Source: an uncultured Mycoplasmatota bacterium
GTDB lineage: Bacteria > Bacillota_I > Bacilli_A > RF39 > UBA660
Assembly: GCA_946402735.1 (NCBI GenBank)
Contig: CAMIXH010000001.1
Span: 5,983-69,982, forward strand
DNA length: 64,000 bases
Reading direction: 5' to 3'
The notes under the pieces were generated by a model that had not been told where the DNA came from, did no database searches, and worked only from the letters and a program-made list of their open reading frames with translations. Shown here piece after piece: positions 1 through 64,000 of this stretch; the stretch's first letter is position 1; each line of letters opens with the position of its first letter. Position numbers and translations under genes: made by a program.

Positions 1-738
1 CTAAACGAAGAAAGAGTAATTGTTAGTGATGTAGCTGGTACTACAAGAGATGCTATAGATACTAAATTTGTTTATAATAAAGAAGAATATACATTAATAG
101 ATACAGCTGGTCTTCGTAAAAAAGGTAAGATTTTTGAAGCGGTTGAAAAATATAGTTTACTTAGAAGTATGAAAGCTATTGATAGAAGTGATGTATGTTT
201 ACTTGTACTTGATGCTACTACTGGTATTGTAGAACATGATAAGCATATAGCAGGTTATGCACTTGAAGCAGGTAAACCTACTGTGATAGTTGTAAATAAA
301 TGGGATACTATTGAAGATAAAGATGAAGATATGAAGAAGTGGAAAAAAGATATAGCGAATAATTTCCAATTCATGGACTTTGCTAAAGTAGTATTCTTAA
401 GTGCACAAACTAAGAAAAGAATTCATACTTTAATGCCTGAAGTATTAGAGTCATATAATAATTCAATCAAAGAAGTTAAAACAAGTGTTATAAATGATAT
501 CATTAGAGATGCATTTATGGAAACACCACCAGCTTCATATAAAGGAAAGAAATTAAAAGTATACTTTGCTCATCAAGCTGGTATTAAACCACCAAGATTT
601 GATATAGAAGTTAACTCTAAAGGATTAGTTCATTTCTCATATTATAGATATTTAGAAAATAAGATAAGAGAAAACATTGATCTTAGTGGTACACCAATAG
701 TAATTCAATTTAAAAATAAAGGTGAAAAAGAATTATAA
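1..738 (+). CDS. der: Ribosome biogenesis GTPase Der/EngA, 5'-truncated by the window edge
   Basis: Frame 1 is open from base 1 (LNEERVIVSDVAGTTRDAID...DTAG...NKWD); second G domain plus KH-like C-terminus (PP.F...Y.RYLEN..R). Confidence 0.95.
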   Translation, partial: LNEERVIVSDVAGTTRDAIDTKFVYNKEEYTLIDTAGLRKKGKIFEAVEKYSLLRSMKAIDRSDVCLLVLDATTGIVEHDKHIAGYALEAGKPTVIVVNKWDTIEDKDEDMKKWKKDIANNFQFMDFAKVVFLSAQTKKRIHTLMPEVLESYNNSIKEVKTSVINDIIRDAFMETPPASYKGKKLKVYFAHQAGIKPPRFDIEVNSKGLVHFSYYRYLENKIRENIDLSGTPIVIQFKNKGEKEL

Positions 739-751
739 AAGGAGAATAAAA

Positions 752-1141
752 ATGGATTATAATCAATATAATAATAATGACTATAATAATTTATATGATG
801 GAAACAATAATCAACAAAGAAGAATAAAAGAAGGAAGTCTTATTTGGGGAGTACTTGGTTTCATGTTTCCAATGCTAGGATTAATACTATATTTAGTTTG
901 GAAAGATAGTAAACCAGGAGATGCTAAAATAGCAGGTAAGGGTGCGCTTATATGCGTATTTGTAGAAATGGGTATTTCTTTAATAGCAGTATTATTCTTT
1001 GGAGCATCATGGGGCCAAGCACAAGATAGTATTGTTAATAACACTTGTAAAACATATGGTGAAACATATGAATCAGTTAAAAAAGATGGAAAATGGTATT
1101 GCCAAGATACAGTTAGTGGAGAAACAATTATGTTAGAATAA
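752..1141 (+). CDS. Small membrane protein
   Basis: RBS AAGGAG before ATG 752; N-rich N-terminus and two hydrophobic helices (WGVLGFMFPMLGLILYLVWKD..PGDAK.AGKGALI). Confidence 0.7.
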   Translation: MDYNQYNNNDYNNLYDGNNNQQRRIKEGSLIWGVLGFMFPMLGLILYLVWKDSKPGDAKIAGKGALICVFVEMGISLIAVLFFGASWGQAQDSIVNNTCKTYGETYESVKKDGKWYCQDTVSGETIMLE

Positions 1142-1201
1142 TCAAGCGGTTGCTTGATTTTTTATTGTCCTTTAGTATATACTTTTATTAGAGGAACCAA
1201 T

Positions 1202-1759
1202 ATGAAAAAAAGTATTAAATATTTAATAATAAGTATACTTGTATTATTAGTTATAACTTTTACAGTTAGTTATGCTTACTTTGCTCCAAACTTTATAAAT
1301 AATACAAAGGATACTAAAGTAAGTACTGGAGACTTAGATTTAAGTATTGATGATGAAAGCATTGATGCTGTTGAAATATCTCCAATATATGATGCAGATT
1401 ATGAATTATTAGGAATTCATAAAAGTTTCACAGTAATATCTAATAGTTCACTTAATTCATGTGTTAATTTATATATTAATGTTAGTGAAATATCTGATGA
1501 ATTAAAAAGTGAATACTTTAAATACAAATTATTATATGATGGAAAAGAAATAGATGGTAATTTCTTAACAGCTAATAGTAATGAAAAGATGTTAATAGAG
1601 AAGGGACTATTCTTGGAAAGCAAAAATGAAAAGAGTTTTGATTTATATATCTGGGTAAGTTACCAAGATGATGTAGATCAATTAAGTATGTTAAATGGAA
1701 AAATCAAATCAAATATATATGTTGAAGGATTTGATTCTAAGAATAATACATGTCAGTAA
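1202..1759 (+). CDS. Exported protein with SipW-type (TasA/camelysin-like) signal peptide
   Basis: MKK + hydrophobic stretch + TVSYAYF cleavage-type motif; C-terminal FDLYIWV. Confidence 0.6.
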   Translation: MKKSIKYLIISILVLLVITFTVSYAYFAPNFINNTKDTKVSTGDLDLSIDDESIDAVEISPIYDADYELLGIHKSFTVISNSSLNSCVNLYINVSEISDELKSEYFKYKLLYDGKEIDGNFLTANSNEKMLIEKGLFLESKNEKSFDLYIWVSYQDDVDQLSMLNGKIKSNIYVEGFDSKNNTCQ

Positions 1760-1961
1760 AAAAGCATATTTTATATAAAAATTAATATGTTTTTTTATTG
1801 AAAAAATAATATTGTAAATAATAAAATAAAAATGTATTGACATTCATAATAATTAATGATAAAATCAAGTAGATTTCGGGTTTTCACACGTGTGAAAACC
1901 TTAAAAAATGAGGGTTACGATACACCTGGAAATGTGTATTAAGAAAGGAGAAAATAATTGT

Positions 1962-2375
1962 ATGGCTACAGTTAATCAAAAAGTAAGAAAAGGTAGAAAA
2001 GAAAAAGTAAAGAAATCTAAGAGCCCAGCATTAAATGTTGGTTACAATTCAAAAGATAAAGTGAGAACAAATAACTCATCACCACAAAAACGTGGAGTTT
2101 GTACTCGTGTATCTACTAAGACTCCTAAAAAACCAAACTCAGCTTTAAGAAAAATCGCTAGAGTTAAGTTAAGTAACGGAATGGAAGTTACTTGCTATAT
2201 TGGTGGAGAAGGACATAACTTACAAGAACACAGCGTTGTATTAATTCGTGGTGGACGTGTTAAAGATTTAATCGGTGTTCGTTATCATATTGTACGTGGT
2301 ACTTTAGATACTGCTGGTATTGATAAGAGAAGACAAGGTAGAAGTAAATACGGAACTAAAAAACCTAAGAAATAA
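1962..2375 (+). CDS. rpsL: 30S ribosomal protein S12
   Basis: [30 protein letters not shown] motifs; Firmicute-type insertion; RBS AAGGAG. Confidence 0.98.
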
Positions 2376-2406
2376 TAAATAAACTTTAGAAAGGAGAATA
2401 ATAAAC

Positions 2407-2874
2407 ATGCGTAAGAGACAAGCAATAAAGAGAGATGTATTAGCAGATCCAATATATAATTCAAAAATGATTACTAAGTTAATCAATGGTATCATGCAAG
2501 ATGGTAAAAAAGGAACTGCACAAAAGATATTATATGGTGCACTTGATATAGTAAAAGAAAAGACTGGAAAAGATCCTATTGAAGTTCTAAACCAAGCATT
2601 TGAAAATATTAGACCAGCTTTAGAAATAAAAAGTAGAAGAATAGGTGGAAGCAACTATTCAGTACCAATGGAAGTTAGAGAGGATAGAGCAAACGCTTTA
2701 ACTTTAAGATGGTTAATACAATATGCTAAAAGTAGAAATGGAAAAGGAATGGCTGAAAATTTAGCCGCTGAAATCATCGATGCTTCTAATGGCGTTGGTG
2801 GAGCAGTTAAGAAACGTGAAGATACTCATAAGATGGCAGAAGCAAATAAAGCATATGCTCATTATAGATGGTAA
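2407..2874 (+). CDS. rpsG: 30S ribosomal protein S7
   Basis: [28 protein letters not shown]; position in str operon. Confidence 0.98.
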
Positions 2875-2889
2875 GAAGGGAGAGATATT

Positions 2890-4965
2890 ATGGCGCGTGA
2901 TGTGTCTATCGATAAAACACGTAATATAGGTATTATGGCTCACATTGATGCTGGTAAAACAACAACAACTGAGAGAATCTTATACCTAGGTGGAAATATC
3001 CATAAGATTGGTGAAACTCACGATGGTGAATCACAAATGGATTGGATGGACCAAGAAAAAGAAAGAGGTATAACAATTACTAGTGCTGCAACTACTGTAC
3101 ACTGGAAAGGTTATAGACTTAATATTATAGATACTCCAGGACACGTAGACTTCACAATTGAAGTTGCTCGTAGTTTAAGAGTTTTAGATGGTGCTATTGC
3201 ATTAATCGATGCTCAAGCTGGAGTAGAAACTCAAACTGAACAAGTTTGGAGACAAGCAAATGATTATAAAGTTCCAAGAATGATTTGCGCTAACAAGATG
3301 GAAAAAATAGGAGCAGATTTCTATTATTCAATGGATTCTATTCATAATAGACTTGCTAATAATGCTGAACCTATCATTTTACCAATCGGAGCAGAAGATC
3401 ATTATACTGGATATGTTGATTTAGTTACAATGAAAGCATATGAGTATGATGGAACTGAAGCACAAGAATTAAAAGAAATTGAAATTCCTGCTGATATGAA
3501 AGCAAAAGCAGAAGAATATAGAGGAAAATTAATCGAAGCTGTTGCTGATTATAGTGATGAATTAATGGAAAAATACCTAGAAGGTGAAGAAATTAGTGAA
3601 GAACTATTAAAGAAAGCAATTAGAACAGCTACTATCGATGTTAAATTCTTCCCAGTATTATGTGCTGATGCACTAGGAGATAAAGGAACTAGAACTTTAC
3701 TAGATGCTGTTTTAGATTATTTACCAGCTCCAACAGACATTGCTGCTGTTAAAGGTGTTGATATGAATGACAAAGAAGTTGAAAGAAAAGCTAGTGACAA
3801 TGAACCATTCGCAGCTTTAGCATTTAAAGTTATGAATGACCCATTTGTTGGAAACTTAACATTCTTCCGTGTATATTCTGGTGTATTAAAAAGTGGTAGT
3901 TACGTAATGAACTCAACTAACGGTGAAAAAGAAAGAATCGGACGTATTCTTCAAATGCATGCTAATCAAAGAAAAGAAATTCAAGAAGTATACGCTGGTG
4001 AAATTGCTGCTGCTGTAGGTCTTAAAGATACTACAACAGGAGATACTCTTTGTGATGAAAAAGCACAAGTTATTTTAGAAAAGATGGTATTCCCAGAACC
4101 AGTTATTGAACTTGCTATTGAACCTGCAAGTAAAGCTGATCAAGAAAAGATGAGTATCGCTCTTCAAAAACTTGCTAAAGAAGACCCATCATTTAGAGCA
4201 AAAACTGATCATGAAACTGGTCAAACTATTATCGCTGGTATGGGTGAACTTCACTTAGACGTTCTAGTAGATAGAATGAAAAGAGAATTCGGCGTTGAAG
4301 CTAATGTTGGTAAACCACAAGTTGCTTATAGAGAAACATTAAAACAAACTGCTGAATGTGAAGGTAAATACATTAAACAATCAGGTGGACGTGGACAATA
4401 CGGACATGTATGGGTTAAATTTGAACCTAATAAAGATAAAGGATATGAATTCGTTGATGAAGTTGTTGGTGGAGTTGTTCCTCGTGAATATATTCCAGTT
4501 GTAGACAAAGGACTTCAAGAAGCACTTGCTGGTGGTGTACTAGCAGGATATCCTATGATTGATGTTAAGTGTACATTATTTGATGGTTCATACCATGATG
4601 TAGACTCAAACGAAATGGCATTCAAGATTGCTGCTTCTATGGCTTTAAAAGAAGCTAAGAATAAATGTAATCCATGTATTCTAGAACCAATTATGAATGT
4701 TGAAGTAAGAGTTCCAGAAGAATTCATGGGAACTGTTATGGGAGACTTAACAGGAAGAAGAGGTAGACCTCTTGGAAATGAAAGTATCGGTAAAGATATT
4801 GCTATTAGAGCAATGGTACCACTTTCAGAAATGTTTGGTTATATGACTGTTCTTAGAAGTAACACTCAAGGACGTGGAACTTATCAAATGATCTTTGATC
4901 ATTATGAAGAAGTACCAAAGAGTATAGCTGAAGAAATTATTAAGAAAAATGGTGTACAACAATAA
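2890..4965 (+). CDS. fusA: Elongation factor G
   Basis: [45 protein letters not shown]; position in str operon. Confidence 0.98.
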
Positions 4966-5062
4966 AAGTATACTAGTGTTGCCAAGTTAATTATCAACTA
5001 CTTGATTTCTTATCAAGTATTAGATAAAATATATTTATATTGAAAAAAAGGAGGAAAATAAA

Positions 5063-6232
5063 ATGGCAAAACAAAAATTCGATCGTTCTAAAGAACATGT
5101 TAATATTGGTACTATTGGACACGTTGACCATGGTAAAACAACATTAACAGCTGCAATTACTAAATATTTTGGAGAATTCATGGCTTATGATCAAATCGAT
5201 AAAGCTCCAGAAGAAAGAGAAAGAGGTATTACTATTAATACTGCTCATGTTGAGTATACTACTGACAAACGTCACTATGCTCACGTTGACTGTCCAGGAC
5301 ACGCTGACTATGTTAAAAACATGATCACTGGTGCTGCTCAAATGGATGGTGCTATTCTTGTAGTTAGTGCTACAGATGGACCAATGCCTCAAACTCGTGA
5401 ACACATCTTATTATCACGTCAAGTTGGTGTACCAAAAATGGTTGTATTTATCAATAAGTGTGATATGGTTGATGATGCTGAACTTCTAGACTTAGTTGAA
5501 ATGGAAGTTAGAGAATTATTAAATGAATACGGTTTTGATGGAGATAACACTCCAATTATTCGTGGATCAGCTCTTAAAGCTCTTGAGGGTGATGAAAAAT
5601 GGGTACAACCAATTAAAGACCTTATGGCTGCTGTTGATACATGGATTGATACTCCTAAGAGAGATAATGATAAACCATTCTTAATGAGTATCGAAGATGT
5701 ATTTACTATCACAGGACGTGGAACTGTTGTTACAGGTCGTGTTGAAAGAGGTAAATTAAATCTTAATGATGAAGTTGAAATCGTTGGTATTAGACCTACA
5801 AGAAAGACTGTAGTTACAGGAATTGAAATGTTCAGAAAATCATTAGATTATGCTGAAGCTGGAGATAATGCTGGAGTTTTACTTCGTGGTATTAACAGAG
5901 AAGATGTTGAAAGAGGACAAATCTTATGTAAACCAGGAAGTGTTACACCACATAAGAAATTTAAAGCTAGCGTTTACGTTCTTTCTAAAGAAGAAGGTGG
6001 ACGTCATACTCCATTCTTTAGTAACTATAGACCTCAATTCTACTTTAGAACAACTGATGTTACTGGTGTAATTACATTACCAGAAGGTACTGAAATGGTT
6101 ATGCCTGGTGACAACGTTGATATGACTGTTGAATTAATCACTCCAATCGCAATTGAAAACGGAACTAAGTTCTCAATTCGTGAAGGTGGTAGAACAGTTG
6201 GTGCTGGAGTAGTTTCAGAGATTATTGAATAA
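5063..6232 (+). CDS. tuf: Elongation factor Tu
   Basis: [41 protein letters not shown]. Confidence 0.99.
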
Positions 6233-6247
6233 TTAAAGAATAATGAG

Positions 6248-6270
6248 AGACTTTAGAAATAAAGTCTTTT
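6248..6270 (+). terminator. Intrinsic terminator after tuf
   Basis: AGACTTTA-gaaa-TAAAGTCT hairpin followed by T-tract. Confidence 0.6.
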
Positions 6271-6312
6271 ATTTTGCCCAAAAATTTATTATAATTATTA
6301 TGATGGTAAGGT

Positions 6313-7356
6313 ATGAAAAGTAGATATATTAAATTTTTCAAAAAAGAATTGGTATTTTTACTATTACTACTTATAGTAGTATTTATTTCGTTTGGAATAA
6401 CATATGCTAATTTCATATATAATTCAGATAATAAAAGAGCAGTTGAAATGTTTGCTAGTTCTTTAAGTTATAATATGAAAATAAATGATATTTATACAAG
6501 TAATATAAATGTTGCAAAAGGAAGTAGTATTATTGATTTAGAAATTGAATCAACTAATGAAGTAAGTTCATACTATAAATTATTAACTAATAGTAATGTA
6601 ACTGTTTATGCAATTGAAGGATTTGTTTCAGGAACTATTAGTTCTGGTGAGAAAACAAATATTAAACTATACATTGTTAATACTAGTGAAGAAGATAAGA
6701 ATGTTTCTTTTGTTGTGTCAATGGGATATATCACAAATACTTTAGATGATGTAATTATTAAAGATGGATATCATATGGTACAAAATATTAAGAATGAAAT
6801 AACATATGATAATAAAAAATGGGTTATTACTAAAATAAATGAAGATACAAGTATTGATCTAATTAGTAAAGATGTATTCAATGCTAAGATAAGTGGTTAT
6901 AATGCATATAATAATCTTAATGATTTATTAAATAGTAAATGTACTACAGGTAATTCTAAGAGTCTTACAGTAGGAGATGTTAAGGGAATTAATATATTAA
7001 CAGAAGGTGAATATACTAGTGTTAATAGATTAGCTTATTATCCAAGTAGTCTTATGGATGATGAAAATGTAGTTATATCAGATGGTACTATGTATAATGG
7101 ATATGGCTATACAAATAAAATGCTAGTAAGAAATAAATCACTTCTTGTTAATGTTAATGATGAATTATTAAATCAAAACAAATATTTATTAAATACACCA
7201 TATTATGAAGTTAAAAATGGTGAAATATTTTACTATGTAATTGAAATGGACAATGGAAAAGTAAACTTAAGAAAACTATATGATTCAAATAATACTAATT
7301 ATGAGATATCATCATCAGTTAGATGTAAAGTAACTATAAAAGATGTTGCTTTTTAG
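6313..7356 (+). CDS. Exported hypothetical protein, SipW-like signal
   Basis: N-terminal hydrophobic helix followed by GITYANF; 347 aa ORF. Confidence 0.6.
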   Translation: MKSRYIKFFKKELVFLLLLLIVVFISFGITYANFIYNSDNKRAVEMFASSLSYNMKINDIYTSNINVAKGSSIIDLEIESTNEVSSYYKLLTNSNVTVYAIEGFVSGTISSGEKTNIKLYIVNTSEEDKNVSFVVSMGYITNTLDDVIIKDGYHMVQNIKNEITYDNKKWVITKINEDTSIDLISKDVFNAKISGYNAYNNLNDLLNSKCTTGNSKSLTVGDVKGINILTEGEYTSVNRLAYYPSSLMDDENVVISDGTMYNGYGYTNKMLVRNKSLLVNVNDELLNQNKYLLNTPYYEVKNGEIFYYVIEMDNGKVNLRKLYDSNNTNYEISSSVRCKVTIKDVAF

Positions 7357-7367
7357 GAAGTGATTAT

Positions 7368-9338
7368 ATGATAATTGATATTTGTGATAGTCCAAATGTA
7401 TTAGAAGTAATGTATATAATTAATATAGTAATCACTATCATTAAAATAGCAGTACCAATACTTTTGATAGTGTCTTTAATGATTACTTTTGTAAAAGCTG
7501 TTTCAAGTAATGATAGTGATGCATTAGAAAAAGCTAAAAAGTCTTCTGTTGCGAAAGTAATAGCAGCTATATTAGTTTTTTTTATACCGACTTTTGTTAA
7601 TACAATTGTAACTGTAGTATCTCCAGAAAGCAATTATTCAAAATGTATAGCAGATATTTCAAAAGAAACTATAGCGCAAGCTTATAATAATGTTATGGAT
7701 TCATTGGTAACTAATTCTGAAGATAGTAAAACTTATAGTGATTATTCTTTAGCTTTAAGTTATCTTATTAATATAAAAGGCAAAGATAAAAAGGAAGAAT
7801 ATCAAAAAAGATTAGATGCTGTAAAAGAAGAAATAGAAGCATCAAGAAAACCACAAAATTTTAGTAGTGAATATTCAAAAGTAAATTATAAATCATTTAA
7901 ATGGACATATTATAAAGCAAATACTGGTCCATTAAAAGACTATGAAAGTAAATTTAATCCTTATGCAATATATGCTCCAGATAATGAGAGCGATTTAAAT
8001 GGAGTTAGTCTTCCACTTATTATATGGCTTCATGGATCTGGAGAAAAGAATGTAGGGGAAAAGGCATTTTTAAATAGTGGTTTATTAAAAGTTGTAAGTG
8101 ATTGGGATAATTATAAATTAGATCCAATACCTGCTATAATAGTGGCTCCTCAAGCAACACCAGGATGGTGGGGAGGATATGAATCAAATCATAAAACTAT
8201 TTATGCACTAGTAAAATATGTAAAAGAAAAATACAATATTGATTCAAGTAAAGTGGTTTTAATGGGTCACTCAATGGGTGCTCATGGTGTACTTGAATTA
8301 ACTTTAGAAATGAAGAGTTTAAATCTTTTTGCTGCTGTAACTATGAGTACTAGAAGAGAAGATTATGGTGGAAAAGATGGACAAGCATTTTATTCAAAAC
8401 TAAAAATGAGAGGTTATGGTGAAATAGCTAGTCATCAAAAATTCTATGATTGGATAGGTCAAAGTAAAAATTATACTTATTATAAAGGAGCATCTCATGG
8501 TGCTGTTCCAAAGATGGCTTTAACAGAAGATTTAAATAAAGATGGTGTTTCTGATTTAATGTATTTCTTGTTTGGTGATAATGCTTCGACAACACCAGTT
8601 AGTGAGCCAGAACAACAATCAACTCCAAGTACGCCATCTTCTCCAGGAGGTAATACACCAACAAATACTAAACCAACACCATTTGTTATTACTGATCATG
8701 TTAATATTGACGCTGTTAATAGAAAAATAGCTTCCGTTGTAAAATCTAATGGATTATATACAAGAGGAGCAGTAGTTGGAGTAGCTACTACATTAGTTAA
8801 TGAATTAAATGCTTCAAATTATTATATTCCTTATCAATTGGGAGGAATGTATCATAGAGGAAAAGCTTGGGGATTAAATCCTGAATGGGGAACTGTAATT
8901 GTTCATAATGACAAATATGTTTTATCTGGTCTAGATTGTAGAAACTTTGTTATTTGGGTATTTAAACAAGCGGGTTTATCACTTAAAAGAGGATTAATGT
9001 GGTGTGATGAAGGTATTATAAGTACAAGTGGAGATAATAGATATAGTGATATTAGTATGGGAAGACCAGGAGATACTATAGATGCTGCAGCTCATTTAAT
9101 GCTTATTATTAAAAATAATGGTTCATCATATACAGTTGCAGAATCTAATGGAGTAGGAAAGGTTAGAATATTTGATTGGACCTACGCTAAATTAAAGGCT
9201 GATGGATATCATGTATATAATATGGATGGTATTTATAATAATACTGCTAAATTATGCCCAATGAATGCATCTGATAGACCATATTCTGGATCATGCCATA
9301 TTCCAAAAAGTGAATTTCCTTCATATTATGGATTTTAA
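7368..9338 (+). CDS. Membrane-anchored alpha/beta-hydrolase (esterase) fused to NlpC/P60-like cysteine peptidase
   Basis: Two N-terminal TM helices; PLIIWLHGSGE and GHSMG nucleophile elbow; P/T/S linker; YQLGG...GLDCRNFVIWVFKQAG...PGD...H...AES. Confidence 0.7.
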   Translation: MIIDICDSPNVLEVMYIINIVITIIKIAVPILLIVSLMITFVKAVSSNDSDALEKAKKSSVAKVIAAILVFFIPTFVNTIVTVVSPESNYSKCIADISKETIAQAYNNVMDSLVTNSEDSKTYSDYSLALSYLINIKGKDKKEEYQKRLDAVKEEIEASRKPQNFSSEYSKVNYKSFKWTYYKANTGPLKDYESKFNPYAIYAPDNESDLNGVSLPLIIWLHGSGEKNVGEKAFLNSGLLKVVSDWDNYKLDPIPAIIVAPQATPGWWGGYESNHKTIYALVKYVKEKYNIDSSKVVLMGHSMGAHGVLELTLEMKSLNLFAAVTMSTRREDYGGKDGQAFYSKLKMRGYGEIASHQKFYDWIGQSKNYTYYKGASHGAVPKMALTEDLNKDGVSDLMYFLFGDNASTTPVSEPEQQSTPSTPSSPGGNTPTNTKPTPFVITDHVNIDAVNRKIASVVKSNGLYTRGAVVGVATTLVNELNASNYYIPYQLGGMYHRGKAWGLNPEWGTVIVHNDKYVLSGLDCRNFVIWVFKQAGLSLKRGLMWCDEGIISTSGDNRYSDISMGRPGDTIDAAAHLMLIIKNNGSSYTVAESNGVGKVRIFDWTYAKLKADGYHVYNMDGIYNNTAKLCPMNASDRPYSGSCHIPKSEFPSYYGF

Positions 9339-9365
9339 AAAAGACAACTATATAAGTTGTCTTTT
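9339..9365. terminator. Bidirectional intrinsic terminator between convergent genes
   Basis: AAAAGACAACT-atata-AGTTGTCTTTT perfect inverted repeat. Confidence 0.8.
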
Positions 9366-11400
9366 ATTTATTGTTATAAATTATTAAGTGATGTTGACTT
9401 CTTGTACATGATACATAGTATAAGTATCTTTCATCATATGTATAACTATTATTCTTTTTTGTATAAATAATAGTTGCATCAAACTCTAATCCTTTTGCCA
9501 TATAAGATGGTAGAGTAACAAGAGTTCTTGAAAAACTTTTTGAATTATTTTTTATTAGTACTAAGTCATCCAAATCTTTATGAAGAAGTTTATATATTTT
9601 CTCACTTTCTGTATCTGTCTTAGTTATAATAGCAATACTTTTGTTATCTTTTTGAAGCCTTTTTATATCATTTAGCAATTGTTCTTTTAGATTATCTTCT
9701 TCTTTAAATTCTACTGGAATATGTGTATCTCTTCTAATTGCTGATACTAAGCTTAATCCAAGTATCTTATTTGCGTGTTCTATTATTTCTGGACTAGATC
9801 TATATGTTTTATTTAGTTCTATATAATTAACACTTTCATTAAATACACTTTTTAATTCTTCAAGTGATTTATATTGATAATAAGGATTAATTGTTTGATT
9901 AACATCACCTAGTATTGTGAATTTAGATTTTTTAAGTATCTTTTTAAGTAATATATACTGAAGTATATTGTAGTCTTGTGCTTCATCTATAATTGTTTGT
10001 TCTATTTGATAATCATTTCCTAAAAATTTAAGTAAGCTTTTCATATATACAAATAAACATGCATCTTCATATGAAATCTTTTTATCATCAAGTCTACTTA
10101 TATAACTTTCAGGAATATCTTTTTGATAATGTTTTTTAAATGTTTTGCTTCTATAAAAGTTTTTATATATTTCTTTTAAATCAAGTGGAATATTTATTAC
10201 TTCTCTTAACCATTTCTTTATTTGTCTTGTTCTTGATTTATTTGATTTAAATTCTTGTTCTGATATCTTAGCAGCTATTTCATCAATTCTTTCAAATAAT
10301 GGAATAGAGGAGTATCTTTCTTTTAAATAATAGTTTAGTTTTTCTTTTTCTACATATAAGTCATGATTGAATATATCATCTGTAAATTTAGCTTTACTTG
10401 TATATTCTTTAATATAATCATCTATTACTTTAATTATTTCATTTGATTGTTTAAACCTTATTAAATCTGTATCTAATCCTTCATATTTATAATATCTTTC
10501 TATGAATGATGTAAATGACTCTATTGAATTATATTCTGTTATATATGTCTCTAAGAAATCACTAAATGTTGTTTCTTTAGTATTTTCTTCACCAAGTTCA
10601 GGAAGTACATTTGATATGTATTCACTAAATACTTTATTTGGTGCAAATATTAATACTTTATCACTTGTTAAGTTTTTAATCTTATAGAGTAGGAATGCTA
10701 TTCTATGAAGTGCTACACTTGTTTTTCCTGAACCAGCAATTCCTTGTACTATTAAGTTTTTATCTTTTATATTTCTTATTATTGCATTTTGTTCTGTTTG
10801 AATTGTATTAACAATGTTCTTCATGTATTCATCTGTTTTATTAGCAAGTACTTCTTGTAATAATTCATCTTGAACATTCAGTTTTGAATCAAAGACTCGT
10901 TTTATTTTTGCATCTTCTATTGTGAACTGTCGTTTATTATGAAGGTATCCTTTGATTATTCCCATAGGAGCTTCATATTGTGCGTCTCCTTGTTCATAAT
11001 CATAGAATACACTAGCAATAGGACTTCGCCAGTCATATATGACATTATCATTATTTTTAGTTAAATAGGTAAGTCCAATATAAATGTCATTTTTTCCTTC
11101 ATCACTTTCAAAAACTATTTTTGCAAAATATGGAGAGTTCTGTATCTTGTAGAGCTTCCTATAATATTTTGCTTTCATTTCTAAGTTGTCAATTTCTTGA
11201 TCATTGTTTGACATTATAGTTTTCATTTCTGTCGGATCAAGTTCGGCATGGGAATCCCAAACGAATTTTTTGAATTCCTTTTGTTTTTCTTCGTTGTCAT
11301 ATAAGTCTTGAGCAAGTTCTGATATCTGATTACGTAAAAGTATGATTGTATTATCTAGATGAGTTTTCTCTTTGAAAAGTTCTTCTTCACTTAAATTCAT
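9364..11400 (-). CDS. helD: RNA polymerase recycling ATPase HelD (UvrD-like SF1)
   Basis: SPYFAKI, IYDWRSPIAS, QGIAGSGKTSVALHRIAFLLY, IDEAQD, KGLEFD. Confidence 0.85.
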   Translation of the reverse strand: MNLSEEELFKEKTHLDNTIILLRNQISELAQDLYDNEEKQKEFKKFVWDSHAELDPTEMKTIMSNNDQEIDNLEMKAKYYRKLYKIQNSPYFAKIVFESDEGKNDIYIGLTYLTKNNDNVIYDWRSPIASVFYDYEQGDAQYEAPMGIIKGYLHNKRQFTIEDAKIKRVFDSKLNVQDELLQEVLANKTDEYMKNIVNTIQTEQNAIIRNIKDKNLIVQGIAGSGKTSVALHRIAFLLYKIKNLTSDKVLIFAPNKVFSEYISNVLPELGEENTKETTFSDFLETYITEYNSIESFTSFIERYYKYEGLDTDLIRFKQSNEIIKVIDDYIKEYTSKAKFTDDIFNHDLYVEKEKLNYYLKERYSSIPLFERIDEIAAKISEQEFKSNKSRTRQIKKWLREVINIPLDLKEIYKNFYRSKTFKKHYQKDIPESYISRLDDKKISYEDACLFVYMKSLLKFLGNDYQIEQTIIDEAQDYNILQYILLKKILKKSKFTILGDVNQTINPYYQYKSLEELKSVFNESVNYIELNKTYRSSPEIIEHANKILGLSLVSAIRRDTHIPVEFKEEDNLKEQLLNDIKRLQKDNKSIAIITKTDTESEKIYKLLHKDLDDLVLIKNNSKSFSRTLVTLPSYMAKGLEFDATIIYTKKNNSYTYDERYLYYVSCTRSQHHLIIYNNK

Positions 11401-11594
11401 TATTCCTCCTATAAATATAAGTGTATCTTCATCTAAAAAATATGCAGCATAAACAAGATATTAGCAAATAAAATAATAAATGTCAATAAATAAAAAATAA
11501 TTTTTAAAAAATATTAAATATTCTTTCATTTGAACTAAATTTTCTATTGTGATAAAATATAATCGAAATAATAAACAAGAATAGAGGCATTATT

Positions 11595-14500
11595 ATGGAA
11601 CATGAAAATGATAAAACACCCAAAAGTATTTCTATTATGCTAATAATATTTTATGTTTTTATAGTATTTTTTATCATTGGTTTCACATACTATTTTTATA
11701 CTGATTTTTACGATATTTATTTAATAGAAAAAGATGTTACTATTGATACTGGAAATTCTTATCAAATTGAATTGTTACCTAAAAATAGCAAATATTTTGA
11801 TTATAACAATTATGTCTTTGAAGTAGATGATCCAAGCATAGTTAGTGTTAATAATGAAGGCGAAATAACATCTTTAAATGAAGGAAATACTAAAGTAAGT
11901 GTTAGATTCAAAAAGGGAATTGAGAAAAAAACATTAAATGTTAATGTTAAAGGTGTTAATGTAAAAGATATTGATTTAGAAAAGAATTTTGAAGTCTATG
12001 TTAATGATAGTAGAAAAATAAAAATAAAAATTAATAATATAGATAATGTAAGTACAAATGTTGTTTATACAAGTTCAGATGAAAGTATTGTTAAAGTTGA
12101 TAAATTTGGAAATGTAACTGGTATTAAAGAAGGAAAAGCAACAATTACTGTAACAAGTGCAAATGGTGTTAAAAAGACAGCAACAGTTACAGTTAAATCT
12201 AGTTTAGAAAAAATACAAGAAATAAATATAAAAGAGCAAGATATAATACTTTCAAAAAACGAAAAAAAGCAATTATCAGTTTATACTGTTCCTAGTAATG
12301 CAAGTATGAAAGGTTTAAAGTGGAATAGTAGTAATGAAGAGGTTGCAGAAGTTGATTCAGATGGTTTAGTAACAGCAGTGTCTAATGGATATGCAACAAT
12401 AAGTGTAACAACAAAAGAAGGATTAAATGCACAAACTACAATTCAAGTTAAAGAAAATACAGAACTAGTATTAAATAAATATAATATTGAATTAGAAGTT
12501 GGAAGTAGTGATGTAATTACTAGTAGTATAAAAGCAAAATTTATAAGTAGTAATACTTCTATAGCTACTGTAGATAATAATGGTAAAGTAACAGGAATTA
12601 AAGAGGGAAAAACTACTATTAAAGTAATAAGTGATAATGGAAAAACTAATACTTGTGAAGTAGTTGTAAGAGGAAAAGTAATTTCTATTGAAAAAATACA
12701 ATTTAATAAAAATAACATTACTTTATCAATAGGTGAAAAGCAAAAACTTTCATATACAATTTCACCTAGTAATGCTACAAACCGTAATGTTTCATGGTCT
12801 ACTAGTGATAGTAGTGTTTTATCAGTTTCTAAAGATGGAACAATTCATGCTTTAAAAGAAGGAACATCTACTATAACTATAAGAACAAGCAATGGTATGC
12901 AAGATACATGTTTTGTAGAAGTAAAACCAGTAATAGCTACAAAAATAGAAATAGATAGGAGTAATGTAGATTTAGAAGTTGGTTCTAGCATTACTCTTAA
13001 TGTTAAATTTACTCCATCAAATACAACTAATAAGAAAATAATATGGTCTAGTAGTAATACTTCTATAGCAGAAATAAATGAAAAAGGGCAAGTAACTGCA
13101 AAAAAAGTGGGAAGTGTAACAATAACTGCTAAATCAACTAATGGAAAAGAAGCAAAAGTAATAGTTAATGTAAAAAAAGGTAGTACTTCCATAACGTCTA
13201 TAAAACTTAATAAAGTATATGTTTCTTTAGTTTCTGGTTCTAGCATTACATTAAAGGCAACTATCACACCAACAACAGCGCAAAATAAAACAATTGAATG
13301 GAGTAGTAGTAATAAAAGTATTGCAACAGTAAATTCAAAAGGATTAGTTAAAGCATTAAAAGCAGGAAAAACTATTATTACTGCTAAAACAAGTAATGGT
13401 AAGACAGCAAAATGTACTATTGAAGTTAATCCTGTTTTACCAACTGGAATAAAGCTTAATATGACAACTGCTACTATTAATGCTGGTTCTAGTGTGACAC
13501 TAAAAGCAACAGTATTACCAAATAATACTACAAATAAAACAGTTACTTGGAAAAGTAAAAATGAATCAATTGCAACTGTTTCTTCTAAAGGAGAAGTACT
13601 TGGTATAAAAGAAGGAACAACAACTATAGTAGCAAGAACAACTAATGATAAAACAGTTGAATGTAAAGTTACAGTTAAAAAAGTTGAAGTTAAATCAATT
13701 GTATTAAGTAAAAATGAGTTTAATTTAACTGAAGGAGATAGTAGTACACTTAGTTATACAATAGATCCAACTAACGCAACAAATAAGAGTGTTAGTTTTA
13801 CTAGTAGTAATACTTCTATTGTTACAGTAGATTCAAAGGGAAAAATAATTGCTAAGAAAGCAGGAACTGCAAAAATAATTGTTACAAGTAATTCAAATAA
13901 ATCAGTAAAGTCAGAAGCACTTATAACTGTAAAAGAAAAAATAATTAATGTAACAAGTGTTTCTTTAAATACAACAAACACTTCAGTTTATATTGGAGAT
14001 AAAATTGAATTAAAAGCTACTATAATGCCAAGTGAAGCAACAAATAAAAAAGTAACATGGAAGAGTAGTAATAATTCTATAGCTACTGTTGATCAAAATG
14101 GAAAAGTAACTGGTGTTAAAGAAGGAAAAGTTCAAATAACCGCAACTTCAAATAATAATAAAAGTGCTAGTGCTACTATTAATGTTAAAGAGAAAACAAT
14201 AGATGTAACTTCTATAAGTATTAATAGTAATGTTAGTTCTATGGAAGTTGGAGATACAATTACATTAAGTGCAACAATAACCCCAAGCAATGCTACAAAT
14301 AAAAAAGTAACATGGAGTAGTAATAATACTGCAATTGCAACTGTAGATTCAAATGGAGTAGTGAGTGCTAAAAAAGCAGGATCTGTTAAAATAACAGTTG
14401 TATCAAATAGTAATAATAATGTTTCAAGTAGTAAAACAATAGTTGTAAAAGAAAAGACTATTCCAGTAACAAGAATATATACAAAAGTATCAAAATATAC

Positions 14501-15395
14501 ATTGAAATATAAAGAATCTATTTCTTGGGCTGTATATTTTGAACCAGAAAATGCTACAAATAAGCAACTAATTTATACAAGTTCTGATACTACAATTGCA
14601 ATAGTTGATTCAACTGGAAAAATAACTGCAAAAGAGAAAAAAGGAGTTGCTACAATTACTGCTAAGTCAAAAGAAAATAATAGTTTAACAACAAGTATTG
14701 CTATTACAGTTGGTGGTGAACCATTAAATATTACTACTGGTCTTACAACACAAAAATCATATAGTGGTGTATCATATTATGAAGTTATTCCACCACATCC
14801 TACAACTGATATGCCTTTAATTGTTTATATTTGTCCAAGTAGTATTTCAACAACTAATGCTAGTGCTCCACTACAATTTATTGCAAATAAAAAGGCATAT
14901 GGAAAAGAGGAATTCTTCTTTGTTCATACATATTCTTCACAGGGATTAAGTCATTCTAATGTTAAACAATTAATTGATAAATTAGTTAGTGATTATAAAA
15001 TTGATAAGAGTAGAATATCAATTGCTGGTTTCTCAATGGGATCATTTAATACTTGGGGAATGGTAAATGCATATCCTAAATTCTTCTCAGCAGCAGTACC
15101 AATTAGTAATGGTCCATACCTTGCACAAGAATATAATCAAAATAATGTTCAACCTACAAACTTTTTAACAACAAAAATATGGGGACATGCAGGAGATAAA
15201 GATGGACAAGCTAATGGTTGGGAAGCATATTCATATAGTCAAATAAAGAAATTTGTTGACAAAATTAATGCAGCAGGTGGATCTGCAAAAGCTACACAAC
15301 ATTCAAATTGTAATCATTATAGTATGATGTATGCATTTTCAAATACAGAGATTATTAATTGGATGCTTAGTCAAGAGAATCCAAATGTTAAATAA
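11595..15395 (+). CDS. Surface protein with ~12 Ig-like (Big_2) repeats and C-terminal alpha/beta-hydrolase
   Basis: N-terminal TM helix; 12 units of the W/Y-xSSNxSIATV-xxxG-xVxAxKxG type; IDKSRISIAGFSMGS. Confidence 0.85.
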   Translation: MEHENDKTPKSISIMLIIFYVFIVFFIIGFTYYFYTDFYDIYLIEKDVTIDTGNSYQIELLPKNSKYFDYNNYVFEVDDPSIVSVNNEGEITSLNEGNTKVSVRFKKGIEKKTLNVNVKGVNVKDIDLEKNFEVYVNDSRKIKIKINNIDNVSTNVVYTSSDESIVKVDKFGNVTGIKEGKATITVTSANGVKKTATVTVKSSLEKIQEINIKEQDIILSKNEKKQLSVYTVPSNASMKGLKWNSSNEEVAEVDSDGLVTAVSNGYATISVTTKEGLNAQTTIQVKENTELVLNKYNIELEVGSSDVITSSIKAKFISSNTSIATVDNNGKVTGIKEGKTTIKVISDNGKTNTCEVVVRGKVISIEKIQFNKNNITLSIGEKQKLSYTISPSNATNRNVSWSTSDSSVLSVSKDGTIHALKEGTSTITIRTSNGMQDTCFVEVKPVIATKIEIDRSNVDLEVGSSITLNVKFTPSNTTNKKIIWSSSNTSIAEINEKGQVTAKKVGSVTITAKSTNGKEAKVIVNVKKGSTSITSIKLNKVYVSLVSGSSITLKATITPTTAQNKTIEWSSSNKSIATVNSKGLVKALKAGKTIITAKTSNGKTAKCTIEVNPVLPTGIKLNMTTATINAGSSVTLKATVLPNNTTNKTVTWKSKNESIATVSSKGEVLGIKEGTTTIVARTTNDKTVECKVTVKKVEVKSIVLSKNEFNLTEGDSSTLSYTIDPTNATNKSVSFTSSNTSIVTVDSKGKIIAKKAGTAKIIVTSNSNKSVKSEALITVKEKIINVTSVSLNTTNTSVYIGDKIELKATIMPSEATNKKVTWKSSNNSIATVDQNGKVTGVKEGKVQITATSNNNKSASATINVKEKTIDVTSISINSNVSSMEVGDTITLSATITPSNATNKKVTWSSNNTAIATVDSNGVVSAKKAGSVKITVVSNSNNNVSSSKTIVVKEKTIPVTRIYTKVSKYTLKYKESISWAVYFEPENATNKQLIYTSSDTTIAIVDSTGKITAKEKKGVATITAKSKENNSLTTSIAITVGGEPLNITTGLTTQKSYSGVSYYEVIPPHPTTDMPLIVYICPSSISTTNASAPLQFIANKKAYGKEEFFFVHTYSSQGLSHSNVKQLIDKLVSDYKIDKSRISIAGFSMGSFNTWGMVNAYPKFFSAAVPISNGPYLAQEYNQNNVQPTNFLTTKIWGHAGDKDGQANGWEAYSYSQIKKFVDKINAAGGSAKATQHSNCNHYSMMYAFSNTEIINWMLSQENPNVK

Positions 15396-15516
15396 TTGTT
15401 GATTTTTTAATAAAAATATAGTATCATTAGTTAGAAGTTATTTCTTAGTTTGAATGACCTTTCGCTTTCTTACTCAGATTTAACGGATAAATAATTTAAG
15501 GAAGGAGATTTTTGTA

Positions 15517-15786
15517 ATGGCTTTAACAAAAGAAAAGAAAAGCGCAATTGTTTCTGAATTTGCAAGAAGCAAAGGAGATACAGGAAGCGTTGAAGTGCAA
15601 GTTGCTTTATTAACTGAAAGAATTAATACTCTTACAGAACATATGAAGGAACATAAGCATGATTACCATACTAATAGAGGATTACTAATGTTAGTTGGTA
15701 AAAGAAAAAGTTTACTAGATTATCTAAAACGTGAAGATGTTCAAAGATATCGTGAACTTATTGAAAAATTAAATTTAAGAAAGTAG
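15517..15786 (+). CDS. rpsO: 30S ribosomal protein S15
   Basis: [26 protein letters not shown]; upstream of pnp. Confidence 0.97.
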
Positions 15787-15829
15787 GCACTTGTTTTAAG
15801 TGTCTTTTAATTTTCGGAAGGAGTATGAG

Positions 15830-18010
15830 ATGAAAAGAGTTTTTGAATACGATTTTAACGGTAGAAAAATTGTAGTAGAACATGGAGAACTTGCTAAACA
15901 AGCAGCTGGTGCTGTACTTGTTAGATATGATGATACAGTTATCTTATCTACATCTGTTATGAGTAATAATGTTTCAACTGCAGACTTTTTCCCATTAACA
16001 ATTTTATATCAAGAAAAACTATATTCTGTTGGTAAAATCCCAGGAGGATTTATTAAAAGAGAAGGTCGTCCAACAGATGCTGCTACATTAACTGCAAGAG
16101 TTATTGATAGACCAATTAGACCTATGTTTGATGAAAATTTTAGAAATGAGGTACAAGTTGTTAATACAGTACTTAGTGTTGACCCAGATAAGACACCAGA
16201 AATGACTGCATTATTTGGTTCATCATTAGCACTTTGTATTTCTAAAATACCATTTGAAGGACCAGTTGCTGGTGTTAAAGTTGGTAAAATTGATGGAGAA
16301 TTAAAGATCAATCCAACTTGTGAAGAAATGGAAAGAAGTACAATTGATTTAACAGTTGCTGGAACTAAAGATGCTATTAATATGGTTGAAAGTGGTTCTA
16401 AACAAGTAAGCGAAGATGAAATGTTAGAAGCTTTAATGTTTGGACATGAAGCTGTTAAAGAATTATGTGCAATTCAAGAAGATATCACTAGTGAAATAGG
16501 AGAAGAAAAGATTGAAGTTGAACTTGCTTCTATACCAGATGAGTTAAGACAAGAAGTAAACGATGATATCAAAGAAGATATGATTGCTGCTATTCAAATC
16601 AAAGATAAACTTGAAAAGTATGCAAGAATTGATGAAGTAAAAGAAGAAGCTGTAACCAAATATACAGAAAAACATGAAGGAGAAGAAACTTTAGAGGAAG
16701 ACTTAAAGCTTGTTAAGAAAGTTGCTGATGAGATTGAAGGTGCTGAAGTTAGACGTTTAATCACTAATGAACATATTAGACCAGATGGACGTAAGATGGA
16801 TGAAATAAGAGAACTTTCTTGTGATGTTGATTTACTTCCAAGAACACATGGTAGTGCGTTATTTACAAGAGGACAAACTCAAGCATTAGCAATTACTACT
16901 TTAGGTGCTCAAAATGAAGAACAAATTTTAGATGGACTTGGACTTGAAGAATCTAAGAAGTTTATTTTCCATTATAACTTCCCAGCATTTAGTGTTGGTG
17001 AAACTGGAAGATATGGTAGCCCTGGTAGAAGAGAAATTGGACACGGAGCTTTAGCTGAAAGAAGTCTTTTACAAGTTATGCCAAGCCAAGAAGAATTCCC
17101 ATATACTGTACGTGTAGTATCTGAAGTATTAGAAAGTAATGGATCATCTAGTCAAGCAAGTATTTGTGCTGGATGTATGTCACTTATGTCAGCTGGTGTA
17201 CCAATTAAAGCACCTGTAGCTGGTATAGCAATGGGACTTATTACTGAAAATGGTACATGTGATGGAAAATATACAATTTTAACTGATATTCAAGGTTTAG
17301 AAGATCATATGGGAGATATGGACTTCAAAGTATCTGGTACTAGAAAAGGTATTACTGCTTTACAAATGGATATCAAGATTAAAGGTGTTACAAAAGATGT
17401 ATTAAAAGAAGCACTTGCTCAAGCACATAAAGCAAGAATGCAAATCTTAGATGTTATGGAAGCTACAATACCTGAACCAAGAAAAGAACTTTCTGAATAT
17501 GCACCAAAGATTAGAACAATGAAGATTGATCCTGAAAAGATTAAAGATGTTATTGGTAAGGGTGGAGAAACAATTACTAAGATTATTCTTGAAGCAAGTA
17601 ATGTTAAATCTGTAAATGATAAACAAGCTGTTAAGATTGATATTGATGATGATGGAAATGTTATTTGTTATCATATGAATAAAGAAGTTCTTGATAGAGC
17701 TATTCAAATGATTGAAGATATTACAAAAGAAGTTGAAATTGGAAAAGTTTACACTGTTAAAGTTGTAAAGATTGAAGATTTTGGTGCTTTTGTTGAATTA
17801 TGGCCTGGTTGTGAAGGACTTGTTCATGTATCTCAACTTGATAATAAGAGAGTAGATCATCCAAGTGACATTCTTAAAGTTGGTGATGAAATCGTTGTTA
17901 AAGCAACTGGTTATGATAGAAAAGGTAAATTAAATCTTTCTAGAAAAGAATTATTACCAAAACCAGAAAAAAAAGATAAAAAAGAAGAAAGTAAAAATAC
18001 TGAAGAATAA
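15830..18010 (+). CDS. pnp: Polyribonucleotide nucleotidyltransferase (PNPase)
   Basis: [27 protein letters not shown] and S1 domains. Confidence 0.97.
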
Positions 18011-18111
18011 TTGAATTTTTAGACCTAAAAGTGTCTAAAAATTCTTTTTTATATTGTAAATACGTAAAAAAAATGCTAGAATTATCTTATAAGGTAAAGG
18101 AGTGTAAAAAA

Positions 18112-19767
18112 ATGAAGAAAAAAATATTAGCTAGCTTATTAATGGTATTTGTATTTTCTTTCTTAGCTGTAAACGTTAATGCTGCAGTAACAAAAGTAAG
18201 TATGCCAAATACTATAAAAGCTAAAGCACCAGAAAAAGTACCATCTACAAATGATGTATTTTATGGCGCAGTAACAGATACTTTTGATTTTAGTAAAGTA
18301 AAATTTGCCCCAGAAAGTGGTTCAACTAGTATAAATGGTGTTGATCATTTAAGAAAAATTATTTTAGGAGAATTAAATGATATTACAAGTACATCAGGTT
18401 TAACTTTTGAAACTACTTTTAAGAAGTGGTTCACTGCATATTGTTTAGACAATGCAAAGAAGTATCCTGAATATGGACTATTAATTAGTGATGCATATAC
18501 TTCTGCTACAGATGATTATGGTAGAATTGATGCTGCTATTATTGCTGCAATCGGACAAGATGCAAATGTTCAAACTGCTATAAAGAATAAAGGATTACAT
18601 AATAAGAAAATAGTATCAATCTATGTTTCTGAAACTGTTAATGGTAGTACAGAACATTTCTATACTGTAGATAATGCTGCAGAAACAGTAGCTGCTATCG
18701 AAGGCTTAACAAGTAATGTTACAATCAATTTAAATAAAATTGGTTTCATGACTACAACTGGAGAAGTAGTTATTAATGCAACAGATATTCCAAATCATGG
18801 AGATACTACTTATCCATTAACATTTACAGGAAAATCAATACTATTTGAAAAATATACTACAACAAGTCCAAATAGTGATACAGTTAAGAATTATAATCAT
18901 GCATTATGGATTATAGAACATACTTATCCAACATTACCACTTAAGACTGCTGTTGAAGAGGCAGGAGCAGATTATGAAGAATTAAGAAAAGAAATCTGTG
19001 TTTTAGAAGGACATACATATGATGAAACTACATTAGCATGTACTGGACTTGATGCTTTAGATGATTATGTTGAAAATTATGTTTATGCAACAATTCAATA
19101 TGCAATTTGGAAAACAACTGATCACGCAGTTGAAGGTGAAAGATTAGGAAATTCTATTCAAAATGTAACTCAATTAAATAAATTATATAAATATTTAATT
19201 AGTGAAGATAGAAACTATACTAATTATAGTACTAAGACATTCAAAAATAAGATTACAGTTGATGGACCAGGAGAAAAAGCAAAACCAGTTACAAAAAATG
19301 GTGTAGATATTTATGGACCATATAAAGTTTCATATGATGCATTAGCTGGTGGAGAAATGACATTAACAATAACTAATGCTGATAAGACAGGTATTAGATT
19401 AATTAATAAAAATGATGGAACTGGTACTGAAATTAGTACAATCAACAAGGGCGGAGTATTCTACATTGAATGTAATAAAAAACAAAAAATCAGTAGTGTA
19501 ACAGTAAGTGTTAAATTAGAAAATGCTTCTGTATTTGATCCACTAACTGATAGAGGTAGATTATATCAACCAGTATACAGATTACAACAAAATGTTATGT
19601 CTGGTGGAAAGATTGTTAATAAGAATTTAGAAACTACAGTTGAATTAGTAACAAACCCAGAAACTGGTGTTGAAAATGTAGCATTATTATTAATGGTAAC
19701 ATTAGTAGCATTTACAATGGCTTACTTAATATTAAGTTACAAACAAAAATCAGTTCAATTAGACTAA
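18112..19767 (+). CDS. Thioester-domain surface protein with NPETG sorting signal
   Basis: Signal peptide; AYCLD and IQYAIW (Cys-Gln thioester-domain signature); C-terminal NPETG + TM helix + basic residues. Confidence 0.65.
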   Translation: MKKKILASLLMVFVFSFLAVNVNAAVTKVSMPNTIKAKAPEKVPSTNDVFYGAVTDTFDFSKVKFAPESGSTSINGVDHLRKIILGELNDITSTSGLTFETTFKKWFTAYCLDNAKKYPEYGLLISDAYTSATDDYGRIDAAIIAAIGQDANVQTAIKNKGLHNKKIVSIYVSETVNGSTEHFYTVDNAAETVAAIEGLTSNVTINLNKIGFMTTTGEVVINATDIPNHGDTTYPLTFTGKSILFEKYTTTSPNSDTVKNYNHALWIIEHTYPTLPLKTAVEEAGADYEELRKEICVLEGHTYDETTLACTGLDALDDYVENYVYATIQYAIWKTTDHAVEGERLGNSIQNVTQLNKLYKYLISEDRNYTNYSTKTFKNKITVDGPGEKAKPVTKNGVDIYGPYKVSYDALAGGEMTLTITNADKTGIRLINKNDGTGTEISTINKGGVFYIECNKKQKISSVTVSVKLENASVFDPLTDRGRLYQPVYRLQQNVMSGGKIVNKNLETTVELVTNPETGVENVALLLMVTLVAFTMAYLILSYKQKSVQLD

Positions 19768-19842
19768 TTAATTAAAAAATAAGAAAACATGAAAGTGTTT
19801 TCTTTTTTTATGGCTAATAATAATATCGAAGGGAGGAGAATT

Positions 19843-20511
19843 ATGGAAGATATAATTGAATATTTAACTGAAAAACTAAATGAATTTGATTATAAAAAAC
19901 TAATTATACCAACGATATTCTTATTAGTATATGTAGGAGGTTTTGCTTTTTTATATTTCAAAATTGATAATAAAAAAGAAGAATCTAAAGAACCATTAAT
20001 AACAGAAGAAATAACAGAAGAATCTAATGAAATATATGTAGATATTAAAGGATATGTAAATAAACCTGGTGTATATAAGATTAGTAGTTCTTCTAGAGTA
20101 ATTGATGCAATTAAAGAAGCTGGTGGACTAAAGAAAGATGCTAATACCAGATTTATTAATTTATCAAAAGTATTAAATGATGGTGATGTAATAGTAATAT
20201 ATTCAAATAGTGAAATTAAAAAAGCAGAAAAACAGGATGTTATTTATGTTGAGACACCATGTGTATGTGAAGAAGTTAAAAATGATGCTTGTTATAAGGA
20301 AGAAGATACTAAGGTAACTGGTAAAATTAACATAAATACAGCAATCTTAGACCAATTAAAAACATTAAATGGAATAGGTGATGCTAAAGCAAAAGCTATA
20401 ATTGAATATAGAACAAAAAATGGAAACTTTAAATCTATTGAAGATATATTAAAAGTAAATGGTATAAGTCAAACAATATATGCTAAGATTAAGGAAAATA
20501 TTACTGTGTGA
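19843..20511 (+). CDS. comEA: Competence DNA receptor ComEA
   Basis: TM helix, SLBB (YVDIKGYVNKPGVY) and HhH (KININTA...LNGIGDAKAKAIIEYR) domains. Confidence 0.92.
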   Translation: MEDIIEYLTEKLNEFDYKKLIIPTIFLLVYVGGFAFLYFKIDNKKEESKEPLITEEITEESNEIYVDIKGYVNKPGVYKISSSSRVIDAIKEAGGLKKDANTRFINLSKVLNDGDVIVIYSNSEIKKAEKQDVIYVETPCVCEEVKNDACYKEEDTKVTGKININTAILDQLKTLNGIGDAKAKAIIEYRTKNGNFKSIEDILKVNGISQTIYAKIKENITV

Positions 20512-22528
20512 TTTTCTATATTATTTAATACTATTTTTGACAATAATAACATTATTTTTAATCAATAAAGATATTAATAGTAAATATAATGAAACAGATA
20601 GCTTTTTTGAATTATATATAAGAAAATATAAAATTGATGGTGATAAATTAACTATTGAATTTGATGATTTAATTGGTAATTACTATTTTAAAACTTTAGA
20701 AGAGAAAAACTTCTTTTTGAATAATTATTCTTTAAATGATTATATTTATGTAAAAGGATCAATATCTAAACCAAAGAATAATACAATACCTAATACTTTT
20801 AACTATAAAAAGTATTTAGAACATAGAAATATAAAATACATAATTAGTATAGAAGAATATAGCTTAATAAAAAAGAATAGTAATATATTTTATAAGATTA
20901 AAAACTATGTTTATAAAAGAATTAATACATTAAACAATCCTTATCTTTATGCCTTTATTTTAGGTGAAACATCTTATATAGATAATGATGTATATAGTAA
21001 TTATAAAATAAATGGAATAACCCATTTATTTGCATTATCTGGTCTCCACATTAGTATATTTTCATTAGTTGTACTATTCATTTTAAAAAGGTTGAAATGT
21101 AGTGAGATACTATCTTTCTTAATAACAAGTTTATTTCTTATAATATTCTCATTTATTGCATCGTTTACACCATCTATTTTAAGAGCTACTATCTTTTTTA
21201 TATTAAGTCAAATTAATAAGATATGGTATTTTTTTGTTAAGCCAAAATACTTATTATTTTTAACATTTACTATCATAGTTTTAATAAATTATAATTATGT
21301 ATTTTATACTGGATTTATCTTATCATTTACTATTTCATATTTTATATTGCTATTTAATGAAAATAATAAAAATACATCTATAATAAAGATAAGTTTAATA
21401 TCATTTTTATCTAGTTTACCAATCATTGTTAATATGATATATGAAATTAATATAATAGGATTTATTAATAATATATTTTTTATTCCATATGTATCTAGTA
21501 TTGTTTTTCCATTATCATTATTAACATTTATATTTAGTATATTAACACCAATTTTAAACATATTTTTAACTATTATGGAGAGAGTTTCATTTATTAGTAG
21601 TCAAATACTAAATATTTGTGTATTCTTCTCTAAAATATCATTATTTGAATTAGTTTTGTATTATATATTATTAATACTAATTATAAAGAAGAAAAGAGTA
21701 AAAATACTATTTGTAATGTTATTATTAATAATGTATTTTAAACCATATTTTAATGATGACACTAATATTTATTTTACTGATGTATCTCAAGGAGATAGCG
21801 CTTTAATAGTGACAAATAATAATAGAAGTATATTAATTGATACAGGTGGAAGTATTAGCAATGAAAGTGAATCATGGAAGAAAAGAAATAAAACATTTAA
21901 TTTGATGAAATCTAGTATAATACCTTTTTATAAAAGTATTGGTCTTAAAAAAATAGATTATGCCTTTTTTAGTCATGGGGATTCTGATCATATAGGATAT
22001 GCTAAAGATTTAATAGATAATTTTAAGGTAGTTAACAAGTATATTAATAATGATAGTATAAATAATTATGAAATAGAATTAAATGCTTTAAAATATGATA
22101 AAAATCACTTTAAAATTGATAATGTTGAAATAATTAATCTAAATAATAAAATGTATGATAATGAAAATGATAATAGTTTGGTATTATTAATAAAAATAGA
22201 TAATTATAAAATACTATTTATGGGAGATGCATCTATTAAAGTAGAAAATGATTTAATTGATGAGTATGACTTAAAAAATATAGATATTTTAAAAGTAGGA
22301 CATCATGGTAGTGATACTTCTACTAGTAAAGAATTTGTAAATAAGATAAATCCTAAATATTGTATTATATCAGTAGGAGAAAATAATAAATATAATCATC
22401 CTAGTAAAGAAGTATTATATAGATTAAATGATTGCAAAATATATAGAACTGATAAAGATGGAAGTATTATTTTTAAAATTAAAAATAACAAATTAACAAT
22501 AGAAATGTTAGCTCCATATAGAGATTAG
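20480..22528 (+). CDS. comEC: DNA uptake channel ComEC/Rec2
   Basis: GITHLFALSGLH competence domain, many TM helices, MBL domain (QGD, SHGDSDH, KVGHHGS). Confidence 0.92.
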   Translation: MLRLRKILLCDFLYYLILFLTIITLFLINKDINSKYNETDSFFELYIRKYKIDGDKLTIEFDDLIGNYYFKTLEEKNFFLNNYSLNDYIYVKGSISKPKNNTIPNTFNYKKYLEHRNIKYIISIEEYSLIKKNSNIFYKIKNYVYKRINTLNNPYLYAFILGETSYIDNDVYSNYKINGITHLFALSGLHISIFSLVVLFILKRLKCSEILSFLITSLFLIIFSFIASFTPSILRATIFFILSQINKIWYFFVKPKYLLFLTFTIIVLINYNYVFYTGFILSFTISYFILLFNENNKNTSIIKISLISFLSSLPIIVNMIYEINIIGFINNIFFIPYVSSIVFPLSLLTFIFSILTPILNIFLTIMERVSFISSQILNICVFFSKISLFELVLYYILLILIIKKKRVKILFVMLLLIMYFKPYFNDDTNIYFTDVSQGDSALIVTNNNRSILIDTGGSISNESESWKKRNKTFNLMKSSIIPFYKSIGLKKIDYAFFSHGDSDHIGYAKDLIDNFKVVNKYINNDSINNYEIELNALKYDKNHFKIDNVEIINLNNKMYDNENDNSLVLLIKIDNYKILFMGDASIKVENDLIDEYDLKNIDILKVGHHGSDTSTSKEFVNKINPKYCIISVGENNKYNHPSKEVLYRLNDCKIYRTDKDGSIIFKIKNNKLTIEMLAPYRD

Positions 22529-22565
22529 TAATTAATGTGATATAATTATAATAGGAGTTGATAAT

Positions 22566-23315
22566 ATGGAAGAATTTTATAGAATACTTAGTTTAGATGA
22601 AAATGATATTGATTCTTATATTAATTCTTGTTTCATTCTTTTATATGGAATGTATTATCCGGAAATATCTTTATCTAACGATGGTGGAGAAATATATCAA
22701 AATTGGATTAATCCAGATACTCCATATTTACCTTCTGGTTCAAGATCTAAAGGATTTAAAATTGATAAGCAATTTATAAAAGATTTTATAATAGATACTA
22801 AAGATAAATTTGGTAAAATACCAATAGAAAAATTAAAAGTAAAGCTAACTGAGGATACAATAATAAAATGGTTTAATATGTATGTACAGATGTATTTTGG
22901 TCCATTATATGATGAAAGTAAAAGGAAAGAAATATATGGCTATGGTTTATTAAATTCAGTTGGTGAAACATTAAATATTTCTGAGTTAAAAGGATTAAAT
23001 GTTGCAAGATGTATTGAAAAGTCTGCTGCATTAAATGCAATTTTAAATTTCTTATATATTAAATCATCTTTAGTATTATCAGATGCTAATGGCGTTGGAC
23101 ATGCATATTGTTTAGTTAATACAAATGATAAATACTATATAGTAGATCCTAATTTTTATGGAAAAGATTCTAATGGTAAAGGAATCCATTATATGTTTGA
23201 AATAAATCCACATGAGAAATATTGTTCATTTGATCCATCATTATATGGAGACAATGAATCATTAAAAGTATATTATGAGTTTCCATGTGAAAAAATGACA
23301 GGTATGAGGCAATAA
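22566..23315 (+). CDS. Hypothetical protein with transglutaminase-like Cys-His-Asp triad
   Basis: ARCIEKSAAL...GHAYCLV...YIVDPN motif order. Confidence 0.5.
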   Translation: MEEFYRILSLDENDIDSYINSCFILLYGMYYPEISLSNDGGEIYQNWINPDTPYLPSGSRSKGFKIDKQFIKDFIIDTKDKFGKIPIEKLKVKLTEDTIIKWFNMYVQMYFGPLYDESKRKEIYGYGLLNSVGETLNISELKGLNVARCIEKSAALNAILNFLYIKSSLVLSDANGVGHAYCLVNTNDKYYIVDPNFYGKDSNGKGIHYMFEINPHEKYCSFDPSLYGDNESLKVYYEFPCEKMTGMRQ

Positions 23316-23334
23316 AAAAAGGAAGGTAATTGTT

Positions 23335-23964
23335 ATGTTTGTAGATGAAGATCTTATTCAAAGAAATCAAGATACTATTAATTTTTTTAATGCTGATGCT
23401 ATGTTTGAAGAATTAAGTAATTTCGTTGATAAATATGGTTATAAGTATATTTTCAATAGAGATTTTGCTACTGAAGAAGAATGTATTATAAACTATTGTG
23501 TTAGATCACACGCTGTTAAATTGGCAATGGATGCTTGTGAACATTATAGTAAAGCAATTTTAATTAAAAATGGTTATCAATGGGATGATATGAAAAATGT
23601 TGGGCATAATCTTTTAAGGGCATATGAATTATTCATTGATGATGATAAAGATATAATCAAGAATACTGTTTTTTTTAAAGATAGTCCGTTGATAGATTAT
23701 TCAGCATATAAATCAAATTCTACTGTTAAATTACTTATAAGTGATGATTTAAGAACTCCAAAATCAGAAAGCGTTAGTTTTGAAGAAAGATTATCATCTC
23801 TTTCTTCTGAGAGGATATTACCTAATATAAAATCTAGATATCCCGGTCAGACATTAGTTGACTATGATGAAAAGTTTATAATAGCATATGCAACTATTTT
23901 ACATGAACTATGTTATAAATATAAAACAATAAGAGAGTTTTATGGTGATGAAATAGCTTTATAA
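23335..23964 (+). CDS. HEPN-like domain protein
   Basis: ACEHYSKAIL...GHNL...SRYPG follows the EK.LKA...H.L...RYP pattern of MNT-associated HEPN. Confidence 0.5.
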   Translation: MFVDEDLIQRNQDTINFFNADAMFEELSNFVDKYGYKYIFNRDFATEEECIINYCVRSHAVKLAMDACEHYSKAILIKNGYQWDDMKNVGHNLLRAYELFIDDDKDIIKNTVFFKDSPLIDYSAYKSNSTVKLLISDDLRTPKSESVSFEERLSSLSSERILPNIKSRYPGQTLVDYDEKFIIAYATILHELCYKYKTIREFYGDEIAL

Positions 23965-24123
23965 GACAAAGAACTAGTTTTAATAATTAGTTCTTTTTAT
24001 GTTATACTTTATTTAGGAGATACAAGTTATGTCATATGAAGAAATATAAAGGATTAAGAATAAAAATGTGTTAAAATAAAGGCAGTGAGGAAAAGATTTT
24101 ATTAAATCAATAAAGGAGGTTTT

Positions 24124-24660
24124 ATGAAAATAATTAAAGGAGACAAAGTTTGGGTTCAAAAGTATAATATTGCAGCCTTATTAGATGCATTATCTGATTT
24201 GAAAATACCTATTGGCAATGAGGTATGTAATGCTATATGGGGCGATGCTTTTACAGCAACTTCAGAAGATATGTTTGAGTTTGTAGAATTGTCAGGACCA
24301 GAAGTAGTTAAATTTTTTGAAAGCTTAGATTTTGTAGTTAATTATGATGATTTAAAAGATAAAGGAGAAGCAGAAGTTTTATCATTTGGTCAAAGTGTTC
24401 AAGAAGATGTAATTGATAAAACATCTAAAACAAAGAGTTCAAAAGTTCAACAACAATTAAGTCATGCAGCATTTTTAAAAATGTATGATATTAGAAACTA
24501 TTTATGGTATTTACAAGGAAGTATTACATTTAAAATTCCAACTGTTTGTGAAGAAGAAGTAATCGAAGTGACATCAGTAGAAACACCACAAAGAGAAAGT
24601 GGATTTAGAAGACTTCTTAGAAGTATTAGAAGAGGTAATAAAAGAGGAGGCTTACAATAA
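24124..24660 (+). CDS. Hypothetical protein
   Basis: Strong RBS AAGGAGG; 178 aa ORF with no motif I recognise. Confidence 0.6.
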   Translation: MKIIKGDKVWVQKYNIAALLDALSDLKIPIGNEVCNAIWGDAFTATSEDMFEFVELSGPEVVKFFESLDFVVNYDDLKDKGEAEVLSFGQSVQEDVIDKTSKTKSSKVQQQLSHAAFLKMYDIRNYLWYLQGSITFKIPTVCEEEVIEVTSVETPQRESGFRRLLRSIRRGNKRGGLQ

Positions 24661-24700
24661 GTCTCTTTTTATTTTATATAAAATGATTTATAATTAAATT

Positions 24701-25594
24701 ATGGAAAAAGATGAATTTGTTAAACTAAATGTTATAAAAGATTTTAGTAATTATATAATGGCTAAAAATTATTCTATTAATACATATACATCATATATTA
24801 GCGATTTATATTACTTTTATTTGTTTGTAAAAAAAGATTTAACTAAAGTAACAGATTCAGATATAAGAAGTTATATAGAAAAGTTAAATAAACAAGAAGA
24901 AAAACCAACAAGTATTAGAAGAAGAATTAGTACTTTAAAATCATTTTATAAATATTTATATAAAAATGGTTATATGGATAAAAAAGATTATCCATTAAAT
25001 AAAACAGTATATCCTAAAGTAGAAAAAAGACTTCCTAAGTTTATTTATTATAATGATTTACTTGAAATAATAGATGAATCAACAAGAGATACAGATGGCA
25101 TAAGAGATAGATTAATAATTGAAATGTTATATGCTACTGGAACTCGTGTTAGTGAACTAGTAAATATAAAATATAGTGATATAGATTTTAATAATAAAAG
25201 AATTAGAGTATGTGGAAAAGGTAATAAAGAAAGAATAGTATATTTTGGTGATTATGCTAATGATGCTTTAAAAGAATATATGGCTTCTCATAAAAAGAAT
25301 GAACAAGGTTATGTGTTTACTAATAGTAATGGTGGACAATTAACTGATAGAGGAGTTAGGTATATTATTGATAAAATAATGAATAAATTATCAGTTAAAG
25401 TTCATGTGACACCACATGTTTTAAGACATACTTTTGCAACAGATATGTTAAATAATGGTTGTGATATAAAAGTAGTTCAAGAACTATTAGGTCATGCTAG
25501 TTTACAAACTACAGAAGTATATACACATGTTACAAATGAAAGATTAAAAGAAGTTTATTATAGCTGTTTTCCAAGGAGGGATAGAGATGAGTAA
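24701..25594 (+). CDS. xerC: XerC/XerD-family tyrosine recombinase
   Basis: LYATGTRVSEL, GKGNKER, HVLRHTFAT, QELLGH, TEVYTHV catalytic residues; paralogue assignment uncertain. Confidence 0.8.
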   Translation: MEKDEFVKLNVIKDFSNYIMAKNYSINTYTSYISDLYYFYLFVKKDLTKVTDSDIRSYIEKLNKQEEKPTSIRRRISTLKSFYKYLYKNGYMDKKDYPLNKTVYPKVEKRLPKFIYYNDLLEIIDESTRDTDGIRDRLIIEMLYATGTRVSELVNIKYSDIDFNNKRIRVCGKGNKERIVYFGDYANDALKEYMASHKKNEQGYVFTNSNGGQLTDRGVRYIIDKIMNKLSVKVHVTPHVLRHTFATDMLNNGCDIKVVQELLGHASLQTTEVYTHVTNERLKEVYYSCFPRRDRDE

Positions 25595-26186
25595 ATTATA
25601 TTATAGATATGGTGCAATGAATTGTGGAAAAACTACGGCTCTTTTGCAAGTGGCTCACAATTATGAAGAAAGAGGAATGAAAGTTAAAATATTAAAACCG
25701 GGTGTTGATACTAAAGGAAATGATAAGATAGTAACTAGAATAGGTCTTAAAAGAAAAGTAGATCATCTAATTAAAAGTGATGAAAAATTAAGTAATTATC
25801 TAAATAAACTAGATAAAGATATTGAATGCATTTTAGTAGATGAATCACAATTCTTAACAAGAGATCAAGTTGATGAATTATTTATGTATACTAAATTAAA
25901 AGATAGACCAGTTATATGTTATGGACTTAGAACTGATTTTAAAACAATTGCTTTTCCTGGTAGTTTGAGATTATTTGAAGTGGCTGATGTTTTAGAAGAA
26001 TTATATACAATATGCAGATGTGGAAAAAGAGCAAAATTTAATGCTAGAATAGTTAATGGAGAGTTTACTTCTTCTGGAGAACAAGTAGCTATAGATGGTG
26101 AAAATGAAGTAACATATGAATCTTTATGTGGTAAATGTTATTTAGAAAAAGTACTAGGAATAACAGAAGAAAAATTTAGTGAATAA
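25587..26186 (+). CDS. tdk: Thymidine kinase
   Basis: YGAMNCGKTT, VDESQFL, YGLRTDF, Zn-binding CRC/CGKC. Confidence 0.95.
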   Translation: MSKLYYRYGAMNCGKTTALLQVAHNYEERGMKVKILKPGVDTKGNDKIVTRIGLKRKVDHLIKSDEKLSNYLNKLDKDIECILVDESQFLTRDQVDELFMYTKLKDRPVICYGLRTDFKTIAFPGSLRLFEVADVLEELYTICRCGKRAKFNARIVNGEFTSSGEQVAIDGENEVTYESLCGKCYLEKVLGITEEKFSE

Positions 26187-26263
26187 AAGGAGTAAAATAC
26201 TTCTTTTTTTTGTTGTTTAATAATTTTATAAATGATATAATATTAGAGTTGTTAGGAGGAAAA

Positions 26264-28906
26264 ATGGAAAAGAAAAAATATGTTTATCTTTTTAGTGAAG
26301 GTAACGCAAACATGAGAGAACTTCTTGGTGGTAAAGGTGCTAACTTAGCAGAAATGACTAATATCGGTTTACCAGTTCCACAAGGATTCACTGTTACAAC
26401 AGAAGCTTGTACTCAATACTATGAAGATGGTCGTGAAATTAACGATGAAATCAAAGTTCAAGTAACTGAGTATATTGCTAAACTTGAAGAAATAACAGGA
26501 AAGAAATTTGGTGATAAAGAAAATCCATTATTAGTTTCTGTTAGATCTGGAGCAAGAGCTTCTATGCCAGGTATGATGGATACAATTCTTAATCTTGGTT
26601 TAAATGAAGATGTTGTAGAAGTATTAAGTGAAAAATCAGGAAATCCTAGATGGGCATGGGACTGCTACAGAAGATTTATTCAAATGTATTCTGATGTAGT
26701 TATGGAAGTAGGTAAAAAATACTTTGAACAACTAATCGACAAAATGAAAGAACAAAAAGGAGTTACTCAAGATGTTGATCTAACTGCTGAAGATTTAAAA
26801 GAATTAGCAGGACAATTTAAGAAAGAATATAAGAGTAAGATAGGATCAGAATTTCCAAGTGATCCAATTGAACAATTATGGGGAGCAATTAAGGCTGTAT
26901 TTAGAAGTTGGGATAACCCAAGAGCTAATGTATATAGAAGAGATAATGATATTCCTTATTCATGGGGAACTGCTGTAAATGTACAAAGTATGGCATTCGG
27001 TAACATGGGAGATGACTGTGGAACTGGTGTTGCATTTACAAGAGATCCAGCAACAGGAGAAAAAGGATTATTCGGAGAATTCTTAACAAATGCACAAGGA
27101 GAAGATGTAGTTGCTGGTGTTAGAACACCAATGCATATTACAGAAATGGAACAAAAATTCCCAGAAGCATTTGAACAATTTAAAAATGTATGTAAAACTT
27201 TAGAAGATCATTATCGTGATATGCAAGATATGGAGTTTACTGTTGAACATGGAAAACTTTATATGTTACAAACTCGTAATGGTAAAAGAACTGCTCAAGC
27301 TTCAATTAAGATTGCTTGTGATTTAGTTGATGAAGGAATGAGAACAGAAGAAGAGGCTGTTGAAATGATAGATCCTCGTAACTTGGATACATTACTTCAC
27401 CCAACATTTGATCCAAAAGCATTAAAAGAAGCAGAACCTATTGGAAAAGCTTTAGGAGCTTCACCTGGTGCTGCTTGTGGTAAAGTTGTATTTACTGCAG
27501 AAGATGCTGAAGAATGGGCAAAAAGAAAAGAAAAAGTAATTTTAGTTCGTTTAGAAACATCACCAGAAGACATTGTTGGTATGAAGGCTAGCCAAGGTAT
27601 ACTAACAGTTAGAGGTGGAAGAACATCTCACGCTGCAGTTGTTGCTCGTGGAATGGGTAAATGTTGTGTTTCAGGATGTACTGAAATCAATATGGATGAA
27701 GAAAATAAGAAATTCACTTTAGCTGGAAAAACATATCATGAAGGAGATGTAATTTCAATTGATGGAACTACAGGTAATATTTATGATGGTGCTATTCCAA
27801 CTGTAGAGGCAACTGTTTCAGGTGATTTCGGAAGAATTATGGCATGGGCTGATAAGTATCGTGTATTAAAAGTTAGAACTAATGCTGATACTCCAACAGA
27901 TGCTGCACGTGCTCGTGAATTAGGAGCAGAAGGAATTGGTCTTTGTAGAACAGAGCATATGTTCTTCGAACCAGATAGAATTGCTGCTATTCGTGAAATG
28001 ATTTGTTCAGATACTGTAGAACAAAGAGAAGCTGCTCTTGCAAAATTAGAACCTATGCAACAAGGAGACTTCGAAAAATTATATGAAGCTATGGATGGAT
28101 ATGGAGTAACAATTCGTTATTTAGACCCACCACTTCATGAATTTGTTCCAACAGAAGAAAAAGATATAGAAGCATTAGCTAAGACTCAAGGTAAGACAGT
28201 AGAAGATATTAAGAATATTATTGCTTCACTTCATGAATTTAACCCAATGATGGGTCATAGAGGTTGCCGTCTTGCTGTTACTTATCCAGAAATAGCTAAG
28301 ATGCAAACAAGAGCCGTTATTAAAGCTGCTATTGCTGTATCTAAGAAGACTGGTCATGCAATTGAACCAGAAATTATGATTCCACTAGTTGGAGAAGTAA
28401 AAGAATTAAAATATGTTAAAGATATAGTTTGTGAAACTGCAGATGAGGTAATTAAAGAAGCTAAAGCTGATATAAAATATCATGTTGGTACTATGATTGA
28501 AATACCAAGAGCTGCTTTAACTGCTGATGAAATTGCTAAAGAAGCTGAATTCTTCTCATTTGGTACAAATGACTTAACTCAAATGACATTTGGATTCTCA
28601 AGAGATGATGCTGGTAAATTCTTAGGAGCTTATTATGACAAGAAGATCTATGAAAACGATCCATTCCAAAAAATAGATCAAGTTGGAGTAGGAAAACTTG
28701 TTAAAATGGCTGTAGAATTAGGAAAACAAACTCGTCCAGATATCCATTTAGGAATCTGTGGTGAACATGGTGGAGATCCATCAACTATTGAATTCTGTCA
28801 TAATGTTGGACTTACATATGTATCTTGTTCTCCATACAGAGTACCAGTTGCTAGACTTGCTGCTGCACAAGCTGCTATTAAGGCTGGAATTGAAAAGAAA
28901 AACTAA
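26264..28906 (+). CDS. ppdK: Pyruvate phosphate dikinase
   Basis: LLGGKGANLAEM, GGRTSHAAVVARG phospho-His motif, GICGEHGG; its last codons are supplied by the ICE left end. Confidence 0.98.
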   Translation: MEKKKYVYLFSEGNANMRELLGGKGANLAEMTNIGLPVPQGFTVTTEACTQYYEDGREINDEIKVQVTEYIAKLEEITGKKFGDKENPLLVSVRSGARASMPGMMDTILNLGLNEDVVEVLSEKSGNPRWAWDCYRRFIQMYSDVVMEVGKKYFEQLIDKMKEQKGVTQDVDLTAEDLKELAGQFKKEYKSKIGSEFPSDPIEQLWGAIKAVFRSWDNPRANVYRRDNDIPYSWGTAVNVQSMAFGNMGDDCGTGVAFTRDPATGEKGLFGEFLTNAQGEDVVAGVRTPMHITEMEQKFPEAFEQFKNVCKTLEDHYRDMQDMEFTVEHGKLYMLQTRNGKRTAQASIKIACDLVDEGMRTEEEAVEMIDPRNLDTLLHPTFDPKALKEAEPIGKALGASPGAACGKVVFTAEDAEEWAKRKEKVILVRLETSPEDIVGMKASQGILTVRGGRTSHAAVVARGMGKCCVSGCTEINMDEENKKFTLAGKTYHEGDVISIDGTTGNIYDGAIPTVEATVSGDFGRIMAWADKYRVLKVRTNADTPTDAARARELGAEGIGLCRTEHMFFEPDRIAAIREMICSDTVEQREAALAKLEPMQQGDFEKLYEAMDGYGVTIRYLDPPLHEFVPTEEKDIEALAKTQGKTVEDIKNIIASLHEFNPMMGHRGCRLAVTYPEIAKMQTRAVIKAAIAVSKKTGHAIEPEIMIPLVGEVKELKYVKDIVCETADEVIKEAKADIKYHVGTMIEIPRAALTADEIAKEAEFFSFGTNDLTQMTFGFSRDDAGKFLGAYYDKKIYENDPFQKIDQVGVGKLVKMAVELGKQTRPDIHLGICGEHGGDPSTIEFCHNVGLTYVSCSPYRVPVARLAAAQAAIKAGIEKKN
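28865..28899 (+). other. attL of the ICE, inside the ppdK 3' end
   Basis: GCACAAGCTGC (28865-28875) is identical to 61071-61081; arm TGGAATTGAAAAGAA (28885-28899) is a 14/15 inverted match to 61044-61058. Confidence 0.85.
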
Positions 28907-28995
28907 TAATTCCTTAAAATAGCGTTATTTATTGAAATAAGTCATTATTTCCATTAGATAACATAAAGGCAAAAAATTAATATTTTAAGAAAAAT

Positions 28996-29040
28996 AAAGA
29001 CTAAGATGACAAATATTGTCGCAAATCTTAGTCTTTTTTT
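28996..29040 (+). terminator. ICE-borne terminator for ppdK
   Basis: AAAGACTAAGAT...ATCTTAGTCTTT inverted repeat plus T-tract. Confidence 0.75.
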
Positions 29041-29074
29041 GCTTTTATGCGACAGAAAATGGAGGTAATGAAAA

Positions 29075-29548
29075 ATGCGAATTTTATATACAAAGCCTGA
29101 ATTAGTAGATCTATCACAAGGATCAAGAATTGCTTTTGCAAGACAATTTAGATTTATGACTCAGGATGATGTTTCAGATAAATTAGGGTTAACTGGAGAA
29201 TGTAAAAGAAGGACGATGACTAGATATGAAAAAGGCAATCGAAATCCTAAGGATGATAGGACATCAGAAATAGCAAAAATATTAGATATAAATATTAATG
29301 CAATAAAAAAATATGATTATAAAGAACCTATAGATTTATTATATACATTAATGTGGCTAGAGGAATTAATTCCAAAATATCAAATTGATATATCTAAAGT
29401 ACCAAATATTAATGATGAAAATATTGTAATGTTCAAACAATTTATTAATGAGTGGAATGTAATGAGAGAAAAGAGAAATAAGAGGGAAATTACTTATGAG
29501 GAATATATTGAATGGAAACTAACTTATGAGGTGAAATCTTATGACTAA
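29075..29548 (+). CDS. XRE-family HTH regulator
   Basis: RIAFARQFRFMTQDDVSDKLG...RYEKGNRNPK. Confidence 0.8.
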   Translation: MRILYTKPELVDLSQGSRIAFARQFRFMTQDDVSDKLGLTGECKRRTMTRYEKGNRNPKDDRTSEIAKILDININAIKKYDYKEPIDLLYTLMWLEELIPKYQIDISKVPNINDENIVMFKQFINEWNVMREKRNKREITYEEYIEWKLTYEVKSYD

Positions 29549-30401
29549 AAAACAAAAGATATTATTATCTAAAATAGATAGTTTTAAAGACCATCCATTC
29601 CATGTTAATAATGATGAATCATTAAAAGAATTAGCTAATAGCATAAAAGAAAATGGTTTATATACGCCATTAACAGTAAGATTAAAAGAAGATGGAAGAT
29701 ATGAATTAATATCTGGGCATAGAAGAAAAGCAGCAATGGAGTTGCTTGGTATAACTGAGACAGAAGCTTATGTGAAAGAACTTGCTGATGAAGAGGCAAC
29801 AATTGAAATGGTAGATTCTAATATGTATAGAGAAAAAATACTTCCATCTGAAAAAGCTTTTGCTTATAAAATGAAATATGATGCTATAAAACATCAAGGA
29901 AAGAAAACTTCTGGACATGATGTCCAAAAGTTAGATGATAACTCAGATAGAAATATTAGAAGATATATTAGATTAACTAATTTAATTCCTGAATTATTAC
30001 AATTGGTTGATGATACTGTCTTAAAGGATAAAAGAACAGCACTAACAATGGGATTATTACCAGCTGTAGAATTATCTTATTTAAATAAAGAAGAACAAAA
30101 ACTTGTCTATATGGGAATAACTTATGAAGATTTAACTCCTAGTCATGGACAAGCCAAGCAATTAAGAAAGTTAAGTAATGAAGGTAACATAACATTCGAT
30201 TCAGTAGAAGAAATATTATGTAAGAGCAAAGGTAATCAGCAAGAACAAATATCTTTTAATAAGGAACGAATTGAAAAAGTTCTTCCAACAGAATTACTTA
30301 AAAGAGATAAAAGATATATTGAACAGTATATCATCAAAGCAATTGAGAATTATAAACAGCAAGAAATTGAAAGGGGTGATGTATATGATTTAGATATGTA
30401 G
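29541..30401 (+). CDS. ParB-like partition protein (ICE type)
   Basis: HPF, LANSIKENG, YELISGHRR, MVDSN..RE.ILPSEKAFAY. Confidence 0.85.
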   Translation: MTKKQKILLSKIDSFKDHPFHVNNDESLKELANSIKENGLYTPLTVRLKEDGRYELISGHRRKAAMELLGITETEAYVKELADEEATIEMVDSNMYREKILPSEKAFAYKMKYDAIKHQGKKTSGHDVQKLDDNSDRNIRRYIRLTNLIPELLQLVDDTVLKDKRTALTMGLLPAVELSYLNKEEQKLVYMGITYEDLTPSHGQAKQLRKLSNEGNITFDSVEEILCKSKGNQQEQISFNKERIEKVLPTELLKRDKRYIEQYIIKAIENYKQQEIERGDVYDLDM

Positions 30402-30457
30402 CACCCTAGATATCTTACTTTACATATTATAAAATATAATTGAAGAGGTGGAAAGGA

Positions 30458-31126
30458 ATGAAAAAAAGTATTTTATTTATATCCATTATATCTCTTATTT
30501 CTGTAAGTATTGTAGCATTGATCTTATTCATTAATAGAAATAAGAATGAGTTAACAATAAATGATGGAAGTAATAATGAAATCATAGAATCTAATAGTTC
30601 TATAGAAGAGGAGGAGATATTAGATGAAAATATTACAGAAAGTATTGAAGATGATGCTAGTGGTGTTCAAGACAATGATTCTAGCATTCATAACTCTAAT
30701 AAGAATGATTTGGAGAGCAATAGTGCTAGTAACTCTAATGTCATAAAAGAAAGTAAAACAAAAGAAAAGAAGACTTCTACACAACCTGTGTCGAAGTCAG
30801 AACCAGAGAGTAAACAAGAGGTTAAAGAAACCAATAACGAAGATAATACATCAGTAAATAAAGAAGAACCAAAAAAGCAAACTCCATGGGAAGCTTTAGG
30901 AGTATCAGAATATCATTATTATAATGAGCCAATGTATAGTTGGGAAAGAGTTGATTTTCCTGTAAGCAAATATGGTAGTGAAGCTAATTGTAGAAAAGCT
31001 TGTGCAGAATATGGAGATAATTATGAACCATATAAAAATGGTGAAGTATTATATAGTTGTTCTATAGTAACAAGTTTATCTGGAAAGTATTTAGGCGAAT
31101 ATTTTTCAACTGAAAAATTAAATTAA
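30458..31126 (+). CDS. Membrane-anchored protein with low-complexity stalk and Cys-containing C-terminal domain
   Basis: N-terminal TM helix, S/E/N/K-rich linker, C-terminal CRKAC...YSC. Confidence 0.65.
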   Translation: MKKSILFISIISLISVSIVALILFINRNKNELTINDGSNNEIIESNSSIEEEEILDENITESIEDDASGVQDNDSSIHNSNKNDLESNSASNSNVIKESKTKEKKTSTQPVSKSEPESKQEVKETNNEDNTSVNKEEPKKQTPWEALGVSEYHYYNEPMYSWERVDFPVSKYGSEANCRKACAEYGDNYEPYKNGEVLYSCSIVTSLSGKYLGEYFSTEKLN

Positions 31127-31202
31127 TTATTAAATATAAGCATTCATAGTAATGCTTTTTATTTTGGAAAAATTTATTTATTGATAAAAGAAGGAGGAAA
31201 AA

Positions 31203-33938
31203 ATGAAAAATAAGTTATTGAAGTTATTCTTGTTTTTAATAATAGGAATTAGTTCTTTTGCAAGAATAACAAATGTATCAGCTGCCGCAACTAGTGGCGA
31301 TATAATTACTGGTAAAACAGTAGCAGGTGGACCTTTTTATGTAGTACATAATAAAGGAAATGGTCATCGTATGTGGTTAACAGAAAAGTTTATAGTTAGA
31401 TCATCAGATGGAGCTTTTGTATATTGTGTTCAACCTTATGTATCAATAAAACAAGATAATACATATAATGTTACTACAGAAGATTATGCTAGTGTACTTA
31501 ATATTTCGCAAGAGACATGGAGTACTATTAGCAAAATTGCTTATTATGGATATCAATATAAAGACTCAACGCATGATCATAGTGCTGAAAAATGGTATGC
31601 AGCAGCTCAAATGTTAATTTGGAATAAAGTAAATCCAAGTATTGATAGTTATTTTACTAATACATTAGATGGAACTAGAAATGATAATATTTTAAAAGCA
31701 GAACAAAATGAAATAATGGACTTAGTAAATAACCATAATAAAAAACCTAGTTTTAGTAATATGCCAAGTGAAATGGTAATTGGTTCATCAATAACACTTA
31801 CAGATAACAATGGAGTTTTAGAAAACTATGAAGTATCTGATGTAAAAGGAGCAACAATTACTAAGAATGGCAATAATTTAACTATTACTGCAACAGAAGT
31901 TGGTAATATGTCATTTAAATTAGTTAAATTAGGTAATAGATATGGAGAACCAGTTAGATTATATTATGCATCTGATTCTCAAAATGTTATTAGAAGAGGT
32001 AACATAGATCCTATTATGATAAATAATAGTATTAAAGTATATGGTGGTAAAGTATCAATTCAAAAAACAGATGCTGACACATATGAATTTACACCACAAG
32101 GCGAAGCTACACTTGGTGGAGCTAAATATGGAATATATAAAGAAGATGGTACAAGAGTAGGAGAAATTACAACAAATGAAGAAGGTAAAGCAACAAGTGA
32201 TTATCTTCCAAATTTAGGAACATTTTATTTATTAGAAGAAAAAGCTTCTACAGGTTATCAATTAGATAAAAATAAATATTATTTCTATATAACTGAAAAC
32301 GATTTAAATCCTAATGTTCAAGTATTTGAGAAAGTAATAGAAAGAAAATTTGATTTTACTAAAGTATATGCTACAGATAAAACTGCAATTATGACTCCAG
32401 AAGTTGGGGTTAAATTTGGGGTTTATAATAATAAGAATGAATTAGTTGGTGAATATACAACTGATGAACAAGGAAACTTTGAAGTTAAATTACCATATGG
32501 AACTTATACAGTTAAACAGTTAACTGCAACAAGTGGTCATGAAAAGATGGATGATTTTACTATTCAAGTAAAAGAAGTAGGAAATCCAATTAAGAAAACT
32601 ATTTCAAATGCAGAGATAACTGCAAAATTAAGAGTAGTGAAAATCGACTCTGAAACTAAGCAAGTTATTAAAAGAGCAGGAATCAAGTTTAAAATAATTG
32701 ATACAAAAACAAATAAAGAAGTTTGCCAAACAACATCTTATCCAAAACAAACAATTTGTACTTTTGAAACAGATGAAAATGGTGAATTTATAACAGCTTA
32801 TCCATTAAATACAGGAACATATAAATTACAAGAAGTTGATCAAGTAATTGATGGATATTTATGGAATAAAGAATCTTTAGAATTTACTATAGATGAAAAT
32901 TCAAAATTAAGAGAAGATTCAGAATATGGAATTATATTTGATATAAACTTTGAAAACACTCCAGTTAAAGGTGAAGTTAAAATTAATAAAGTAGGAGAAA
33001 TAGCAAAGTTAACAGATAATGGTTATGTCTTCACTAAAGAATCACTTGAAGGTATTGTTTTTGGATTATATCAAAATGATAAAGAAATAACTACTGGTGT
33101 TACAAATAAAGAAGGTATTTTAACATTTAGTAATTTAAAATTAGGTAGTTATTGTATTAAGGAATTAAAAACATTAGATGGATATATTTTAAATGATAAA
33201 GCTATATGCTTTGAACTTAAATATAAAGATCAATATACTCCAGTTATTACTTATGAAACATTAGTAGAAAATAAACTTCAAACATCAAAATTAGAAATAA
33301 CTAAAAAAGATGTTTCTACAGATGAAACTTTACCAAATACAACTATTGAAGTATATACTGAAAATGATGAATTAATATACTCTGGTAAAACTGATAATGA
33401 AGGTAAGATAACAATTGATAGATTACCAATTGGAAAATATTATTTTATTGAAAAAGAAGCACCAGAAGGATATTTAATTAATGAAGAAAAAATGTACTTT
33501 GAAGTTAAAGGCGAAGAAATAGTTAAATCAACAATGAAAGATGAAAAGATAACTGGTAAATTAGAATTTACAAAAACAGATTTTAGTGAATCAGTTACAT
33601 TACCAGATACAACAATTGAAATCTATAATGACAAAGATGAATTAATCTTCACTGGTAAGACAGATGAAAATGGAATGATTGTAATTGAAAAATTAGAGTA
33701 TGGTAAATACTATATTTTAGAAAAAGAAGCACCTAAGGGATATTCATTGAATACTGAAAAAATGTATTTTGAAATAAAAGAAAATGGTGAAGTAGTTAAA
33801 TGTAGTATGAAAGATGAAGAAATAATTGAAGTACCTAATACCGAAGCAAATGAATTTCCATTTTTAGAGTTAGGTTCATTAGTATTATGTATTGCTGGTT
33901 TTGGAGTGATGATATATGCAACCAAAAAGAAAAAATAA
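31203..33938 (+). CDS. Thioester-domain plus SpaA/CnaB-repeat adhesin (probable mating-pair adhesin)
   Basis: Signal peptide, VYCVQP/AAQMLIW thioester motifs, repeated G.Y.l.E.kAp.GY prealbumin-like domains, VPNTE + TM helix + KKKK. Confidence 0.8.
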   Translation: MKNKLLKLFLFLIIGISSFARITNVSAAATSGDIITGKTVAGGPFYVVHNKGNGHRMWLTEKFIVRSSDGAFVYCVQPYVSIKQDNTYNVTTEDYASVLNISQETWSTISKIAYYGYQYKDSTHDHSAEKWYAAAQMLIWNKVNPSIDSYFTNTLDGTRNDNILKAEQNEIMDLVNNHNKKPSFSNMPSEMVIGSSITLTDNNGVLENYEVSDVKGATITKNGNNLTITATEVGNMSFKLVKLGNRYGEPVRLYYASDSQNVIRRGNIDPIMINNSIKVYGGKVSIQKTDADTYEFTPQGEATLGGAKYGIYKEDGTRVGEITTNEEGKATSDYLPNLGTFYLLEEKASTGYQLDKNKYYFYITENDLNPNVQVFEKVIERKFDFTKVYATDKTAIMTPEVGVKFGVYNNKNELVGEYTTDEQGNFEVKLPYGTYTVKQLTATSGHEKMDDFTIQVKEVGNPIKKTISNAEITAKLRVVKIDSETKQVIKRAGIKFKIIDTKTNKEVCQTTSYPKQTICTFETDENGEFITAYPLNTGTYKLQEVDQVIDGYLWNKESLEFTIDENSKLREDSEYGIIFDINFENTPVKGEVKINKVGEIAKLTDNGYVFTKESLEGIVFGLYQNDKEITTGVTNKEGILTFSNLKLGSYCIKELKTLDGYILNDKAICFELKYKDQYTPVITYETLVENKLQTSKLEITKKDVSTDETLPNTTIEVYTENDELIYSGKTDNEGKITIDRLPIGKYYFIEKEAPEGYLINEEKMYFEVKGEEIVKSTMKDEKITGKLEFTKTDFSESVTLPDTTIEIYNDKDELIFTGKTDENGMIVIEKLEYGKYYILEKEAPKGYSLNTEKMYFEIKENGEVVKCSMKDEEIIEVPNTEANEFPFLELGSLVLCIAGFGVMIYATKKKK

Positions 33939-34536
33939 AAAGAGCTTAATAATATTAGGCTCTTTCCTTGTTTTAGCAGGATTAACTATATTTGGTTATA
34001 AATATTATGAATATGTTAGTGAATTAGAGAGTGAGGATATTGCAATAGAGGAATTCTACAAAGAAGAAAGTGAACTCGTCGAAGAGGAGAGTGATATCTC
34101 CCAACAAGCGAGTGATGAATCATCAAAAGTAGAATCACCAAAATATGATTATATTGCAATGTTAACTATACCAAAAATAAATTTGCAAAAAGGTTTAGTT
34201 GATAAAAATTCTAAATATAACAATATTAGATATAATGTTATGATTCATGAATTATCAAACATGCCAGATGAAGCGAAAGGTAATGTTATATTAATTGCTC
34301 ACTCTGGTTCTGCTAGTTATTCATTTTTTAGGAATTTATATAAACTTAAATTATCAGATCTAATTACAATTGATTATAAAGGAAAAACTTATAAATATAA
34401 GATTGTAGATATTTATGATATAGAAAAAACTGGTAAAGCAAGTATTAAAAGGAATCACAATAAATCTGTTGTCACATTAATAACATGCAGACATAATACA
34501 AATAAACAAATAGTTGTAATCGCAGAGTTAATTTAA
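33916..34536 (+). CDS. Sortase
   Basis: N-terminal TM helix, LTIPKINL, GNVILIAHSG, TLITC catalytic motif. Confidence 0.88.
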   Translation: MQPKRKNKKSLIILGSFLVLAGLTIFGYKYYEYVSELESEDIAIEEFYKEESELVEEESDISQQASDESSKVESPKYDYIAMLTIPKINLQKGLVDKNSKYNNIRYNVMIHELSNMPDEAKGNVILIAHSGSASYSFFRNLYKLKLSDLITIDYKGKTYKYKIVDIYDIEKTGKASIKRNHNKSVVTLITCRHNTNKQIVVIAELI

Positions 34537-34575
34537 AAGATTTTAGGTATATAATTGTTTTAAGGAGTGAAATAT

Positions 34576-35082
34576 ATGCCTAAATACGATTATACAAATG
34601 CAACTATAGATAAATCAGATAAAAAGCGAATACATTTTTATGAGGAATTATTAACAATATTAGAATTATATGAGAGTGTTAATGATGATGTAAACGAACT
34701 TATAGGATGGTTAGGAGTAATTCTAGGAAAATATACAAGATTACCAAAATCAATTAGTGATAAGCATTTAAATAATCAATTAGAAGATGATAAGAAACTA
34801 GATGAATATACATATAGAAGAAATGTTTCAGTATCTGATATTAGATTATATAGTCTTATTGCTTCAATAATTGAGTGTTCAGGATATCAATCATCTGATT
34901 CACTTTCAGAAATTACTGAAAAAATGTATCGTTTATTAGACAAAGTAGTACATCCATATCACAAAAAGGATTTAGATCTTGAGGAAGTAAGATATTATGT
35001 AGAAATACAATATATTACTAAAGAAGAACAAAAAGAATTAGAAGAGAAACATCATATTGTTTTTGATGATACGGAAATTTAA
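34576..35082 (+). CDS. Hypothetical protein
   Basis: ORF with its own TATAAT and AAGGAG upstream, terminator-like hairpin downstream. Confidence 0.55.
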   Translation: MPKYDYTNATIDKSDKKRIHFYEELLTILELYESVNDDVNELIGWLGVILGKYTRLPKSISDKHLNNQLEDDKKLDEYTYRRNVSVSDIRLYSLIASIIECSGYQSSDSLSEITEKMYRLLDKVVHPYHKKDLDLEEVRYYVEIQYITKEEQKELEEKHHIVFDDTEI

Positions 35083-35128
35083 AGAGCTGTTTGCTCTTTT
35101 TATTTTGTCTAAAGATTGGAGGGATAAA

Positions 35129-35899
35129 ATGCCTATATTAAGAAAACAAAAAGTGAGAAAATATACTACAGTAGATAATTATTTTATAGATGATATTAAT
35201 TTGCCTCCAGAGGGTAAAGGATATTTATTATATATGTTAAGAAAACCAGATAACTGGAATTTTACTTTTAAAAATATCCAAGAAGGTTTAAATGTTGGAG
35301 AAAGGAATGTTAGAACTAATATTCAAAGATTAGAAGACCTTAAATACATCAAAAGAGAGCGAATAAGGAACGATAAAGGTTATTATCAGTGGATTTACTA
35401 TATTTATGAGATTCCTTATGATATAGACCTTAAAAACGATATTTATCCATATGTACGGAATGAACATGTGGATGGTGAAGATATTCAAACCGACCAGATA
35501 AATATAAATACTATAAATAATAAAGATAAAGAAGATAAACACTATACATCTTCTTTTTTTAATCCTGAAGAACATAATAGATTAACCTTAGAATTAATAA
35601 ATACTGGGTATTTAGATAAGGAAGATTTACAACTTTATTATTATGATGACTTTTTTGAAGAATTGATTAATAAAGGTAATTCTTATCGAGATTTAATTAC
35701 AGTTTTAAATTATGTAGTTACAAGAGTTGTTAAAAGAGATTTTATTGATGGAGAAGGATACGAAATAAAAAACAAATTAGGATATTTAAAAAATTCAATT
35801 AACTCTAATTTAAACAAAATAAATAATATGCCAGATGAATTATATCCAGATGATGAATATGATTGGCTAAATGATAACGAGGAGGATTATGAGCTATGA
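35129..35899 (+). CDS. Phage/ICE replication-initiator-like winged-HTH protein
   Basis: YTTVDN...L...KG.L.YMLRKPDNW.F...L..L.YI.R N-terminus typical of Firmicute replisome organisers; IKNKLGYL C-terminus. Confidence 0.6.
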   Translation: MPILRKQKVRKYTTVDNYFIDDINLPPEGKGYLLYMLRKPDNWNFTFKNIQEGLNVGERNVRTNIQRLEDLKYIKRERIRNDKGYYQWIYYIYEIPYDIDLKNDIYPYVRNEHVDGEDIQTDQININTINNKDKEDKHYTSSFFNPEEHNRLTLELINTGYLDKEDLQLYYYDDFFEELINKGNSYRDLITVLNYVVTRVVKRDFIDGEGYEIKNKLGYLKNSINSNLNKINNMPDELYPDDEYDWLNDNEEDYEL

Positions 35900-36123
35900 A
35901 AAATAGTAAATTTGAAGATTTAAAAATTGCAGAAGTAGAAGCATTAAGTGATTTTAGTGATCAAATTGGTGAACTTATGAAAAGTATGGATGAATATAGA
36001 GTTTTTGTAGATAAGGAAGATTTAAGAAGATTTGATAAAACCTATAAAAATCTTAGTTACTTTTGGGATAAGATTCAAAATCAATTAATTTACTTATGGG
36101 ATGCTGATGAAAGAAATAAGTAA
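35896..36123 (+). CDS. Hypothetical protein
   Basis: ATGA overlap with upstream gene; GGAGG upstream. Confidence 0.6.
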   Translation: MKNSKFEDLKIAEVEALSDFSDQIGELMKSMDEYRVFVDKEDLRRFDKTYKNLSYFWDKIQNQLIYLWDADERNK

Positions 36124-36221
36124 AAAAAATTACTAAAGGAGGTGGTGCTTATAAGATAAAAAAATTCAGTTATAGGTAACCTGAATTAAAACAAAACTAA
36201 ATATTTAGAAGGAGGTAATTT

Positions 36222-36593
36222 ATGTTGAATCAATTTGTAGGTGTAGGAAGATTAGTTGCAGAACCATCTGTAAAAGAAACTGAAGATGGAAAGCAAGTAT
36301 CTAATATTACTATTGCAGTACCAAGAAGCTACAAAAATGAAAATGGTGAATATGATACTGATTTTGTAGATGTAGTTCTTTGGAACGGCATAGCTGAAAA
36401 TACAGCTGAATACTGTCATAAAGGTGACATAATTGGTGTTAAAGGAAGAATTCAAACATCTAATTATGAAACTGAAGATGGCGAAAAAAGAAAATCTACA
36501 CAAATTGTCGCTGAAAAGATAACATTTCTATCATCATCTAAAGATAAAAAAGATGACTTAGAAACTACTAAAGATGACGACATGGATATGTAG
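36222..36593 (+). CDS. ssb: Single-stranded DNA-binding protein
   Basis: MLNQ..VGRL, IAVPRSYKN..GEY.TDF, KGD.IGVKGRIQT, acidic tail. Confidence 0.92.
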   Translation: MLNQFVGVGRLVAEPSVKETEDGKQVSNITIAVPRSYKNENGEYDTDFVDVVLWNGIAENTAEYCHKGDIIGVKGRIQTSNYETEDGEKRKSTQIVAEKITFLSSSKDKKDDLETTKDDDMDM

Positions 36594-36706
36594 TTAATTA
36601 TGAATAAAAAGCAAAGAAAAAAGAGTTAAATCGCCCGACAGCAAAATAACTCTAGTGATATTATATCACTTCTTTGCTTTTTAATATTATTTTAAGGAGG
36701 ATGAAT

Positions 36707-36988
36707 ATGGTTAAAAATTATTTACAATTATTAAAAATTGAACACCTAGAAGGTGGAGGATATAATGTTGATTCAATTATTAAAGCAATACAAACTTTTT
36801 CAACTTGGGCATTAAGAGTTGGAATAGCTGCAGCAGGTGTTTCACTTATTGTTGGATTTATATTGTATGCTGTTGTTGATGTTGATCAAAAACCTAGAGT
36901 AAAACAACGAATAATTCAAACAATGTTTGGTATAGTAGGTATCATTTTAGCTATTTCAATTGTTAATCTAATTATAGATTTATTCTAG
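36707..36988 (+). CDS. VirB2/pilin-like conjugation protein
   Basis: Small two-TM protein heading the T4SS cluster. Confidence 0.55.
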   Translation: MVKNYLQLLKIEHLEGGGYNVDSIIKAIQTFSTWALRVGIAAAGVSLIVGFILYAVVDVDQKPRVKQRIIQTMFGIVGIILAISIVNLIIDLF

Positions 36989-36999
36989 GAGGTGGTTAA

Positions 37000-38412
37000 A
37001 TGTTATTAAAAGCATTGGATTTGTTAAGAACTTTAGGTTGGGGAATAATACATTTTATTTATTCTTTAATTGATAGCTTATTTGATATTTTAAAAGGATT
37101 AAATGCTTTTGATATTATTAATTCAGTATCCGGAGATAGTAATTTCGTTACATTTCAAAAAAGTGTAATTGCTATTGCTGTTACTCTTTTAGGATTATTT
37201 GCAATTACAAGATTTGCAAAAAAGATAATAGATCCAGATGAAAGTATGAGTTCAGAAGGAATTGTAAAAGAAATTATTAAATGTGGAATACTTATTATTA
37301 TGAGTACTTTTTTATTTGTACAAGCAAGTACATTTTCAATTAAGTTAGCTGGTTTTACATCTAACATTTTTTCAAGTGGAGGAACAACTTTATCAGCTTC
37401 AATGGAAACAATGTTTATAGATTATTCGGATGGGTATAAAGATTCTGATGAATTTAAAGGTGAAGATATAGCTAAAAACGTAAAAAATGGACATTTTGAT
37501 GGAAAGAAAATGTACAATGACAAATATGTAACATCATCTCGTTGGATATTACCAGATGAAAAAGATTATAAATATTCCATTAATTGGATTATGGCGATTA
37601 TAGTTGGAGGATTCTTCTTATATTCATTATTCTTCTGTGGAATGATGTTAGCAAGAAGACAAATAGAATTTTTATTCTTATTTGTAATAAGTCCAATTGT
37701 ATTTGCTACTTCAATTGGAAATAAAGAAAGAAGAAATGCTGTAGTTCAACAGTTAGTTTCATTAATGCTTCAAGGTGCTGTAATAATGTTAATAATATCA
37801 TTAACGGCAATTGTAATGGGGCAAATAAATGAAACAACATTTTTTTCAAATGCATTTAAGGATATTGTAATTAAATCTATTATGTACATTGGTTGTGGTT
37901 CATTCTTATTAACTGGATCACAAGTTGTTAATAGATTTATTGGAGGAAATGTCTCAGCAAACTCTGGAAGAGAGCAATTAATGGCAATGATGGGGTTTGG
38001 TCAAGCAATGGGAGGAATTGCAACAACTGGAGGACTTGCTGCAGCAGGAGCTGGATTAATGGGTGCTGGTGCAATTGTTAAAGGCACATCAAAAGTAGGT
38101 GGAGTTGGTAACTCTGCATTAGGAAAAGTTGGTCAAGCTGTATCAAATTTTGGATCTAAGATAGGTGGAGATGGATCATCCTATGGTGGAATTGGAAGCA
38201 ATTTAAAAATGGTAGGTGATTACATGCAGGCTTCTTCTAATCTTAGAAGAAATAATGTTGATTCTAAAGGACAAGCTCACTCTCAAAGTAGATTGTCAAG
38301 ATTTGGTTCAGGAATGATGAATGCAGGAAGCAATGCTATGGCTTCAGCAATGCAAAGTATAGCTCCAACAAGAACTATGTATCGAAGAAGATATAGAGGA
38401 AGGGATGAGTAA
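37000..38412 (+). CDS. VirB6-like conjugation membrane protein
   Basis: Multiple TM helices, RQIEFLFLFVISP motif, Gly/Ala-rich C-terminus. Confidence 0.7.
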   Translation: MLLKALDLLRTLGWGIIHFIYSLIDSLFDILKGLNAFDIINSVSGDSNFVTFQKSVIAIAVTLLGLFAITRFAKKIIDPDESMSSEGIVKEIIKCGILIIMSTFLFVQASTFSIKLAGFTSNIFSSGGTTLSASMETMFIDYSDGYKDSDEFKGEDIAKNVKNGHFDGKKMYNDKYVTSSRWILPDEKDYKYSINWIMAIIVGGFFLYSLFFCGMMLARRQIEFLFLFVISPIVFATSIGNKERRNAVVQQLVSLMLQGAVIMLIISLTAIVMGQINETTFFSNAFKDIVIKSIMYIGCGSFLLTGSQVVNRFIGGNVSANSGREQLMAMMGFGQAMGGIATTGGLAAAGAGLMGAGAIVKGTSKVGGVGNSALGKVGQAVSNFGSKIGGDGSSYGGIGSNLKMVGDYMQASSNLRRNNVDSKGQAHSQSRLSRFGSGMMNAGSNAMASAMQSIAPTRTMYRRRYRGRDE

Positions 38413-38725
38413 TATGTATATAACAGTACCAAGTATTAAAAGAACTTTAGGAAAATATATTGAAATGAAAGATTTATATATTGGTTTACCTATGTTATTT
38501 GTATTCTTGTTTTTATTTTCATTTACAAGTCATAAGTTAATATCAATAATTTATCTTACAGTTTGTATATTTTTATTACTACCAGTAAAAGTATCTAAAA
38601 AAAATAGAATGTATAAAGTAGTTATTTTATTGGTTAAATATATATTTAAATGTAAAAATTATTATTACATTAGAAATGGAGAGGATATAGATTGGAAAGA
38701 AAAACTAAAGATGAAAAAAATCTAA
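38405..38725 (+). CDS. VirB3/PrgI-like membrane protein
   Basis: Small two-TM ORF directly upstream of VirB4. Confidence 0.55.
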   Translation: MSNMYITVPSIKRTLGKYIEMKDLYIGLPMLFVFLFLFSFTSHKLISIIYLTVCIFLLLPVKVSKKNRMYKVVILLVKYIFKCKNYYYIRNGEDIDWKEKLKMKKI

Positions 38726-41154
38726 CTAAAATAAAAAAGTTAGATAATAAAAATAATAGAAAATATTCTTCTCGTGGTTGTATGAGAAAGAGAATTAAGA
38801 ATTCTAAAGTTATTTCAAATGTAAAAGAAATAGGTGAAGATGGATTAATATATTTGAAATCTGGAGAAGTTGCTACATTAATTGAAGTAAAAGCTATTGA
38901 TTTATCTTTAACAAGTAATCAAGAAAAAAATTTATTCTTTTCAATGTTAAAAGCACTTTATCAGATTCAAAATCTAAATATGAAATGTTATAAGCTAGAT
39001 GAAAAATTAAATCTAAATGCAAACAAAGTTAATTTAGATAAAAAAATAGAACATTTTGAAAATGATGAAAATAAGAAAGTACTTCTTGAAGAGTCTAGAA
39101 AATTAATAGATGATTTAGAAGAAAAGAATTTTACAGTATCTAGTAAATATTATTGGATATTAATTGCAAAAGATACAGCAGTACTTAATAAACAAATAGA
39201 TGAACTTGAGGATATAACTTTAAATATAACTCCAAGAATATATATCGAAAGTATTGTTAATAAACTTGAAATATATAAATTTTTATCAAATCTTTATCTA
39301 ACATCTAATTCACTTGATGAATTAGTATGGAGTGATTTACCTAGTTTAGTAAGTCCTATGAATTTTTCAGAGAGATCTGATAAATTAAAATTTGATGATA
39401 AGGAATTTCAAATGGTAACAATTAAAAATGTTCCACCATTTGTTTCAGAATTGTTTTTTGAAGATATATTTAATTATCCAGATGTAAGAGCAAGTATTGG
39501 AATAAAAGAATGTATTACACAAGAAGAATTAATCAGATGGGTTAATTCTCAATATCAATTTTTATTAACTGATAGAAATACAACAAAAAAATTAAGTGAT
39601 GCAACAGAATTAGATACTCAAAAGGAAAACTTTCAAGCTTTAATGAATGATATAAAAAACGGTGATGAAAAGATTAAAGAAGTATCTTTAGTTTTAGTCA
39701 TAGAAGGAGATAAAAAACATAGAGAAGAGGTATTAAGAGATTTAAAAAGAATTGCAGATTCTTATCAAATTAAATTAGATATACCTAGACTCAGACAAAT
39801 GGAAGCATGGCAATCATATGATATTTCAACAAAATCATTTGAAGACTATGCTTTTTATTTACCAACATTAACACTAAGCTGTGGTTTTCCTTTTACAAAA
39901 ACATATTTTAACGATTCAAATGGATATATGTTTGGAGTTGATATTCATACATCATTACCAATATATTTTGATCCATTTGTTTTAACAAACTCTAGAACAT
40001 CACATAATATGGCTATTATTTCTTCTACTGGTGGAGGTAAATCTTTTACTATGAAGAAAATGATAGTAAATGAATATGCTAGAGGCACAAAAATATTTAT
40101 ATTTGATTGTGAGCATGAATATGACAAAATTGTAAAAGCAAATCATGGAGAATATATTGATTTATATTCAAAGACTGGTGGAATAATAAATCCATTACAA
40201 ATTAGATATATTCCATCGGATGATGAAGAACATGATACAAAGGAAACAGATTGTCCATTAGCAAAACATTTAGGATTCTTAGAAGCTTTCTTTAAGACAG
40301 CTTTTGAAAGCATTAGTGAAAAAGAATTAGTAATGCTATTAGCGATAGTTGAAAAATTATATAACAAAAAAGGTATATTTAAAAATACTTCAATTAATAC
40401 ATTGCAGAATATGAGTCCAGAAGATTATCCAATTTTTTCTGAATTATATAATTTCTTACCTGAATATAAAAAAGAAATAAAAAGTTCTGAAAAGATTAAA
40501 ATAATTGAACAATTAGATATTTTATTATCTAGATTTTTAACTGGAACAGATTCTTATTTATTTGATGGTTATACCAATATTGATTTATCAAATGATTTAA
40601 TAGCATTTAATTTACAAGAATTATTATATAGTGGAAATCAAAGATTGATTAATACTCAAACTTTAAATCTTTTAACTTATCTAAATAATAGTATTGTTTC
40701 AAACAAGATTATGAATGATAAAGTTAAAATAGAAGATAGAAAACATGTGATGATAATTGCAGATGAATTTCATTTATTTATAGATGAAGATAATTTTGAA
40801 GTATTAAGAAACTTCGGACAATTAGCAAGAAGAATTAGAAAGTATTCTGGATCACTTGTAGTAGCTACACAATCTGTAAAAGATTTTGTTGGAAGTAATG
40901 CGATTTTAAGACATTCAACAGCTATTTTCAACAACTGCCAATATCAAATGATAGGAATGTTAAAAGAAGATGATTTATTAGCATATCTTGAATTGTTTAA
41001 ACAGAATCCATTAACTGATACACAAAAGAACTTTTTAATGGCTGCTAGAAGAGGAGAGTTTTTGCTAAATATTGATTCTAAAAATAGATTAAGAATTTGG
41101 ATAAGAGCTACTGAATTAGAGCGAGAAATGATGGGAGAAGGTGAAACAAGATGA
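38692..41154 (+). CDS. VirB4-like conjugation ATPase
   Basis: Walker A STGGGKS, DCEHEY, INPL, Walker B IADEFH, ARRIRKY, ATQ. Confidence 0.9.
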   Translation: MERKTKDEKNLTKIKKLDNKNNRKYSSRGCMRKRIKNSKVISNVKEIGEDGLIYLKSGEVATLIEVKAIDLSLTSNQEKNLFFSMLKALYQIQNLNMKCYKLDEKLNLNANKVNLDKKIEHFENDENKKVLLEESRKLIDDLEEKNFTVSSKYYWILIAKDTAVLNKQIDELEDITLNITPRIYIESIVNKLEIYKFLSNLYLTSNSLDELVWSDLPSLVSPMNFSERSDKLKFDDKEFQMVTIKNVPPFVSELFFEDIFNYPDVRASIGIKECITQEELIRWVNSQYQFLLTDRNTTKKLSDATELDTQKENFQALMNDIKNGDEKIKEVSLVLVIEGDKKHREEVLRDLKRIADSYQIKLDIPRLRQMEAWQSYDISTKSFEDYAFYLPTLTLSCGFPFTKTYFNDSNGYMFGVDIHTSLPIYFDPFVLTNSRTSHNMAIISSTGGGKSFTMKKMIVNEYARGTKIFIFDCEHEYDKIVKANHGEYIDLYSKTGGIINPLQIRYIPSDDEEHDTKETDCPLAKHLGFLEAFFKTAFESISEKELVMLLAIVEKLYNKKGIFKNTSINTLQNMSPEDYPIFSELYNFLPEYKKEIKSSEKIKIIEQLDILLSRFLTGTDSYLFDGYTNIDLSNDLIAFNLQELLYSGNQRLINTQTLNLLTYLNNSIVSNKIMNDKVKIEDRKHVMIIADEFHLFIDEDNFEVLRNFGQLARRIRKYSGSLVVATQSVKDFVGSNAILRHSTAIFNNCQYQMIGMLKEDDLLAYLELFKQNPLTDTQKNFLMAARRGEFLLNIDSKNRLRIWIRATELEREMMGEGETR

Positions 41155-41876
41155 GTACAAGAAGCAAAATAGGAATTTTAAGAAAAGATGGTACAGTAGA
41201 TCATGTCTATTCACATTGGGATGGATATCCTGAACATAATGGAGTTATATTACTTAGTGAGTATAGTAATATAAATAAAATGAATCATTTAATTAAAAAT
41301 GGTGATATGTCTATTCTTAGTGAAAAAATATATCCTGAACCAGATAAACCTCATAATTTTGATGTAAGAGAAGACAGACAAGAAAATGTCTGTCTTTTCT
41401 ATAATCGTGATAGAGGAGAAGATTGGAAACATACAAATCCAAGAACTTCAAAAGACTTAGAAAGATTTAAGCAAGAGTGCAAAATGTCAGATTGTGAATT
41501 TGCATATCTTTATAGTGAAAAAGGAAATGAATGGCTTTTTTCACCAATTCCATATGGAAGAGAATCAGATATGGATTTTATTTATTTAAAAGATGAATTC
41601 ATTCAAGATAATATAGAATATGATGATTCTTTTAAAGAAGACTATTTAATATATGATGGAATCGAATTAATGAAAGATCTGGATTATTATGAATATGTAG
41701 ATAATTATAGAGATGATTCTGAAGCATATTTTAATATTAAAGATATGTTAGAAAATCATTTAGATGATTATATTAAAAGTATTGAAGATTATAAAAATGA
41801 TGTTTTTGAAGACTCCATTAATAATTATTTAAAAGAAGTAAAAGATTATTATTCTTTAGATGACTTAGAAGTATGA
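41151..41876 (+). CDS. Conserved hypothetical phage/ICE protein
   Basis: MSTRS.IG....DG.V..VY.HWDGYP..NG N-terminus recalled from mobile-element proteins. Confidence 0.55.
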   Translation: MSTRSKIGILRKDGTVDHVYSHWDGYPEHNGVILLSEYSNINKMNHLIKNGDMSILSEKIYPEPDKPHNFDVREDRQENVCLFYNRDRGEDWKHTNPRTSKDLERFKQECKMSDCEFAYLYSEKGNEWLFSPIPYGRESDMDFIYLKDEFIQDNIEYDDSFKEDYLIYDGIELMKDLDYYEYVDNYRDDSEAYFNIKDMLENHLDDYIKSIEDYKNDVFEDSINNYLKEVKDYYSLDDLEV

Positions 41877-41883
41877 GGCAATT

Positions 41884-42816
41884 ATGGCAAAGCAAAAAAG
41901 TGGAGTCAAAGGAAAACTTCTAAAAAAAGTAGTCTTTGGAAGTAGCATTGGAATGGTAACAGCTGCATTAGTGATTATTATTCCATGCTTAATGATTTTA
42001 GATTTTTTTGGTGCTAATATTACAGATAATTATGTAGAAAATAATATGGATTATGCAGATATGTATAAAGAGACAGTTAATAAAGCATTAAAAAATGGCT
42101 ATGGATATGTTCCGTTAAATAGGATTTTATATTTTTATTTAGAAGATGATAAGTTATCATTTTATGATATTTATGTAGATAATATTGAAAGAGAATCTAA
42201 TAAAATGAAAACAATTAGTGATGTTTGTACATTACCTAAATATAAAATCTATGATGGTTGTAAAGATTTGGATTCTGGAGATCAAATAGATGAAGAGGTT
42301 AATAAACCATTTGTTCCACCAATTGATTTTGAAAAAATAACTGTTACATCTTTTTTTATGGAAGAAAGAATAGTTTTTGGAAAGTCAGATGTTCATGGTG
42401 GATGGGATTTAGCTTGTGGTAATAAGACACCAGTTAAATCAACTTGTGATGGAACAGTAACACAAGTAAGTTTCACACAAAAAGAAAATGTAACAAATAA
42501 AAATGCAGGTGGTGGAAATCATATTAAGATTAAATGTGAAGTAGATGAGGATGTTACTTATGAAGTTTGGTATGCACATTTATATCCAAATTCAGCTAAA
42601 GTAAAAGTTGGAGATTCAGTAACAGCAGGACAAGAAATTGCAGGAGTTGGTACTACTGGTTATTCAACTGGGCCTCATTTACATTATCAAGTAATGTTTA
42701 ATGGAGAAAATGTTGATGGCATGAGTTTAATTGATTTTTCTGATAAACTACCAAAGCCATCATTTGGACCAACAACTCCAAGTTATCCAGGATTGAATCC
42801 ACAATTCAGACCATAA
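41884..42816 (+). CDS. M23 family peptidase (conjugation cell-wall hydrolase)
   Basis: HGGWDL, GGN, YAHL, GTTGYSTGPHLHY; N-terminal TM helix. Confidence 0.88.
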   Translation: MAKQKSGVKGKLLKKVVFGSSIGMVTAALVIIIPCLMILDFFGANITDNYVENNMDYADMYKETVNKALKNGYGYVPLNRILYFYLEDDKLSFYDIYVDNIERESNKMKTISDVCTLPKYKIYDGCKDLDSGDQIDEEVNKPFVPPIDFEKITVTSFFMEERIVFGKSDVHGGWDLACGNKTPVKSTCDGTVTQVSFTQKENVTNKNAGGGNHIKIKCEVDEDVTYEVWYAHLYPNSAKVKVGDSVTAGQEIAGVGTTGYSTGPHLHYQVMFNGENVDGMSLIDFSDKLPKPSFGPTTPSYPGLNPQFRP

Positions 42817-42858
42817 TTTTTATTTGAAAAATAAAGAAAAAAATAATTTTAAGGAAAT

Positions 42859-43013
42859 ATTCAGACCACTAAAGTGGATCAATTTTGCAAGTGCAAAATA
42901 AGTTTGTACCCATTAAAAATCCAGTTAATACTGGAATTTTTTAATGAAGTGGGTACATTCTCTTATGCTCTTAAAATTTTTGATACAAAAATATTAAAAA
43001 TGGTGGTCTGAAT
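42859..43013 (+). promoter_or_regulatory. Putative oriT
   Basis: Nested inverted repeats followed by CTTATGCTCT (42962-42971), upstream of RHH and relaxase genes. Confidence 0.65.
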
Positions 43014-43039
43014 TAATCCACTAAGAACCACAGAAAGAG

Positions 43040-43234
43040 GTGAATATAATAGTGTATGAAGGCAAATTAAGGATACCTATAAGATTAAAAAATAGAATTG
43101 AAATGTTGGCTAAAGAACGAAGAATCAGTTTTAATAAAATGGTTAATATTATTTTAGAATTAGGAATTTATGAACTATTAGAAGAGGAGGCAGAATATGG
43201 AAAAATTAAGCATAAGCAAGTTAATAGCAAATGA
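43040..43234 (+). CDS. Ribbon-helix-helix protein
   Basis: LRIP..LK.RI..LA....ISFN..V..IL Arc/CopG-like pattern. Confidence 0.65.
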   Translation: MNIIVYEGKLRIPIRLKNRIEMLAKERRISFNKMVNIILELGIYELLEEEAEYGKIKHKQVNSK

Positions 43235-43613
43235 TGTAGTTAATTATGGAATGGATAAAACAACTAGTTTTAATTACATAGTTAGCTTAAACGATTTTCT
43301 AGATGATTATGATGAAGATACATGCAGTTATATAAAATCTCATATTAATGACATAATTGAAGCAGTTCATCAAAATGAAAATGTAGCTCAATTAGATTAT
43401 GATGAAAAAAGGCAAGAATTTGATATGGTGTTCTTTTTTGATAATTTAATGAGTCCACTTGAAAAAAGAATAATGGACACAGGAAAGAATATGGGAATTG
43501 ACTATGAATTAGATGATGTTAGATCTATTTCATATGATATTGAAAATTCTGATGAATATGATGATTTAATAACTAGCTCAATTAAGAATCATGATCTTGG
43601 AAGAGAAATGTAG
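43197..43613 (+). CDS. Hypothetical acidic protein
   Basis: RBS GGAGG; 138 aa ORF. Confidence 0.6.
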   Translation: MEKLSISKLIANDVVNYGMDKTTSFNYIVSLNDFLDDYDEDTCSYIKSHINDIIEAVHQNENVAQLDYDEKRQEFDMVFFFDNLMSPLEKRIMDTGKNMGIDYELDDVRSISYDIENSDEYDDLITSSIKNHDLGREM

Positions 43614-43621
43614 GTGATGTT

Positions 43622-43939
43622 ATGGTAAAACCTCATATTTCTATTTCAGAAGATTTAAAAAGTAGATTAGATGTTTATTGTAAAGAGAATAACTTTCAAT
43701 GTTTTTCTCATGGAGTTATTGATTTATTAGAAAAGGCATTAAGTCAAAATAAATTAGATAGAGTATTGGATAATATATTAAATTCAGTTGATAGATTAAA
43801 TTCAAGATCTAGTTATACTAGAGATTTACTAGAACAGTTATATTCAAATCTTGAAATTGAAACAGAGACTAATCCTAAAAATAATAAGTCATTACAAAAA
43901 TTTAAGAATAAATATATAAAGGATAAATTCAATGACTAG
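43622..43939 (+). CDS. RHH relaxosome accessory protein
   Basis: HISISEDLKSRLD.Y...FS..V..LL; overlaps the relaxase start. Confidence 0.55.
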   Translation: MVKPHISISEDLKSRLDVYCKENNFQCFSHGVIDLLEKALSQNKLDRVLDNILNSVDRLNSRSSYTRDLLEQLYSNLEIETETNPKNNKSLQKFKNKYIKDKFND

Positions 43940-45227
43940 TGAAGTAAATGTTATGCATGAATTTACTCCTAGCTTTAAAAACTTAAATTTCAAATATCCA
44001 ACAAAAGAATATGTTCATAATTCAACTATGAATATGTTTGATTATTATGCAGATAAAAAGAAAAAGGCATTTTTTATGTTAGATTATTTTAGTGGTAAAA
44101 TTGGTAAAGATGAAGAAATGAACATTATGTTTGAAAATGGAGAATATGCAACACAATCTCAAATAGAAGAAAGAAAAAAACAATATGCTAAGTATATTGA
44201 AGATTCAAACATATATAAAATGGTAATATCATTTCCAGAAGGATATTTAGAAGAAAATGTAGATATAAAAGAATTTGAAAAGGCTCTTGCAAAAGATATA
44301 ATTCCAATGTTTTTAAAAAAATGTGGTTTTCAAGATATGAATAAAATGAGTTATCAGTTTTCATTACATACAAATACGGATAACTTGCATTTTCATTTAT
44401 CTTTTGCTGAAAAAGAACCTAATTATAAAAGATTTAGTAAAGATAAAGAATTACAATATAGATTTGCTGGAGAATTATCTCAAGAAGAATTAACTTTTCT
44501 TAAAAATGAAATACAACATTACATTAAGAAAGAAAAAATATATACACCTTTATTAATTGAAACGAATAAAGAACTTGATAATTTAAAAAAGTATTTTAAT
44601 CCCAAAGATAGAAACTTTTTATTAAATAATAAAGAAGATATTTTGTTAGAAGATAAAATTGTATCTTTAGGAAAATTATTAGATGAAAAGAATCTAATCA
44701 AAAATAATAAGATAAAGTTTAATTCTATAAGAGATAAAGAAATAAAGCAGTTAACTAAAGAAATCAAGAATTATTTGTTTAAAAGTAATAATGAAGAATT
44801 TAAACTTGATTATAAAGAGTTTAAAGAATCACTTGAAAAGATAAATCAATATTTTATTGATATTTCTAAAAATAATCATACTGAAATTGTTGATACATCA
44901 TTAATTGATAGAAAAGAAAAATATTTTGATAATTATGTATTAAATGCGATTGTTAATCATGCAAGTTATAGATATAAGAATCCAAAAATATCTGAAGAAG
45001 AAATGATTCAAAACATTGTATATCAGAATTATAGAAGAAATAAAAATCAAAGTAGAAGCACAATTCTTATGAATTGTTTATCATCTTTATCAAATAAAAA
45101 TAGATTTAAAAATCATTATAGAATAAACCAAGCAGTTAAAAATATAAATGATGAGCTAGAGGATGCAGAAAAGGAATTTGATAAGTTATTTCAAGTTGAT
45201 AAGGATTATTCGCAATTTATGATATAA
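43932..45227 (+). CDS. Relaxase, MOB_L-like
   Basis: FDYY/LDYF tyrosines, MVISF, HUH motif LHTNTDNLHFHLSFAE. Confidence 0.8.
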   Translation: MTSEVNVMHEFTPSFKNLNFKYPTKEYVHNSTMNMFDYYADKKKKAFFMLDYFSGKIGKDEEMNIMFENGEYATQSQIEERKKQYAKYIEDSNIYKMVISFPEGYLEENVDIKEFEKALAKDIIPMFLKKCGFQDMNKMSYQFSLHTNTDNLHFHLSFAEKEPNYKRFSKDKELQYRFAGELSQEELTFLKNEIQHYIKKEKIYTPLLIETNKELDNLKKYFNPKDRNFLLNNKEDILLEDKIVSLGKLLDEKNLIKNNKIKFNSIRDKEIKQLTKEIKNYLFKSNNEEFKLDYKEFKESLEKINQYFIDISKNNHTEIVDTSLIDRKEKYFDNYVLNAIVNHASYRYKNPKISEEEMIQNIVYQNYRRNKNQSRSTILMNCLSSLSNKNRFKNHYRINQAVKNINDELEDAEKEFDKLFQVDKDYSQFMI

Positions 45228-45244
45228 TATAATTGGTGATTAAT

Positions 45245-46615
45245 ATGATGATTTCTCCAGAAGGATATATTGAAGAAAAGAAAAATAAGTCTTATAAAGA
45301 ATTAATCAAGGAAAAAGAAATATTACTTGATGAAATATCAAAATTTGAAAAAGATATGGCTAACAATAATTATAAATTAAAAGAAGATTCAGAAATAATA
45401 TGTCCATCTCCAGATGTTGTATATCAATGTAATTTGTTATATTTATCTAAATTAACCGAATTATTAGCTGATAAATTTAATAAAGAATACGAGTGGCCAG
45501 ATGAAAAACAAAACGATAATTCTAGTGCTAAAAAATATAAATATGTTTCTGTTACATATGATGATGATTATTCTGAAAGAAAATACTCATATAAAACAAC
45601 TTTAGAAAATATTAAAGTAGGTGATACAGTATTGGTGGATAGAAATGGTAATGAAGCATATGGTACAGTCGAAGCTATTAATGAATATACAGAGGAGACA
45701 GCACCATATCCTGTAGATAAAACTAAAGATATAATTGAGATAGTTGAAGAATTTGATGATGACGATTATGATGACTATTTTGATGAGGATGACATGATAA
45801 AAGAATATGAAAACATATTACTTAACAATATGTTTGGTAGAATATCTATCAAAAGATTAATGAAATTAAATAGTCCACAAAACGGTCAAGATGAATATAT
45901 ATTATTATATTATCCAAAATTTAATACTTTCTTTTATAAAAAAGCAGAAGATAAATATGAAATGGCTGAATATAATACTAAAGTTATATCAGATCAGATG
46001 TTTCGTATAATGGAAAAGGAATCGCTAGAAGTTCCTCAAAAAAGATATGCTTTAACAAATGATAGTGATTCATATATAAGAGCTGTTAAATATTGTCAGG
46101 ACAACAATTTAAAATATCATGATGATACTGATGTGTTAGATTTTTGTAATGAGAAAAGAGAGCTTTATAAAGATAAGCCTAAATATGAAGAACCAAAAGA
46201 ATTTGAAAGTATAGAAGAAGTAATAGATTATTTAAAAAATGATTATAAAGAGGCACAATGGAAGACTCCAGAACCTAGTTACTATATCGAAAATAACCAA
46301 ATAATTCATTATATGGGATGGCTTGATTATGATATGAGAATATTTAAAGTATGGGATTATATGGTTAAAAATAATTATGTAGATGAACAATATTATAATA
46401 GAGAGAAATATCCTGAATTCTTTGATGAAGATTTTCATAAATATGACTTTGATAATTTGGATATAAAAAGATTGTCTTATTTGTTTCTTAGAACATTTAA
46501 TATAGAAAGAATCAGTGAAGGTGCTATCAATAGTTTAGTTACATCAGGAATAATGTTAAAACTTATTGAGAGAGCTAAAATATTAAAAAATGAAAAGGAA
46601 AATAGAAATGAATAA
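45245..46615 (+). CDS. Multidomain hypothetical cargo protein
   Basis: Own TGATATAAT promoter; distinct N-terminal helical, SH3-like and C-terminal ER.SEG segments. Confidence 0.6.
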   Translation: MMISPEGYIEEKKNKSYKELIKEKEILLDEISKFEKDMANNNYKLKEDSEIICPSPDVVYQCNLLYLSKLTELLADKFNKEYEWPDEKQNDNSSAKKYKYVSVTYDDDYSERKYSYKTTLENIKVGDTVLVDRNGNEAYGTVEAINEYTEETAPYPVDKTKDIIEIVEEFDDDDYDDYFDEDDMIKEYENILLNNMFGRISIKRLMKLNSPQNGQDEYILLYYPKFNTFFYKKAEDKYEMAEYNTKVISDQMFRIMEKESLEVPQKRYALTNDSDSYIRAVKYCQDNNLKYHDDTDVLDFCNEKRELYKDKPKYEEPKEFESIEEVIDYLKNDYKEAQWKTPEPSYYIENNQIIHYMGWLDYDMRIFKVWDYMVKNNYVDEQYYNREKYPEFFDEDFHKYDFDNLDIKRLSYLFLRTFNIERISEGAINSLVTSGIMLKLIERAKILKNEKENRNE

Positions 46616-46892
46616 TCAAAAGAAATTATCACCAGAACAAGAACAAATTACAAAAAAAGTTGTAGATGGATTAACAAATGATTCATCTGAAGAATTAATT
46701 AATCTAATGAAAGAGTGTAATATTAGTGATGGAGTTATAATGCTTACAATGTTAGGAATTGGAACACATACTGAATATTATAAAGTTCTTTATAATCGAA
46801 TAAACAATAATAAGGATAAAATGAATGATGATTTATTAAAAAAAGAAGTTGTTGATATATTACATGAAATAGATAGAAATGAAGATGAATAA
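46608..46892 (+). CDS. Hypothetical protein
   Basis: Overlaps the upstream stop; AAGGA RBS. Confidence 0.55.
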   Translation: MNNQKKLSPEQEQITKKVVDGLTNDSSEELINLMKECNISDGVIMLTMLGIGTHTEYYKVLYNRINNNKDKMNDDLLKKEVVDILHEIDRNEDE

Positions 46893-46921
46893 CATCTTCT
46901 TTTTTTGTGAAAGGAGGATAT

Positions 46922-48904
46922 ATGAATTTAAGTATAATTTTTTTATTAGTTATATTATCTTTGTTTTTGTTCGGTTTTATATATATAGAACCAATTTTAA
47001 TGAAACACAAAGTTAAAAATGATAATGAGTATGGCTCAGCAAGGTTTAGTACAGATAATGAGATAAAAAAGAATTTTAAAAAAGAAAAAGTAAGTAATAT
47101 TAAAGAGGCAGGATTTCCTGTCTCTTTTAGTAAAGATTTGAAGACAATCTATTTTGATAGAGAAACACCTCATTATGTGTATTTAGGTTCAACTGGTTCA
47201 GGTAAATCAGTAACTGCTGTTATACCAACATGTACATTTATTTCAAGTGCAAAGAAAAAAAGGAGTGTTTTTATCACAGATCCAAAAGGTGAAATATATA
47301 ATGCAACTTCAAAAATGTTTCAAGATAGAGGATATAAGATTCTCACTATTGATTTTAGACATCCAGAACTATCAAATAAGATTAATATATTAGAGCCAAT
47401 TATTACTGAATATAAAGAATATATGGAATATGAAAGACTAGCTGCTGAATCAAAAGAAGAAAAAGAAAAATTAGAATATAATAATTTATCTATGTCAGCT
47501 CTAGCTGAAACAAACAGATTAATATCTTCACTAGCTACTATGGTAATGCAAGAAAAACATGAACAGAAAGATCCATTTTGGAATGAATCAGCTAAGAATT
47601 TGTTAGAAGGTCTTATTGGATTTTTTTTAGAAGAATTAAAATTAGGTAATATCAAAGAAGAACAAATTACAATGACTTCAATCAGAAAGTTTCAAAATAG
47701 TACAATGGAAACTGCTAATAGTAAAAAATTTAAAGATTATATTAATAAGAGAGCATACGGAAGTAAATCTAAAGATGCTTTAGTTAGTATATTAAGTGCA
47801 AGTGATAATACTTATAAATCTATAACAGCAGTATTTGGTCAAAAGATGAATATATTTGATGATATAAATGTAGCTAATGTTACATGTACTTCTGATTTCA
47901 AATTTAATGTTTTAGGAAGTGAACCTGTTGCATTATATGTTATTGTTCCAGATGAAGATAAGACTTATTTTACATTAGTAACAATTATAGTAGGATTACT
48001 ATATAGAGATTTGGTAAAATTAGCAAATAGTAATGATAACAAAAAATTACCATATGAGATAGATTTTATTTTAGATGAATTTGCAAACTGTCCACCTCTA
48101 GCTGATATTGAAGCAATTGTTTCTGTAGCTAGAAGTAGAGGAATGCATTTTCATTTTTTTATACAATCATTTTCTCAATTAGATAATGTTTATGGAAAAG
48201 AAGTTGCTCAAATTATACTTGATAATTGTGGCTTAGTTTATTTAAAAACAAATACTCAAGAAACGGCTGAAGCAATATCTAAAAGGTTAGGTAAAAAAAC
48301 TATTGAATCTAATAGTGTAAGACAATCGGTTTCTTTATTAAATTATAATGGTGATAGATCTACTAATTTAATTGGTAGAGATTTAATGACTCCAGAAGAA
48401 GTGAAACAACTTCATTACAAAACAATTATATTTCCAATAATTGGATTTCCTATTTTTAGAGATACTATTTTATATAATAAGTTTTCTTGTTATAAATCTG
48501 GAGTAGTTGAAAGAACTAAGAACCCATTAAAAGATTTATCTAATACTTATTTTGTAGTTGAAAATATTAATCATAAAGTAGTTGAAAAAGGTAAATCTGA
48601 TCCAAAAGAAATAAAGGAATTTTATGAACAAATGGAATTAGATGATAAAGAAAAATTAAAACCAATTGAATTAGTTATTGAAAAAACATTTAAGAAAGAT
48701 TTTGATATTAAATATAACAAAGAAGCTAATCATAGAACACATATGACCGTTACACTTAATAGAAGATTAAAACAAGTAGAAAGATCAATATTACCTAATA
48801 AAATAAAAGCCGAACAATATCATATAGAAATAATTGAGAAAGAAGAAAAAACAATAATAAATATTTATAATGAAAAAAATGATTTAGAATTAAATATGAG
48901 ATGA
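46922..48904 (+). CDS. VirD4-like type IV coupling protein
   Basis: N-terminal TM helix, YGSARF, GSTGSGKS, TDPKGE, DPFW, LDEFAN, ARSRG, QS.SQL..VYG. Confidence 0.92.
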   Translation: MNLSIIFLLVILSLFLFGFIYIEPILMKHKVKNDNEYGSARFSTDNEIKKNFKKEKVSNIKEAGFPVSFSKDLKTIYFDRETPHYVYLGSTGSGKSVTAVIPTCTFISSAKKKRSVFITDPKGEIYNATSKMFQDRGYKILTIDFRHPELSNKINILEPIITEYKEYMEYERLAAESKEEKEKLEYNNLSMSALAETNRLISSLATMVMQEKHEQKDPFWNESAKNLLEGLIGFFLEELKLGNIKEEQITMTSIRKFQNSTMETANSKKFKDYINKRAYGSKSKDALVSILSASDNTYKSITAVFGQKMNIFDDINVANVTCTSDFKFNVLGSEPVALYVIVPDEDKTYFTLVTIIVGLLYRDLVKLANSNDNKKLPYEIDFILDEFANCPPLADIEAIVSVARSRGMHFHFFIQSFSQLDNVYGKEVAQIILDNCGLVYLKTNTQETAEAISKRLGKKTIESNSVRQSVSLLNYNGDRSTNLIGRDLMTPEEVKQLHYKTIIFPIIGFPIFRDTILYNKFSCYKSGVVERTKNPLKDLSNTYFVVENINHKVVEKGKSDPKEIKEFYEQMELDDKEKLKPIELVIEKTFKKDFDIKYNKEANHRTHMTVTLNRRLKQVERSILPNKIKAEQYHIEIIEKEEKTIINIYNEKNDLELNMR

Positions 48905-48967
48905 GGATAGTCGATGAGATTATCCTCTTTTTTTATGTTATAATATATTATGAGAGTAGGTGTTATT

Positions 48968-50434
48968 ATGGCTAAAGGTCCACGATTAAATAATATATCT
49001 AGAAATTTTACTACGAGAGATAGTTTGGGAATAGAAGGCGTAGCTACATCGATATCTGCTGAAATATGTCCAATAGTAAATACAGTTACACCTAGACCAT
49101 TTTATTGGGCTTTTATTACTTGGTGTTATTATGACTTCTATAATAATTGTGAGCCTAAAGATAGAAGCTCTGATAATGTATATAAATATGTTAAAATGCA
49201 GAATTATTTTTTAGCATTAGCCAGTGATATTAATAACACTGATGTTTCAAATGGATTCACAGGTGCAGACACTATTCGTTCGAGAGTAGATTTAAATCAA
49301 GATTTATTTTCATATGATGATAAGTACTTGGTTACTGTATTAAGTAATATGGGATATTATCCAGCTGGATTATATACAATGGGATTTATTACGGATGTAG
49401 ATCCTGAAACAATGGATAAGTTTAAATATCCACATTTAACTCCTGAAGGTAAGAAACTAGCCGAAGCGTTCGATAATATAATTAGTACCACAAGATATTA
49501 TAAAGAATATAGAAGAAAAGTTACTGATATACCAAGAGATGTATTAATAGAACTAAATAACCAAATTAATATAAATTTAGATGGTTTTGATGATGTTAAA
49601 AAAATTCTTATAGAACATTTATTTAATAAAGAGAGTCAAAAAAAATTGATTGAGTCTCATAACTATTTAAAGTTTATTTTTAAAGAATATAAACCTGAGA
49701 ATATGAATACTGCTAAATGTAGAGAATTATTTTACGACTATTTTTCTCCATATTCAGATAATAAGTATAGATATCCTGAAGAGTTAAAAGAAATTATTGA
49801 TAGTTGGGAAATTGTCGTAGGAAGACAATATTTTACTTCTGGATTAGAAATGATATGGAAATATATGTTAGAAAACTTAAATAGTCCTAAGCTATATAAA
49901 GAATGGTTTAATGATTGTTTAAATAATTCTAAAATTGATTTTGAATTAACAGATAAACTTAGTTCAATTATTTCTTCATGCAATTATTCGTTTTCCGAAA
50001 GGGAAAACATGATAGCAGATGCTAGAAGTAGAAGTAGTAATCACGAATTAAATATTGCAAATGGTATTAAGATAATTTTATCTGTATATAATAGATTTTA
50101 TAATAGAAACGATTTCTCTAAAGATTGTAAAAATTATTATAATTATGGAATGGATAACAATTCTATTTCACTAAATGAATATTTTAAACTCGTAGAAGAA
50201 TATAAAGATAAACCAATAGAAGAATTTATTAAGTATATAATGTATCACTATTTATTAAATCAACATTTGAATACTGCATTTGAAAAAATGTTACAAGGTA
50301 GAGATGGATACTATATAGAAAAAATAGAAAATGAATATTCAAGAAAAGAATATTTTGATTTAGACTTTCAAGGGATTAGAATGGTTCAATTAGCTATGGT
50401 AATGCAAGATTTAAATGTATTGGAGGTTGAGTAA
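48968..50434 (+). CDS. Hypothetical protein, probable defence-system partner of the PLD nuclease
   Basis: N-terminal RDSLG....ICP..NTVTPRPFY..F motif; stop lies 2 nt before the PLD gene start. Confidence 0.55.
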   Translation: MAKGPRLNNISRNFTTRDSLGIEGVATSISAEICPIVNTVTPRPFYWAFITWCYYDFYNNCEPKDRSSDNVYKYVKMQNYFLALASDINNTDVSNGFTGADTIRSRVDLNQDLFSYDDKYLVTVLSNMGYYPAGLYTMGFITDVDPETMDKFKYPHLTPEGKKLAEAFDNIISTTRYYKEYRRKVTDIPRDVLIELNNQININLDGFDDVKKILIEHLFNKESQKKLIESHNYLKFIFKEYKPENMNTAKCRELFYDYFSPYSDNKYRYPEELKEIIDSWEIVVGRQYFTSGLEMIWKYMLENLNSPKLYKEWFNDCLNNSKIDFELTDKLSSIISSCNYSFSERENMIADARSRSSNHELNIANGIKIILSVYNRFYNRNDFSKDCKNYYNYGMDNNSISLNEYFKLVEEYKDKPIEEFIKYIMYHYLLNQHLNTAFEKMLQGRDGYYIEKIENEYSRKEYFDLDFQGIRMVQLAMVMQDLNVLEVE

Positions 50435-50435
50435 T

Positions 50436-52973
50436 ATGTTTGATAGAAGAATAGTGGAAGAAATATCAAATAGTAAAGGTTATTCAATTGCTCTATTAAC
50501 AACATTTAATTTTGAAATTAGCTATTTTGAAAGAGCAGTTTTAAATGCGTTATATGATAAAAATATTAAGAATATTGAATTATTTGTAGATGCAGATGAA
50601 CTTGAAAAAGCAGTATCAGAAAGTATAGATAATAATTTAAATAAAAAATATATTGCTAATCCAATTAGAATTAATTCAGCATTTCATCCTAAAGTTGTTT
50701 TATTATTTGGAGAAGAAAAAGCTAAATTAATTGTGGCTAGTGCAAATATTAAAACATCTGGATATACACTTAATAATGAAGTTTATAATGTATTTGAATA
50801 TAATAAAGATTATCAAGATAATTTAAATTTAATTAATGATGCAATTAGTTTCTTTGAAAGATTAAATAGTATGTCTTATTATCAAGATGAAAAGATATTT
50901 AATAGAATTAATGATTTGATTTATAGACACAGAAGAATAGATAATAATGATGTTAAATTAATTCAAAACTTAGATAAATCAGTTTTAGAGCAATTAAAAG
51001 AAATTATTACAGATAAAGTAGAATCAATTGATATTGCTGTTCCATACTATGACAATGAATTATTAGGATATAAAGATTTATCAGAAACATTTGATTGCAA
51101 AAATATTAACTTATATTTGCAAAACGGATTAAGTACATTCCCAGTAGATTATAATATTAATAATGGGATTGTGAATGCAGATAATATATATACATATTTG
51201 AAACTTAAAAGTAATGGTAAGAAAAACTTTTATCATGGAAAAGTGTTTAGAATTAATACAAATAATAAATCATTCATTCTATATGGTAGTTCTAACTGTA
51301 CTATGAGTGCTTTATCAAAAACATATCATAATGGTGGTAATATTGAATGTAATATTCTAGAGGAAGGAATTAAGTCTGATTTTGATTATTTCTTTGATAA
51401 CTTTGAGATTGAATCATTTGATGAACTAACTTGCAATATTATTGAATATGAGCCACAGGAAAAGAAAAATTTCAGTTTTAAATATGGGATAAAGAAAGAT
51501 GAAGTAAAACTATATCTATCATACAAAGATAAGAAAGATAATATTAAGATTCAAATAGGAGAAAAAGAATTATCGTATGAATATTATGAAAATGAACTAG
51601 TAATATTATTAGATAAACTAACATCTGACGAAATTAATAATATTTTTGATTTAAAAATAACAGTTGGAGATAATCAAGAGTTTATTAGGTGTTGGTATTT
51701 TGATATTGATACTATAGAAAATTATAGAAATGCTGAGAGAACATCATCTTTTGAAGATATTAATGTTGATGAAGATATGGAAAAATATCGTGAACATATG
51801 GAATTAATTGTAAGAACATTAGCTTTAACTAAAGATGAATATTCAGAACAAATGAAGTTACAAAAAATGCTAAATAAAAAATCTAATTTAGAGAATCAAG
51901 AAGATTTAGATGAAGATGAGATAGATGATAACTTTATTATTGATAAAGATATACCAGATGAATATATAAGAAAAAATAAAGATTTTACAAATGCATATAT
52001 TAAATCTAGATTATTCTCAGATCGTTTCTTTAAAGGTTTAAAACTAAAAGGAAGTAGTAGTGGTTCTTCTTCAATTCATACAGATAATAAACCAAGTGAA
52101 AGTGAAAAAAAGAAAAGACCAGCTACACCTGCAGAAAAAAGATTTGAAAGATTTATTAAGAGTAGAGTAAAAGGAATACTTAGAGATGAGTATATAGAAC
52201 TTGTAGATTATGAACATTATAAAAATAGTATTGGAGTTATTCTTGATGTAATTAATGAATACAAATATAAAGAACAAGTTGAAGATATATTTGAAGATAA
52301 GTATGTAATAGAAATATCATTAGATTTAATTAATAGACTTCTAGAAAAGGAATCAATGAATCATGAACAAGATGAAAAAGATACAACGATTATTCTTACA
52401 TTTATAGCAGTTATAGAAAATCATATGTTAAATAATTCTGAAGAAAATAAAGATTATAAAGTTGAGTTGCTAAATAAGGAAATTATAAAACAACTTAATC
52501 AATTATTTAATATTAGAGAGAGTTTTGAAGAATTATTAGAATATGCAGTTAATAATATAAATCAAAAAATTGGAAATATAGATTATGATACTGCTAAAAA
52601 CTATATTGAATCTTTATTTGGATATAGAACTAATGAACAATTACTAGATGTTATTAAACATGAATATGGAGAAGATTCTAAAATTGAGATTAACGATAAT
52701 AATGTTAAAATAGAAACATCAACTGATAATATCACTAAATATTTAAAATTAAATGATCTCCCAATTATAGAAATAAGAAAATACTATAAAAACAATAATG
52801 CCAGATTAGATAATATAAATATAATAATTAAAAATCTAAAAAATGATTATCCAAGTACTGCTGATCCAATAAATATTCTAGAATATATTCTTAATGAAGA
52901 AACTAGAAAATATTATCAAAAAATTACAAGAAAATCCGGAATAGAAGACAAAATAAAAGAAATCAAGATTTAA
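50436..52973 (+). CDS. Phospholipase D-family nuclease-like protein
   Basis: LLTTFNF, FHPKV...ASANI...NNE and YHGKV...YGSSNCT...NIE: two HxK half-sites. Confidence 0.75.
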   Translation: MFDRRIVEEISNSKGYSIALLTTFNFEISYFERAVLNALYDKNIKNIELFVDADELEKAVSESIDNNLNKKYIANPIRINSAFHPKVVLLFGEEKAKLIVASANIKTSGYTLNNEVYNVFEYNKDYQDNLNLINDAISFFERLNSMSYYQDEKIFNRINDLIYRHRRIDNNDVKLIQNLDKSVLEQLKEIITDKVESIDIAVPYYDNELLGYKDLSETFDCKNINLYLQNGLSTFPVDYNINNGIVNADNIYTYLKLKSNGKKNFYHGKVFRINTNNKSFILYGSSNCTMSALSKTYHNGGNIECNILEEGIKSDFDYFFDNFEIESFDELTCNIIEYEPQEKKNFSFKYGIKKDEVKLYLSYKDKKDNIKIQIGEKELSYEYYENELVILLDKLTSDEINNIFDLKITVGDNQEFIRCWYFDIDTIENYRNAERTSSFEDINVDEDMEKYREHMELIVRTLALTKDEYSEQMKLQKMLNKKSNLENQEDLDEDEIDDNFIIDKDIPDEYIRKNKDFTNAYIKSRLFSDRFFKGLKLKGSSSGSSSIHTDNKPSESEKKKRPATPAEKRFERFIKSRVKGILRDEYIELVDYEHYKNSIGVILDVINEYKYKEQVEDIFEDKYVIEISLDLINRLLEKESMNHEQDEKDTTIILTFIAVIENHMLNNSEENKDYKVELLNKEIIKQLNQLFNIRESFEELLEYAVNNINQKIGNIDYDTAKNYIESLFGYRTNEQLLDVIKHEYGEDSKIEINDNNVKIETSTDNITKYLKLNDLPIIEIRKYYKNNNARLDNINIIIKNLKNDYPSTADPINILEYILNEETRKYYQKITRKSGIEDKIKEIKI

Positions 52974-53006
52974 TAGAAGATAAATAAAATTATCTTCTTT
53001 TTTTTG

Positions 53007-53025
53007 TTTATAACAAACACGAAAG
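53007..53025 (+). repeat. 19-bp direct repeat/operator, copy 1
   Basis: TTTATAACAAACACGAAAG identical to 57381-57399. Confidence 0.85.
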
Positions 53026-53057
53026 ATTTTATGGTATAATATTTCAGGAGGGATACT

Positions 53058-53276
53058 ATGATTTCTAAATTAATATATTTATATCACAAGAAAAATAGAT
53101 ATCTTCAATCTTATATACAAGATTTAATTGCTGACAAAACTGACTTTGAACCTCATAAAATAAAACTTGAAATATCATCAAAAGAAAATAATTCTCAAGA
53201 GTTTAACCACTTTATTTTTAGCTATAATGGATTGAGATATGATTTACTTGATGATGAATTAAAAATAATAGGATAA
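53058..53276 (+). CDS. Small hypothetical protein
   Basis: TGGTATAAT promoter and AGGAGG RBS upstream. Confidence 0.55.
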   Translation: MISKLIYLYHKKNRYLQSYIQDLIADKTDFEPHKIKLEISSKENNSQEFNHFIFSYNGLRYDLLDDELKIIG

Positions 53277-53419
53277 AGAACAATTAAATTTGTTCTTTTT
53301 TCTTTCGTAATTGTACAAAAAATTGACATTTTTATGTTATAATTATAAATGAGTGAAAATATGAGGTAGTTATAAATTATAGTTTACCTTTTAATTCATT
53401 TAATGGGGAGGAAAAATTA

Positions 53420-54217
53420 ATGGGTAGCAATATTTATAGTAGTAAAAATAAGTTGAACGATTTAACTGGTTCTGAATGGAAGTTTTCAACTAAATCAGTT
53501 ATTAATAAAGCATATCCAATAAATATGCAACATAAATTAAGATCTCAACATGGAGGACAAAAACCACCACAATTATGTGAAGATATTATAAAAATCTTTA
53601 CTAAAAAAGGTATGATAGTTTTAGATCCATTCATGGGTGTCGGTGGTTCCTTATTAGGAGCTTCATTATGTGATAGAAAGGCTATAGGAATTGATATCAC
53701 TGAAAAATGGATAGATATTTATAAACAAGTATCGGAACTAGAGAAACTAGAAATTCAGCAAACATATTGTGGCGATTCATTTAAAGTTTTGAATAAAATC
53801 GAAGATGAAAGTGTTGATTTCATTTTAACCGATGTTCCTTATTGGAATATGGATGCATTAGAAAAAACAAGAAACAAAACAGTAAAACAATCTAAACTGA
53901 ACAATTTTGAAAATAACTCTGAAGGTCAATCAAAAAAAGATTGGCTAAATAATATGAAAAAGATATTAGGAAAAGCATCTAAAAAACTTAAAAAAGGCAA
54001 ATATATGGCAGTTTTTATAGGAGATATGTATAGAGATAGTGAATATCATTGTTTATCAGGAGAACTTGCATTGAAATTGTCAGAAATTGATGGATTAACA
54101 ATGAAGGCAAATTTAATTTGGGAGGATAATAGCAAGTCATTACATGTCTTTGGGTATCCAGCTGCATATGTTCCATCAATGATTCATCAAAATATTTTAA
54201 TATTTAGGAGGGATTAA
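53420..54217 (+). CDS. DNA amino-methyltransferase (N4-C/N6-A)
   Basis: VLDPFMGVGG (motif I) precedes TDVPYW (motif IV-like). Confidence 0.85.
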   Translation: MGSNIYSSKNKLNDLTGSEWKFSTKSVINKAYPINMQHKLRSQHGGQKPPQLCEDIIKIFTKKGMIVLDPFMGVGGSLLGASLCDRKAIGIDITEKWIDIYKQVSELEKLEIQQTYCGDSFKVLNKIEDESVDFILTDVPYWNMDALEKTRNKTVKQSKLNNFENNSEGQSKKDWLNNMKKILGKASKKLKKGKYMAVFIGDMYRDSEYHCLSGELALKLSEIDGLTMKANLIWEDNSKSLHVFGYPAAYVPSMIHQNILIFRRD

Positions 54218-54218
54218 T

Positions 54219-56018
54219 ATGAGATTAAAAAGCAAATACAATTTCAAAAAATTTGATTTAAATGTTAAAAATAAATTTATTGTATATGGAGATAATCTTG
54301 AAGAGTCTACTCAAATTATTAAATGGCTTTATGATTTCAATTCCGATAGAATGAAATTTATTGGAATGGAATATGCATCTTTATCTGAATATATATACAA
54401 ATATTCAATAAATAATGAAATGTATTATTTTGTAGCAAAAGCATATTATAGAAATGGAAAATTACCTTATGATGTAAGACATGTTATTAAGGAATTAGAT
54501 AAACCAGATGCAGTTATATATTCAGAAGATGATGAAAAAGTTTTAATGGGATTCGAAACTACATCTACTACTATGGCAGGTAATGCAACATGGCAGAGAA
54601 CAGGAAGAATTATCAATTTCTTAGAAATGGGAATTCCTTTTGGATTTTTAGCTTATTTTAGCAAAAATGACAAGTCTGATACTAATGTAAATAAAAAGCC
54701 GAGAATTCCAGGTGCATTATTTGTGCTATTATTTAATTTACTTTCTTTAAAATATCACACACCTGCATTAGTTGGATTCTTTGAACACCCAGATAAAGCA
54801 CAAAATAGAGATGCACTAAATCCAAATGATGATTGGAGAGAAGCAATCTTCAAATATTTATTATCATTAATATTAAAAGAAAATGGAGAAGAACACTTAG
54901 AAAAATGTTATTCAAATATGAAGAATTATTATTTTAGTTCTGACAAAATAAAATCAACATTAAGTGAATTTGGTTCAACAACACTTGATTACATGAAAGA
55001 TAGTAATTTTTCAAAAAATATTATTGATGACATGAAGAATAAGAATAATGTTCCATTTTATGATAAAAGTAAATTATTATTTGATTGGACACCAAAAAAG
55101 ATTACTGAAAAAGTTCACGAACTATTTCCCAATATTAAGTTTTATCAAATATCAAAAAATTGCAAAGCAGGAATAACATTTCAAACAGAAGAATTAATAG
55201 ATATATTAAATAAAAATAAAAAGGTATATGTAGAAGATAACTTTAAAAATATACATGCACCTACTGTTGTAATACCAATAAAATTAACAAAACTTGATAA
55301 TAAGACAGGAAATATTGTTCCGACAGATGATCCATACAATGGTGAAATTCCAGCTTTTGCAAATCTATATTTACAATCATTTCCTAATGCAAATGTAATG
55401 TTATTGTTGTGTGATCATACTAATAAAAATGAATATAATGTTGAAGGAGCTAAAGGAAGAAAAGTATATAAATCAATTGATAAATATGCTGACGTTGTTG
55501 CAGATATGGATCTTAATTTATTTAGTAGAGAATCCGAAGGCTCAAGAATTGAAAACAAGAGTAAATATGAAAATCAATTTACAACAGAAGATGATGTTAC
55601 TTCTTTCTTTGGAACTGTTTTATTGAATGAAGGAATTGTTCCATCATTTATTAATCCACCTTGTGGAAGTTGGTCTGATATTCATTTATATCCTACAGAT
55701 AAATACTATTATTATAATAGAAATGATGATAGGGGAGATATTGCATTCTTTGATCCAGATGATGAAACATATTACTTTGGTGAAAGTAAAAAAGACTATA
55801 GAACATTAGCATTAACAATGGAAGAAGAGTATAGAAAGACAATGAATTTATCGCAAATTGTTTTAAACGAATTGGATAATAAGTATCAAACAAGATTATT
55901 TGCAATTTTTAAAGGGAATAAAGATGAAGCTAAAAAAGTATTAGATAATTCTAAGTTTGATTTTGTTGTAACAGTAGATGATACTGATGAAGTTACTCTA
56001 GAGGTCGTAGAAAGATAA
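54219..56018 (+). CDS. Putative restriction endonuclease
   Basis: Lies between two MTases; PDAVI...FETT and GDIAF...GESKK PD-(D/E)xK-like motifs. Confidence 0.6.
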   Translation: MRLKSKYNFKKFDLNVKNKFIVYGDNLEESTQIIKWLYDFNSDRMKFIGMEYASLSEYIYKYSINNEMYYFVAKAYYRNGKLPYDVRHVIKELDKPDAVIYSEDDEKVLMGFETTSTTMAGNATWQRTGRIINFLEMGIPFGFLAYFSKNDKSDTNVNKKPRIPGALFVLLFNLLSLKYHTPALVGFFEHPDKAQNRDALNPNDDWREAIFKYLLSLILKENGEEHLEKCYSNMKNYYFSSDKIKSTLSEFGSTTLDYMKDSNFSKNIIDDMKNKNNVPFYDKSKLLFDWTPKKITEKVHELFPNIKFYQISKNCKAGITFQTEELIDILNKNKKVYVEDNFKNIHAPTVVIPIKLTKLDNKTGNIVPTDDPYNGEIPAFANLYLQSFPNANVMLLLCDHTNKNEYNVEGAKGRKVYKSIDKYADVVADMDLNLFSRESEGSRIENKSKYENQFTTEDDVTSFFGTVLLNEGIVPSFINPPCGSWSDIHLYPTDKYYYYNRNDDRGDIAFFDPDDETYYFGESKKDYRTLALTMEEEYRKTMNLSQIVLNELDNKYQTRLFAIFKGNKDEAKKVLDNSKFDFVVTVDDTDEVTLEVVER

Positions 56019-57040
56019 TGAAATATATAGGGAATAAAACCAGAGTTATTGATTTCATAGAGCAATCATTAAAAGATGCTAATATAGACTACTCAAATAA
56101 GACAGTTATAGATTTATTTGCTGGAACAGGAAGTGTTAGTTCATTCTTTTTAGAAAACAAATCAACAGTTTATTCTTGTGATAATATGTTTTACAGTATT
56201 TGCGAGCAATATAGAACTAATTATTATACAGAAGAGCCAACTTTCGAAGAGTTAAAAGAACTTATAGATGATATATCTTTAGATGGAGTCTTAGAATATT
56301 TAAATAATGTTAAACCCAAAAAAGGTTATTTCTTTAATAATTATGCACCAGATGGAAGTGAACATAGACAATATTTTTCAAATGAGAATGCAATGAAATT
56401 AGATGCAATTCGAGAAAAAATTAGCAAATGGGAAAAATTTTTGCCTTATGAAAAAAAATGTTTCTTGCTTGGCATACTAATGTGTGCAGCTGATAGAGTT
56501 TCAAACACATCTGGAACATACGGAGCATATTTAAAAATATGGAGATCAATGGCTCTTAAGGATTTAATACTAGAAAAGCCAAAGTTTTATAAGCATCAAT
56601 TTAACTATATCGAATTGGATGATGTATTGAATTGTGTTTCCAAACACAAAAATGTAGATATCATATATATGGATCCACCATATAACAAAAGACAATATGC
56701 AAGTAATTTTCATGTTTTAGAAAATATTGTTGTATATGATAAGCAAGAATTGAAAGGCAAAACTGGATTAAGAGAATATACTAATCAAAAATCTGATTAT
56801 TGCATCAAAAATAAAGTAAAAAAATCATTTGAAGAATTGGTTAATAACATGGATGCAAATGTTCTTGTAATGAGTTATAGCACCGAAGGGTTGTTATCTG
56901 AAAAAGAAATACTAGAAGTCTTAGAAAAAAAAGGAAAGACAACGGTATATAGATATGATTATAGGCGTTTTAAAACAAATGCTTGGACAGAAGGAAATAC
57001 GAGTTTACAAGAGTTGTTATTTATATGCAAAATAAAATAG
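56018..57040 (+). CDS. DNA adenine methyltransferase (D12 class)
   Basis: MKYIGNK, DLFAGTGSVS, YMDPPYN.RQY. Confidence 0.9.
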   Translation: MKYIGNKTRVIDFIEQSLKDANIDYSNKTVIDLFAGTGSVSSFFLENKSTVYSCDNMFYSICEQYRTNYYTEEPTFEELKELIDDISLDGVLEYLNNVKPKKGYFFNNYAPDGSEHRQYFSNENAMKLDAIREKISKWEKFLPYEKKCFLLGILMCAADRVSNTSGTYGAYLKIWRSMALKDLILEKPKFYKHQFNYIELDDVLNCVSKHKNVDIIYMDPPYNKRQYASNFHVLENIVVYDKQELKGKTGLREYTNQKSDYCIKNKVKKSFEELVNNMDANVLVMSYSTEGLLSEKEILEVLEKKGKTTVYRYDYRRFKTNAWTEGNTSLQELLFICKIK

Positions 57041-57049
57041 GATTTAATC

Positions 57050-57322
57050 CTATTTTTTTTCATCTATCCTAGAATAATTTGTAATATGTTCTTTATTATA
57101 TGTAAGTAAAAGTGTTGCTGTAACTTTAGAATTGTGATCAAATTTATTAATATTACTTGCAAATTTATCTACGGTTGCTAAACGAACATTTACCTTTAAA
57201 TTTTCAATTTGATTTAAATACGAAAGTGATGTACCTAGTATCTCTGCAAATTTTTCTTGAGATAAGTTATGCTTCATTCTATAATATCTCAAATTAATAG
57301 CTAAAATCTCAATCAATTTCAT
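57050..57322 (-). CDS. XRE/C-protein-like HTH regulator
   Basis: LAINLRYYR...LSQEKFAEILG.S.SYLNQIEN. Confidence 0.85.
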   Translation of the reverse strand: MKLIEILAINLRYYRMKHNLSQEKFAEILGTSLSYLNQIENLKVNVRLATVDKFASNINKFDHNSKVTATLLLTYNKEHITNYSRIDEKK

Positions 57323-57355
57323 AATCTTACCTCCTTATTTGTTATACAAATTTAT

Positions 57356-57399
57356 TTTATAGAAACACGAAAGGAATGTCTTTATAACAAACACGAAAG
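57356..57399 (+). repeat. Tandem operator-like repeats, copies 2 and 3
   Basis: TTTATAGAAACACGAAAG and TTTATAACAAACACGAAAG upstream of the divergent HTH gene. Confidence 0.8.
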
Positions 57400-57519
57400 G
57401 AAATGAGTATAATACTATTTACAAATTAGATTAAATAGTCTATTATATGTATGTAATAAAAGTTCAACTTCATACTTATATTTTTTTACAAATAATGTTG
57501 AATCATTAGAGGTGGAATT

Positions 57520-57831
57520 ATGGATATAGATACATTGATTGATATGCTTAAAGATTATTGTAGGGATTCCAACAAAAGTGATGATAAAGAAATATTTAAT
57601 TCATATCAACAACAATATTTAAATGGTTATGCAGGTGTCATCATTAATAGTATTGATGATAAATTTGAAATATATACATATATAAAAAATAAAGATAAGA
57701 TTGCAAGTCCATTATTATTATGGAAGACTGATTCAGAAGAAAAGGCAAATAATTATTATAATAGATTAGTTGAGATAATAAAGTCTCAAGATTATAATGT
57801 TTTAATTGGTTTTTGTAAATCAGGTCTTTAA
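57520..57831 (+). CDS. Hypothetical protein
   Basis: GAGGTGG RBS; 103 aa ORF. Confidence 0.55.
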   Translation: MDIDTLIDMLKDYCRDSNKSDDKEIFNSYQQQYLNGYAGVIINSIDDKFEIYTYIKNKDKIASPLLLWKTDSEEKANNYYNRLVEIIKSQDYNVLIGFCKSGL

Positions 57832-57836
57832 TTAGG

Positions 57837-57891
57837 GTACGGAAAAAGTACGGAAAAGGTACGGTAAAGGTACGGAAAAAGTACGGAAAAG
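57837..57891 (+). repeat. Five tandem 11-bp repeats GTACGG(A/T)AAA(A/G)
   Basis: Units start at 57837, 57848, 57859, 57870 and 57881. Confidence 0.95.
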
Positions 57892-58216
57892 GAATATTGC
57901 TTTTTCATTTCAATATGGTAGAATGTAGTAAAGTGAATAATTATGAATTAAATAATTATTCATTTTTTGTTGCTTTATTATTGCTTTTTCAAAAAAAAGT
58001 GATATTATAGATAACAATTAGTGATTTTGTAGGGATGAAGGTGGTTTATATGAGAATCATTCAACTCGGATTTTCACAATTATCGTTAGTCAACTTGATA
58101 AGTAAATATAAGGACTCATACCCTAAAAAATTAGATTTAAATGAATATAAGAAGAGCAGTATCAATTCTTAACGGATTTTCTGCTCTTCTTTTATTTATA
58201 ATAAGGGAGGTTTTGA

Positions 58217-58648
58217 ATGAAATTATTAAGTACAGAAGTAATAGACAAATATGATTACTTAAAAACAAATCAAAAAGTAAAAGAATATATGTCTAAATTT
58301 GAAGATGATTATTACAGATATGTAAGTATACTTCCACCTAGTATATCTTCGCACTTGAGTGAAATTAAAGTTCAATCAAGTTTTAGTAATACATCATCAA
58401 TTGAAACATATGTAATTAAGAAAACTGAAAAGGAGGAAAAGTTTCTTCAAACATTAGATAAGATTCTAAGAGTTTTAGATTCATTTAATCAAGAAGAGCA
58501 AAGGTATTTTAAAGGAGTATTCTTTTTAGGAAATTCAGAACCAGTAATATCTGAAGAATTGCAATGTGCAGATAAAAAGATTAGACACATTAAAAAAAGT
58601 AGTATTATAAAATTTGCTCTAGCAATGGATCTAGCAATATTAAAATAA
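58217..58648 (+). CDS. ArpU/RinA-family transcriptional activator
   Basis: KT..KV...; C-terminal sigma4-like HTH; IKK.SIIKFA.AM. Confidence 0.7.
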   Translation: MKLLSTEVIDKYDYLKTNQKVKEYMSKFEDDYYRYVSILPPSISSHLSEIKVQSSFSNTSSIETYVIKKTEKEEKFLQTLDKILRVLDSFNQEEQRYFKGVFFLGNSEPVISEELQCADKKIRHIKKSSIIKFALAMDLAILK

Positions 58649-58720
58649 ATTAAGATAAACTTAATAATTTCATTATGCACCTTAACGGGTGTTTTTTTAT
58701 GGAAAAATTTAGGAGGTTTT

Positions 58721-58864
58721 ATGTTAGGAAAAATTTTAGGAATTATCTTTTTAATACTTATAGGAGTATTTGCTGTGTGTTCATGTAAGGTTGCTTCATG
58801 GGCAGATCAAGAAATGGAAGAAGATTTGAGAAAGAGGAAACAAAATGAGAAGAAAAACATATAG
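58721..58864 (+). CDS. Small membrane protein (47 aa, absent from the ORF track)
   Basis: AGGAGG RBS; MLGKILGIIFLILIGVFAVCSCKVASWADQEME... Confidence 0.55.
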   Translation: MLGKILGIIFLILIGVFAVCSCKVASWADQEMEEDLRKRKQNEKKNI

Positions 58865-59048
58865 AGCAACTATTATTAATAGTGGGCATACTTCAGTTAT
58901 GCTTGTTGGAGGATACAATAAACCATCAGTTAAGAAACAATTAACTGATTTTTTTATTAAAACTAATCAAATTAAAGACTATACAAAATTTGAAATCTAT
59001 TTAAAACAAGTTGTTTATATAGATGGTAATTATGTGGAGGTTGAATAA
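58845..59048 (+). CDS. Small hypothetical protein
   Basis: 67 aa ORF in the operon leading to the recombinase. Confidence 0.55.
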   Translation: MRRKTYRATIINSGHTSVMLVGGYNKPSVKKQLTDFFIKTNQIKDYTKFEIYLKQVVYIDGNYVEVE

Positions 59049-59050
59049 AC

Positions 59051-59227
59051 ATGGATGATATTAAAACATTTGAATTGGATGCTAAAACACAAGATTTTGT
59101 AGATTTAAATATAATAATAGCTTTATTTAAATCATTTGTTAGAGACAAAGTAATTACGAATAAGGAATGTGATTCACTAATTGAATATGTGAAACGCACC
59201 ATGATATTAGAAGAAGAAATAATATAA
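59051..59227 (+). CDS. Small protein (58 aa), candidate recombination directionality factor
   Basis: GGAGG RBS; MDDIKTFELD...; immediately upstream of the serine recombinase. Confidence 0.5.
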   Translation: MDDIKTFELDAKTQDFVDLNIIIALFKSFVRDKVITNKECDSLIEYVKRTMILEEEII

Positions 59228-59254
59228 ACTTTTGATTAGAAAGGAACGAGTAAT

Positions 59255-60973
59255 ATGGGAAGAAAGGTAGCAATTTATGCAAGAGTATCTACTGAACATG
59301 AAGCTCAGATAAATGCATTAGAAAATCAAATTCAGTATTATGATAATAAATTAAGTGAACATCCCGATTGGGAATTATATGATAGATATATAGATGAAGG
59401 AATAACAGGAACTTCTGTTAATAAAAGAAAGAATTTTATGAGAATGCTTAAGGATGCAGAAAAGGGCTGCTTTGATTTAATTATTACTCGTGAAGTATCT
59501 CGATTTGCAAGAAATACAGTTGATACTTTACTTGAAACGAGAAAGTTAAAAAGAATGGGAGTTGAAGTTTATTTTACAGAAGATAATATTTGGACTTTTA
59601 AAGATGAAGATGGCGAATTAAAATTAACTTTAATGGCAACACTTGCTCAAAATGAAAGTAAAAAAACATCAATGAGAGTAAAAGCAGGGCAAAAAATTTC
59701 GTTCCAAAATGGTGTATATTATGGTAGTGGAAATATTATGGGATATGATCGTGTCGGAAAAGATGCTGTAGTCAATGAAGATCAAGCTAAAATTGTAAGA
59801 TTAATATTTCAATTATTTTTAGAAGGTAAGGGTGTAACTAAGATAAAATATGAACTTGAACAAAGAGGAATCCCAACTGCCACAGGTTTGAAAGTTTGGA
59901 ATGTTGCAACTATTTCAAGAATGCTTCAAAATTCATTTTACTGTGGAACAGTAGTTTATAATAAAGAATTTACTGCAGATTATTTAGAACAAAAGAAAAG
60001 AAAGAATCATGGTGAAGTAGAACAAACAATAGTTGAAGGAAAACATGTTCCAATTATTTCAAAAGAAGATTTTGAAGCTGTTCAAAAATTAATAAAAAAA
60101 CACTCAATATATTTAGAAGATGGCATAAGGAAAAAATTGATAGGTTCACCTAGAAATATATGGTCTCAAAAACTAATATGCCATTGTGGTTCTAGATTCA
60201 ATAGAAGAGTCTATAGTGGAGCAGGTACAGATCATCAATTATATTCTTATTATTGCTATAAGCAAAAAAATGAAGGCTCTGCTAGAAAAAGAAAAGAGCT
60301 TGGACTTGATTATGAAGGATTTTGCGATGTAGTACAAATTAATGAATGGAAACTAGAATTAATGTTTAGTGTTTTACTAAAAAATCTTATCAAAAATAAA
60401 GATAAATTAAGAACTATTGCAAAAACTGCAATTGAAAGTAGTGCATTAGCTGAAACAGTTAATAATGAAATACTTAATGAAATAAAAGAAATAAATATTA
60501 AATTAACAACAAATAAATCCAGGTTAGATAAATTATTGAATGCATATCTAGATAATATGCTTACAAATGAAGAGTACTCTTCTAAAAGAAAAGAATTAGA
60601 AGATACAATTATTACATTAGAAAATAGACTTAAAGAATTAGAAGAAAATTCTAAAAATCAATCTATATCAGTAAAAGATAAAATAAATATCTTAAAACAA
60701 AAAGTAGATATGTTATTGGATATTGATACAAATGAAATAAGTGATGTATTAATAGATTCAATAGTAGATAAAATTACAGTTCATAATGATAGATATGAAT
60801 GGAAAATAAATTATATCAGTTCATCATCTGAAGAAAATGACGAGAATAATAATGGTGTATTCTTTGCTAGAATGATAATAACAGTTGATGAAATAAAAAG
60901 ATATAATGATAAAAAAAAGATATTAAAGAAGGTGTTTCAAAAAGATCCAATAGTTATGGATATATATATTTAA
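59255..60973 (+). CDS. Large serine recombinase (ICE integrase)
   Basis: YARVST, DEGITGT, REVSRFARN, recombinase domain, Zn ribbon (ICHCG...YYC) and coiled coil. Confidence 0.95.
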   Translation: MGRKVAIYARVSTEHEAQINALENQIQYYDNKLSEHPDWELYDRYIDEGITGTSVNKRKNFMRMLKDAEKGCFDLIITREVSRFARNTVDTLLETRKLKRMGVEVYFTEDNIWTFKDEDGELKLTLMATLAQNESKKTSMRVKAGQKISFQNGVYYGSGNIMGYDRVGKDAVVNEDQAKIVRLIFQLFLEGKGVTKIKYELEQRGIPTATGLKVWNVATISRMLQNSFYCGTVVYNKEFTADYLEQKKRKNHGEVEQTIVEGKHVPIISKEDFEAVQKLIKKHSIYLEDGIRKKLIGSPRNIWSQKLICHCGSRFNRRVYSGAGTDHQLYSYYCYKQKNEGSARKRKELGLDYEGFCDVVQINEWKLELMFSVLLKNLIKNKDKLRTIAKTAIESSALAETVNNEILNEIKEINIKLTTNKSRLDKLLNAYLDNMLTNEEYSSKRKELEDTIITLENRLKELEENSKNQSISVKDKINILKQKVDMLLDIDTNEISDVLIDSIVDKITVHNDRYEWKINYISSSSEENDENNNGVFFARMIITVDEIKRYNDKKKILKKVFQKDPIVMDIYI

Positions 60974-61043
60974 AGATGTTATAATTAAAGTGACATATTT
61001 GATAGAATTTATTTTTTTGATATTAATTTTTTGAAAAAATAGC

Positions 61044-61103
61044 TTCTTTACAATTCCAATTATTTACGCAGCACAAGCTGCAATTAAAGCAAAAAAGAAC
61101 TAA
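61044..61103 (+). other. attR of the ICE plus displaced ppdK tail (QAAIKAKKN*)
   Basis: GCACAAGCTGC core; the in-frame ppdK-like tail ends at TAA 61101-61103. Confidence 0.85.
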
Positions 61104-61114
61104 TATAATCAATT

Positions 61115-61142
61115 AAAAGACTAGGTGAAACTAGTCTTTTTT
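61115..61142 (+). terminator. Cassette terminator 1
   Basis: AAAAGACTAG-gtgaaa-CTAGTCTTTT plus T-tract. Confidence 0.85.
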
Positions 61143-61237
61143 GCTTACACATAAAACATTATGTTTTAAAAAAAGAGTAATGTAAAAATGTTAAATTTGT
61201 AATATAATGTAATTATAATGATTTTGGAGGAATAAAT

Positions 61238-61663
61238 ATGGAAAGAAAAATAGTTCTATTATTATTAGTTTTTGCAACTTTATTTATTATAACTGGATGT
61301 AAAAAGAAAAAAGATAATTCTGAAGGTGTAGATAGCATTAAAATTGTTTCAAATATTGAATTAGGAAAAAAACAATATATTGAACAGCTTAAAAAAGTAT
61401 CGATAGATGGTACTGACGATTATTTAATTATTACAAAAAAAATCAAATGGGAAGTGCCAGAACATGAAGACGGAGCAACAGTTAGTTTTGCGATTAATAT
61501 ACCATATACATTACACGTTGATGGTAAAGATTATAGTGCTCAATATTGTTTAAATGATTGTTACGGTCAAAATCAAGGTGTTGATGGTAACCCAAAATAT
61601 GTTTTTGAAATTACTAATTTAACAAGTAATTATGAAACTGAGATATTAGTAAATAAAAAATAG
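61238..61663 (+). CDS. Lipoprotein (cassette 1)
   Basis: Lipobox ITGC after a hydrophobic signal; GGAGG RBS. Confidence 0.8.
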   Translation: MERKIVLLLLVFATLFIITGCKKKKDNSEGVDSIKIVSNIELGKKQYIEQLKKVSIDGTDDYLIITKKIKWEVPEHEDGATVSFAINIPYTLHVDGKDYSAQYCLNDCYGQNQGVDGNPKYVFEITNLTSNYETEILVNKK

Positions 61664-61808
61664 TAGAAAATATATTGAGTTTGATAAATAGAATAAACAA
61701 ATCATTTTAGTTTTATTAATGCCGAAATATATTTAGGTATATACAACTGTAATAGAAGGAATGCTTAAAGTGTAAAAAAGTACTAAAAACAGTATAAATT
61801 TCACCATC

Positions 61809-61903
61809 CCGAATGGAGCAGTTGTACAAGCTGCAATCAAAGCAAAGAATAATTAGTTTAGTATTTAAAGACTAGATTTTTCTAGTTTTTTTTATGGTAT
61901 AAT
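61809..61903 (+). repeat. Cassette junction 2: CCGAA-N12-ppdK tail (QAAIKAKNN*)-terminator-TGnTATAAT
   Basis: Direct alignment with junctions 3 and 4. Confidence 0.85.
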
Positions 61904-61920
61904 TGACTTAGGTGGAAACT

Positions 61921-62487
61921 ATGAAAGACTTGTTTGATGTAATTCCTGTTTTAGATAATGGTAATATATGTCTAAAAAAAGTGACAATTAGTGATTTAGA
62001 GAGTATCAAAGACATGTTACTTTGTACTGATGTATATCGTTATGTTCCACCATTTGTACCAGAATTACAATGTAATGGGAATATAGAATATTTTATAAAT
62101 ACTATGTGTAAAAAATTATTCGATAAAAAAGTTGCAATTATACTTGGAATATATTCAAAATACTATAATGATCAACTTTGCGGACTATTTGAATTATATC
62201 ATTATATTTCTGATGAAATGAAAGTATCAATTGGATATCGATTGAATAAAAAATTTTGGAATAAAGGAATTGCTACTGAAGCTACTTCATTAATTATAAA
62301 TTATTTATTTAATCAAACTGATATTACCACGATATCTTCAAGCAATATGGTTGATAATCCAGCTTCAGGTAGAGTCTTAGAAAAAAATGGTTTTTTTAGA
62401 ATAGAAGAAGCTATATTAGAAGAATGGGGTTTTTCTCAAAAAGTTTATGTCGATAAATGGATACTTAAGAAAACAAAATTAAAATAA
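61921..62487 (+). CDS. GNAT N-acetyltransferase, RimJ/RimL type (cassette 2)
   Basis: IGYRLNKKFWNKGIATEA, NPASGRVLEKNGF. Confidence 0.9.
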   Translation: MKDLFDVIPVLDNGNICLKKVTISDLESIKDMLLCTDVYRYVPPFVPELQCNGNIEYFINTMCKKLFDKKVAIILGIYSKYYNDQLCGLFELYHYISDEMKVSIGYRLNKKFWNKGIATEATSLIINYLFNQTDITTISSSNMVDNPASGRVLEKNGFFRIEEAILEEWGFSQKVYVDKWILKKTKLK

Positions 62488-62611
62488 TCATTTTAGTTTT
62501 GTTCATTCCGAATGGGTACATGCTACAAGCTGCAATAAAGGCAGGAAGTAATAAATAGTAAAAAATGTAATTAAGACTAGATGACTAATCTGGTCTTTTT
62601 TATGATATAAT
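62488..62611 (+). repeat. Cassette junction 3: TCATTTTAG-N11-CCGAA-N12-ppdK tail (QAAIKAGSNK*)-terminator-TGnTATAAT
   Basis: Starts immediately after the GNAT stop codon. Confidence 0.88.
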
Positions 62612-62641
62612 ATAACACAACTAATTGAAAAGGTGATTTGT

Positions 62642-63217
62642 ATGGAATTATATCAAATAGACAATGAAATTAAGAATTGTAACTTATGTGGCTGCATGGT
62701 TGAAAAATTTAATAATGATGCAACGGTTTCTATTGGTAAAAAATCCGATATTGTAATATTAGGGGAGGCACCTGCAAATAATGGATGGAGAAAAAGCGGA
62801 ATTGCATGGCATGACGAAAATCATAAATTGTTGCCATCTGGAGTTGTTTTAGAAAGATTATTGAAATTAATTAATTATTCATTGAAAGATATATATTTTT
62901 TAGAAGCAATTAAATGTTATCCAAAGAGTAGAAAGTATTTAAAAGAGTGTAGTAATAATTGTAGAAAGTATTTGTTAGAGCAATTGCTTATTATTGATCC
63001 TAAAATAATATTAACATTAGGAGACATTGCAACAAGAACATTGCTTGATATTAAATATTCAAAATTTGGCAATGTAGCGGGGAAATGTTTTAATTATGAA
63101 GGATATGATGTTATACCAATATATCATCCCAGTCCTATTTCACCATTAAGTTATGGTGGTAATGTAGAAATATTTGAAAATGTTATCAAAGAAAAAGTAA
63201 AAGCATTAACGAAGTAA
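62642..63217 (+). CDS. Uracil-DNA glycosylase family 4-like protein (cassette 3)
   Basis: CNLC, ILGEAPA, IKCYP, PKII.TLG, PIYHPSP. Confidence 0.85.
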   Translation: MELYQIDNEIKNCNLCGCMVEKFNNDATVSIGKKSDIVILGEAPANNGWRKSGIAWHDENHKLLPSGVVLERLLKLINYSLKDIYFLEAIKCYPKSRKYLKECSNNCRKYLLEQLLIIDPKIILTLGDIATRTLLDIKYSKFGNVAGKCFNYEGYDVIPIYHPSPISPLSYGGNVEIFENVIKEKVKALTK

Positions 63218-63224
63218 ACAATTG

Positions 63225-63344
63225 TCATTTTAGTCTATTTCGTCCCGAACCTCACATGGTGACAAGCTGCAATTAAAGCAAAGAAGGAAAATAAATAATA
63301 TTAATAGAGACTAGGTAAAACTAGTCTTTTTTTTATGATATAAT
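63225..63344 (+). repeat. Cassette junction 4: TCATTTTAG-N11-CCGAA-N12-ppdK tail (QAAIKAKKENK*)-terminator-TGnTATAAT
   Basis: Same spacing as junction 3. Confidence 0.88.
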
Positions 63345-63364
63345 TGATATAGGTTGGTGATAAT

Positions 63365-64000
63365 ATGAGAATAGCTATTTTTTCTGATATACACGGGAAT
63401 AAAGAAGCACTAAAATCAATTATTGATGATATCAATAACAATAATATTGATGAAATTATTTGTTTAGGGGATACAATTGGAATTGGTCCTAATCCTAAAG
63501 AATGTATGGATATGATAATAAGTAATAATATTAAAATGGTTTTAGGTAATCATGAATTATATTTTTTAAAAGGTACTGATATAGATGATGAAATGGGAGA
63601 AGGAGAAATAAAACACCAAAATTGGATAAAGAAACAAATTACAAATGATCAAAATGAATATTTAGAAAATTGTACCTTGTATATTGAAAAGATGATAAAT
63701 AATAAGAAAATACTATTTATACATTTTCCAATTGATTATAATTCCAAAGATGATTATCCATTTCACGATTTAAAAATAGCAAAAGATGGATCAATTAGAA
63801 ATGTAATTGAATCATTGGATTATGATTTGATATTTATAGGTCATGAACATAATAATTTTTGTATAGATAATAAATTATATGATGTTGGTTCTTCTGGATG
63901 TACAAAGGATAATACTACACTATATACAATAATAGATACCAATACATTTAATGTAGAAAGAAAAAGTATTAAGTACAATAGAAAACAATTTGAAGAAGAT
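63365..64000 (+). CDS. Calcineurin-like metallophosphoesterase (cassette 4), 3'-truncated by the window edge
   Basis: MRIAIFSDIHGN, CLGD.IG.GP.P.EC, LGNHE, GHEH; not in the ORF track. Confidence 0.88.
   Translation, partial: MRIAIFSDIHGNKEALKSIIDDINNNNIDEIICLGDTIGIGPNPKECMDMIISNNIKMVLGNHELYFLKGTDIDDEMGEGEIKHQNWIKKQITNDQNEYLENCTLYIEKMINNKKILFIHFPIDYNSKDDYPFHDLKIAKDGSIRNVIESLDYDLIFIGHEHNNFCIDNKLYDVGSSGCTKDNTTLYTIIDTNTFNVERKSIKYNRKQFEED

Follow-up and report, generated by a model that had tools for sequence, protein, structure and literature searches.

The window, the whole 64,000-nt stretch of DNA analysed here, carries ppdK, an ICE of about 32 kb in the 3' end of this gene and, beyond the ICE, a tandem array of short units (Table 1). 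The core repeat ACAAGCTGCAAT occurs exactly at 61073, 61826, 62525 and 63262 with periods of 753, 699 and 737 bp, as was claimed in a sequence-only reading of this DNA. The 3' end of ppdK holds a copy with one mismatch, ACAAGCTGCTAT, at 28867. Five or more matches to the core were seen in none of 100 shuffled sequences (mean 0.32). Extension along the contig showed that the array continues past the window, with a fifth exact core at window-equivalent 64114 (G000:C1:70096) and a sixth, ACAAGCTGCGAT, at 65446. The ICE is thus followed by six core copies, four of them inside the window, with five recombinase-less units of 0.7-1.3 kb between them. All core copies are in the ppdK frame and encode QAAI, 5-7 further residues and a stop. 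The tail at 65446 is probably the last, native ppdK tail.

Table 1. Features of the ppdK locus in genome G000 (window coordinates; positions beyond 64000 are window equivalents)
Feature	Position	Strand	Remarks
Xer-type tyrosine recombinase	24701..25594	+	two genes upstream of ppdK; NCBIfam XerC/XerD just below cut-off
ppdK	26210..28906	+	898 aa; Pfam PF01326, PF00391, PF02896; post-core codons supplied by the ICE, tail AIKAGIEKKN*
attL core ACAAGCTGCTAT within ppdK	28867..28878	+	one mismatch to the repeat
ICE in ppdK 3' end, ~32 kb	28868..61073	+	between two cores
ICE large serine recombinase	59255..60973	+	572 aa; PF00239, PF07508; adjoins attR
ICE right arm (P arm) and attR core	61044..61084	+	inverted repeat with ICE left arm
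Unit 1	61073..61825	+	tail QAAIKAKKN* 61074-61103; hairpin 61115-61142; class-B right arm up to 61825
Unit 1 cargo	61238-61663	+	141-aa lipoprotein-like ORF, no Pfam family
Unit 1 degenerate extra junction ACAACTGTAAT	61743-61753	+	read by eye
Unit 2	61826..62524	+	tail QAAIKAKNN* 61827-61856; hairpin 61867-61894; class-A right arm
Unit 2 TGGTATAAT	61895-61903	+	
Unit 2 cargo	61912-62487	+	GNAT (PF13302) ORF
Unit 3	62525..63261	+	tail QAAIKAGSNK* 62526-62558; hairpin 62573-62597; right arm 63222-63261
Unit 3 TGATATAAT	62603-62611	+	
Unit 3 cargo	62633-63217	+	UDG-family (PF03167) ORF
Unit 4	63262..64000 (to 64113)	+	tail QAAIKAKKENK* 63263-63298; hairpin 63306-63329
Unit 4 TGATATAAT	63336-63344	+	
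Unit 4 cargo	from 63365	+	metallophosphoesterase (PF00149) ORF, 233 aa in full
Unit 5	64114-65445		two genes: 211-aa Cys-rich protein and 134-aa NUDIX protein

The units share the plan that had been claimed for them: tail and stop, AGACTAG hairpin, TGnTATAAT in units 2-4 and a gene. In each unit an AGACTAG hairpin with a T-run follows the ppdK tail; after it come TGnTATAAT (4 of 5 units), a cargo of one or two genes, and a right arm of conserved sequence. The sequence TGGTATAAT or TGATATAAT lies directly 3' of the T-run in units 2-4; unit 1 has no TGnTATAAT after its T-run. A scan for terminator-like sites found 5 where 0.5 were expected, and the hairpins fold with -10 to -15 kcal/mol (z = -3.1 to -5.8). 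The motif TGNTATAAT, whose chance in any 12-nt window is 0.002, occurs 16 times on the + strand of the 20-kb island, where about 3 are expected. The hairpin and TGnTATAAT may act as a putative terminator and promoter. Both also recur further downstream without tail or core, which counts against a reading of the array by accretion. The coding fraction of the units is about 0.75-0.83. No recombinase or relaxase domain was found by Pfam and NCBIfam in any of the six cargo proteins of units 1-5, and the claim that no unit encodes a recombinase is upheld to that extent.

The ICE, which was claimed to occupy the same site, does lie in the ppdK-proximal position between the cores at 28867 and 61073. 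It encodes an HTH gene, a SpaA/thioester adhesin, a TraG P-loop/VirB4-like ATPase, a MobA/VirD2 relaxase and a T4 coupling protein. Its recombinase matches PF00239 (4.9e-28) and PF07508 (2.1e-28) in Pfam, and the PDB entries that match it best are a conjugative-transposon recombinase and the SPbeta, TP901-1 and A118 integrases; TnpX is also among its PDB relatives. Residue S12 is invariant across four homologues. A Pfam zinc-ribbon match is absent at E<=0.001; cysteines 309, 311, 334 and 357 are invariant in the alignment. Assignment of the enzyme to Ccr was rejected, with 138, 104 and 41 bits for the CcrB, CcrC and CcrA models against cut-offs of 900, 900 and 700. The attP of the ICE is an inverted repeat in which 19 of 30 positions are symmetric, against a null mean of 8.9 (sd 2.5; P ~1e-4). 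The symmetry is centred between the C and A of aCAagc, a position that is unique among shifts from -6 to +6. The left and right arms of units 1-5 are symmetric at 9, 6, 9, 14 and 9 of 30 positions against the null mean of 8.9, which counts against movement of these units by a large serine recombinase (LSR).

LSR homologues with 49-55% identity adjoin cores in G000, G003 (two), G015 and G045 and in contigs L178, L134 and L152. LSR-bearing elements at the same core are 5 to 32 kb long and, besides the ICE of G000, are present in G003, G015, G045 and four contigs. The LSR gene of G015 contains an in-frame TAG. The array genomes G013, G014 and G021 (MAGs, 76-91% complete) have no LSR match at E<=1e-20. 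The Xer-type gene upstream of ppdK was considered as part of the system and was judged to be a housekeeping gene; it is present in single copy about 4.2 kb before the ppdK core in 45 of 50 genomes, among them the genomes whose ppdK site is empty.

Distribution and composition of the arrays

Of the 50 species in the genus, 9-12 have the array architecture. It is also found in 41 of 80 metagenome contigs, a set chosen with one tail type and biased toward short units. The core pattern is present in 44 of the 50 genomes and in at least three copies in 12; the reversed-pattern control gave 0 of 50. The exact hairpin occurs in 9 of the 50, nearly all matches being on array contigs (control 0). On a Xer tree of 40 of these genomes the carriers require at least 3-4 gains or losses. 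Empty sites were looked for and are present in the eight species examined; these sites have the native tail AINNK* and lack the hairpin. Two genome pairs match an empty with an occupied form: G011 is empty where G015 is occupied, with downstream DNA 95.5% identical, and G053 relates to G056 in the same way (93.2%). The claim of variable content and order is borne out by sister-species arrays, whose cargo is nearly wholly different; all data are short-read MAGs or contigs, and array order could be mis-assembled across the ~90-bp repeats.

All 56 junctions examined across loci have, in the ppdK frame, QAAI (two with one substitution) and then a short tail that ends in a stop. The hairpin is present at 33 of the 56 and is followed by TGnTAYAAT at 24 of these 33. 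Tails are alike within one genome: those of G003 are all AINNK* and those of G014 all AIKEKQAEKEAKK... This likeness is left unexplained by simple import of ready-made cassettes and counts against the accretion reading.

Units were collected from genus loci (31) and from the 80 metagenome contigs (66), and 94 were kept. Their median length is 1037 bp (IQR 754-1671). Units of 1 kb or less mostly have the hairpin (35/41) and a single gene (40/41), and those above 3 kb have the hairpin in 2/7 and the extended -10 in 0/7. The right arms (n=148) form families common to unrelated cargo, with sizes of 25, 17, 17 and 9. In arms from genus loci (n=39) the CC at -18/-17 is present in 32 and 29, in a genome of 26% G+C. 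Two arm families mix LSR-adjacent and LSR-less members, and of the 148 arms none in the three largest cargo-only families (25, 17 and 9 members) lies next to an LSR. The homologous cassette of unit 3 in G043 has the same arm family. No pseudogene debris was seen in the G000 units. One 1.4-kb metagenome unit (L130) keeps a 66-aa C-terminal relic of an LSR gene; some units are therefore deletion remnants.

Several cassettes are shared between different contexts. Three cassette pairs are at least 95% identical over the whole unit and fall to background identity beyond the cores, and in a fourth pair the identity breaks after the hairpin. The radical-SAM/HMUDK cassette of G003 and G013 is 90-100% identical and ends at the core. 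The NUDIX cassette of G000 has been transferred across species: it is 93.8-97.1% identical to that of contig L182, and the ppdK 3' ends of the two are 81.0% identical.

Proposed accretion at the ppdK site and rival explanations

The array is best explained, with a probability of about 0.7, by tandem accretion of non-autonomous mini-cassettes at the attB of ppdK-specific LSRs. It is best read as integron-like in effect and CIME/SCC-like in mechanism. The attB would lie in the codons A-Q-A-A-I of the ppdK 3' end, with a predicted crossover at the CA of aCAagctgc. The left arm (P') of each entering element would encode a substitute ppdK tail and stop and the right arm (P) would end at the core, so that the ppdK-proximal junction would again be attB-like and the next arrival would displace earlier elements downstream. 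Serial insertion at the last codons of ppdK, with a replacement tail brought by each arrival, had been proposed before and is supported here. The site is occupied by autonomous elements, which are the 32-kb ICE here and elements of 5-7 kb in relatives, and also by a distinct non-autonomous lineage of mini-cassettes with a median of about 1 kb. The chassis of the latter comprises the tail, an AGACTAG-N6-CTAGTCT hairpin as putative terminator, a putative extended -10 promoter, a ribosome-binding site, one gene and a right arm of 40-60 nt that belongs to one of few families. For integration, excision and co-transfer the mini-cassettes would presumably depend on LSRs that are provided in trans, or in cis by neighbouring ICE/IMEs. 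We infer that LSRs are their movers and that they pass through circles. The 80 metagenome contigs include no circular contig and none with a tandem duplicate, which counts against mobile circles.

The sequence-only reading went further and proposed a distinct gene-capture system. Its serial accretion is supported, but a self-contained new system is improbable. As the core is shared with LSR elements of 5 to 32 kb, the cassettes fit a known frame, that of non-autonomous elements accreted at a recombinase att site, as in CIMEs, SCC composite islands and the ssrA islands of Dehalococcoides. We regard as tentative the idea of a dedicated serine-recombinase cassette system, a functional analogue of the integron in which the chassis takes up new cargo and the cassettes do not stem from decay. 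The left arm would then mimic the native ppdK tail, and the ppdK-adjacent junction would be attB-like and the internal junctions attP-like. Integration and excision would both be attP x attB with no directionality factor, and free shuffling would be possible. The right-arm families would take the role of attC, and each cassette, with its own terminator and promoter, would be an insulated, self-expressed gene.

Accretion has to be weighed against the possibility that the units are fossils, i.e. deletion remnants of larger ICE/IMEs at ppdK that are immobile and diverge in place. The LSR relic in the L130 unit, the in-frame TAG in the G015 LSR, the several array genomes without a cognate LSR match and the missing left/right arm symmetry of most units fit this origin, and remnants are the usual fate of such elements in the available text of PMC5704250. 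It is nevertheless unlikely given the stereotyped left module of the small units, which is mostly absent from the large LSR elements (hairpin 35/41 vs 2/7), the high coding fraction and lack of pseudogene debris in the G000 units, and the many unrelated genes flanked by the same right-arm families. Cassettes of at least 95% identity in different contexts, one cassette that is much closer between two hosts than their ppdK, and the near absence of cargo common to sister species also argue against fossils.

The small units may instead need no site-specific enzyme if the ~90-bp module of core, tail, hairpin and promoter serves as portable homology and cassettes come, go and change order through homologous recombination after DNA uptake. 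Modules are near-identical within a genome (a match of ~65 bp in G003), one of the four cassette pairs breaks after the hairpin rather than at the core, core-less hairpin-and-promoter junctions occur further downstream, and the radical-SAM cassette combines stretches of 90% and 100% identity. We consider this quite improbable, since it leaves unexplained the conserved 40-60-nt arm families on unrelated cargo, the CC-N-AA at a fixed core distance and the core common to LSR elements, and three of the four pairs break at the core. The same three breakpoints make it very improbable that the hairpin AGACTAG-N6-CTAGTCT is itself the recombination site of an integron/attC-like, HUH single-strand or Xer/dif-module-like system with the nearby Xer as its enzyme. 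The palindrome has arms of 7-10 bp and a 6-nt spacer and is confined to array genomes, the Xer-type gene lies near ppdK and hairpin-only junctions occur; yet this Xer gene holds the same position in 45/50 genomes and is equally present in those with empty sites, the genome is without IntI above the cut-off and without Y1 transposase, and the hairpin and T-run score as an ordinary intrinsic terminator.

Comparison with known systems and meaning

Accretion of the CIME-ICE type (ICESt1/ICESt3) has been described in part of PMC5704250, where CIMEs are decayed, heterogeneous remnants, mostly at sites of tyrosine recombinases. As at ppdK, these elements carry neither integration nor transfer genes, lie in tandem with a same-site ICE, retain att sites at the target's 3' end and regenerate that end (PMC5704250). 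Att-type repeats, units without their own integrase or transfer genes and an integrase-bearing element at the same site are all found at ppdK. The ppdK units differ in that they are uniform (terminator, promoter, one gene, few arm families), stand at least five in a row and share their site with LSRs. On a decay origin, one unit keeps an LSR relic, the uniform chassis is absent from the large elements and the main arm families have no LSR-bearing member.

SCC elements also use LSRs at the 3' end of a single-copy housekeeping gene, have direct repeats at their boundaries and form tandem composites that include recombinase-less elements, with the oldest furthest from the gene (PMC13739063, in the text available). 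Their target is rlmH and their enzyme Ccr, whereas the target here is ppdK and the enzyme a non-Ccr LSR; SCC elements span many kb (the lower size limit of the tool in PMC13739063 is 1 kb), whereas the single-gene units are 0.45-1.7 kb. The ssrA islands of Dehalococcoides have a CcrB-like serine recombinase, occur as multiple tandem islands and are bounded by a 20-bp repeat of the target 3' end with extra conserved bases upstream; some lack an integration module, and mobilisation in cis has been proposed for them (PMC3146451). They hold several genes and target an RNA gene (tmRNA), and the available text mentions no uniform chassis of terminator and promoter (PMC3146451). The PvCTn-family conjugative transposons of Bacteroidota regenerate a stop codon within 2-3 residues, but belong to another phylum and are described only as whole conjugative transposons, and the word 'tandem' is absent from the text at hand (PMC11005914). 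In the tycheposons of Prochlorococcus, successive same-site integrations push older elements into the island, and remnants and partial target repeats are strewn downstream; these elements are multi-gene, carry their own integrase and mostly use tyrosine recombinases at tRNA genes (bioRxiv 10.1101/2020.12.28.424599, available part).

Integrons resemble the ppdK arrays in having growing, shuffled, mostly single-gene cassettes at one site, with the newest nearest the entry and variable accessory cargo. The ppdK cassettes differ by each having a putative terminator and promoter and presumably no reliance on Pc, by a palindrome on the 5' side of the gene, and by an attachment point inside a housekeeping gene whose end is rebuilt with each cassette. 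The IntI model TIGR02249 has no match over the cut-off in the genome. The only PF00589 matches are two Xer-like genes and a 426-aa integrase on another contig. Rfam gave 0 matches, and the palindrome of the ppdK array, 5' of the gene, is terminator-like.

The cargo includes UDG, NUDIX, HD 5'-deoxynucleotidase-like, dCMP deaminase, deoxynucleoside-kinase-like and HIT proteins, as well as Ada zinc-binding, radical SAM with 5-hmdU DNA kinase and GNATs. Much of it concerns nucleotide-pool and DNA-base chemistry, which points to a testable selective theme. The compact arms, together with related recombinases that have different arm families, are a natural set for studies of LSR att-site specificity. 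If serine recombinases move the cassettes, genes would be shuffled in the manner of integrons by a second route with an unrelated mechanism, and this in small-genome (~1.3 Mb) gut Bacillota with few other visible means of gene exchange. A mobile element would then reuse one site in an essential gene indefinitely by rebuilding the site with each insertion.

The tandem array and its units

The sequence-only reading had reported that the 3' tail of ppdK recurs at four positions beyond the integrative conjugative element (ICE). The 12-nt string ACAAGCTGCAAT, here called the core, is present at these positions in exact copies, and five matches of the string were reached in 0 of 100 dinucleotide-preserving shuffles. 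A repeat search returns the same four-copy family and two more families, the hairpin and the right-end motif, all in register. The window lies at G000:C1:5983-69982 in the source assembly (G000; 1.28 Mb, 26% G+C, 15 contigs), and extending the contig to count units adds two more cores, so the array goes on beyond the window. A profile built from 28 junctions gives full-length matches in the G000 genome only at these six junctions, with four partial hairpin-and-promoter matches further downstream. The order xer-tdk-ppdK is conserved.

Each unit starts with the core, and a right arm of 40-60 nt at its other end abuts the next core. In units 1-5 the core reads QAAI in the ppdK frame and is followed by 5-7 residues and a stop. 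The hairpin AGACTAG-N6-CTAGTCT comes after this tail, with A runs and T runs on its flanks. A scan for terminator-like sites over 5 kb found 5 against 0.5 expected, and the folding energies of six hairpins range from -10.4 to -15.2 kcal/mol (z -3.1 to -5.8). A TGnTATAAT box stands directly after the T-run in units 2-5, and a purine-rich ribosome-binding site and start codon are found 20-35 nt beyond it. Counted over its two strands, the G000 genome has 406 copies of TGNTATAAT (chance 0.002 per 12-nt window); the + strand of the 20-kb island has 16, against an expectation of about 3. Because the DNA is so rich in A+T, a generic sigma-70 two-hexamer scan tells nothing here (39 sites vs 39.9 expected); it is the extended -10 motif and its position that point to a promoter. 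The hairpin and the box are a putative terminator and a putative promoter. A recombinase domain is absent from all of units 1-5, and the unit plan proposed from the sequence (tail, stop, hairpin, box, cargo, end motif, no recombinase) holds on reading, folding and domain search.

Coordinates of the ppdK locus, its array and related elements
Feature	Location	Content
xer-tdk, upstream of ppdK	window 24701-26186	
ppdK	window 26210-28906	confirmed
ppdK 3' end	window 28867	copy of ACAAGCTGCAAT, one mismatch
ICE	window 28868-61073	
Unit 1	core at window 61073	141-aa lipoprotein-like ORF, no family
Second, degenerate junction in unit 1	window 61700-61753	class-A-like arm tcattttagttttattaatgccgaa, then ACAACTGTAAT
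Unit 2	core at window 61826	GNAT
Unit 3	core at window 62525	UDG-superfamily protein
Unit 4	core at window 63262	233-aa metallophosphoesterase
Unit 5	core at window-equivalent 64114 (fifth exact core)	211-aa Cys-rich protein, 134-aa NUDIX protein
Gene of the 211-aa protein	L001:3304-3936 (window-equivalent 64221-64853)	
Sixth core	window-equivalent 65446	ACAAGCTGCGAT
Core-less stretch	G000:C1:71500-86450 (window-equivalent 65500-80470; L001, L024)	six hairpins
Hairpin and TGnTATAAT, no core	C1:76165, 78705, 79440, 81397, 86400	
Hairpin alone, no core	C1:76727	
Radical-SAM/HMUDK cassette	L012:5585-7731; L019 5396-7493 (oriented sequence, reverse strand); L164	kinase PF18723, 7.6e-106
G015 element at ppdK	recombinase G015:C1:440915-442453	5.5 kb; recombinase with one in-frame TAG
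G045 element		7.3 kb; recombinase beside core
Unit with recombinase relic	L130:1222-2625	1.4 kb
Leader in a MAG of another genus	L030:10888-11090	

The degenerate junction in unit 1 means that the last 80 bp of this unit may be an almost empty cassette, consisting of a class-B arm alone (classes A and B are right-arm families). The Cys-rich protein of unit 5 has no Pfam, NCBIfam or PADLOC match. It has homologues at 64-78% identity in three genomes of the genus (G014, G044, G021), and a 210-aa copy (91% nucleotide identity) forms a separate cassette in metagenome contig L154. A resemblance to DUF2284 clusters, which are mostly viral (Atlas score 0.94, recognition below the usual level), is a lead only. 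A PADLOC search of 10 cargo proteins for defence functions gives just two weak matches, the NUDIX protein to candidate PDC-S07 (4.9e-9) and a STAND ATPase to IetA (2.9e-4), and no role in defence is claimed for the cargo.

Past the last core in G000 the hairpin is found at six further places, with neither a tail nor a core. The genes of this stretch encode GNATs, NUDIX, HD and cyclophilin-like proteins, lipoproteins and a BspA-type LRR protein, a cargo similar to that of the array, and the stretch is probably an older, eroded part of it. A core-flanked cassette of G044 has an 83%-identical homologue in the core-less part of G000, which suggests that old junctions erode.

The genus loci contain 31 fully delimited units of 446-7255 bp. 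A scan of metagenome contigs for one tail type found at least 80 loci from at least 120 matching stretches; two or more cores are present in 41 of 80 loci among the matches listed, giving 66 further units. Three units with the left core inside a long ORF were dropped. The 94 that were kept, from the genus and the metagenome matches listed, have a median of 1037 bp (IQR 754-1671), the metagenome set being biased toward short contigs and one tail type. Among these matches, units of up to 1 kb have the hairpin in 35/41, the extended -10 in 25/41 and one gene in 40/41, and units over 3 kb in 2/7, 0/7 and 0/7, respectively. The small units carry their own chassis, and the large elements are mostly without it. 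Every array was assembled from short reads, and because many contigs stop at a core, the order within an array may be uncertain.

Distribution and cargo exchange

Searching related genomes downstream of ppdK, as the sequence-only reading had proposed, turned up arrays of varying content and also empty sites. BLAST of the array against 40 relatives gives clustered junction matches in the same genus. The core pattern CAAGCYGCNATHAA is present in 44 of the 50 species genomes of the genus, with at least 3 copies in 12 (reversed-pattern control 0/50). The exact hairpin is found in only 9/50, nearly always on array contigs (control 0). On a tree of the Xer protein, which covers 40 of the 50 genomes (G014 and G019 have no Xer hit), the seven hairpin carriers require four changes, three of them forced by well-supported branches, and a single origin is recovered in 0% of bootstrap trees. 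The carriers are still clustered on this tree, with a score as low in 3/500 shuffles.

In eight species examined the site is empty: ppdK ends AINNK* (the asterisk is the stop), then conserved non-cassette DNA follows with no hairpin. G011 is the empty form of G015 (DNA past the last tail 95.5% identical over 512 bp), and G053 is that of G056 (93.2% over 906 bp). Outside the genus, the junction profile matched one of 80 related ppdK loci, at the ppdK end of that locus, and therefore the array architecture was not found outside the genus in this sample. At the four of these loci that come nearest in G+C, ppdK ends in a plain tail and terminator. In one MAG of another genus (L030, 88% of the ppdK tail region matched), a hairpin and leader after the ppdK terminator look like the left end of the G000 ICE when compared by eye, which suggests that this ICE family also targets ppdK in that genus.

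For most cargo proteins, none of the other sampled arrays has a homologue, and the few recurring ones differ in order. The Xer tree groups G000, G003 and G013 (support 85/89); G000 has no close cargo in common with either, and G003 and G013 share only a two-gene cassette of a radical SAM/SPASM protein and a 5-hmdU DNA kinase (HMUDK). Both genes belong to thymidine hypermodification and are usually phage genes. The cassette is common to three sources (L012, L019, L164) at 90-100% identity, the range also seen between G003 and G013; in that pair the right-hand identity stops at the core, and the left tail, hairpin and promoter are far less alike. Four other cassette pairs were aligned with 350-bp flanks. 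In three, identity is at least 95% across the unit and falls to background at the cores: the dCMP-deaminase cassette (G004 vs contig L197), the DUF6036 cassette (G004 vs L156) and a third (L127 vs L159). In the fourth (L146 vs L129), identity begins only after the hairpin.

The NUDIX half of unit 5 in G000 is a separate 640-bp cassette in contig L182. Its identity to the G000 copy is 93.8% over 662 bp and 97.1% over 515 bp, although that between the hosts' ppdK 3' ends is only 81.0% over 469 bp. This cassette adjoins ppdK in L182 and is part of the last unit in G000. None of 80 metagenome contigs among the matches listed is circular or a tandem duplicate. A 6.2-kb element without recombinase (L113 in G056, L109 in G045) has genes for a radical-SAM-like protein, HtpG (634 aa) and a small heat-shock-like protein, which share 96-100% identity in the two species. 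The left arm and tail of this element (AIKAGIEKKN*) are the same as in the G000 ICE, and its right arm is different.

Recombinases and attachment sites

Domain searches bear out the identities proposed for ppdK and the ICE. The latter carries an HTH gene, an SpaA/thioester adhesin, a VirB4-like ATPase, a relaxase, a coupling protein and, near its right end, a 572-aa large serine recombinase (LSR) with resolvase and recombinase domains. Among solved structures, this LSR is related to a conjugative-transposon recombinase and to the SPbeta, TP901-1, TnpX and A118 enzymes. Its scores against Ccr models fall far short of the cut-off. LSR homologues at 49-55% identity lie beside cores in G003 (two copies), G015, G045 and contigs L178, L134 and L152. 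The in-frame TAG in the G015 gene is either a pseudogene mutation or a readthrough site. G000 has one other serine recombinase, a small one on contig 13 with an internal stop, and three tyrosine recombinases, namely two Xer-like genes and an integrase on contig 14. One of these Xer-like genes lies two genes upstream of ppdK. It is single-copy and keeps this position in 45/50 genomes, empty-site genomes included, and wherever it shares a contig with the ppdK core, the distance between the two is about 4.2 kb. The G000 genome has no IntI above cut-off and no Y1 transposase, and 18 kb of the island have no Rfam match.

The right arm of the ICE matches the reverse complement of its left arm at 19/30 positions, the outer 14 being nearly identical (null mean 8.9, sd 2.5, P ~1e-4), and only one centre fits best, the step between C and A of aCAagc. 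Such inverted-repeat symmetry is the form expected of an LSR attP. Across the units' own arms, symmetry is high in a few (19, 16, 15, 14 and 13 of 30) and at background in most. In 39 right arms from genus loci, the two bases of CC at -18/-17 are conserved in 32 and 29 arms, A at -15 in 31 and A at -1 in 35; as the arms are mutually related, these are not independent counts. By eye, a CC-A-A motif is shifted 6 bp between the ppdK arm and the element arms, and one arm family has an outer ppdK-like segment; the distances are unlike those of the usual LSR half-site. Among 148 arms from all sources (metagenome arms from the matches listed), families are common to unrelated cargo. Two of these families mix recombinase-adjacent and recombinase-less members, and among the cargo-only families the three largest (25, 17 and 9 members) include no arm that adjoins a recombinase.

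Origin of the cassettes

In this genus, a serine recombinase family has its attB at the 3' end of ppdK, and elements pile up there in tandem. The small units could be random wreckage of such elements or cassettes in their own right. They act as separate modules, found beside different neighbours and in different hosts, and they have their own chassis; therefore, they are read as a lineage of non-autonomous cassettes that would depend on the ppdK-site serine recombinases. A cassette would be integrated at the ppdK attB by enzymes of the family using that site and may pass through a circular intermediate. Several results count against this reading. The array genomes G013, G014 and G021 have no LSR match at E<=1e-20, in MAGs that are 76-91% complete. 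The hairpin recurs without cores in G000, and the arms of G000's own units have little symmetry (9, 6, 9, 14 and 9 of 30), which does not support recognition of these units by an LSR. Tails vary from unit to unit in G000, G013 and G044 and are homogenised within other genomes, being nearly uniform in G003 (L012, AINNK*), G014 (L014, AIKEKQAEKEAKK...) and G043 (L105, AIKSGANK*). One unit, in contig L130, has the usual tail, hairpin and promoter followed by a 66-aa relic of an LSR C-terminus and then an unrelated 247-aa gene. A bolder, tentative and rather doubtful reading is that of a dedicated cassette system run by serine recombinases; mimicry of the tail would then keep attB alive and make integration reversible.

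In Bacteroidota, conjugative transposons are reported to integrate into the same ppdK codons with the stop regenerated (PMC11005914); therefore, the ICE site is of a kind already known. Elements without a recombinase that accrete in tandem with others are likewise described for CIMEs (PMC5704250), SCC composite islands (PMC13739063), Dehalococcoides ssrA islands with a CcrB-like enzyme (PMC3146451) and tycheposons. The proposal of a gene-capture system stands in part: modular units of variable content do lie at the ppdK end, but accretion that includes recombinase-less elements was already known. The literature search, which covered main texts, found no account of arrays of single-gene cassettes, either at a serine-recombinase site or at ppdK. 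New here are the minimal, uniform single-gene format, predicted to be self-expressed, the small set of arm families common to unrelated cargo, and arrays of five or more units. With these features the locus behaves as an integron does, by a different chemistry.

Follow-up and report, generated by a model that had tools for sequence, protein, structure and literature searches.

The motif that closes the small gene cassettes of the window (the whole stretch of 64,000 nucleotides that was analysed) is probably the element-side attachment arm of recombinase-less cassettes, which are stacked at the 3′ end of ppdK and mobilised by large serine recombinases (LSRs) in the manner of SCC elements, ssrA islands and CIMEs. 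It would constitute the right-end ("P-type") arm, with the cassettes sharing both site and crossover with the LSR of the neighbouring ICE and with related LSR-bearing elements. This reading is built on observed features, namely the anatomy of the array, the shared crossover, a consensus common to the ICE arm, arm types common to LSR elements and cassettes, and the re-assortment of cassettes.

Cassette array at the 3′ end of ppdK

The coordinates of the array are collected in Table 1. The sequence ACAAGCTGC... is the 3′ end of ppdK, and copies of this tail occur at 28867, 61073, 61826, 62525 and 63262 and, beyond the window, at genome positions C1:70096 and 71428, such that each unit is flanked by direct repeats of its target gene's 3′ end, as in tandem accretion. 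The crossover point of the LSR-bearing ICE (32.2 kb) lies at this 3′ end and corresponds to the CA in GC-A-CA-AGCTGC, with the last codons of ppdK now supplied by the ICE left end. The site without the ICE can be seen in a metagenome contig (L131) in which ppdK is joined directly to cassette 1, with 99.1% identity to window positions 28658-28884 and to 61068-61714; the cassette 1 body in this contig is 99% identical and its arm is different. Other LSR elements end at the same core (G003, G062, L086, L088, L120, L126 and L132), and in every case where a recombinase was found inside an element at the ppdK site it was an LSR.

Table 1. Coordinates of the ppdK locus, the ICE and the cassettes in the window.
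Feature	Position	Strand	Basis
Xer-type tyrosine recombinase, upstream of tdk and ppdK; outside the system in the present reading	24701..25594	+	
ppdK (pyruvate phosphate dikinase, 898 aa), target gene	26210..28906	+	Pfam PPDK_N, PEP-utilizers, PEP-utilizers_C
attL core ACAAGCTGCTAT; left = ppdK (B) arm, right = ICE P′ arm	28867..28878	+	Empty-site contig L131
ICE, 32,206 bp core to core	28869..61074	+	Pfam, unit length, dyad symmetry of rebuilt attP
ICE large serine recombinase (LSR), 572 aa	59255..60973	+	Pfam Resolvase + Recombinase; PDB matches to SPbeta and TP901-1 integrases
ICE P arm TTTACAATTCCAATTATTTACGCAGC; CCAAT at 61056-61060, 12 nt before core	61047..61072	+	
Cassette 1: ppdK-tail copy, terminator 61113-61140, lipoprotein ORF 61238-61663, box 61702-61710	61073..61825	+	
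Cassette 1 arm: 115-nt "long arm", CCGAA at 61722 and 61809			
Cassette 2: tail, terminator, TTTATGGTATAAT (61891-61903), GNAT ORF 61912-62487	61826..62524	+	
Cassette 2 right end: box 62488-62496, N11, CCGAA 62508-62512, N12 62513-62524			
Cassette 3: tail with GGAA at +19, terminator 62573-62597, TTTATGATATAAT (62599-62611), uracil-DNA-glycosylase-family ORF 62633-63217	62525..63261	+	
Cassette 3 right end: box 63225-63233, CCGAA 63245-63249, N12 63250-63261			
Cassette 4: tail, terminator 63306-63329, TTTATGATATAAT (63332-63344), metallophosphoesterase ORF from 63365	63262..64000, continues past window	+	

The ICE carries, according to Pfam, a T4SS ATPase, a coupling protein, a relaxase, methylases and a sortase/SpaA adhesin. 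The cargo of the cassettes comprises lipoprotein, GNAT, UDG-family, metallophosphoesterase and NUDIX genes, with no recombinase gene in these units. A cassette can be read as four parts: a spare ppdK tail with terminator and extended -10 promoter, one or two ORFs, the box ATAAGTCATTTTAGTCT, and the arm. Each cassette head closes with TTTATGNTATAAT after the terminator (seven occurrences in the window against 0.19 expected, three of the seven in cassettes), and this word is a candidate extended -10 promoter by consensus match, which would set the units apart from the promoterless cassettes of integrons. A scan of the window with the sigma-70 consensus gave 30 sites where 29 were expected, which is uninformative given the A+T-rich DNA, and the extended -10 word was used instead.

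Among related organisms, 87 unique core-to-core units were obtained with a median of 1017 bp, 71 of them under 1.6 kb. The core pattern is present in 13 of 50 genomes of the genus and the box-to-core pattern in 9 of 401 genomes of the order sample. One junction has an arm of 4 nt (L031:3970). Re-assortment at the core is illustrated by two units (c017 and c042) that are identical at 1023 of 1028 positions and have identical arms, with upstream neighbours alike at only 20 of 42 positions; such shuffling could equally reflect homologous recombination between the heads of about 100 nt. Only eight same-cassette clusters were found among the 87 units because most metagenome contigs are short. Strains of 99% identity differ by the ICE, three cassettes and one arm, and turnover is therefore fast.

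Probable attachment arm and 17-nt box

Both halves of the motif lie where the initial annotation had placed them, TCATTTTAG-N11-CCGAA at 61702, 62488 and 63225 and CCGAA-N12-ACAAGCTGC at 61809, 62508 and 63245. Its range of 0-7 nt from cargo stop to box start was likewise recovered (0 nt in unit 2 and 7 nt in unit 3), and the distance in unit 1 is 38 nt. With up to two mismatches the former pattern has three matches in the window against 0.47 expected, a number reached by 3 of 100 shuffles, and the latter has four against 0.08 expected, reached by none of 100; at up to one mismatch, the whole 1.28-Mb genome contains the three window sites only. The fourth match is the ICE attR at 61056, reading CCAAT-N12-ACAAGCTGC. 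The statement that the ICE attR lacks the motif is accordingly true of the exact words only, since the ICE arm keeps CC-A-A at the same spacing. Further along the array the motif is missing: both words are absent from the two junctions that follow past the window, at genome C1:70096 and 71428, the arm of cassette 4 (which ends at C1:70095) being without it.

The arm consensus was derived from 81 unique arms chosen independently of the motif, with positions counted from the A of ACAAGC; these are unique sequences taken from related organisms and are hence not independent. The informative positions are C-17 (63 arms), C-16 (53), A-14 (53), A-13 (52), G-5 (60) and G-2 (51), and the ICE arm agrees with five of the six (C-17, C-16, A-14, G-5 and G-2). 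The CC..AA word stands at the core spacing in 45 of the 81 arms and in no more than 26 at any shifted position, while 36 arms, which include several arm families, are without CC at -17/-16. The CCGAA of the window is a form of CCNAA, with G in 14 of 58 short arms, and the commonest arms carry CCTAA. In a genus set based on the core, the full motif was found in 3 of 23 arms and CCNA[AGT]-N12 in 11 of 23. The N11 and N12 spacers had been described as free, and this has to be withdrawn, as the 58 unique short arms show conserved positions inside both: T10, C11, T12, T16 and C17 each in 52-56 arms, C31 in 45, G36 in 48 and T37 in 43.

Letter by letter, the ICE arm is alike to the cassette arms of the window at 12, 12, 7, 11 and 9 of 26 positions (random mean 7.6, sd 2.3), and with a likeness of only 7-12 positions the resident LSR may therefore not act on the cassette arms. 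ICE-type arms do terminate single-gene cassettes elsewhere (L076:3048 and L075:6192; the N12 CATTTACGCAGT in L133 and L152), and a 37-nt arm with the box terminates an LSR-bearing element (L126/L093). Together with the shared consensus, these arms leave the earlier inference that the cassette motif implies another recombinase without support, and the cassette arm appears to follow the same positional consensus as the ICE arm without differing from it in kind. The recombinase half-site would be the crossover-proximal part of the arm, with CC-N-A-A at -17 to -13, G-5 and G-2. Of the two fixed protein contacts proposed from the window, the CC..AA word at a constant 12 nt from the core is conserved and is best understood as a protein contact; the TCATTTTAG-CCGAA spacing is fixed in one arm family only, and the box-to-core distance ranges over 30-125 nt.

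Two further ideas about the arm were discarded. Its descent from ppdK upstream of the crossover (TCCATTTAG in ppdK against TCATTTTAG) was rejected as the homologous offset was not among the best-scoring in a comparison of 55 arms with three ppdK genes. CCN-AAY as Pro-Asn codons in the frame of the tail is often open, but several families have stops (TGA in CCTCACATGGTG arms) and there is no start.

The word TCATTTTAG belongs to a separate 17-nt box, ATAAGTCATTTTAGTCT, which directly follows the last gene and is the most conserved element other than the core; in 86 unique sites its flanks read A-5 (68), T-4 (60), A-3 (69), A-2 (79), G-1 (68), T+9 (84) and C+10 (74). The box is also found after LSR genes, and in a group of LSRs of about 540 aa it begins 7-10 nt past the LSR stop (L062, L086, L088, L120 and L085). 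The same cargo occurs with unrelated arms, the divergence starting right after the box, and in 6 of 10 cargo clusters the pairing of cargo and arm is broken there. Since its distance to the core is variable, a role of the box in the synapse is unlikely, and it would rather be a separate module at the boundary of cargo and arm. Elsewhere in the window, matches to the box at up to three mismatches are not significant (four against 1.63 expected); a box-like match at 28998 belongs to the terminator at the left end of the ICE, whose ascending arm it forms.

Proposed mobilisation and rival explanations

In the attP rebuilt from the ICE ends, 16 of 26 mirrored positions are complementary (random pairs mean 7.9, sd 2.4; 0.2% reach 16). 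The initial annotation had seen no ICE-like dyad in rebuilt cassette circles, and this is confirmed by counts of 6, 5, 8, 13 and 7 of 26, so that a free cassette circle lacks the dyad of a canonical attP. With a left side that is gene-tail-like and circles without dyad, each cassette junction would therefore be attR-like. Cassettes would mostly travel with an upstream LSR element through recombination of attL with a distal attR-like junction (cis-mobilisation by accretion) and may stay behind when that element excises alone, while deletions between repeated boxes and between repeated heads would re-pair cargo and arms. No circle junctions or excision products were found among the assembled contigs of four public runs. 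Joints in public contigs that skip or go back were rejected as excision products or circles: each connects two different cassettes through their similar heads, and either other letters intervene or the sides are short.

With regard to the enzyme, three candidates had been proposed, and of these the serine integrase is favoured, while the nearby Xer protein and a gene beyond the window are not, no recombinase family having been found in the 24 ORFs of the 20 kb beyond it. The recombinase genes found in the genome are the LSR of the ICE, two Xer-like genes, an integrase on a contig of 3.3 kb and a small resolvase whose frame contains a TAG; no further LSR was found in this assembly, which is 85% complete. 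Because the cassette arm is built like the neighbouring ICE arm, no separate enzyme appears to be required at the core, and attention shifts to the box. An unlikely reading addresses it, in which the cassettes are two-part devices, a body from ppdK tail to box and a short exchangeable adapter arm addressing one LSR; ATAAGTCATTTTAGTCT would then be an active second joint, either bound by a protein of the element or the host or itself a recombination site, at which bodies get new arms.

The array might instead be a fossil, laid down by past LSR insertions and without a site-specific enzyme acting now, in which homologous recombination between the heads of about 100 nt and slippage between the 17-nt boxes are the only sources of change and the motif is kept by descent. 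The heads are indeed long direct repeats, the breakpoints fall exactly at the two repeated boxes, the window cassette arms bear little resemblance to that of the resident ICE, and circles are missing from the assembled contigs of the four public runs. However, the box, CC..AA, G-5 and G-2 stay fixed while the remaining arm is replaced or diverged, whereas the flanking non-coding spacer is conserved (85-99%) within cargo lineages only, and selection on the arm is therefore argued; the fast turnover among near-identical strains also speaks against a fossil, which we regard as a minority possibility. Rather improbable is the reading of the initial annotation, in which TCATTTTAG, alone or together with CCGAA, is read by a second dedicated recombinase or DNA-binding protein that moves cassettes or re-pairs them without the LSR. 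The conservation of the box over its 86 sites, its variable distance to the core, the cargo/arm pairs broken right after it in 6 of 10 clusters and the asymmetric cassette circles would suit such a protein, but neither the 24 downstream ORFs nor the recombinases of the genome offer a candidate gene, the box also directly follows LSR genes, and box-to-box deletion accounts for the breakpoints without an enzyme.

Insertion of the cassettes by the neighbouring Xer-type recombinase, on the model of Xer-exploiting elements, is very improbable. Its gene is located 3.3 kb upstream of the site, and xer-tdk-ppdK is syntenic in relatives; yet the same synteny stands beside a native, unoccupied ppdK end (L040), an ortholog of 68% identity occurs in a related genome (G004), the genome has just two Xer-like genes, this one included, as the usual XerC/XerD pair, the breakpoint is the LSR crossover, and only LSRs were found inside elements at the site. 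Still less credence is given to an integron-like folded single-strand site, whether by pairing of box and core or by an attC-like hairpin of the arm. Small G+C-rich palindromes do overlap CCGAA in the three window arms (e.g. CATTC-C-GAATG), but the 58 arms contain no nested covarying set of pairs, the arms fold no better than shuffles (z -0.37 and -0.10) with the terminator alone being stable, and the commonest arms, with CCTAA, disrupt the palindrome; the hairpin was rejected on covariation and folding.

Relation to known systems and significance

In LSR attachment half-sites (A118/LI, Bxb1, phiC31 attP/attB), two base-specific blocks stand at constant distances from the 2-bp crossover and are separated by positions that tolerate variation. 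The two position blocks of the arm resemble this layout and the ICE attP is an imperfect inverted repeat, although the cassette junctions join a P-type arm to a gene-tail side. Like integron cassettes, the units are small, mostly carry a single accessory gene, share one chromosomal location and have the recombination site immediately behind the ORF. They differ in that there is no IntI (the only nearby tyrosine recombinase being one of the two Xer-like genes) and no attC hairpin, each cassette has its own promoter by consensus match, the site is a gene 3′ end and the recombinases are serine recombinases. SCC/SCCmec composite islands and pseudo-SCC elements occupy the 3′ end of rlmH by means of CcrAB/CcrC. 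Common to them and the present array are LSR-driven insertion into a housekeeping gene, whose 3′ end is restored, and stacks that include recombinase-less units; unlike the cassettes, SCC units measure kilobases to tens of kilobases, and we know of no miniature self-promoted cassettes or box-delimited arms described for SCC.

A precedent is given by the ssrA islands of Dehalococcoides, for which PMC3146451 names DsiB, a serine recombinase of the CcrB family, describes 15 islands without an integration module as proposed to be cis-mobilisable, and cites SCC as the homologous system. These islands are also tandem, lie downstream of a single-copy essential gene, are each bounded by a direct repeat of its 3′ end, and have a conserved motif just upstream of the repeat with no match to the gene itself. 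The present target is the protein gene ppdK, the units are mostly of one gene with a median of about 1 kb, and the cassettes have a standard head (tail, terminator, promoter), a conserved box and many exchangeable arm families. CIMEs (of ICESt1/ICESt3 and others) are described in the review PMC5704250 as decayed ICEs or IMEs with mostly tyrosine integrases, which keep att sites without integration or transfer genes and are co-excised and transferred with a neighbouring ICE; the 87 different units described here are uniform and compact and do not resemble random decay.

It is already known that elements with serine recombinases stack together with recombinase-less units behind an essential gene, at its 3′ end. 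In our literature search, ppdK as target, one-gene self-promoted cassettes and the arm-plus-box design were not found together in print, ppdK or pyruvate phosphate dikinase was not found together with a serine recombinase, and the titles listed on large serine recombinases, gene cassettes, tandem arrays and integrons included nothing relevant.

Overall, more than 100 natural arm variants with one crossover provide recombinase engineering with a map of fixed (-17, -16, -14, -13, -5, -2) against free half-site positions. If the two-part reading were true, one gene pool would be open to many LSR elements, amounting to integron-like capture with re-addressable cassettes run by serine recombinases. 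For the study of mobile elements, the array indicates a way in which accessory genes may be pooled among rumen and gut Bacilli with small genomes.

The ppdK target, the ICE and the cassettes behind it

The repeat found at the junctions, ACAAGCTGC(A/T)AT.AA.GC..., is the 3' end of ppdK and reads in frame as ...QAAIKAK..stop. The large serine recombinase (LSR) of the ICE matches the SPbeta and TP901-1 integrases in comparison with solved structures. Around the CA of A-CA-A the rebuilt ICE attP is imperfectly palindromic: 16 of 26 mirrored positions are complementary, a value reached by 0.2% of random pairs (mean 7.9, sd 2.4).

Features of the ppdK region (window coordinates)
Feature	Position	Description
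ppdK	26210-28906	Pfam PPDK_N, PEP-utilizers, PEP-utilizers_C
ppdK/ICE joint	28867	intact gene meets ICE
ICE genes		T4SS ATPase, coupling protein, relaxase, methylases, sortase/adhesin
ICE large serine recombinase	59255-60973	Resolvase + Recombinase domains
ICE right end	61073	directly after LSR gene
Cassette 1	61073-61825	
Cassette 2	61826-62524	
Cassette 3	62525-63261	
Cassette 4	63262-64000	runs off window

One metagenome contig, L131, follows window 28658-28884 at 99.1% identity and, from the same core, continues into 61068-61714. It is an empty site with ppdK fused directly to cassette 1, and the ICE is therefore a single insertion of 32,206 bp. The gene order in L131 is ppdK, the lipoprotein cassette and then a 211-aa cassette, which is the fifth in the genome of the window; the ICE and three window cassettes are missing and an arm (the element-side sequence left of the core) also differs, so that at 99% identity turnover is fast relative to point mutation.

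Within the ICE, two DNA methyltransferase genes (N6_N4_Mtase and D12 class) flank a 599-aa ORF without a Pfam match (53420-57040), which is probably a restriction-modification module. The left-end sequence of the ICE (P' arm and ~100 nt) is found again at the head of a far shorter element in genome G033 (L039, G033:C2, 2554-8772). In G062 (L035, G062:C34, 5779-5900) it lies directly behind the right arm of another LSR element, so elements insert into attR-type junctions too.

Four parts make up each unit behind the ICE: a spare copy of the ppdK tail; a terminator, its stem AAGACTAG..CTAGTCTT, of a kind seen at 3 places where 0.5 would be expected; TTTATGNTATAAT, which occurs 7 times in the window (0.19 expected), including three times in the cassettes; and one ORF. 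The ORFs of the window cassettes encode a lipoprotein, a GNAT protein, a UDG-family protein and a metallophosphoesterase, one per cassette. Rebuilt cassette circles are not attP-like (6, 5, 8, 13 and 7 of 26 mirrored positions complementary). Among 128 unique right sides, 90 carry AA at +19/+20 and resemble the gene tail, and 20 carry GG(AA), the mirror of the arm CC as in the ICE P' arm; the tail of cassette 3 (62525-62556) belongs to the GG class. Since the circles are without attP symmetry and the tails are mostly gene-like, each cassette junction is probably attR-like.

Further down the island, at L155:6180-6760 and 11410-11440 (genome contig C1, ~76.2-81.4 kb), units are bounded only by the AAGACTAG..CTAGTCTT terminator and a TGNTATAAT promoter, without arm, core or tail; one GNAT gene from these units has a relative in G061 that lies between full cores with an arm of merely 4 nt (L031:3970). 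A second junction word, CGGAAGATTAAGATAT, stands before small hairpins between lipoprotein-type genes (L155:3499-3514, 4278-4293 and 4871-4886; C1 ~73.5-74.9 kb; 3 matches against 0.03 expected); it represents a further repeat family, one that lacks the ppdK tail.

Arm and box at the cassette ends

The initial annotation had placed TCATTTTAG-N11-CCGAA at 61702, 62488 and 63225, and CCGAA-N12-ACAAGCTGC at 61809, 62508 and 63245, and both sets of positions proved correct. Allowing up to two mismatches in the window, the former gave 3 matches against 0.47 expected and the latter 4 against 0.08, the fourth being the ICE attR, CCAATTATTTACGCAGC-ACAAGCTGC at 61056; across the whole 1.28-Mb assembly, with at most one mismatch, the pattern is confined to the three cassette junctions. 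The array extends past the window by two further junctions (C1:70096 and 71428), from which both words are absent.

Of 50 genomes from the genus, 13 have the core pattern. Retrieval by core only gave 23 unique non-ppdK arms, one of them (L027) an unrelated gene. The exact full motif occurs in 3 of the 23, a relaxed form in 5, CCGAA-N12 in 6 and CCNA[AGT]-N12 in 11. A wider scan with TCATTTTAG-N11-CC-N15-ACAAGCYGC matched 67 metagenome stretches and 16 stretches of species-representative genomes, titled as rumen and gut 'Bacilli', 'Erysipelotrichaceae' and 'Bacillales' MAGs; the ppdK tail is present in 14 of the latter, and 2 are unrelated by context. Both scans pooled contain 63 unique 46-mers, and the 58 that are followed by the tail form the short-arm set. 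In these arms the third letter of CCGAA varies, with T 29 times, A and G 14 times each and C once, and outside the letters fixed by the search T10, C11, T12, T16, C17, A24, A25, C31, T32, G36 and T37 each occur in 43-56 of the 58, which makes the word CCNAA and shows that neither N11 nor N12 is free to vary; they group into families such as CTTGCCTATAGT, TGAGACTGTGGC, CCTCACATGGTG and CATTTACGCAGT.

The word TCATTTTAG forms the middle of a longer box of 17 nt, ATAAGTCATTTTAGTCT, with flanks that are conserved over 86 unique sites (A-5 68, T-4 60, A-3 69, A-2 79, G-1 68, T+9 84, C+10 74). The box always lies just after the last ORF, 0, 7 and 38 nt past the stop codon in the window cassettes. 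Its distance to the core is 37 nt in short arms and 44 nt with an ICE-type arm; an inserted short palindrome goes with distances of 50-52 and 60-64 nt, and the long cassette 1 arm with ~123-125 nt. The 12-nt spacing of CCNAA is kept in several longer arms (e.g. L091:6390, L126:8067). In a group of ~540-aa LSRs the box stands 7-10 nt past the LSR stop codon (L062, L086, L088, L120, and a remnant in L085), and it is absent from the 572-aa LSR group (window ICE, G003:C25) and from more distant LSRs at other sites. The box is a module separate from the core-proximal part of the arm.

TAGTCTT occurs both in the box (62488-62500, 63225-63240) and in the descending arm of the terminators in the cassettes (61113-61140, 62573-62597, 63306-63329), and the reverse complement of the box agrees at 11 of 13 positions with the terminator at the ICE left end (28998-29035), over its ascending arm and loop; this likeness could be due to chance, common origin or alternative pairing.

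One crossover for ICE and cassettes, and the candidate enzymes

Comparison of the arms was made on a motif-independent set, in which 62 seed-type and 13 ppdK arms were removed from 160 unique junctions and 4 of the remaining 85 were dropped for a right side without a core-like hexamer start. Of the resulting 81 arms, 45 have CC at -17/-16 (numbered relative to the A of ACAAGC), with at most 26 at any of twelve shifted positions, and the informative columns are C-17 (63), C-16 (53), A-14 (53), A-13 (52), G-5 (60) and G-2 (51). The ICE arm, TTTACAATTCCAATTATTTACGCAGC, has C-17, C-16, A-14, G-5 and G-2. Near-copies of it end single-gene cassettes elsewhere, at L076:3048 (TCATTTTAG before TCAATGTCATTTACAATTCCAATTATTTACGCAGT) and L075:6192, and N12 is CATTTACGCAGT in L133 and L152. 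In L126/L093, the 37-nt arm at the end of an LSR-bearing element carries the box; the LSR of this element is split into ORFs of 141 and 403 aa, and a further ORF comes after it. The ICE and the cassettes thus have one crossover and one positional arm consensus in common, and arm types are common to LSR elements and cassettes; a different kind of site is therefore not seen at the cassette ends.

The difference between the cassette motif and the ICE att arm had been taken to imply another recombinase or mechanism. At the core this is not supported, the ICE arm being of the same family; the idea is left only for the box, where a separate recombinase is unlikely. The recombinases found inside elements at the ppdK site are LSRs only, and we infer that an LSR uses the part of the arm nearest the core as its half-site. 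That the neighbouring Xer gene recombines the cassettes is very improbable, as it is one of two Xer-like genes in the genome, has a 68%-identical ortholog at the same place in G004 and keeps the same gene order in G061, where the adjoining ppdK end is native. Of 24 ORFs in the 20 kb beyond the window, none was assigned to a recombinase family. A folded attC-like site was not supported by arm covariation and folding checks. The genome also encodes, on its small contigs C13 (4.3 kb) and C14 (3.4 kb), a serine recombinase of the resolvase type, with an in-frame TAG in its gene, and a tyrosine integrase of 426 aa.

The array could also be purely fossil and reshaped by homologous recombination, a reading that agrees with the low similarity between the window cassette arms and the arm of the resident ICE (only 7-12 of 26 positions match) and with the lack of any excision product among the assembled contigs of public runs, and that we regard as unlikely.

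Re-assortment and proposed accretion

Cargo and arms are found in changing combinations. Units c020 and c060 are identical at 607 of 633 positions from core to box and then have unrelated arms of 28 and 51 nt, and cassette 1 is identical in the window and L131 at 634 of 638 positions up to the box, followed by a 115-nt long arm in the former and a 28-nt short arm in the latter; a contig of public run X4 has the same short-arm form between 61711 and 61825. In 6 of 10 cargo clusters (records at least 85% identical over the 100 nt before the box) arms are less than 60% identical, and a single cargo end was seen with three arms (ICE-type, common short and a third). The core is the other boundary, c017 and c042 being identical at 1023 of 1028 positions with identical arms and upstream neighbours that match at only 20 of 42. 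Single-contig loose ends in runs X1 and X7 have other arms before the cores at 61826 and 62525, which is weak evidence because the ends may come from relatives. The 115-nt long arm (61711-61825) recurs in at least 8 other contexts; its first part, CC[G/A]AA, ~16 nt and then ACAACTGTAAT, resembles a short arm plus a degenerate core; the long arm may thus have arisen by fusion of two arms.

The simplest route for cassette movement would be accretion, in which an upstream LSR element would excise using a distal cassette junction as attR, the intervening cassettes would travel along, and the element could later leave them behind. Re-pairing of cargo and arms, for which no enzyme was found, may be explained most simply by deletions between box copies within one array. 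Co-mobilisation by accretion is proposed for CIMEs (PMC5704250), and the same route for 15 integrase-less ssrA islands of Dehalococcoides (PMC3146451).

No published description of the ppdK cassette system was found in a literature search, supplements aside. It is, in kind, best read as a tandem accretion at an LSR target, as are the SCC composite islands. The ssrA islands are alike in this respect, and for them too a conserved motif is described immediately before the direct repeat (PMC3146451). The ppdK array differs from both in its target gene, in unit size and uniform design (87 unique core-to-core units with a median of 1017 bp), in its many exchangeable arm families and in the presence of the box.
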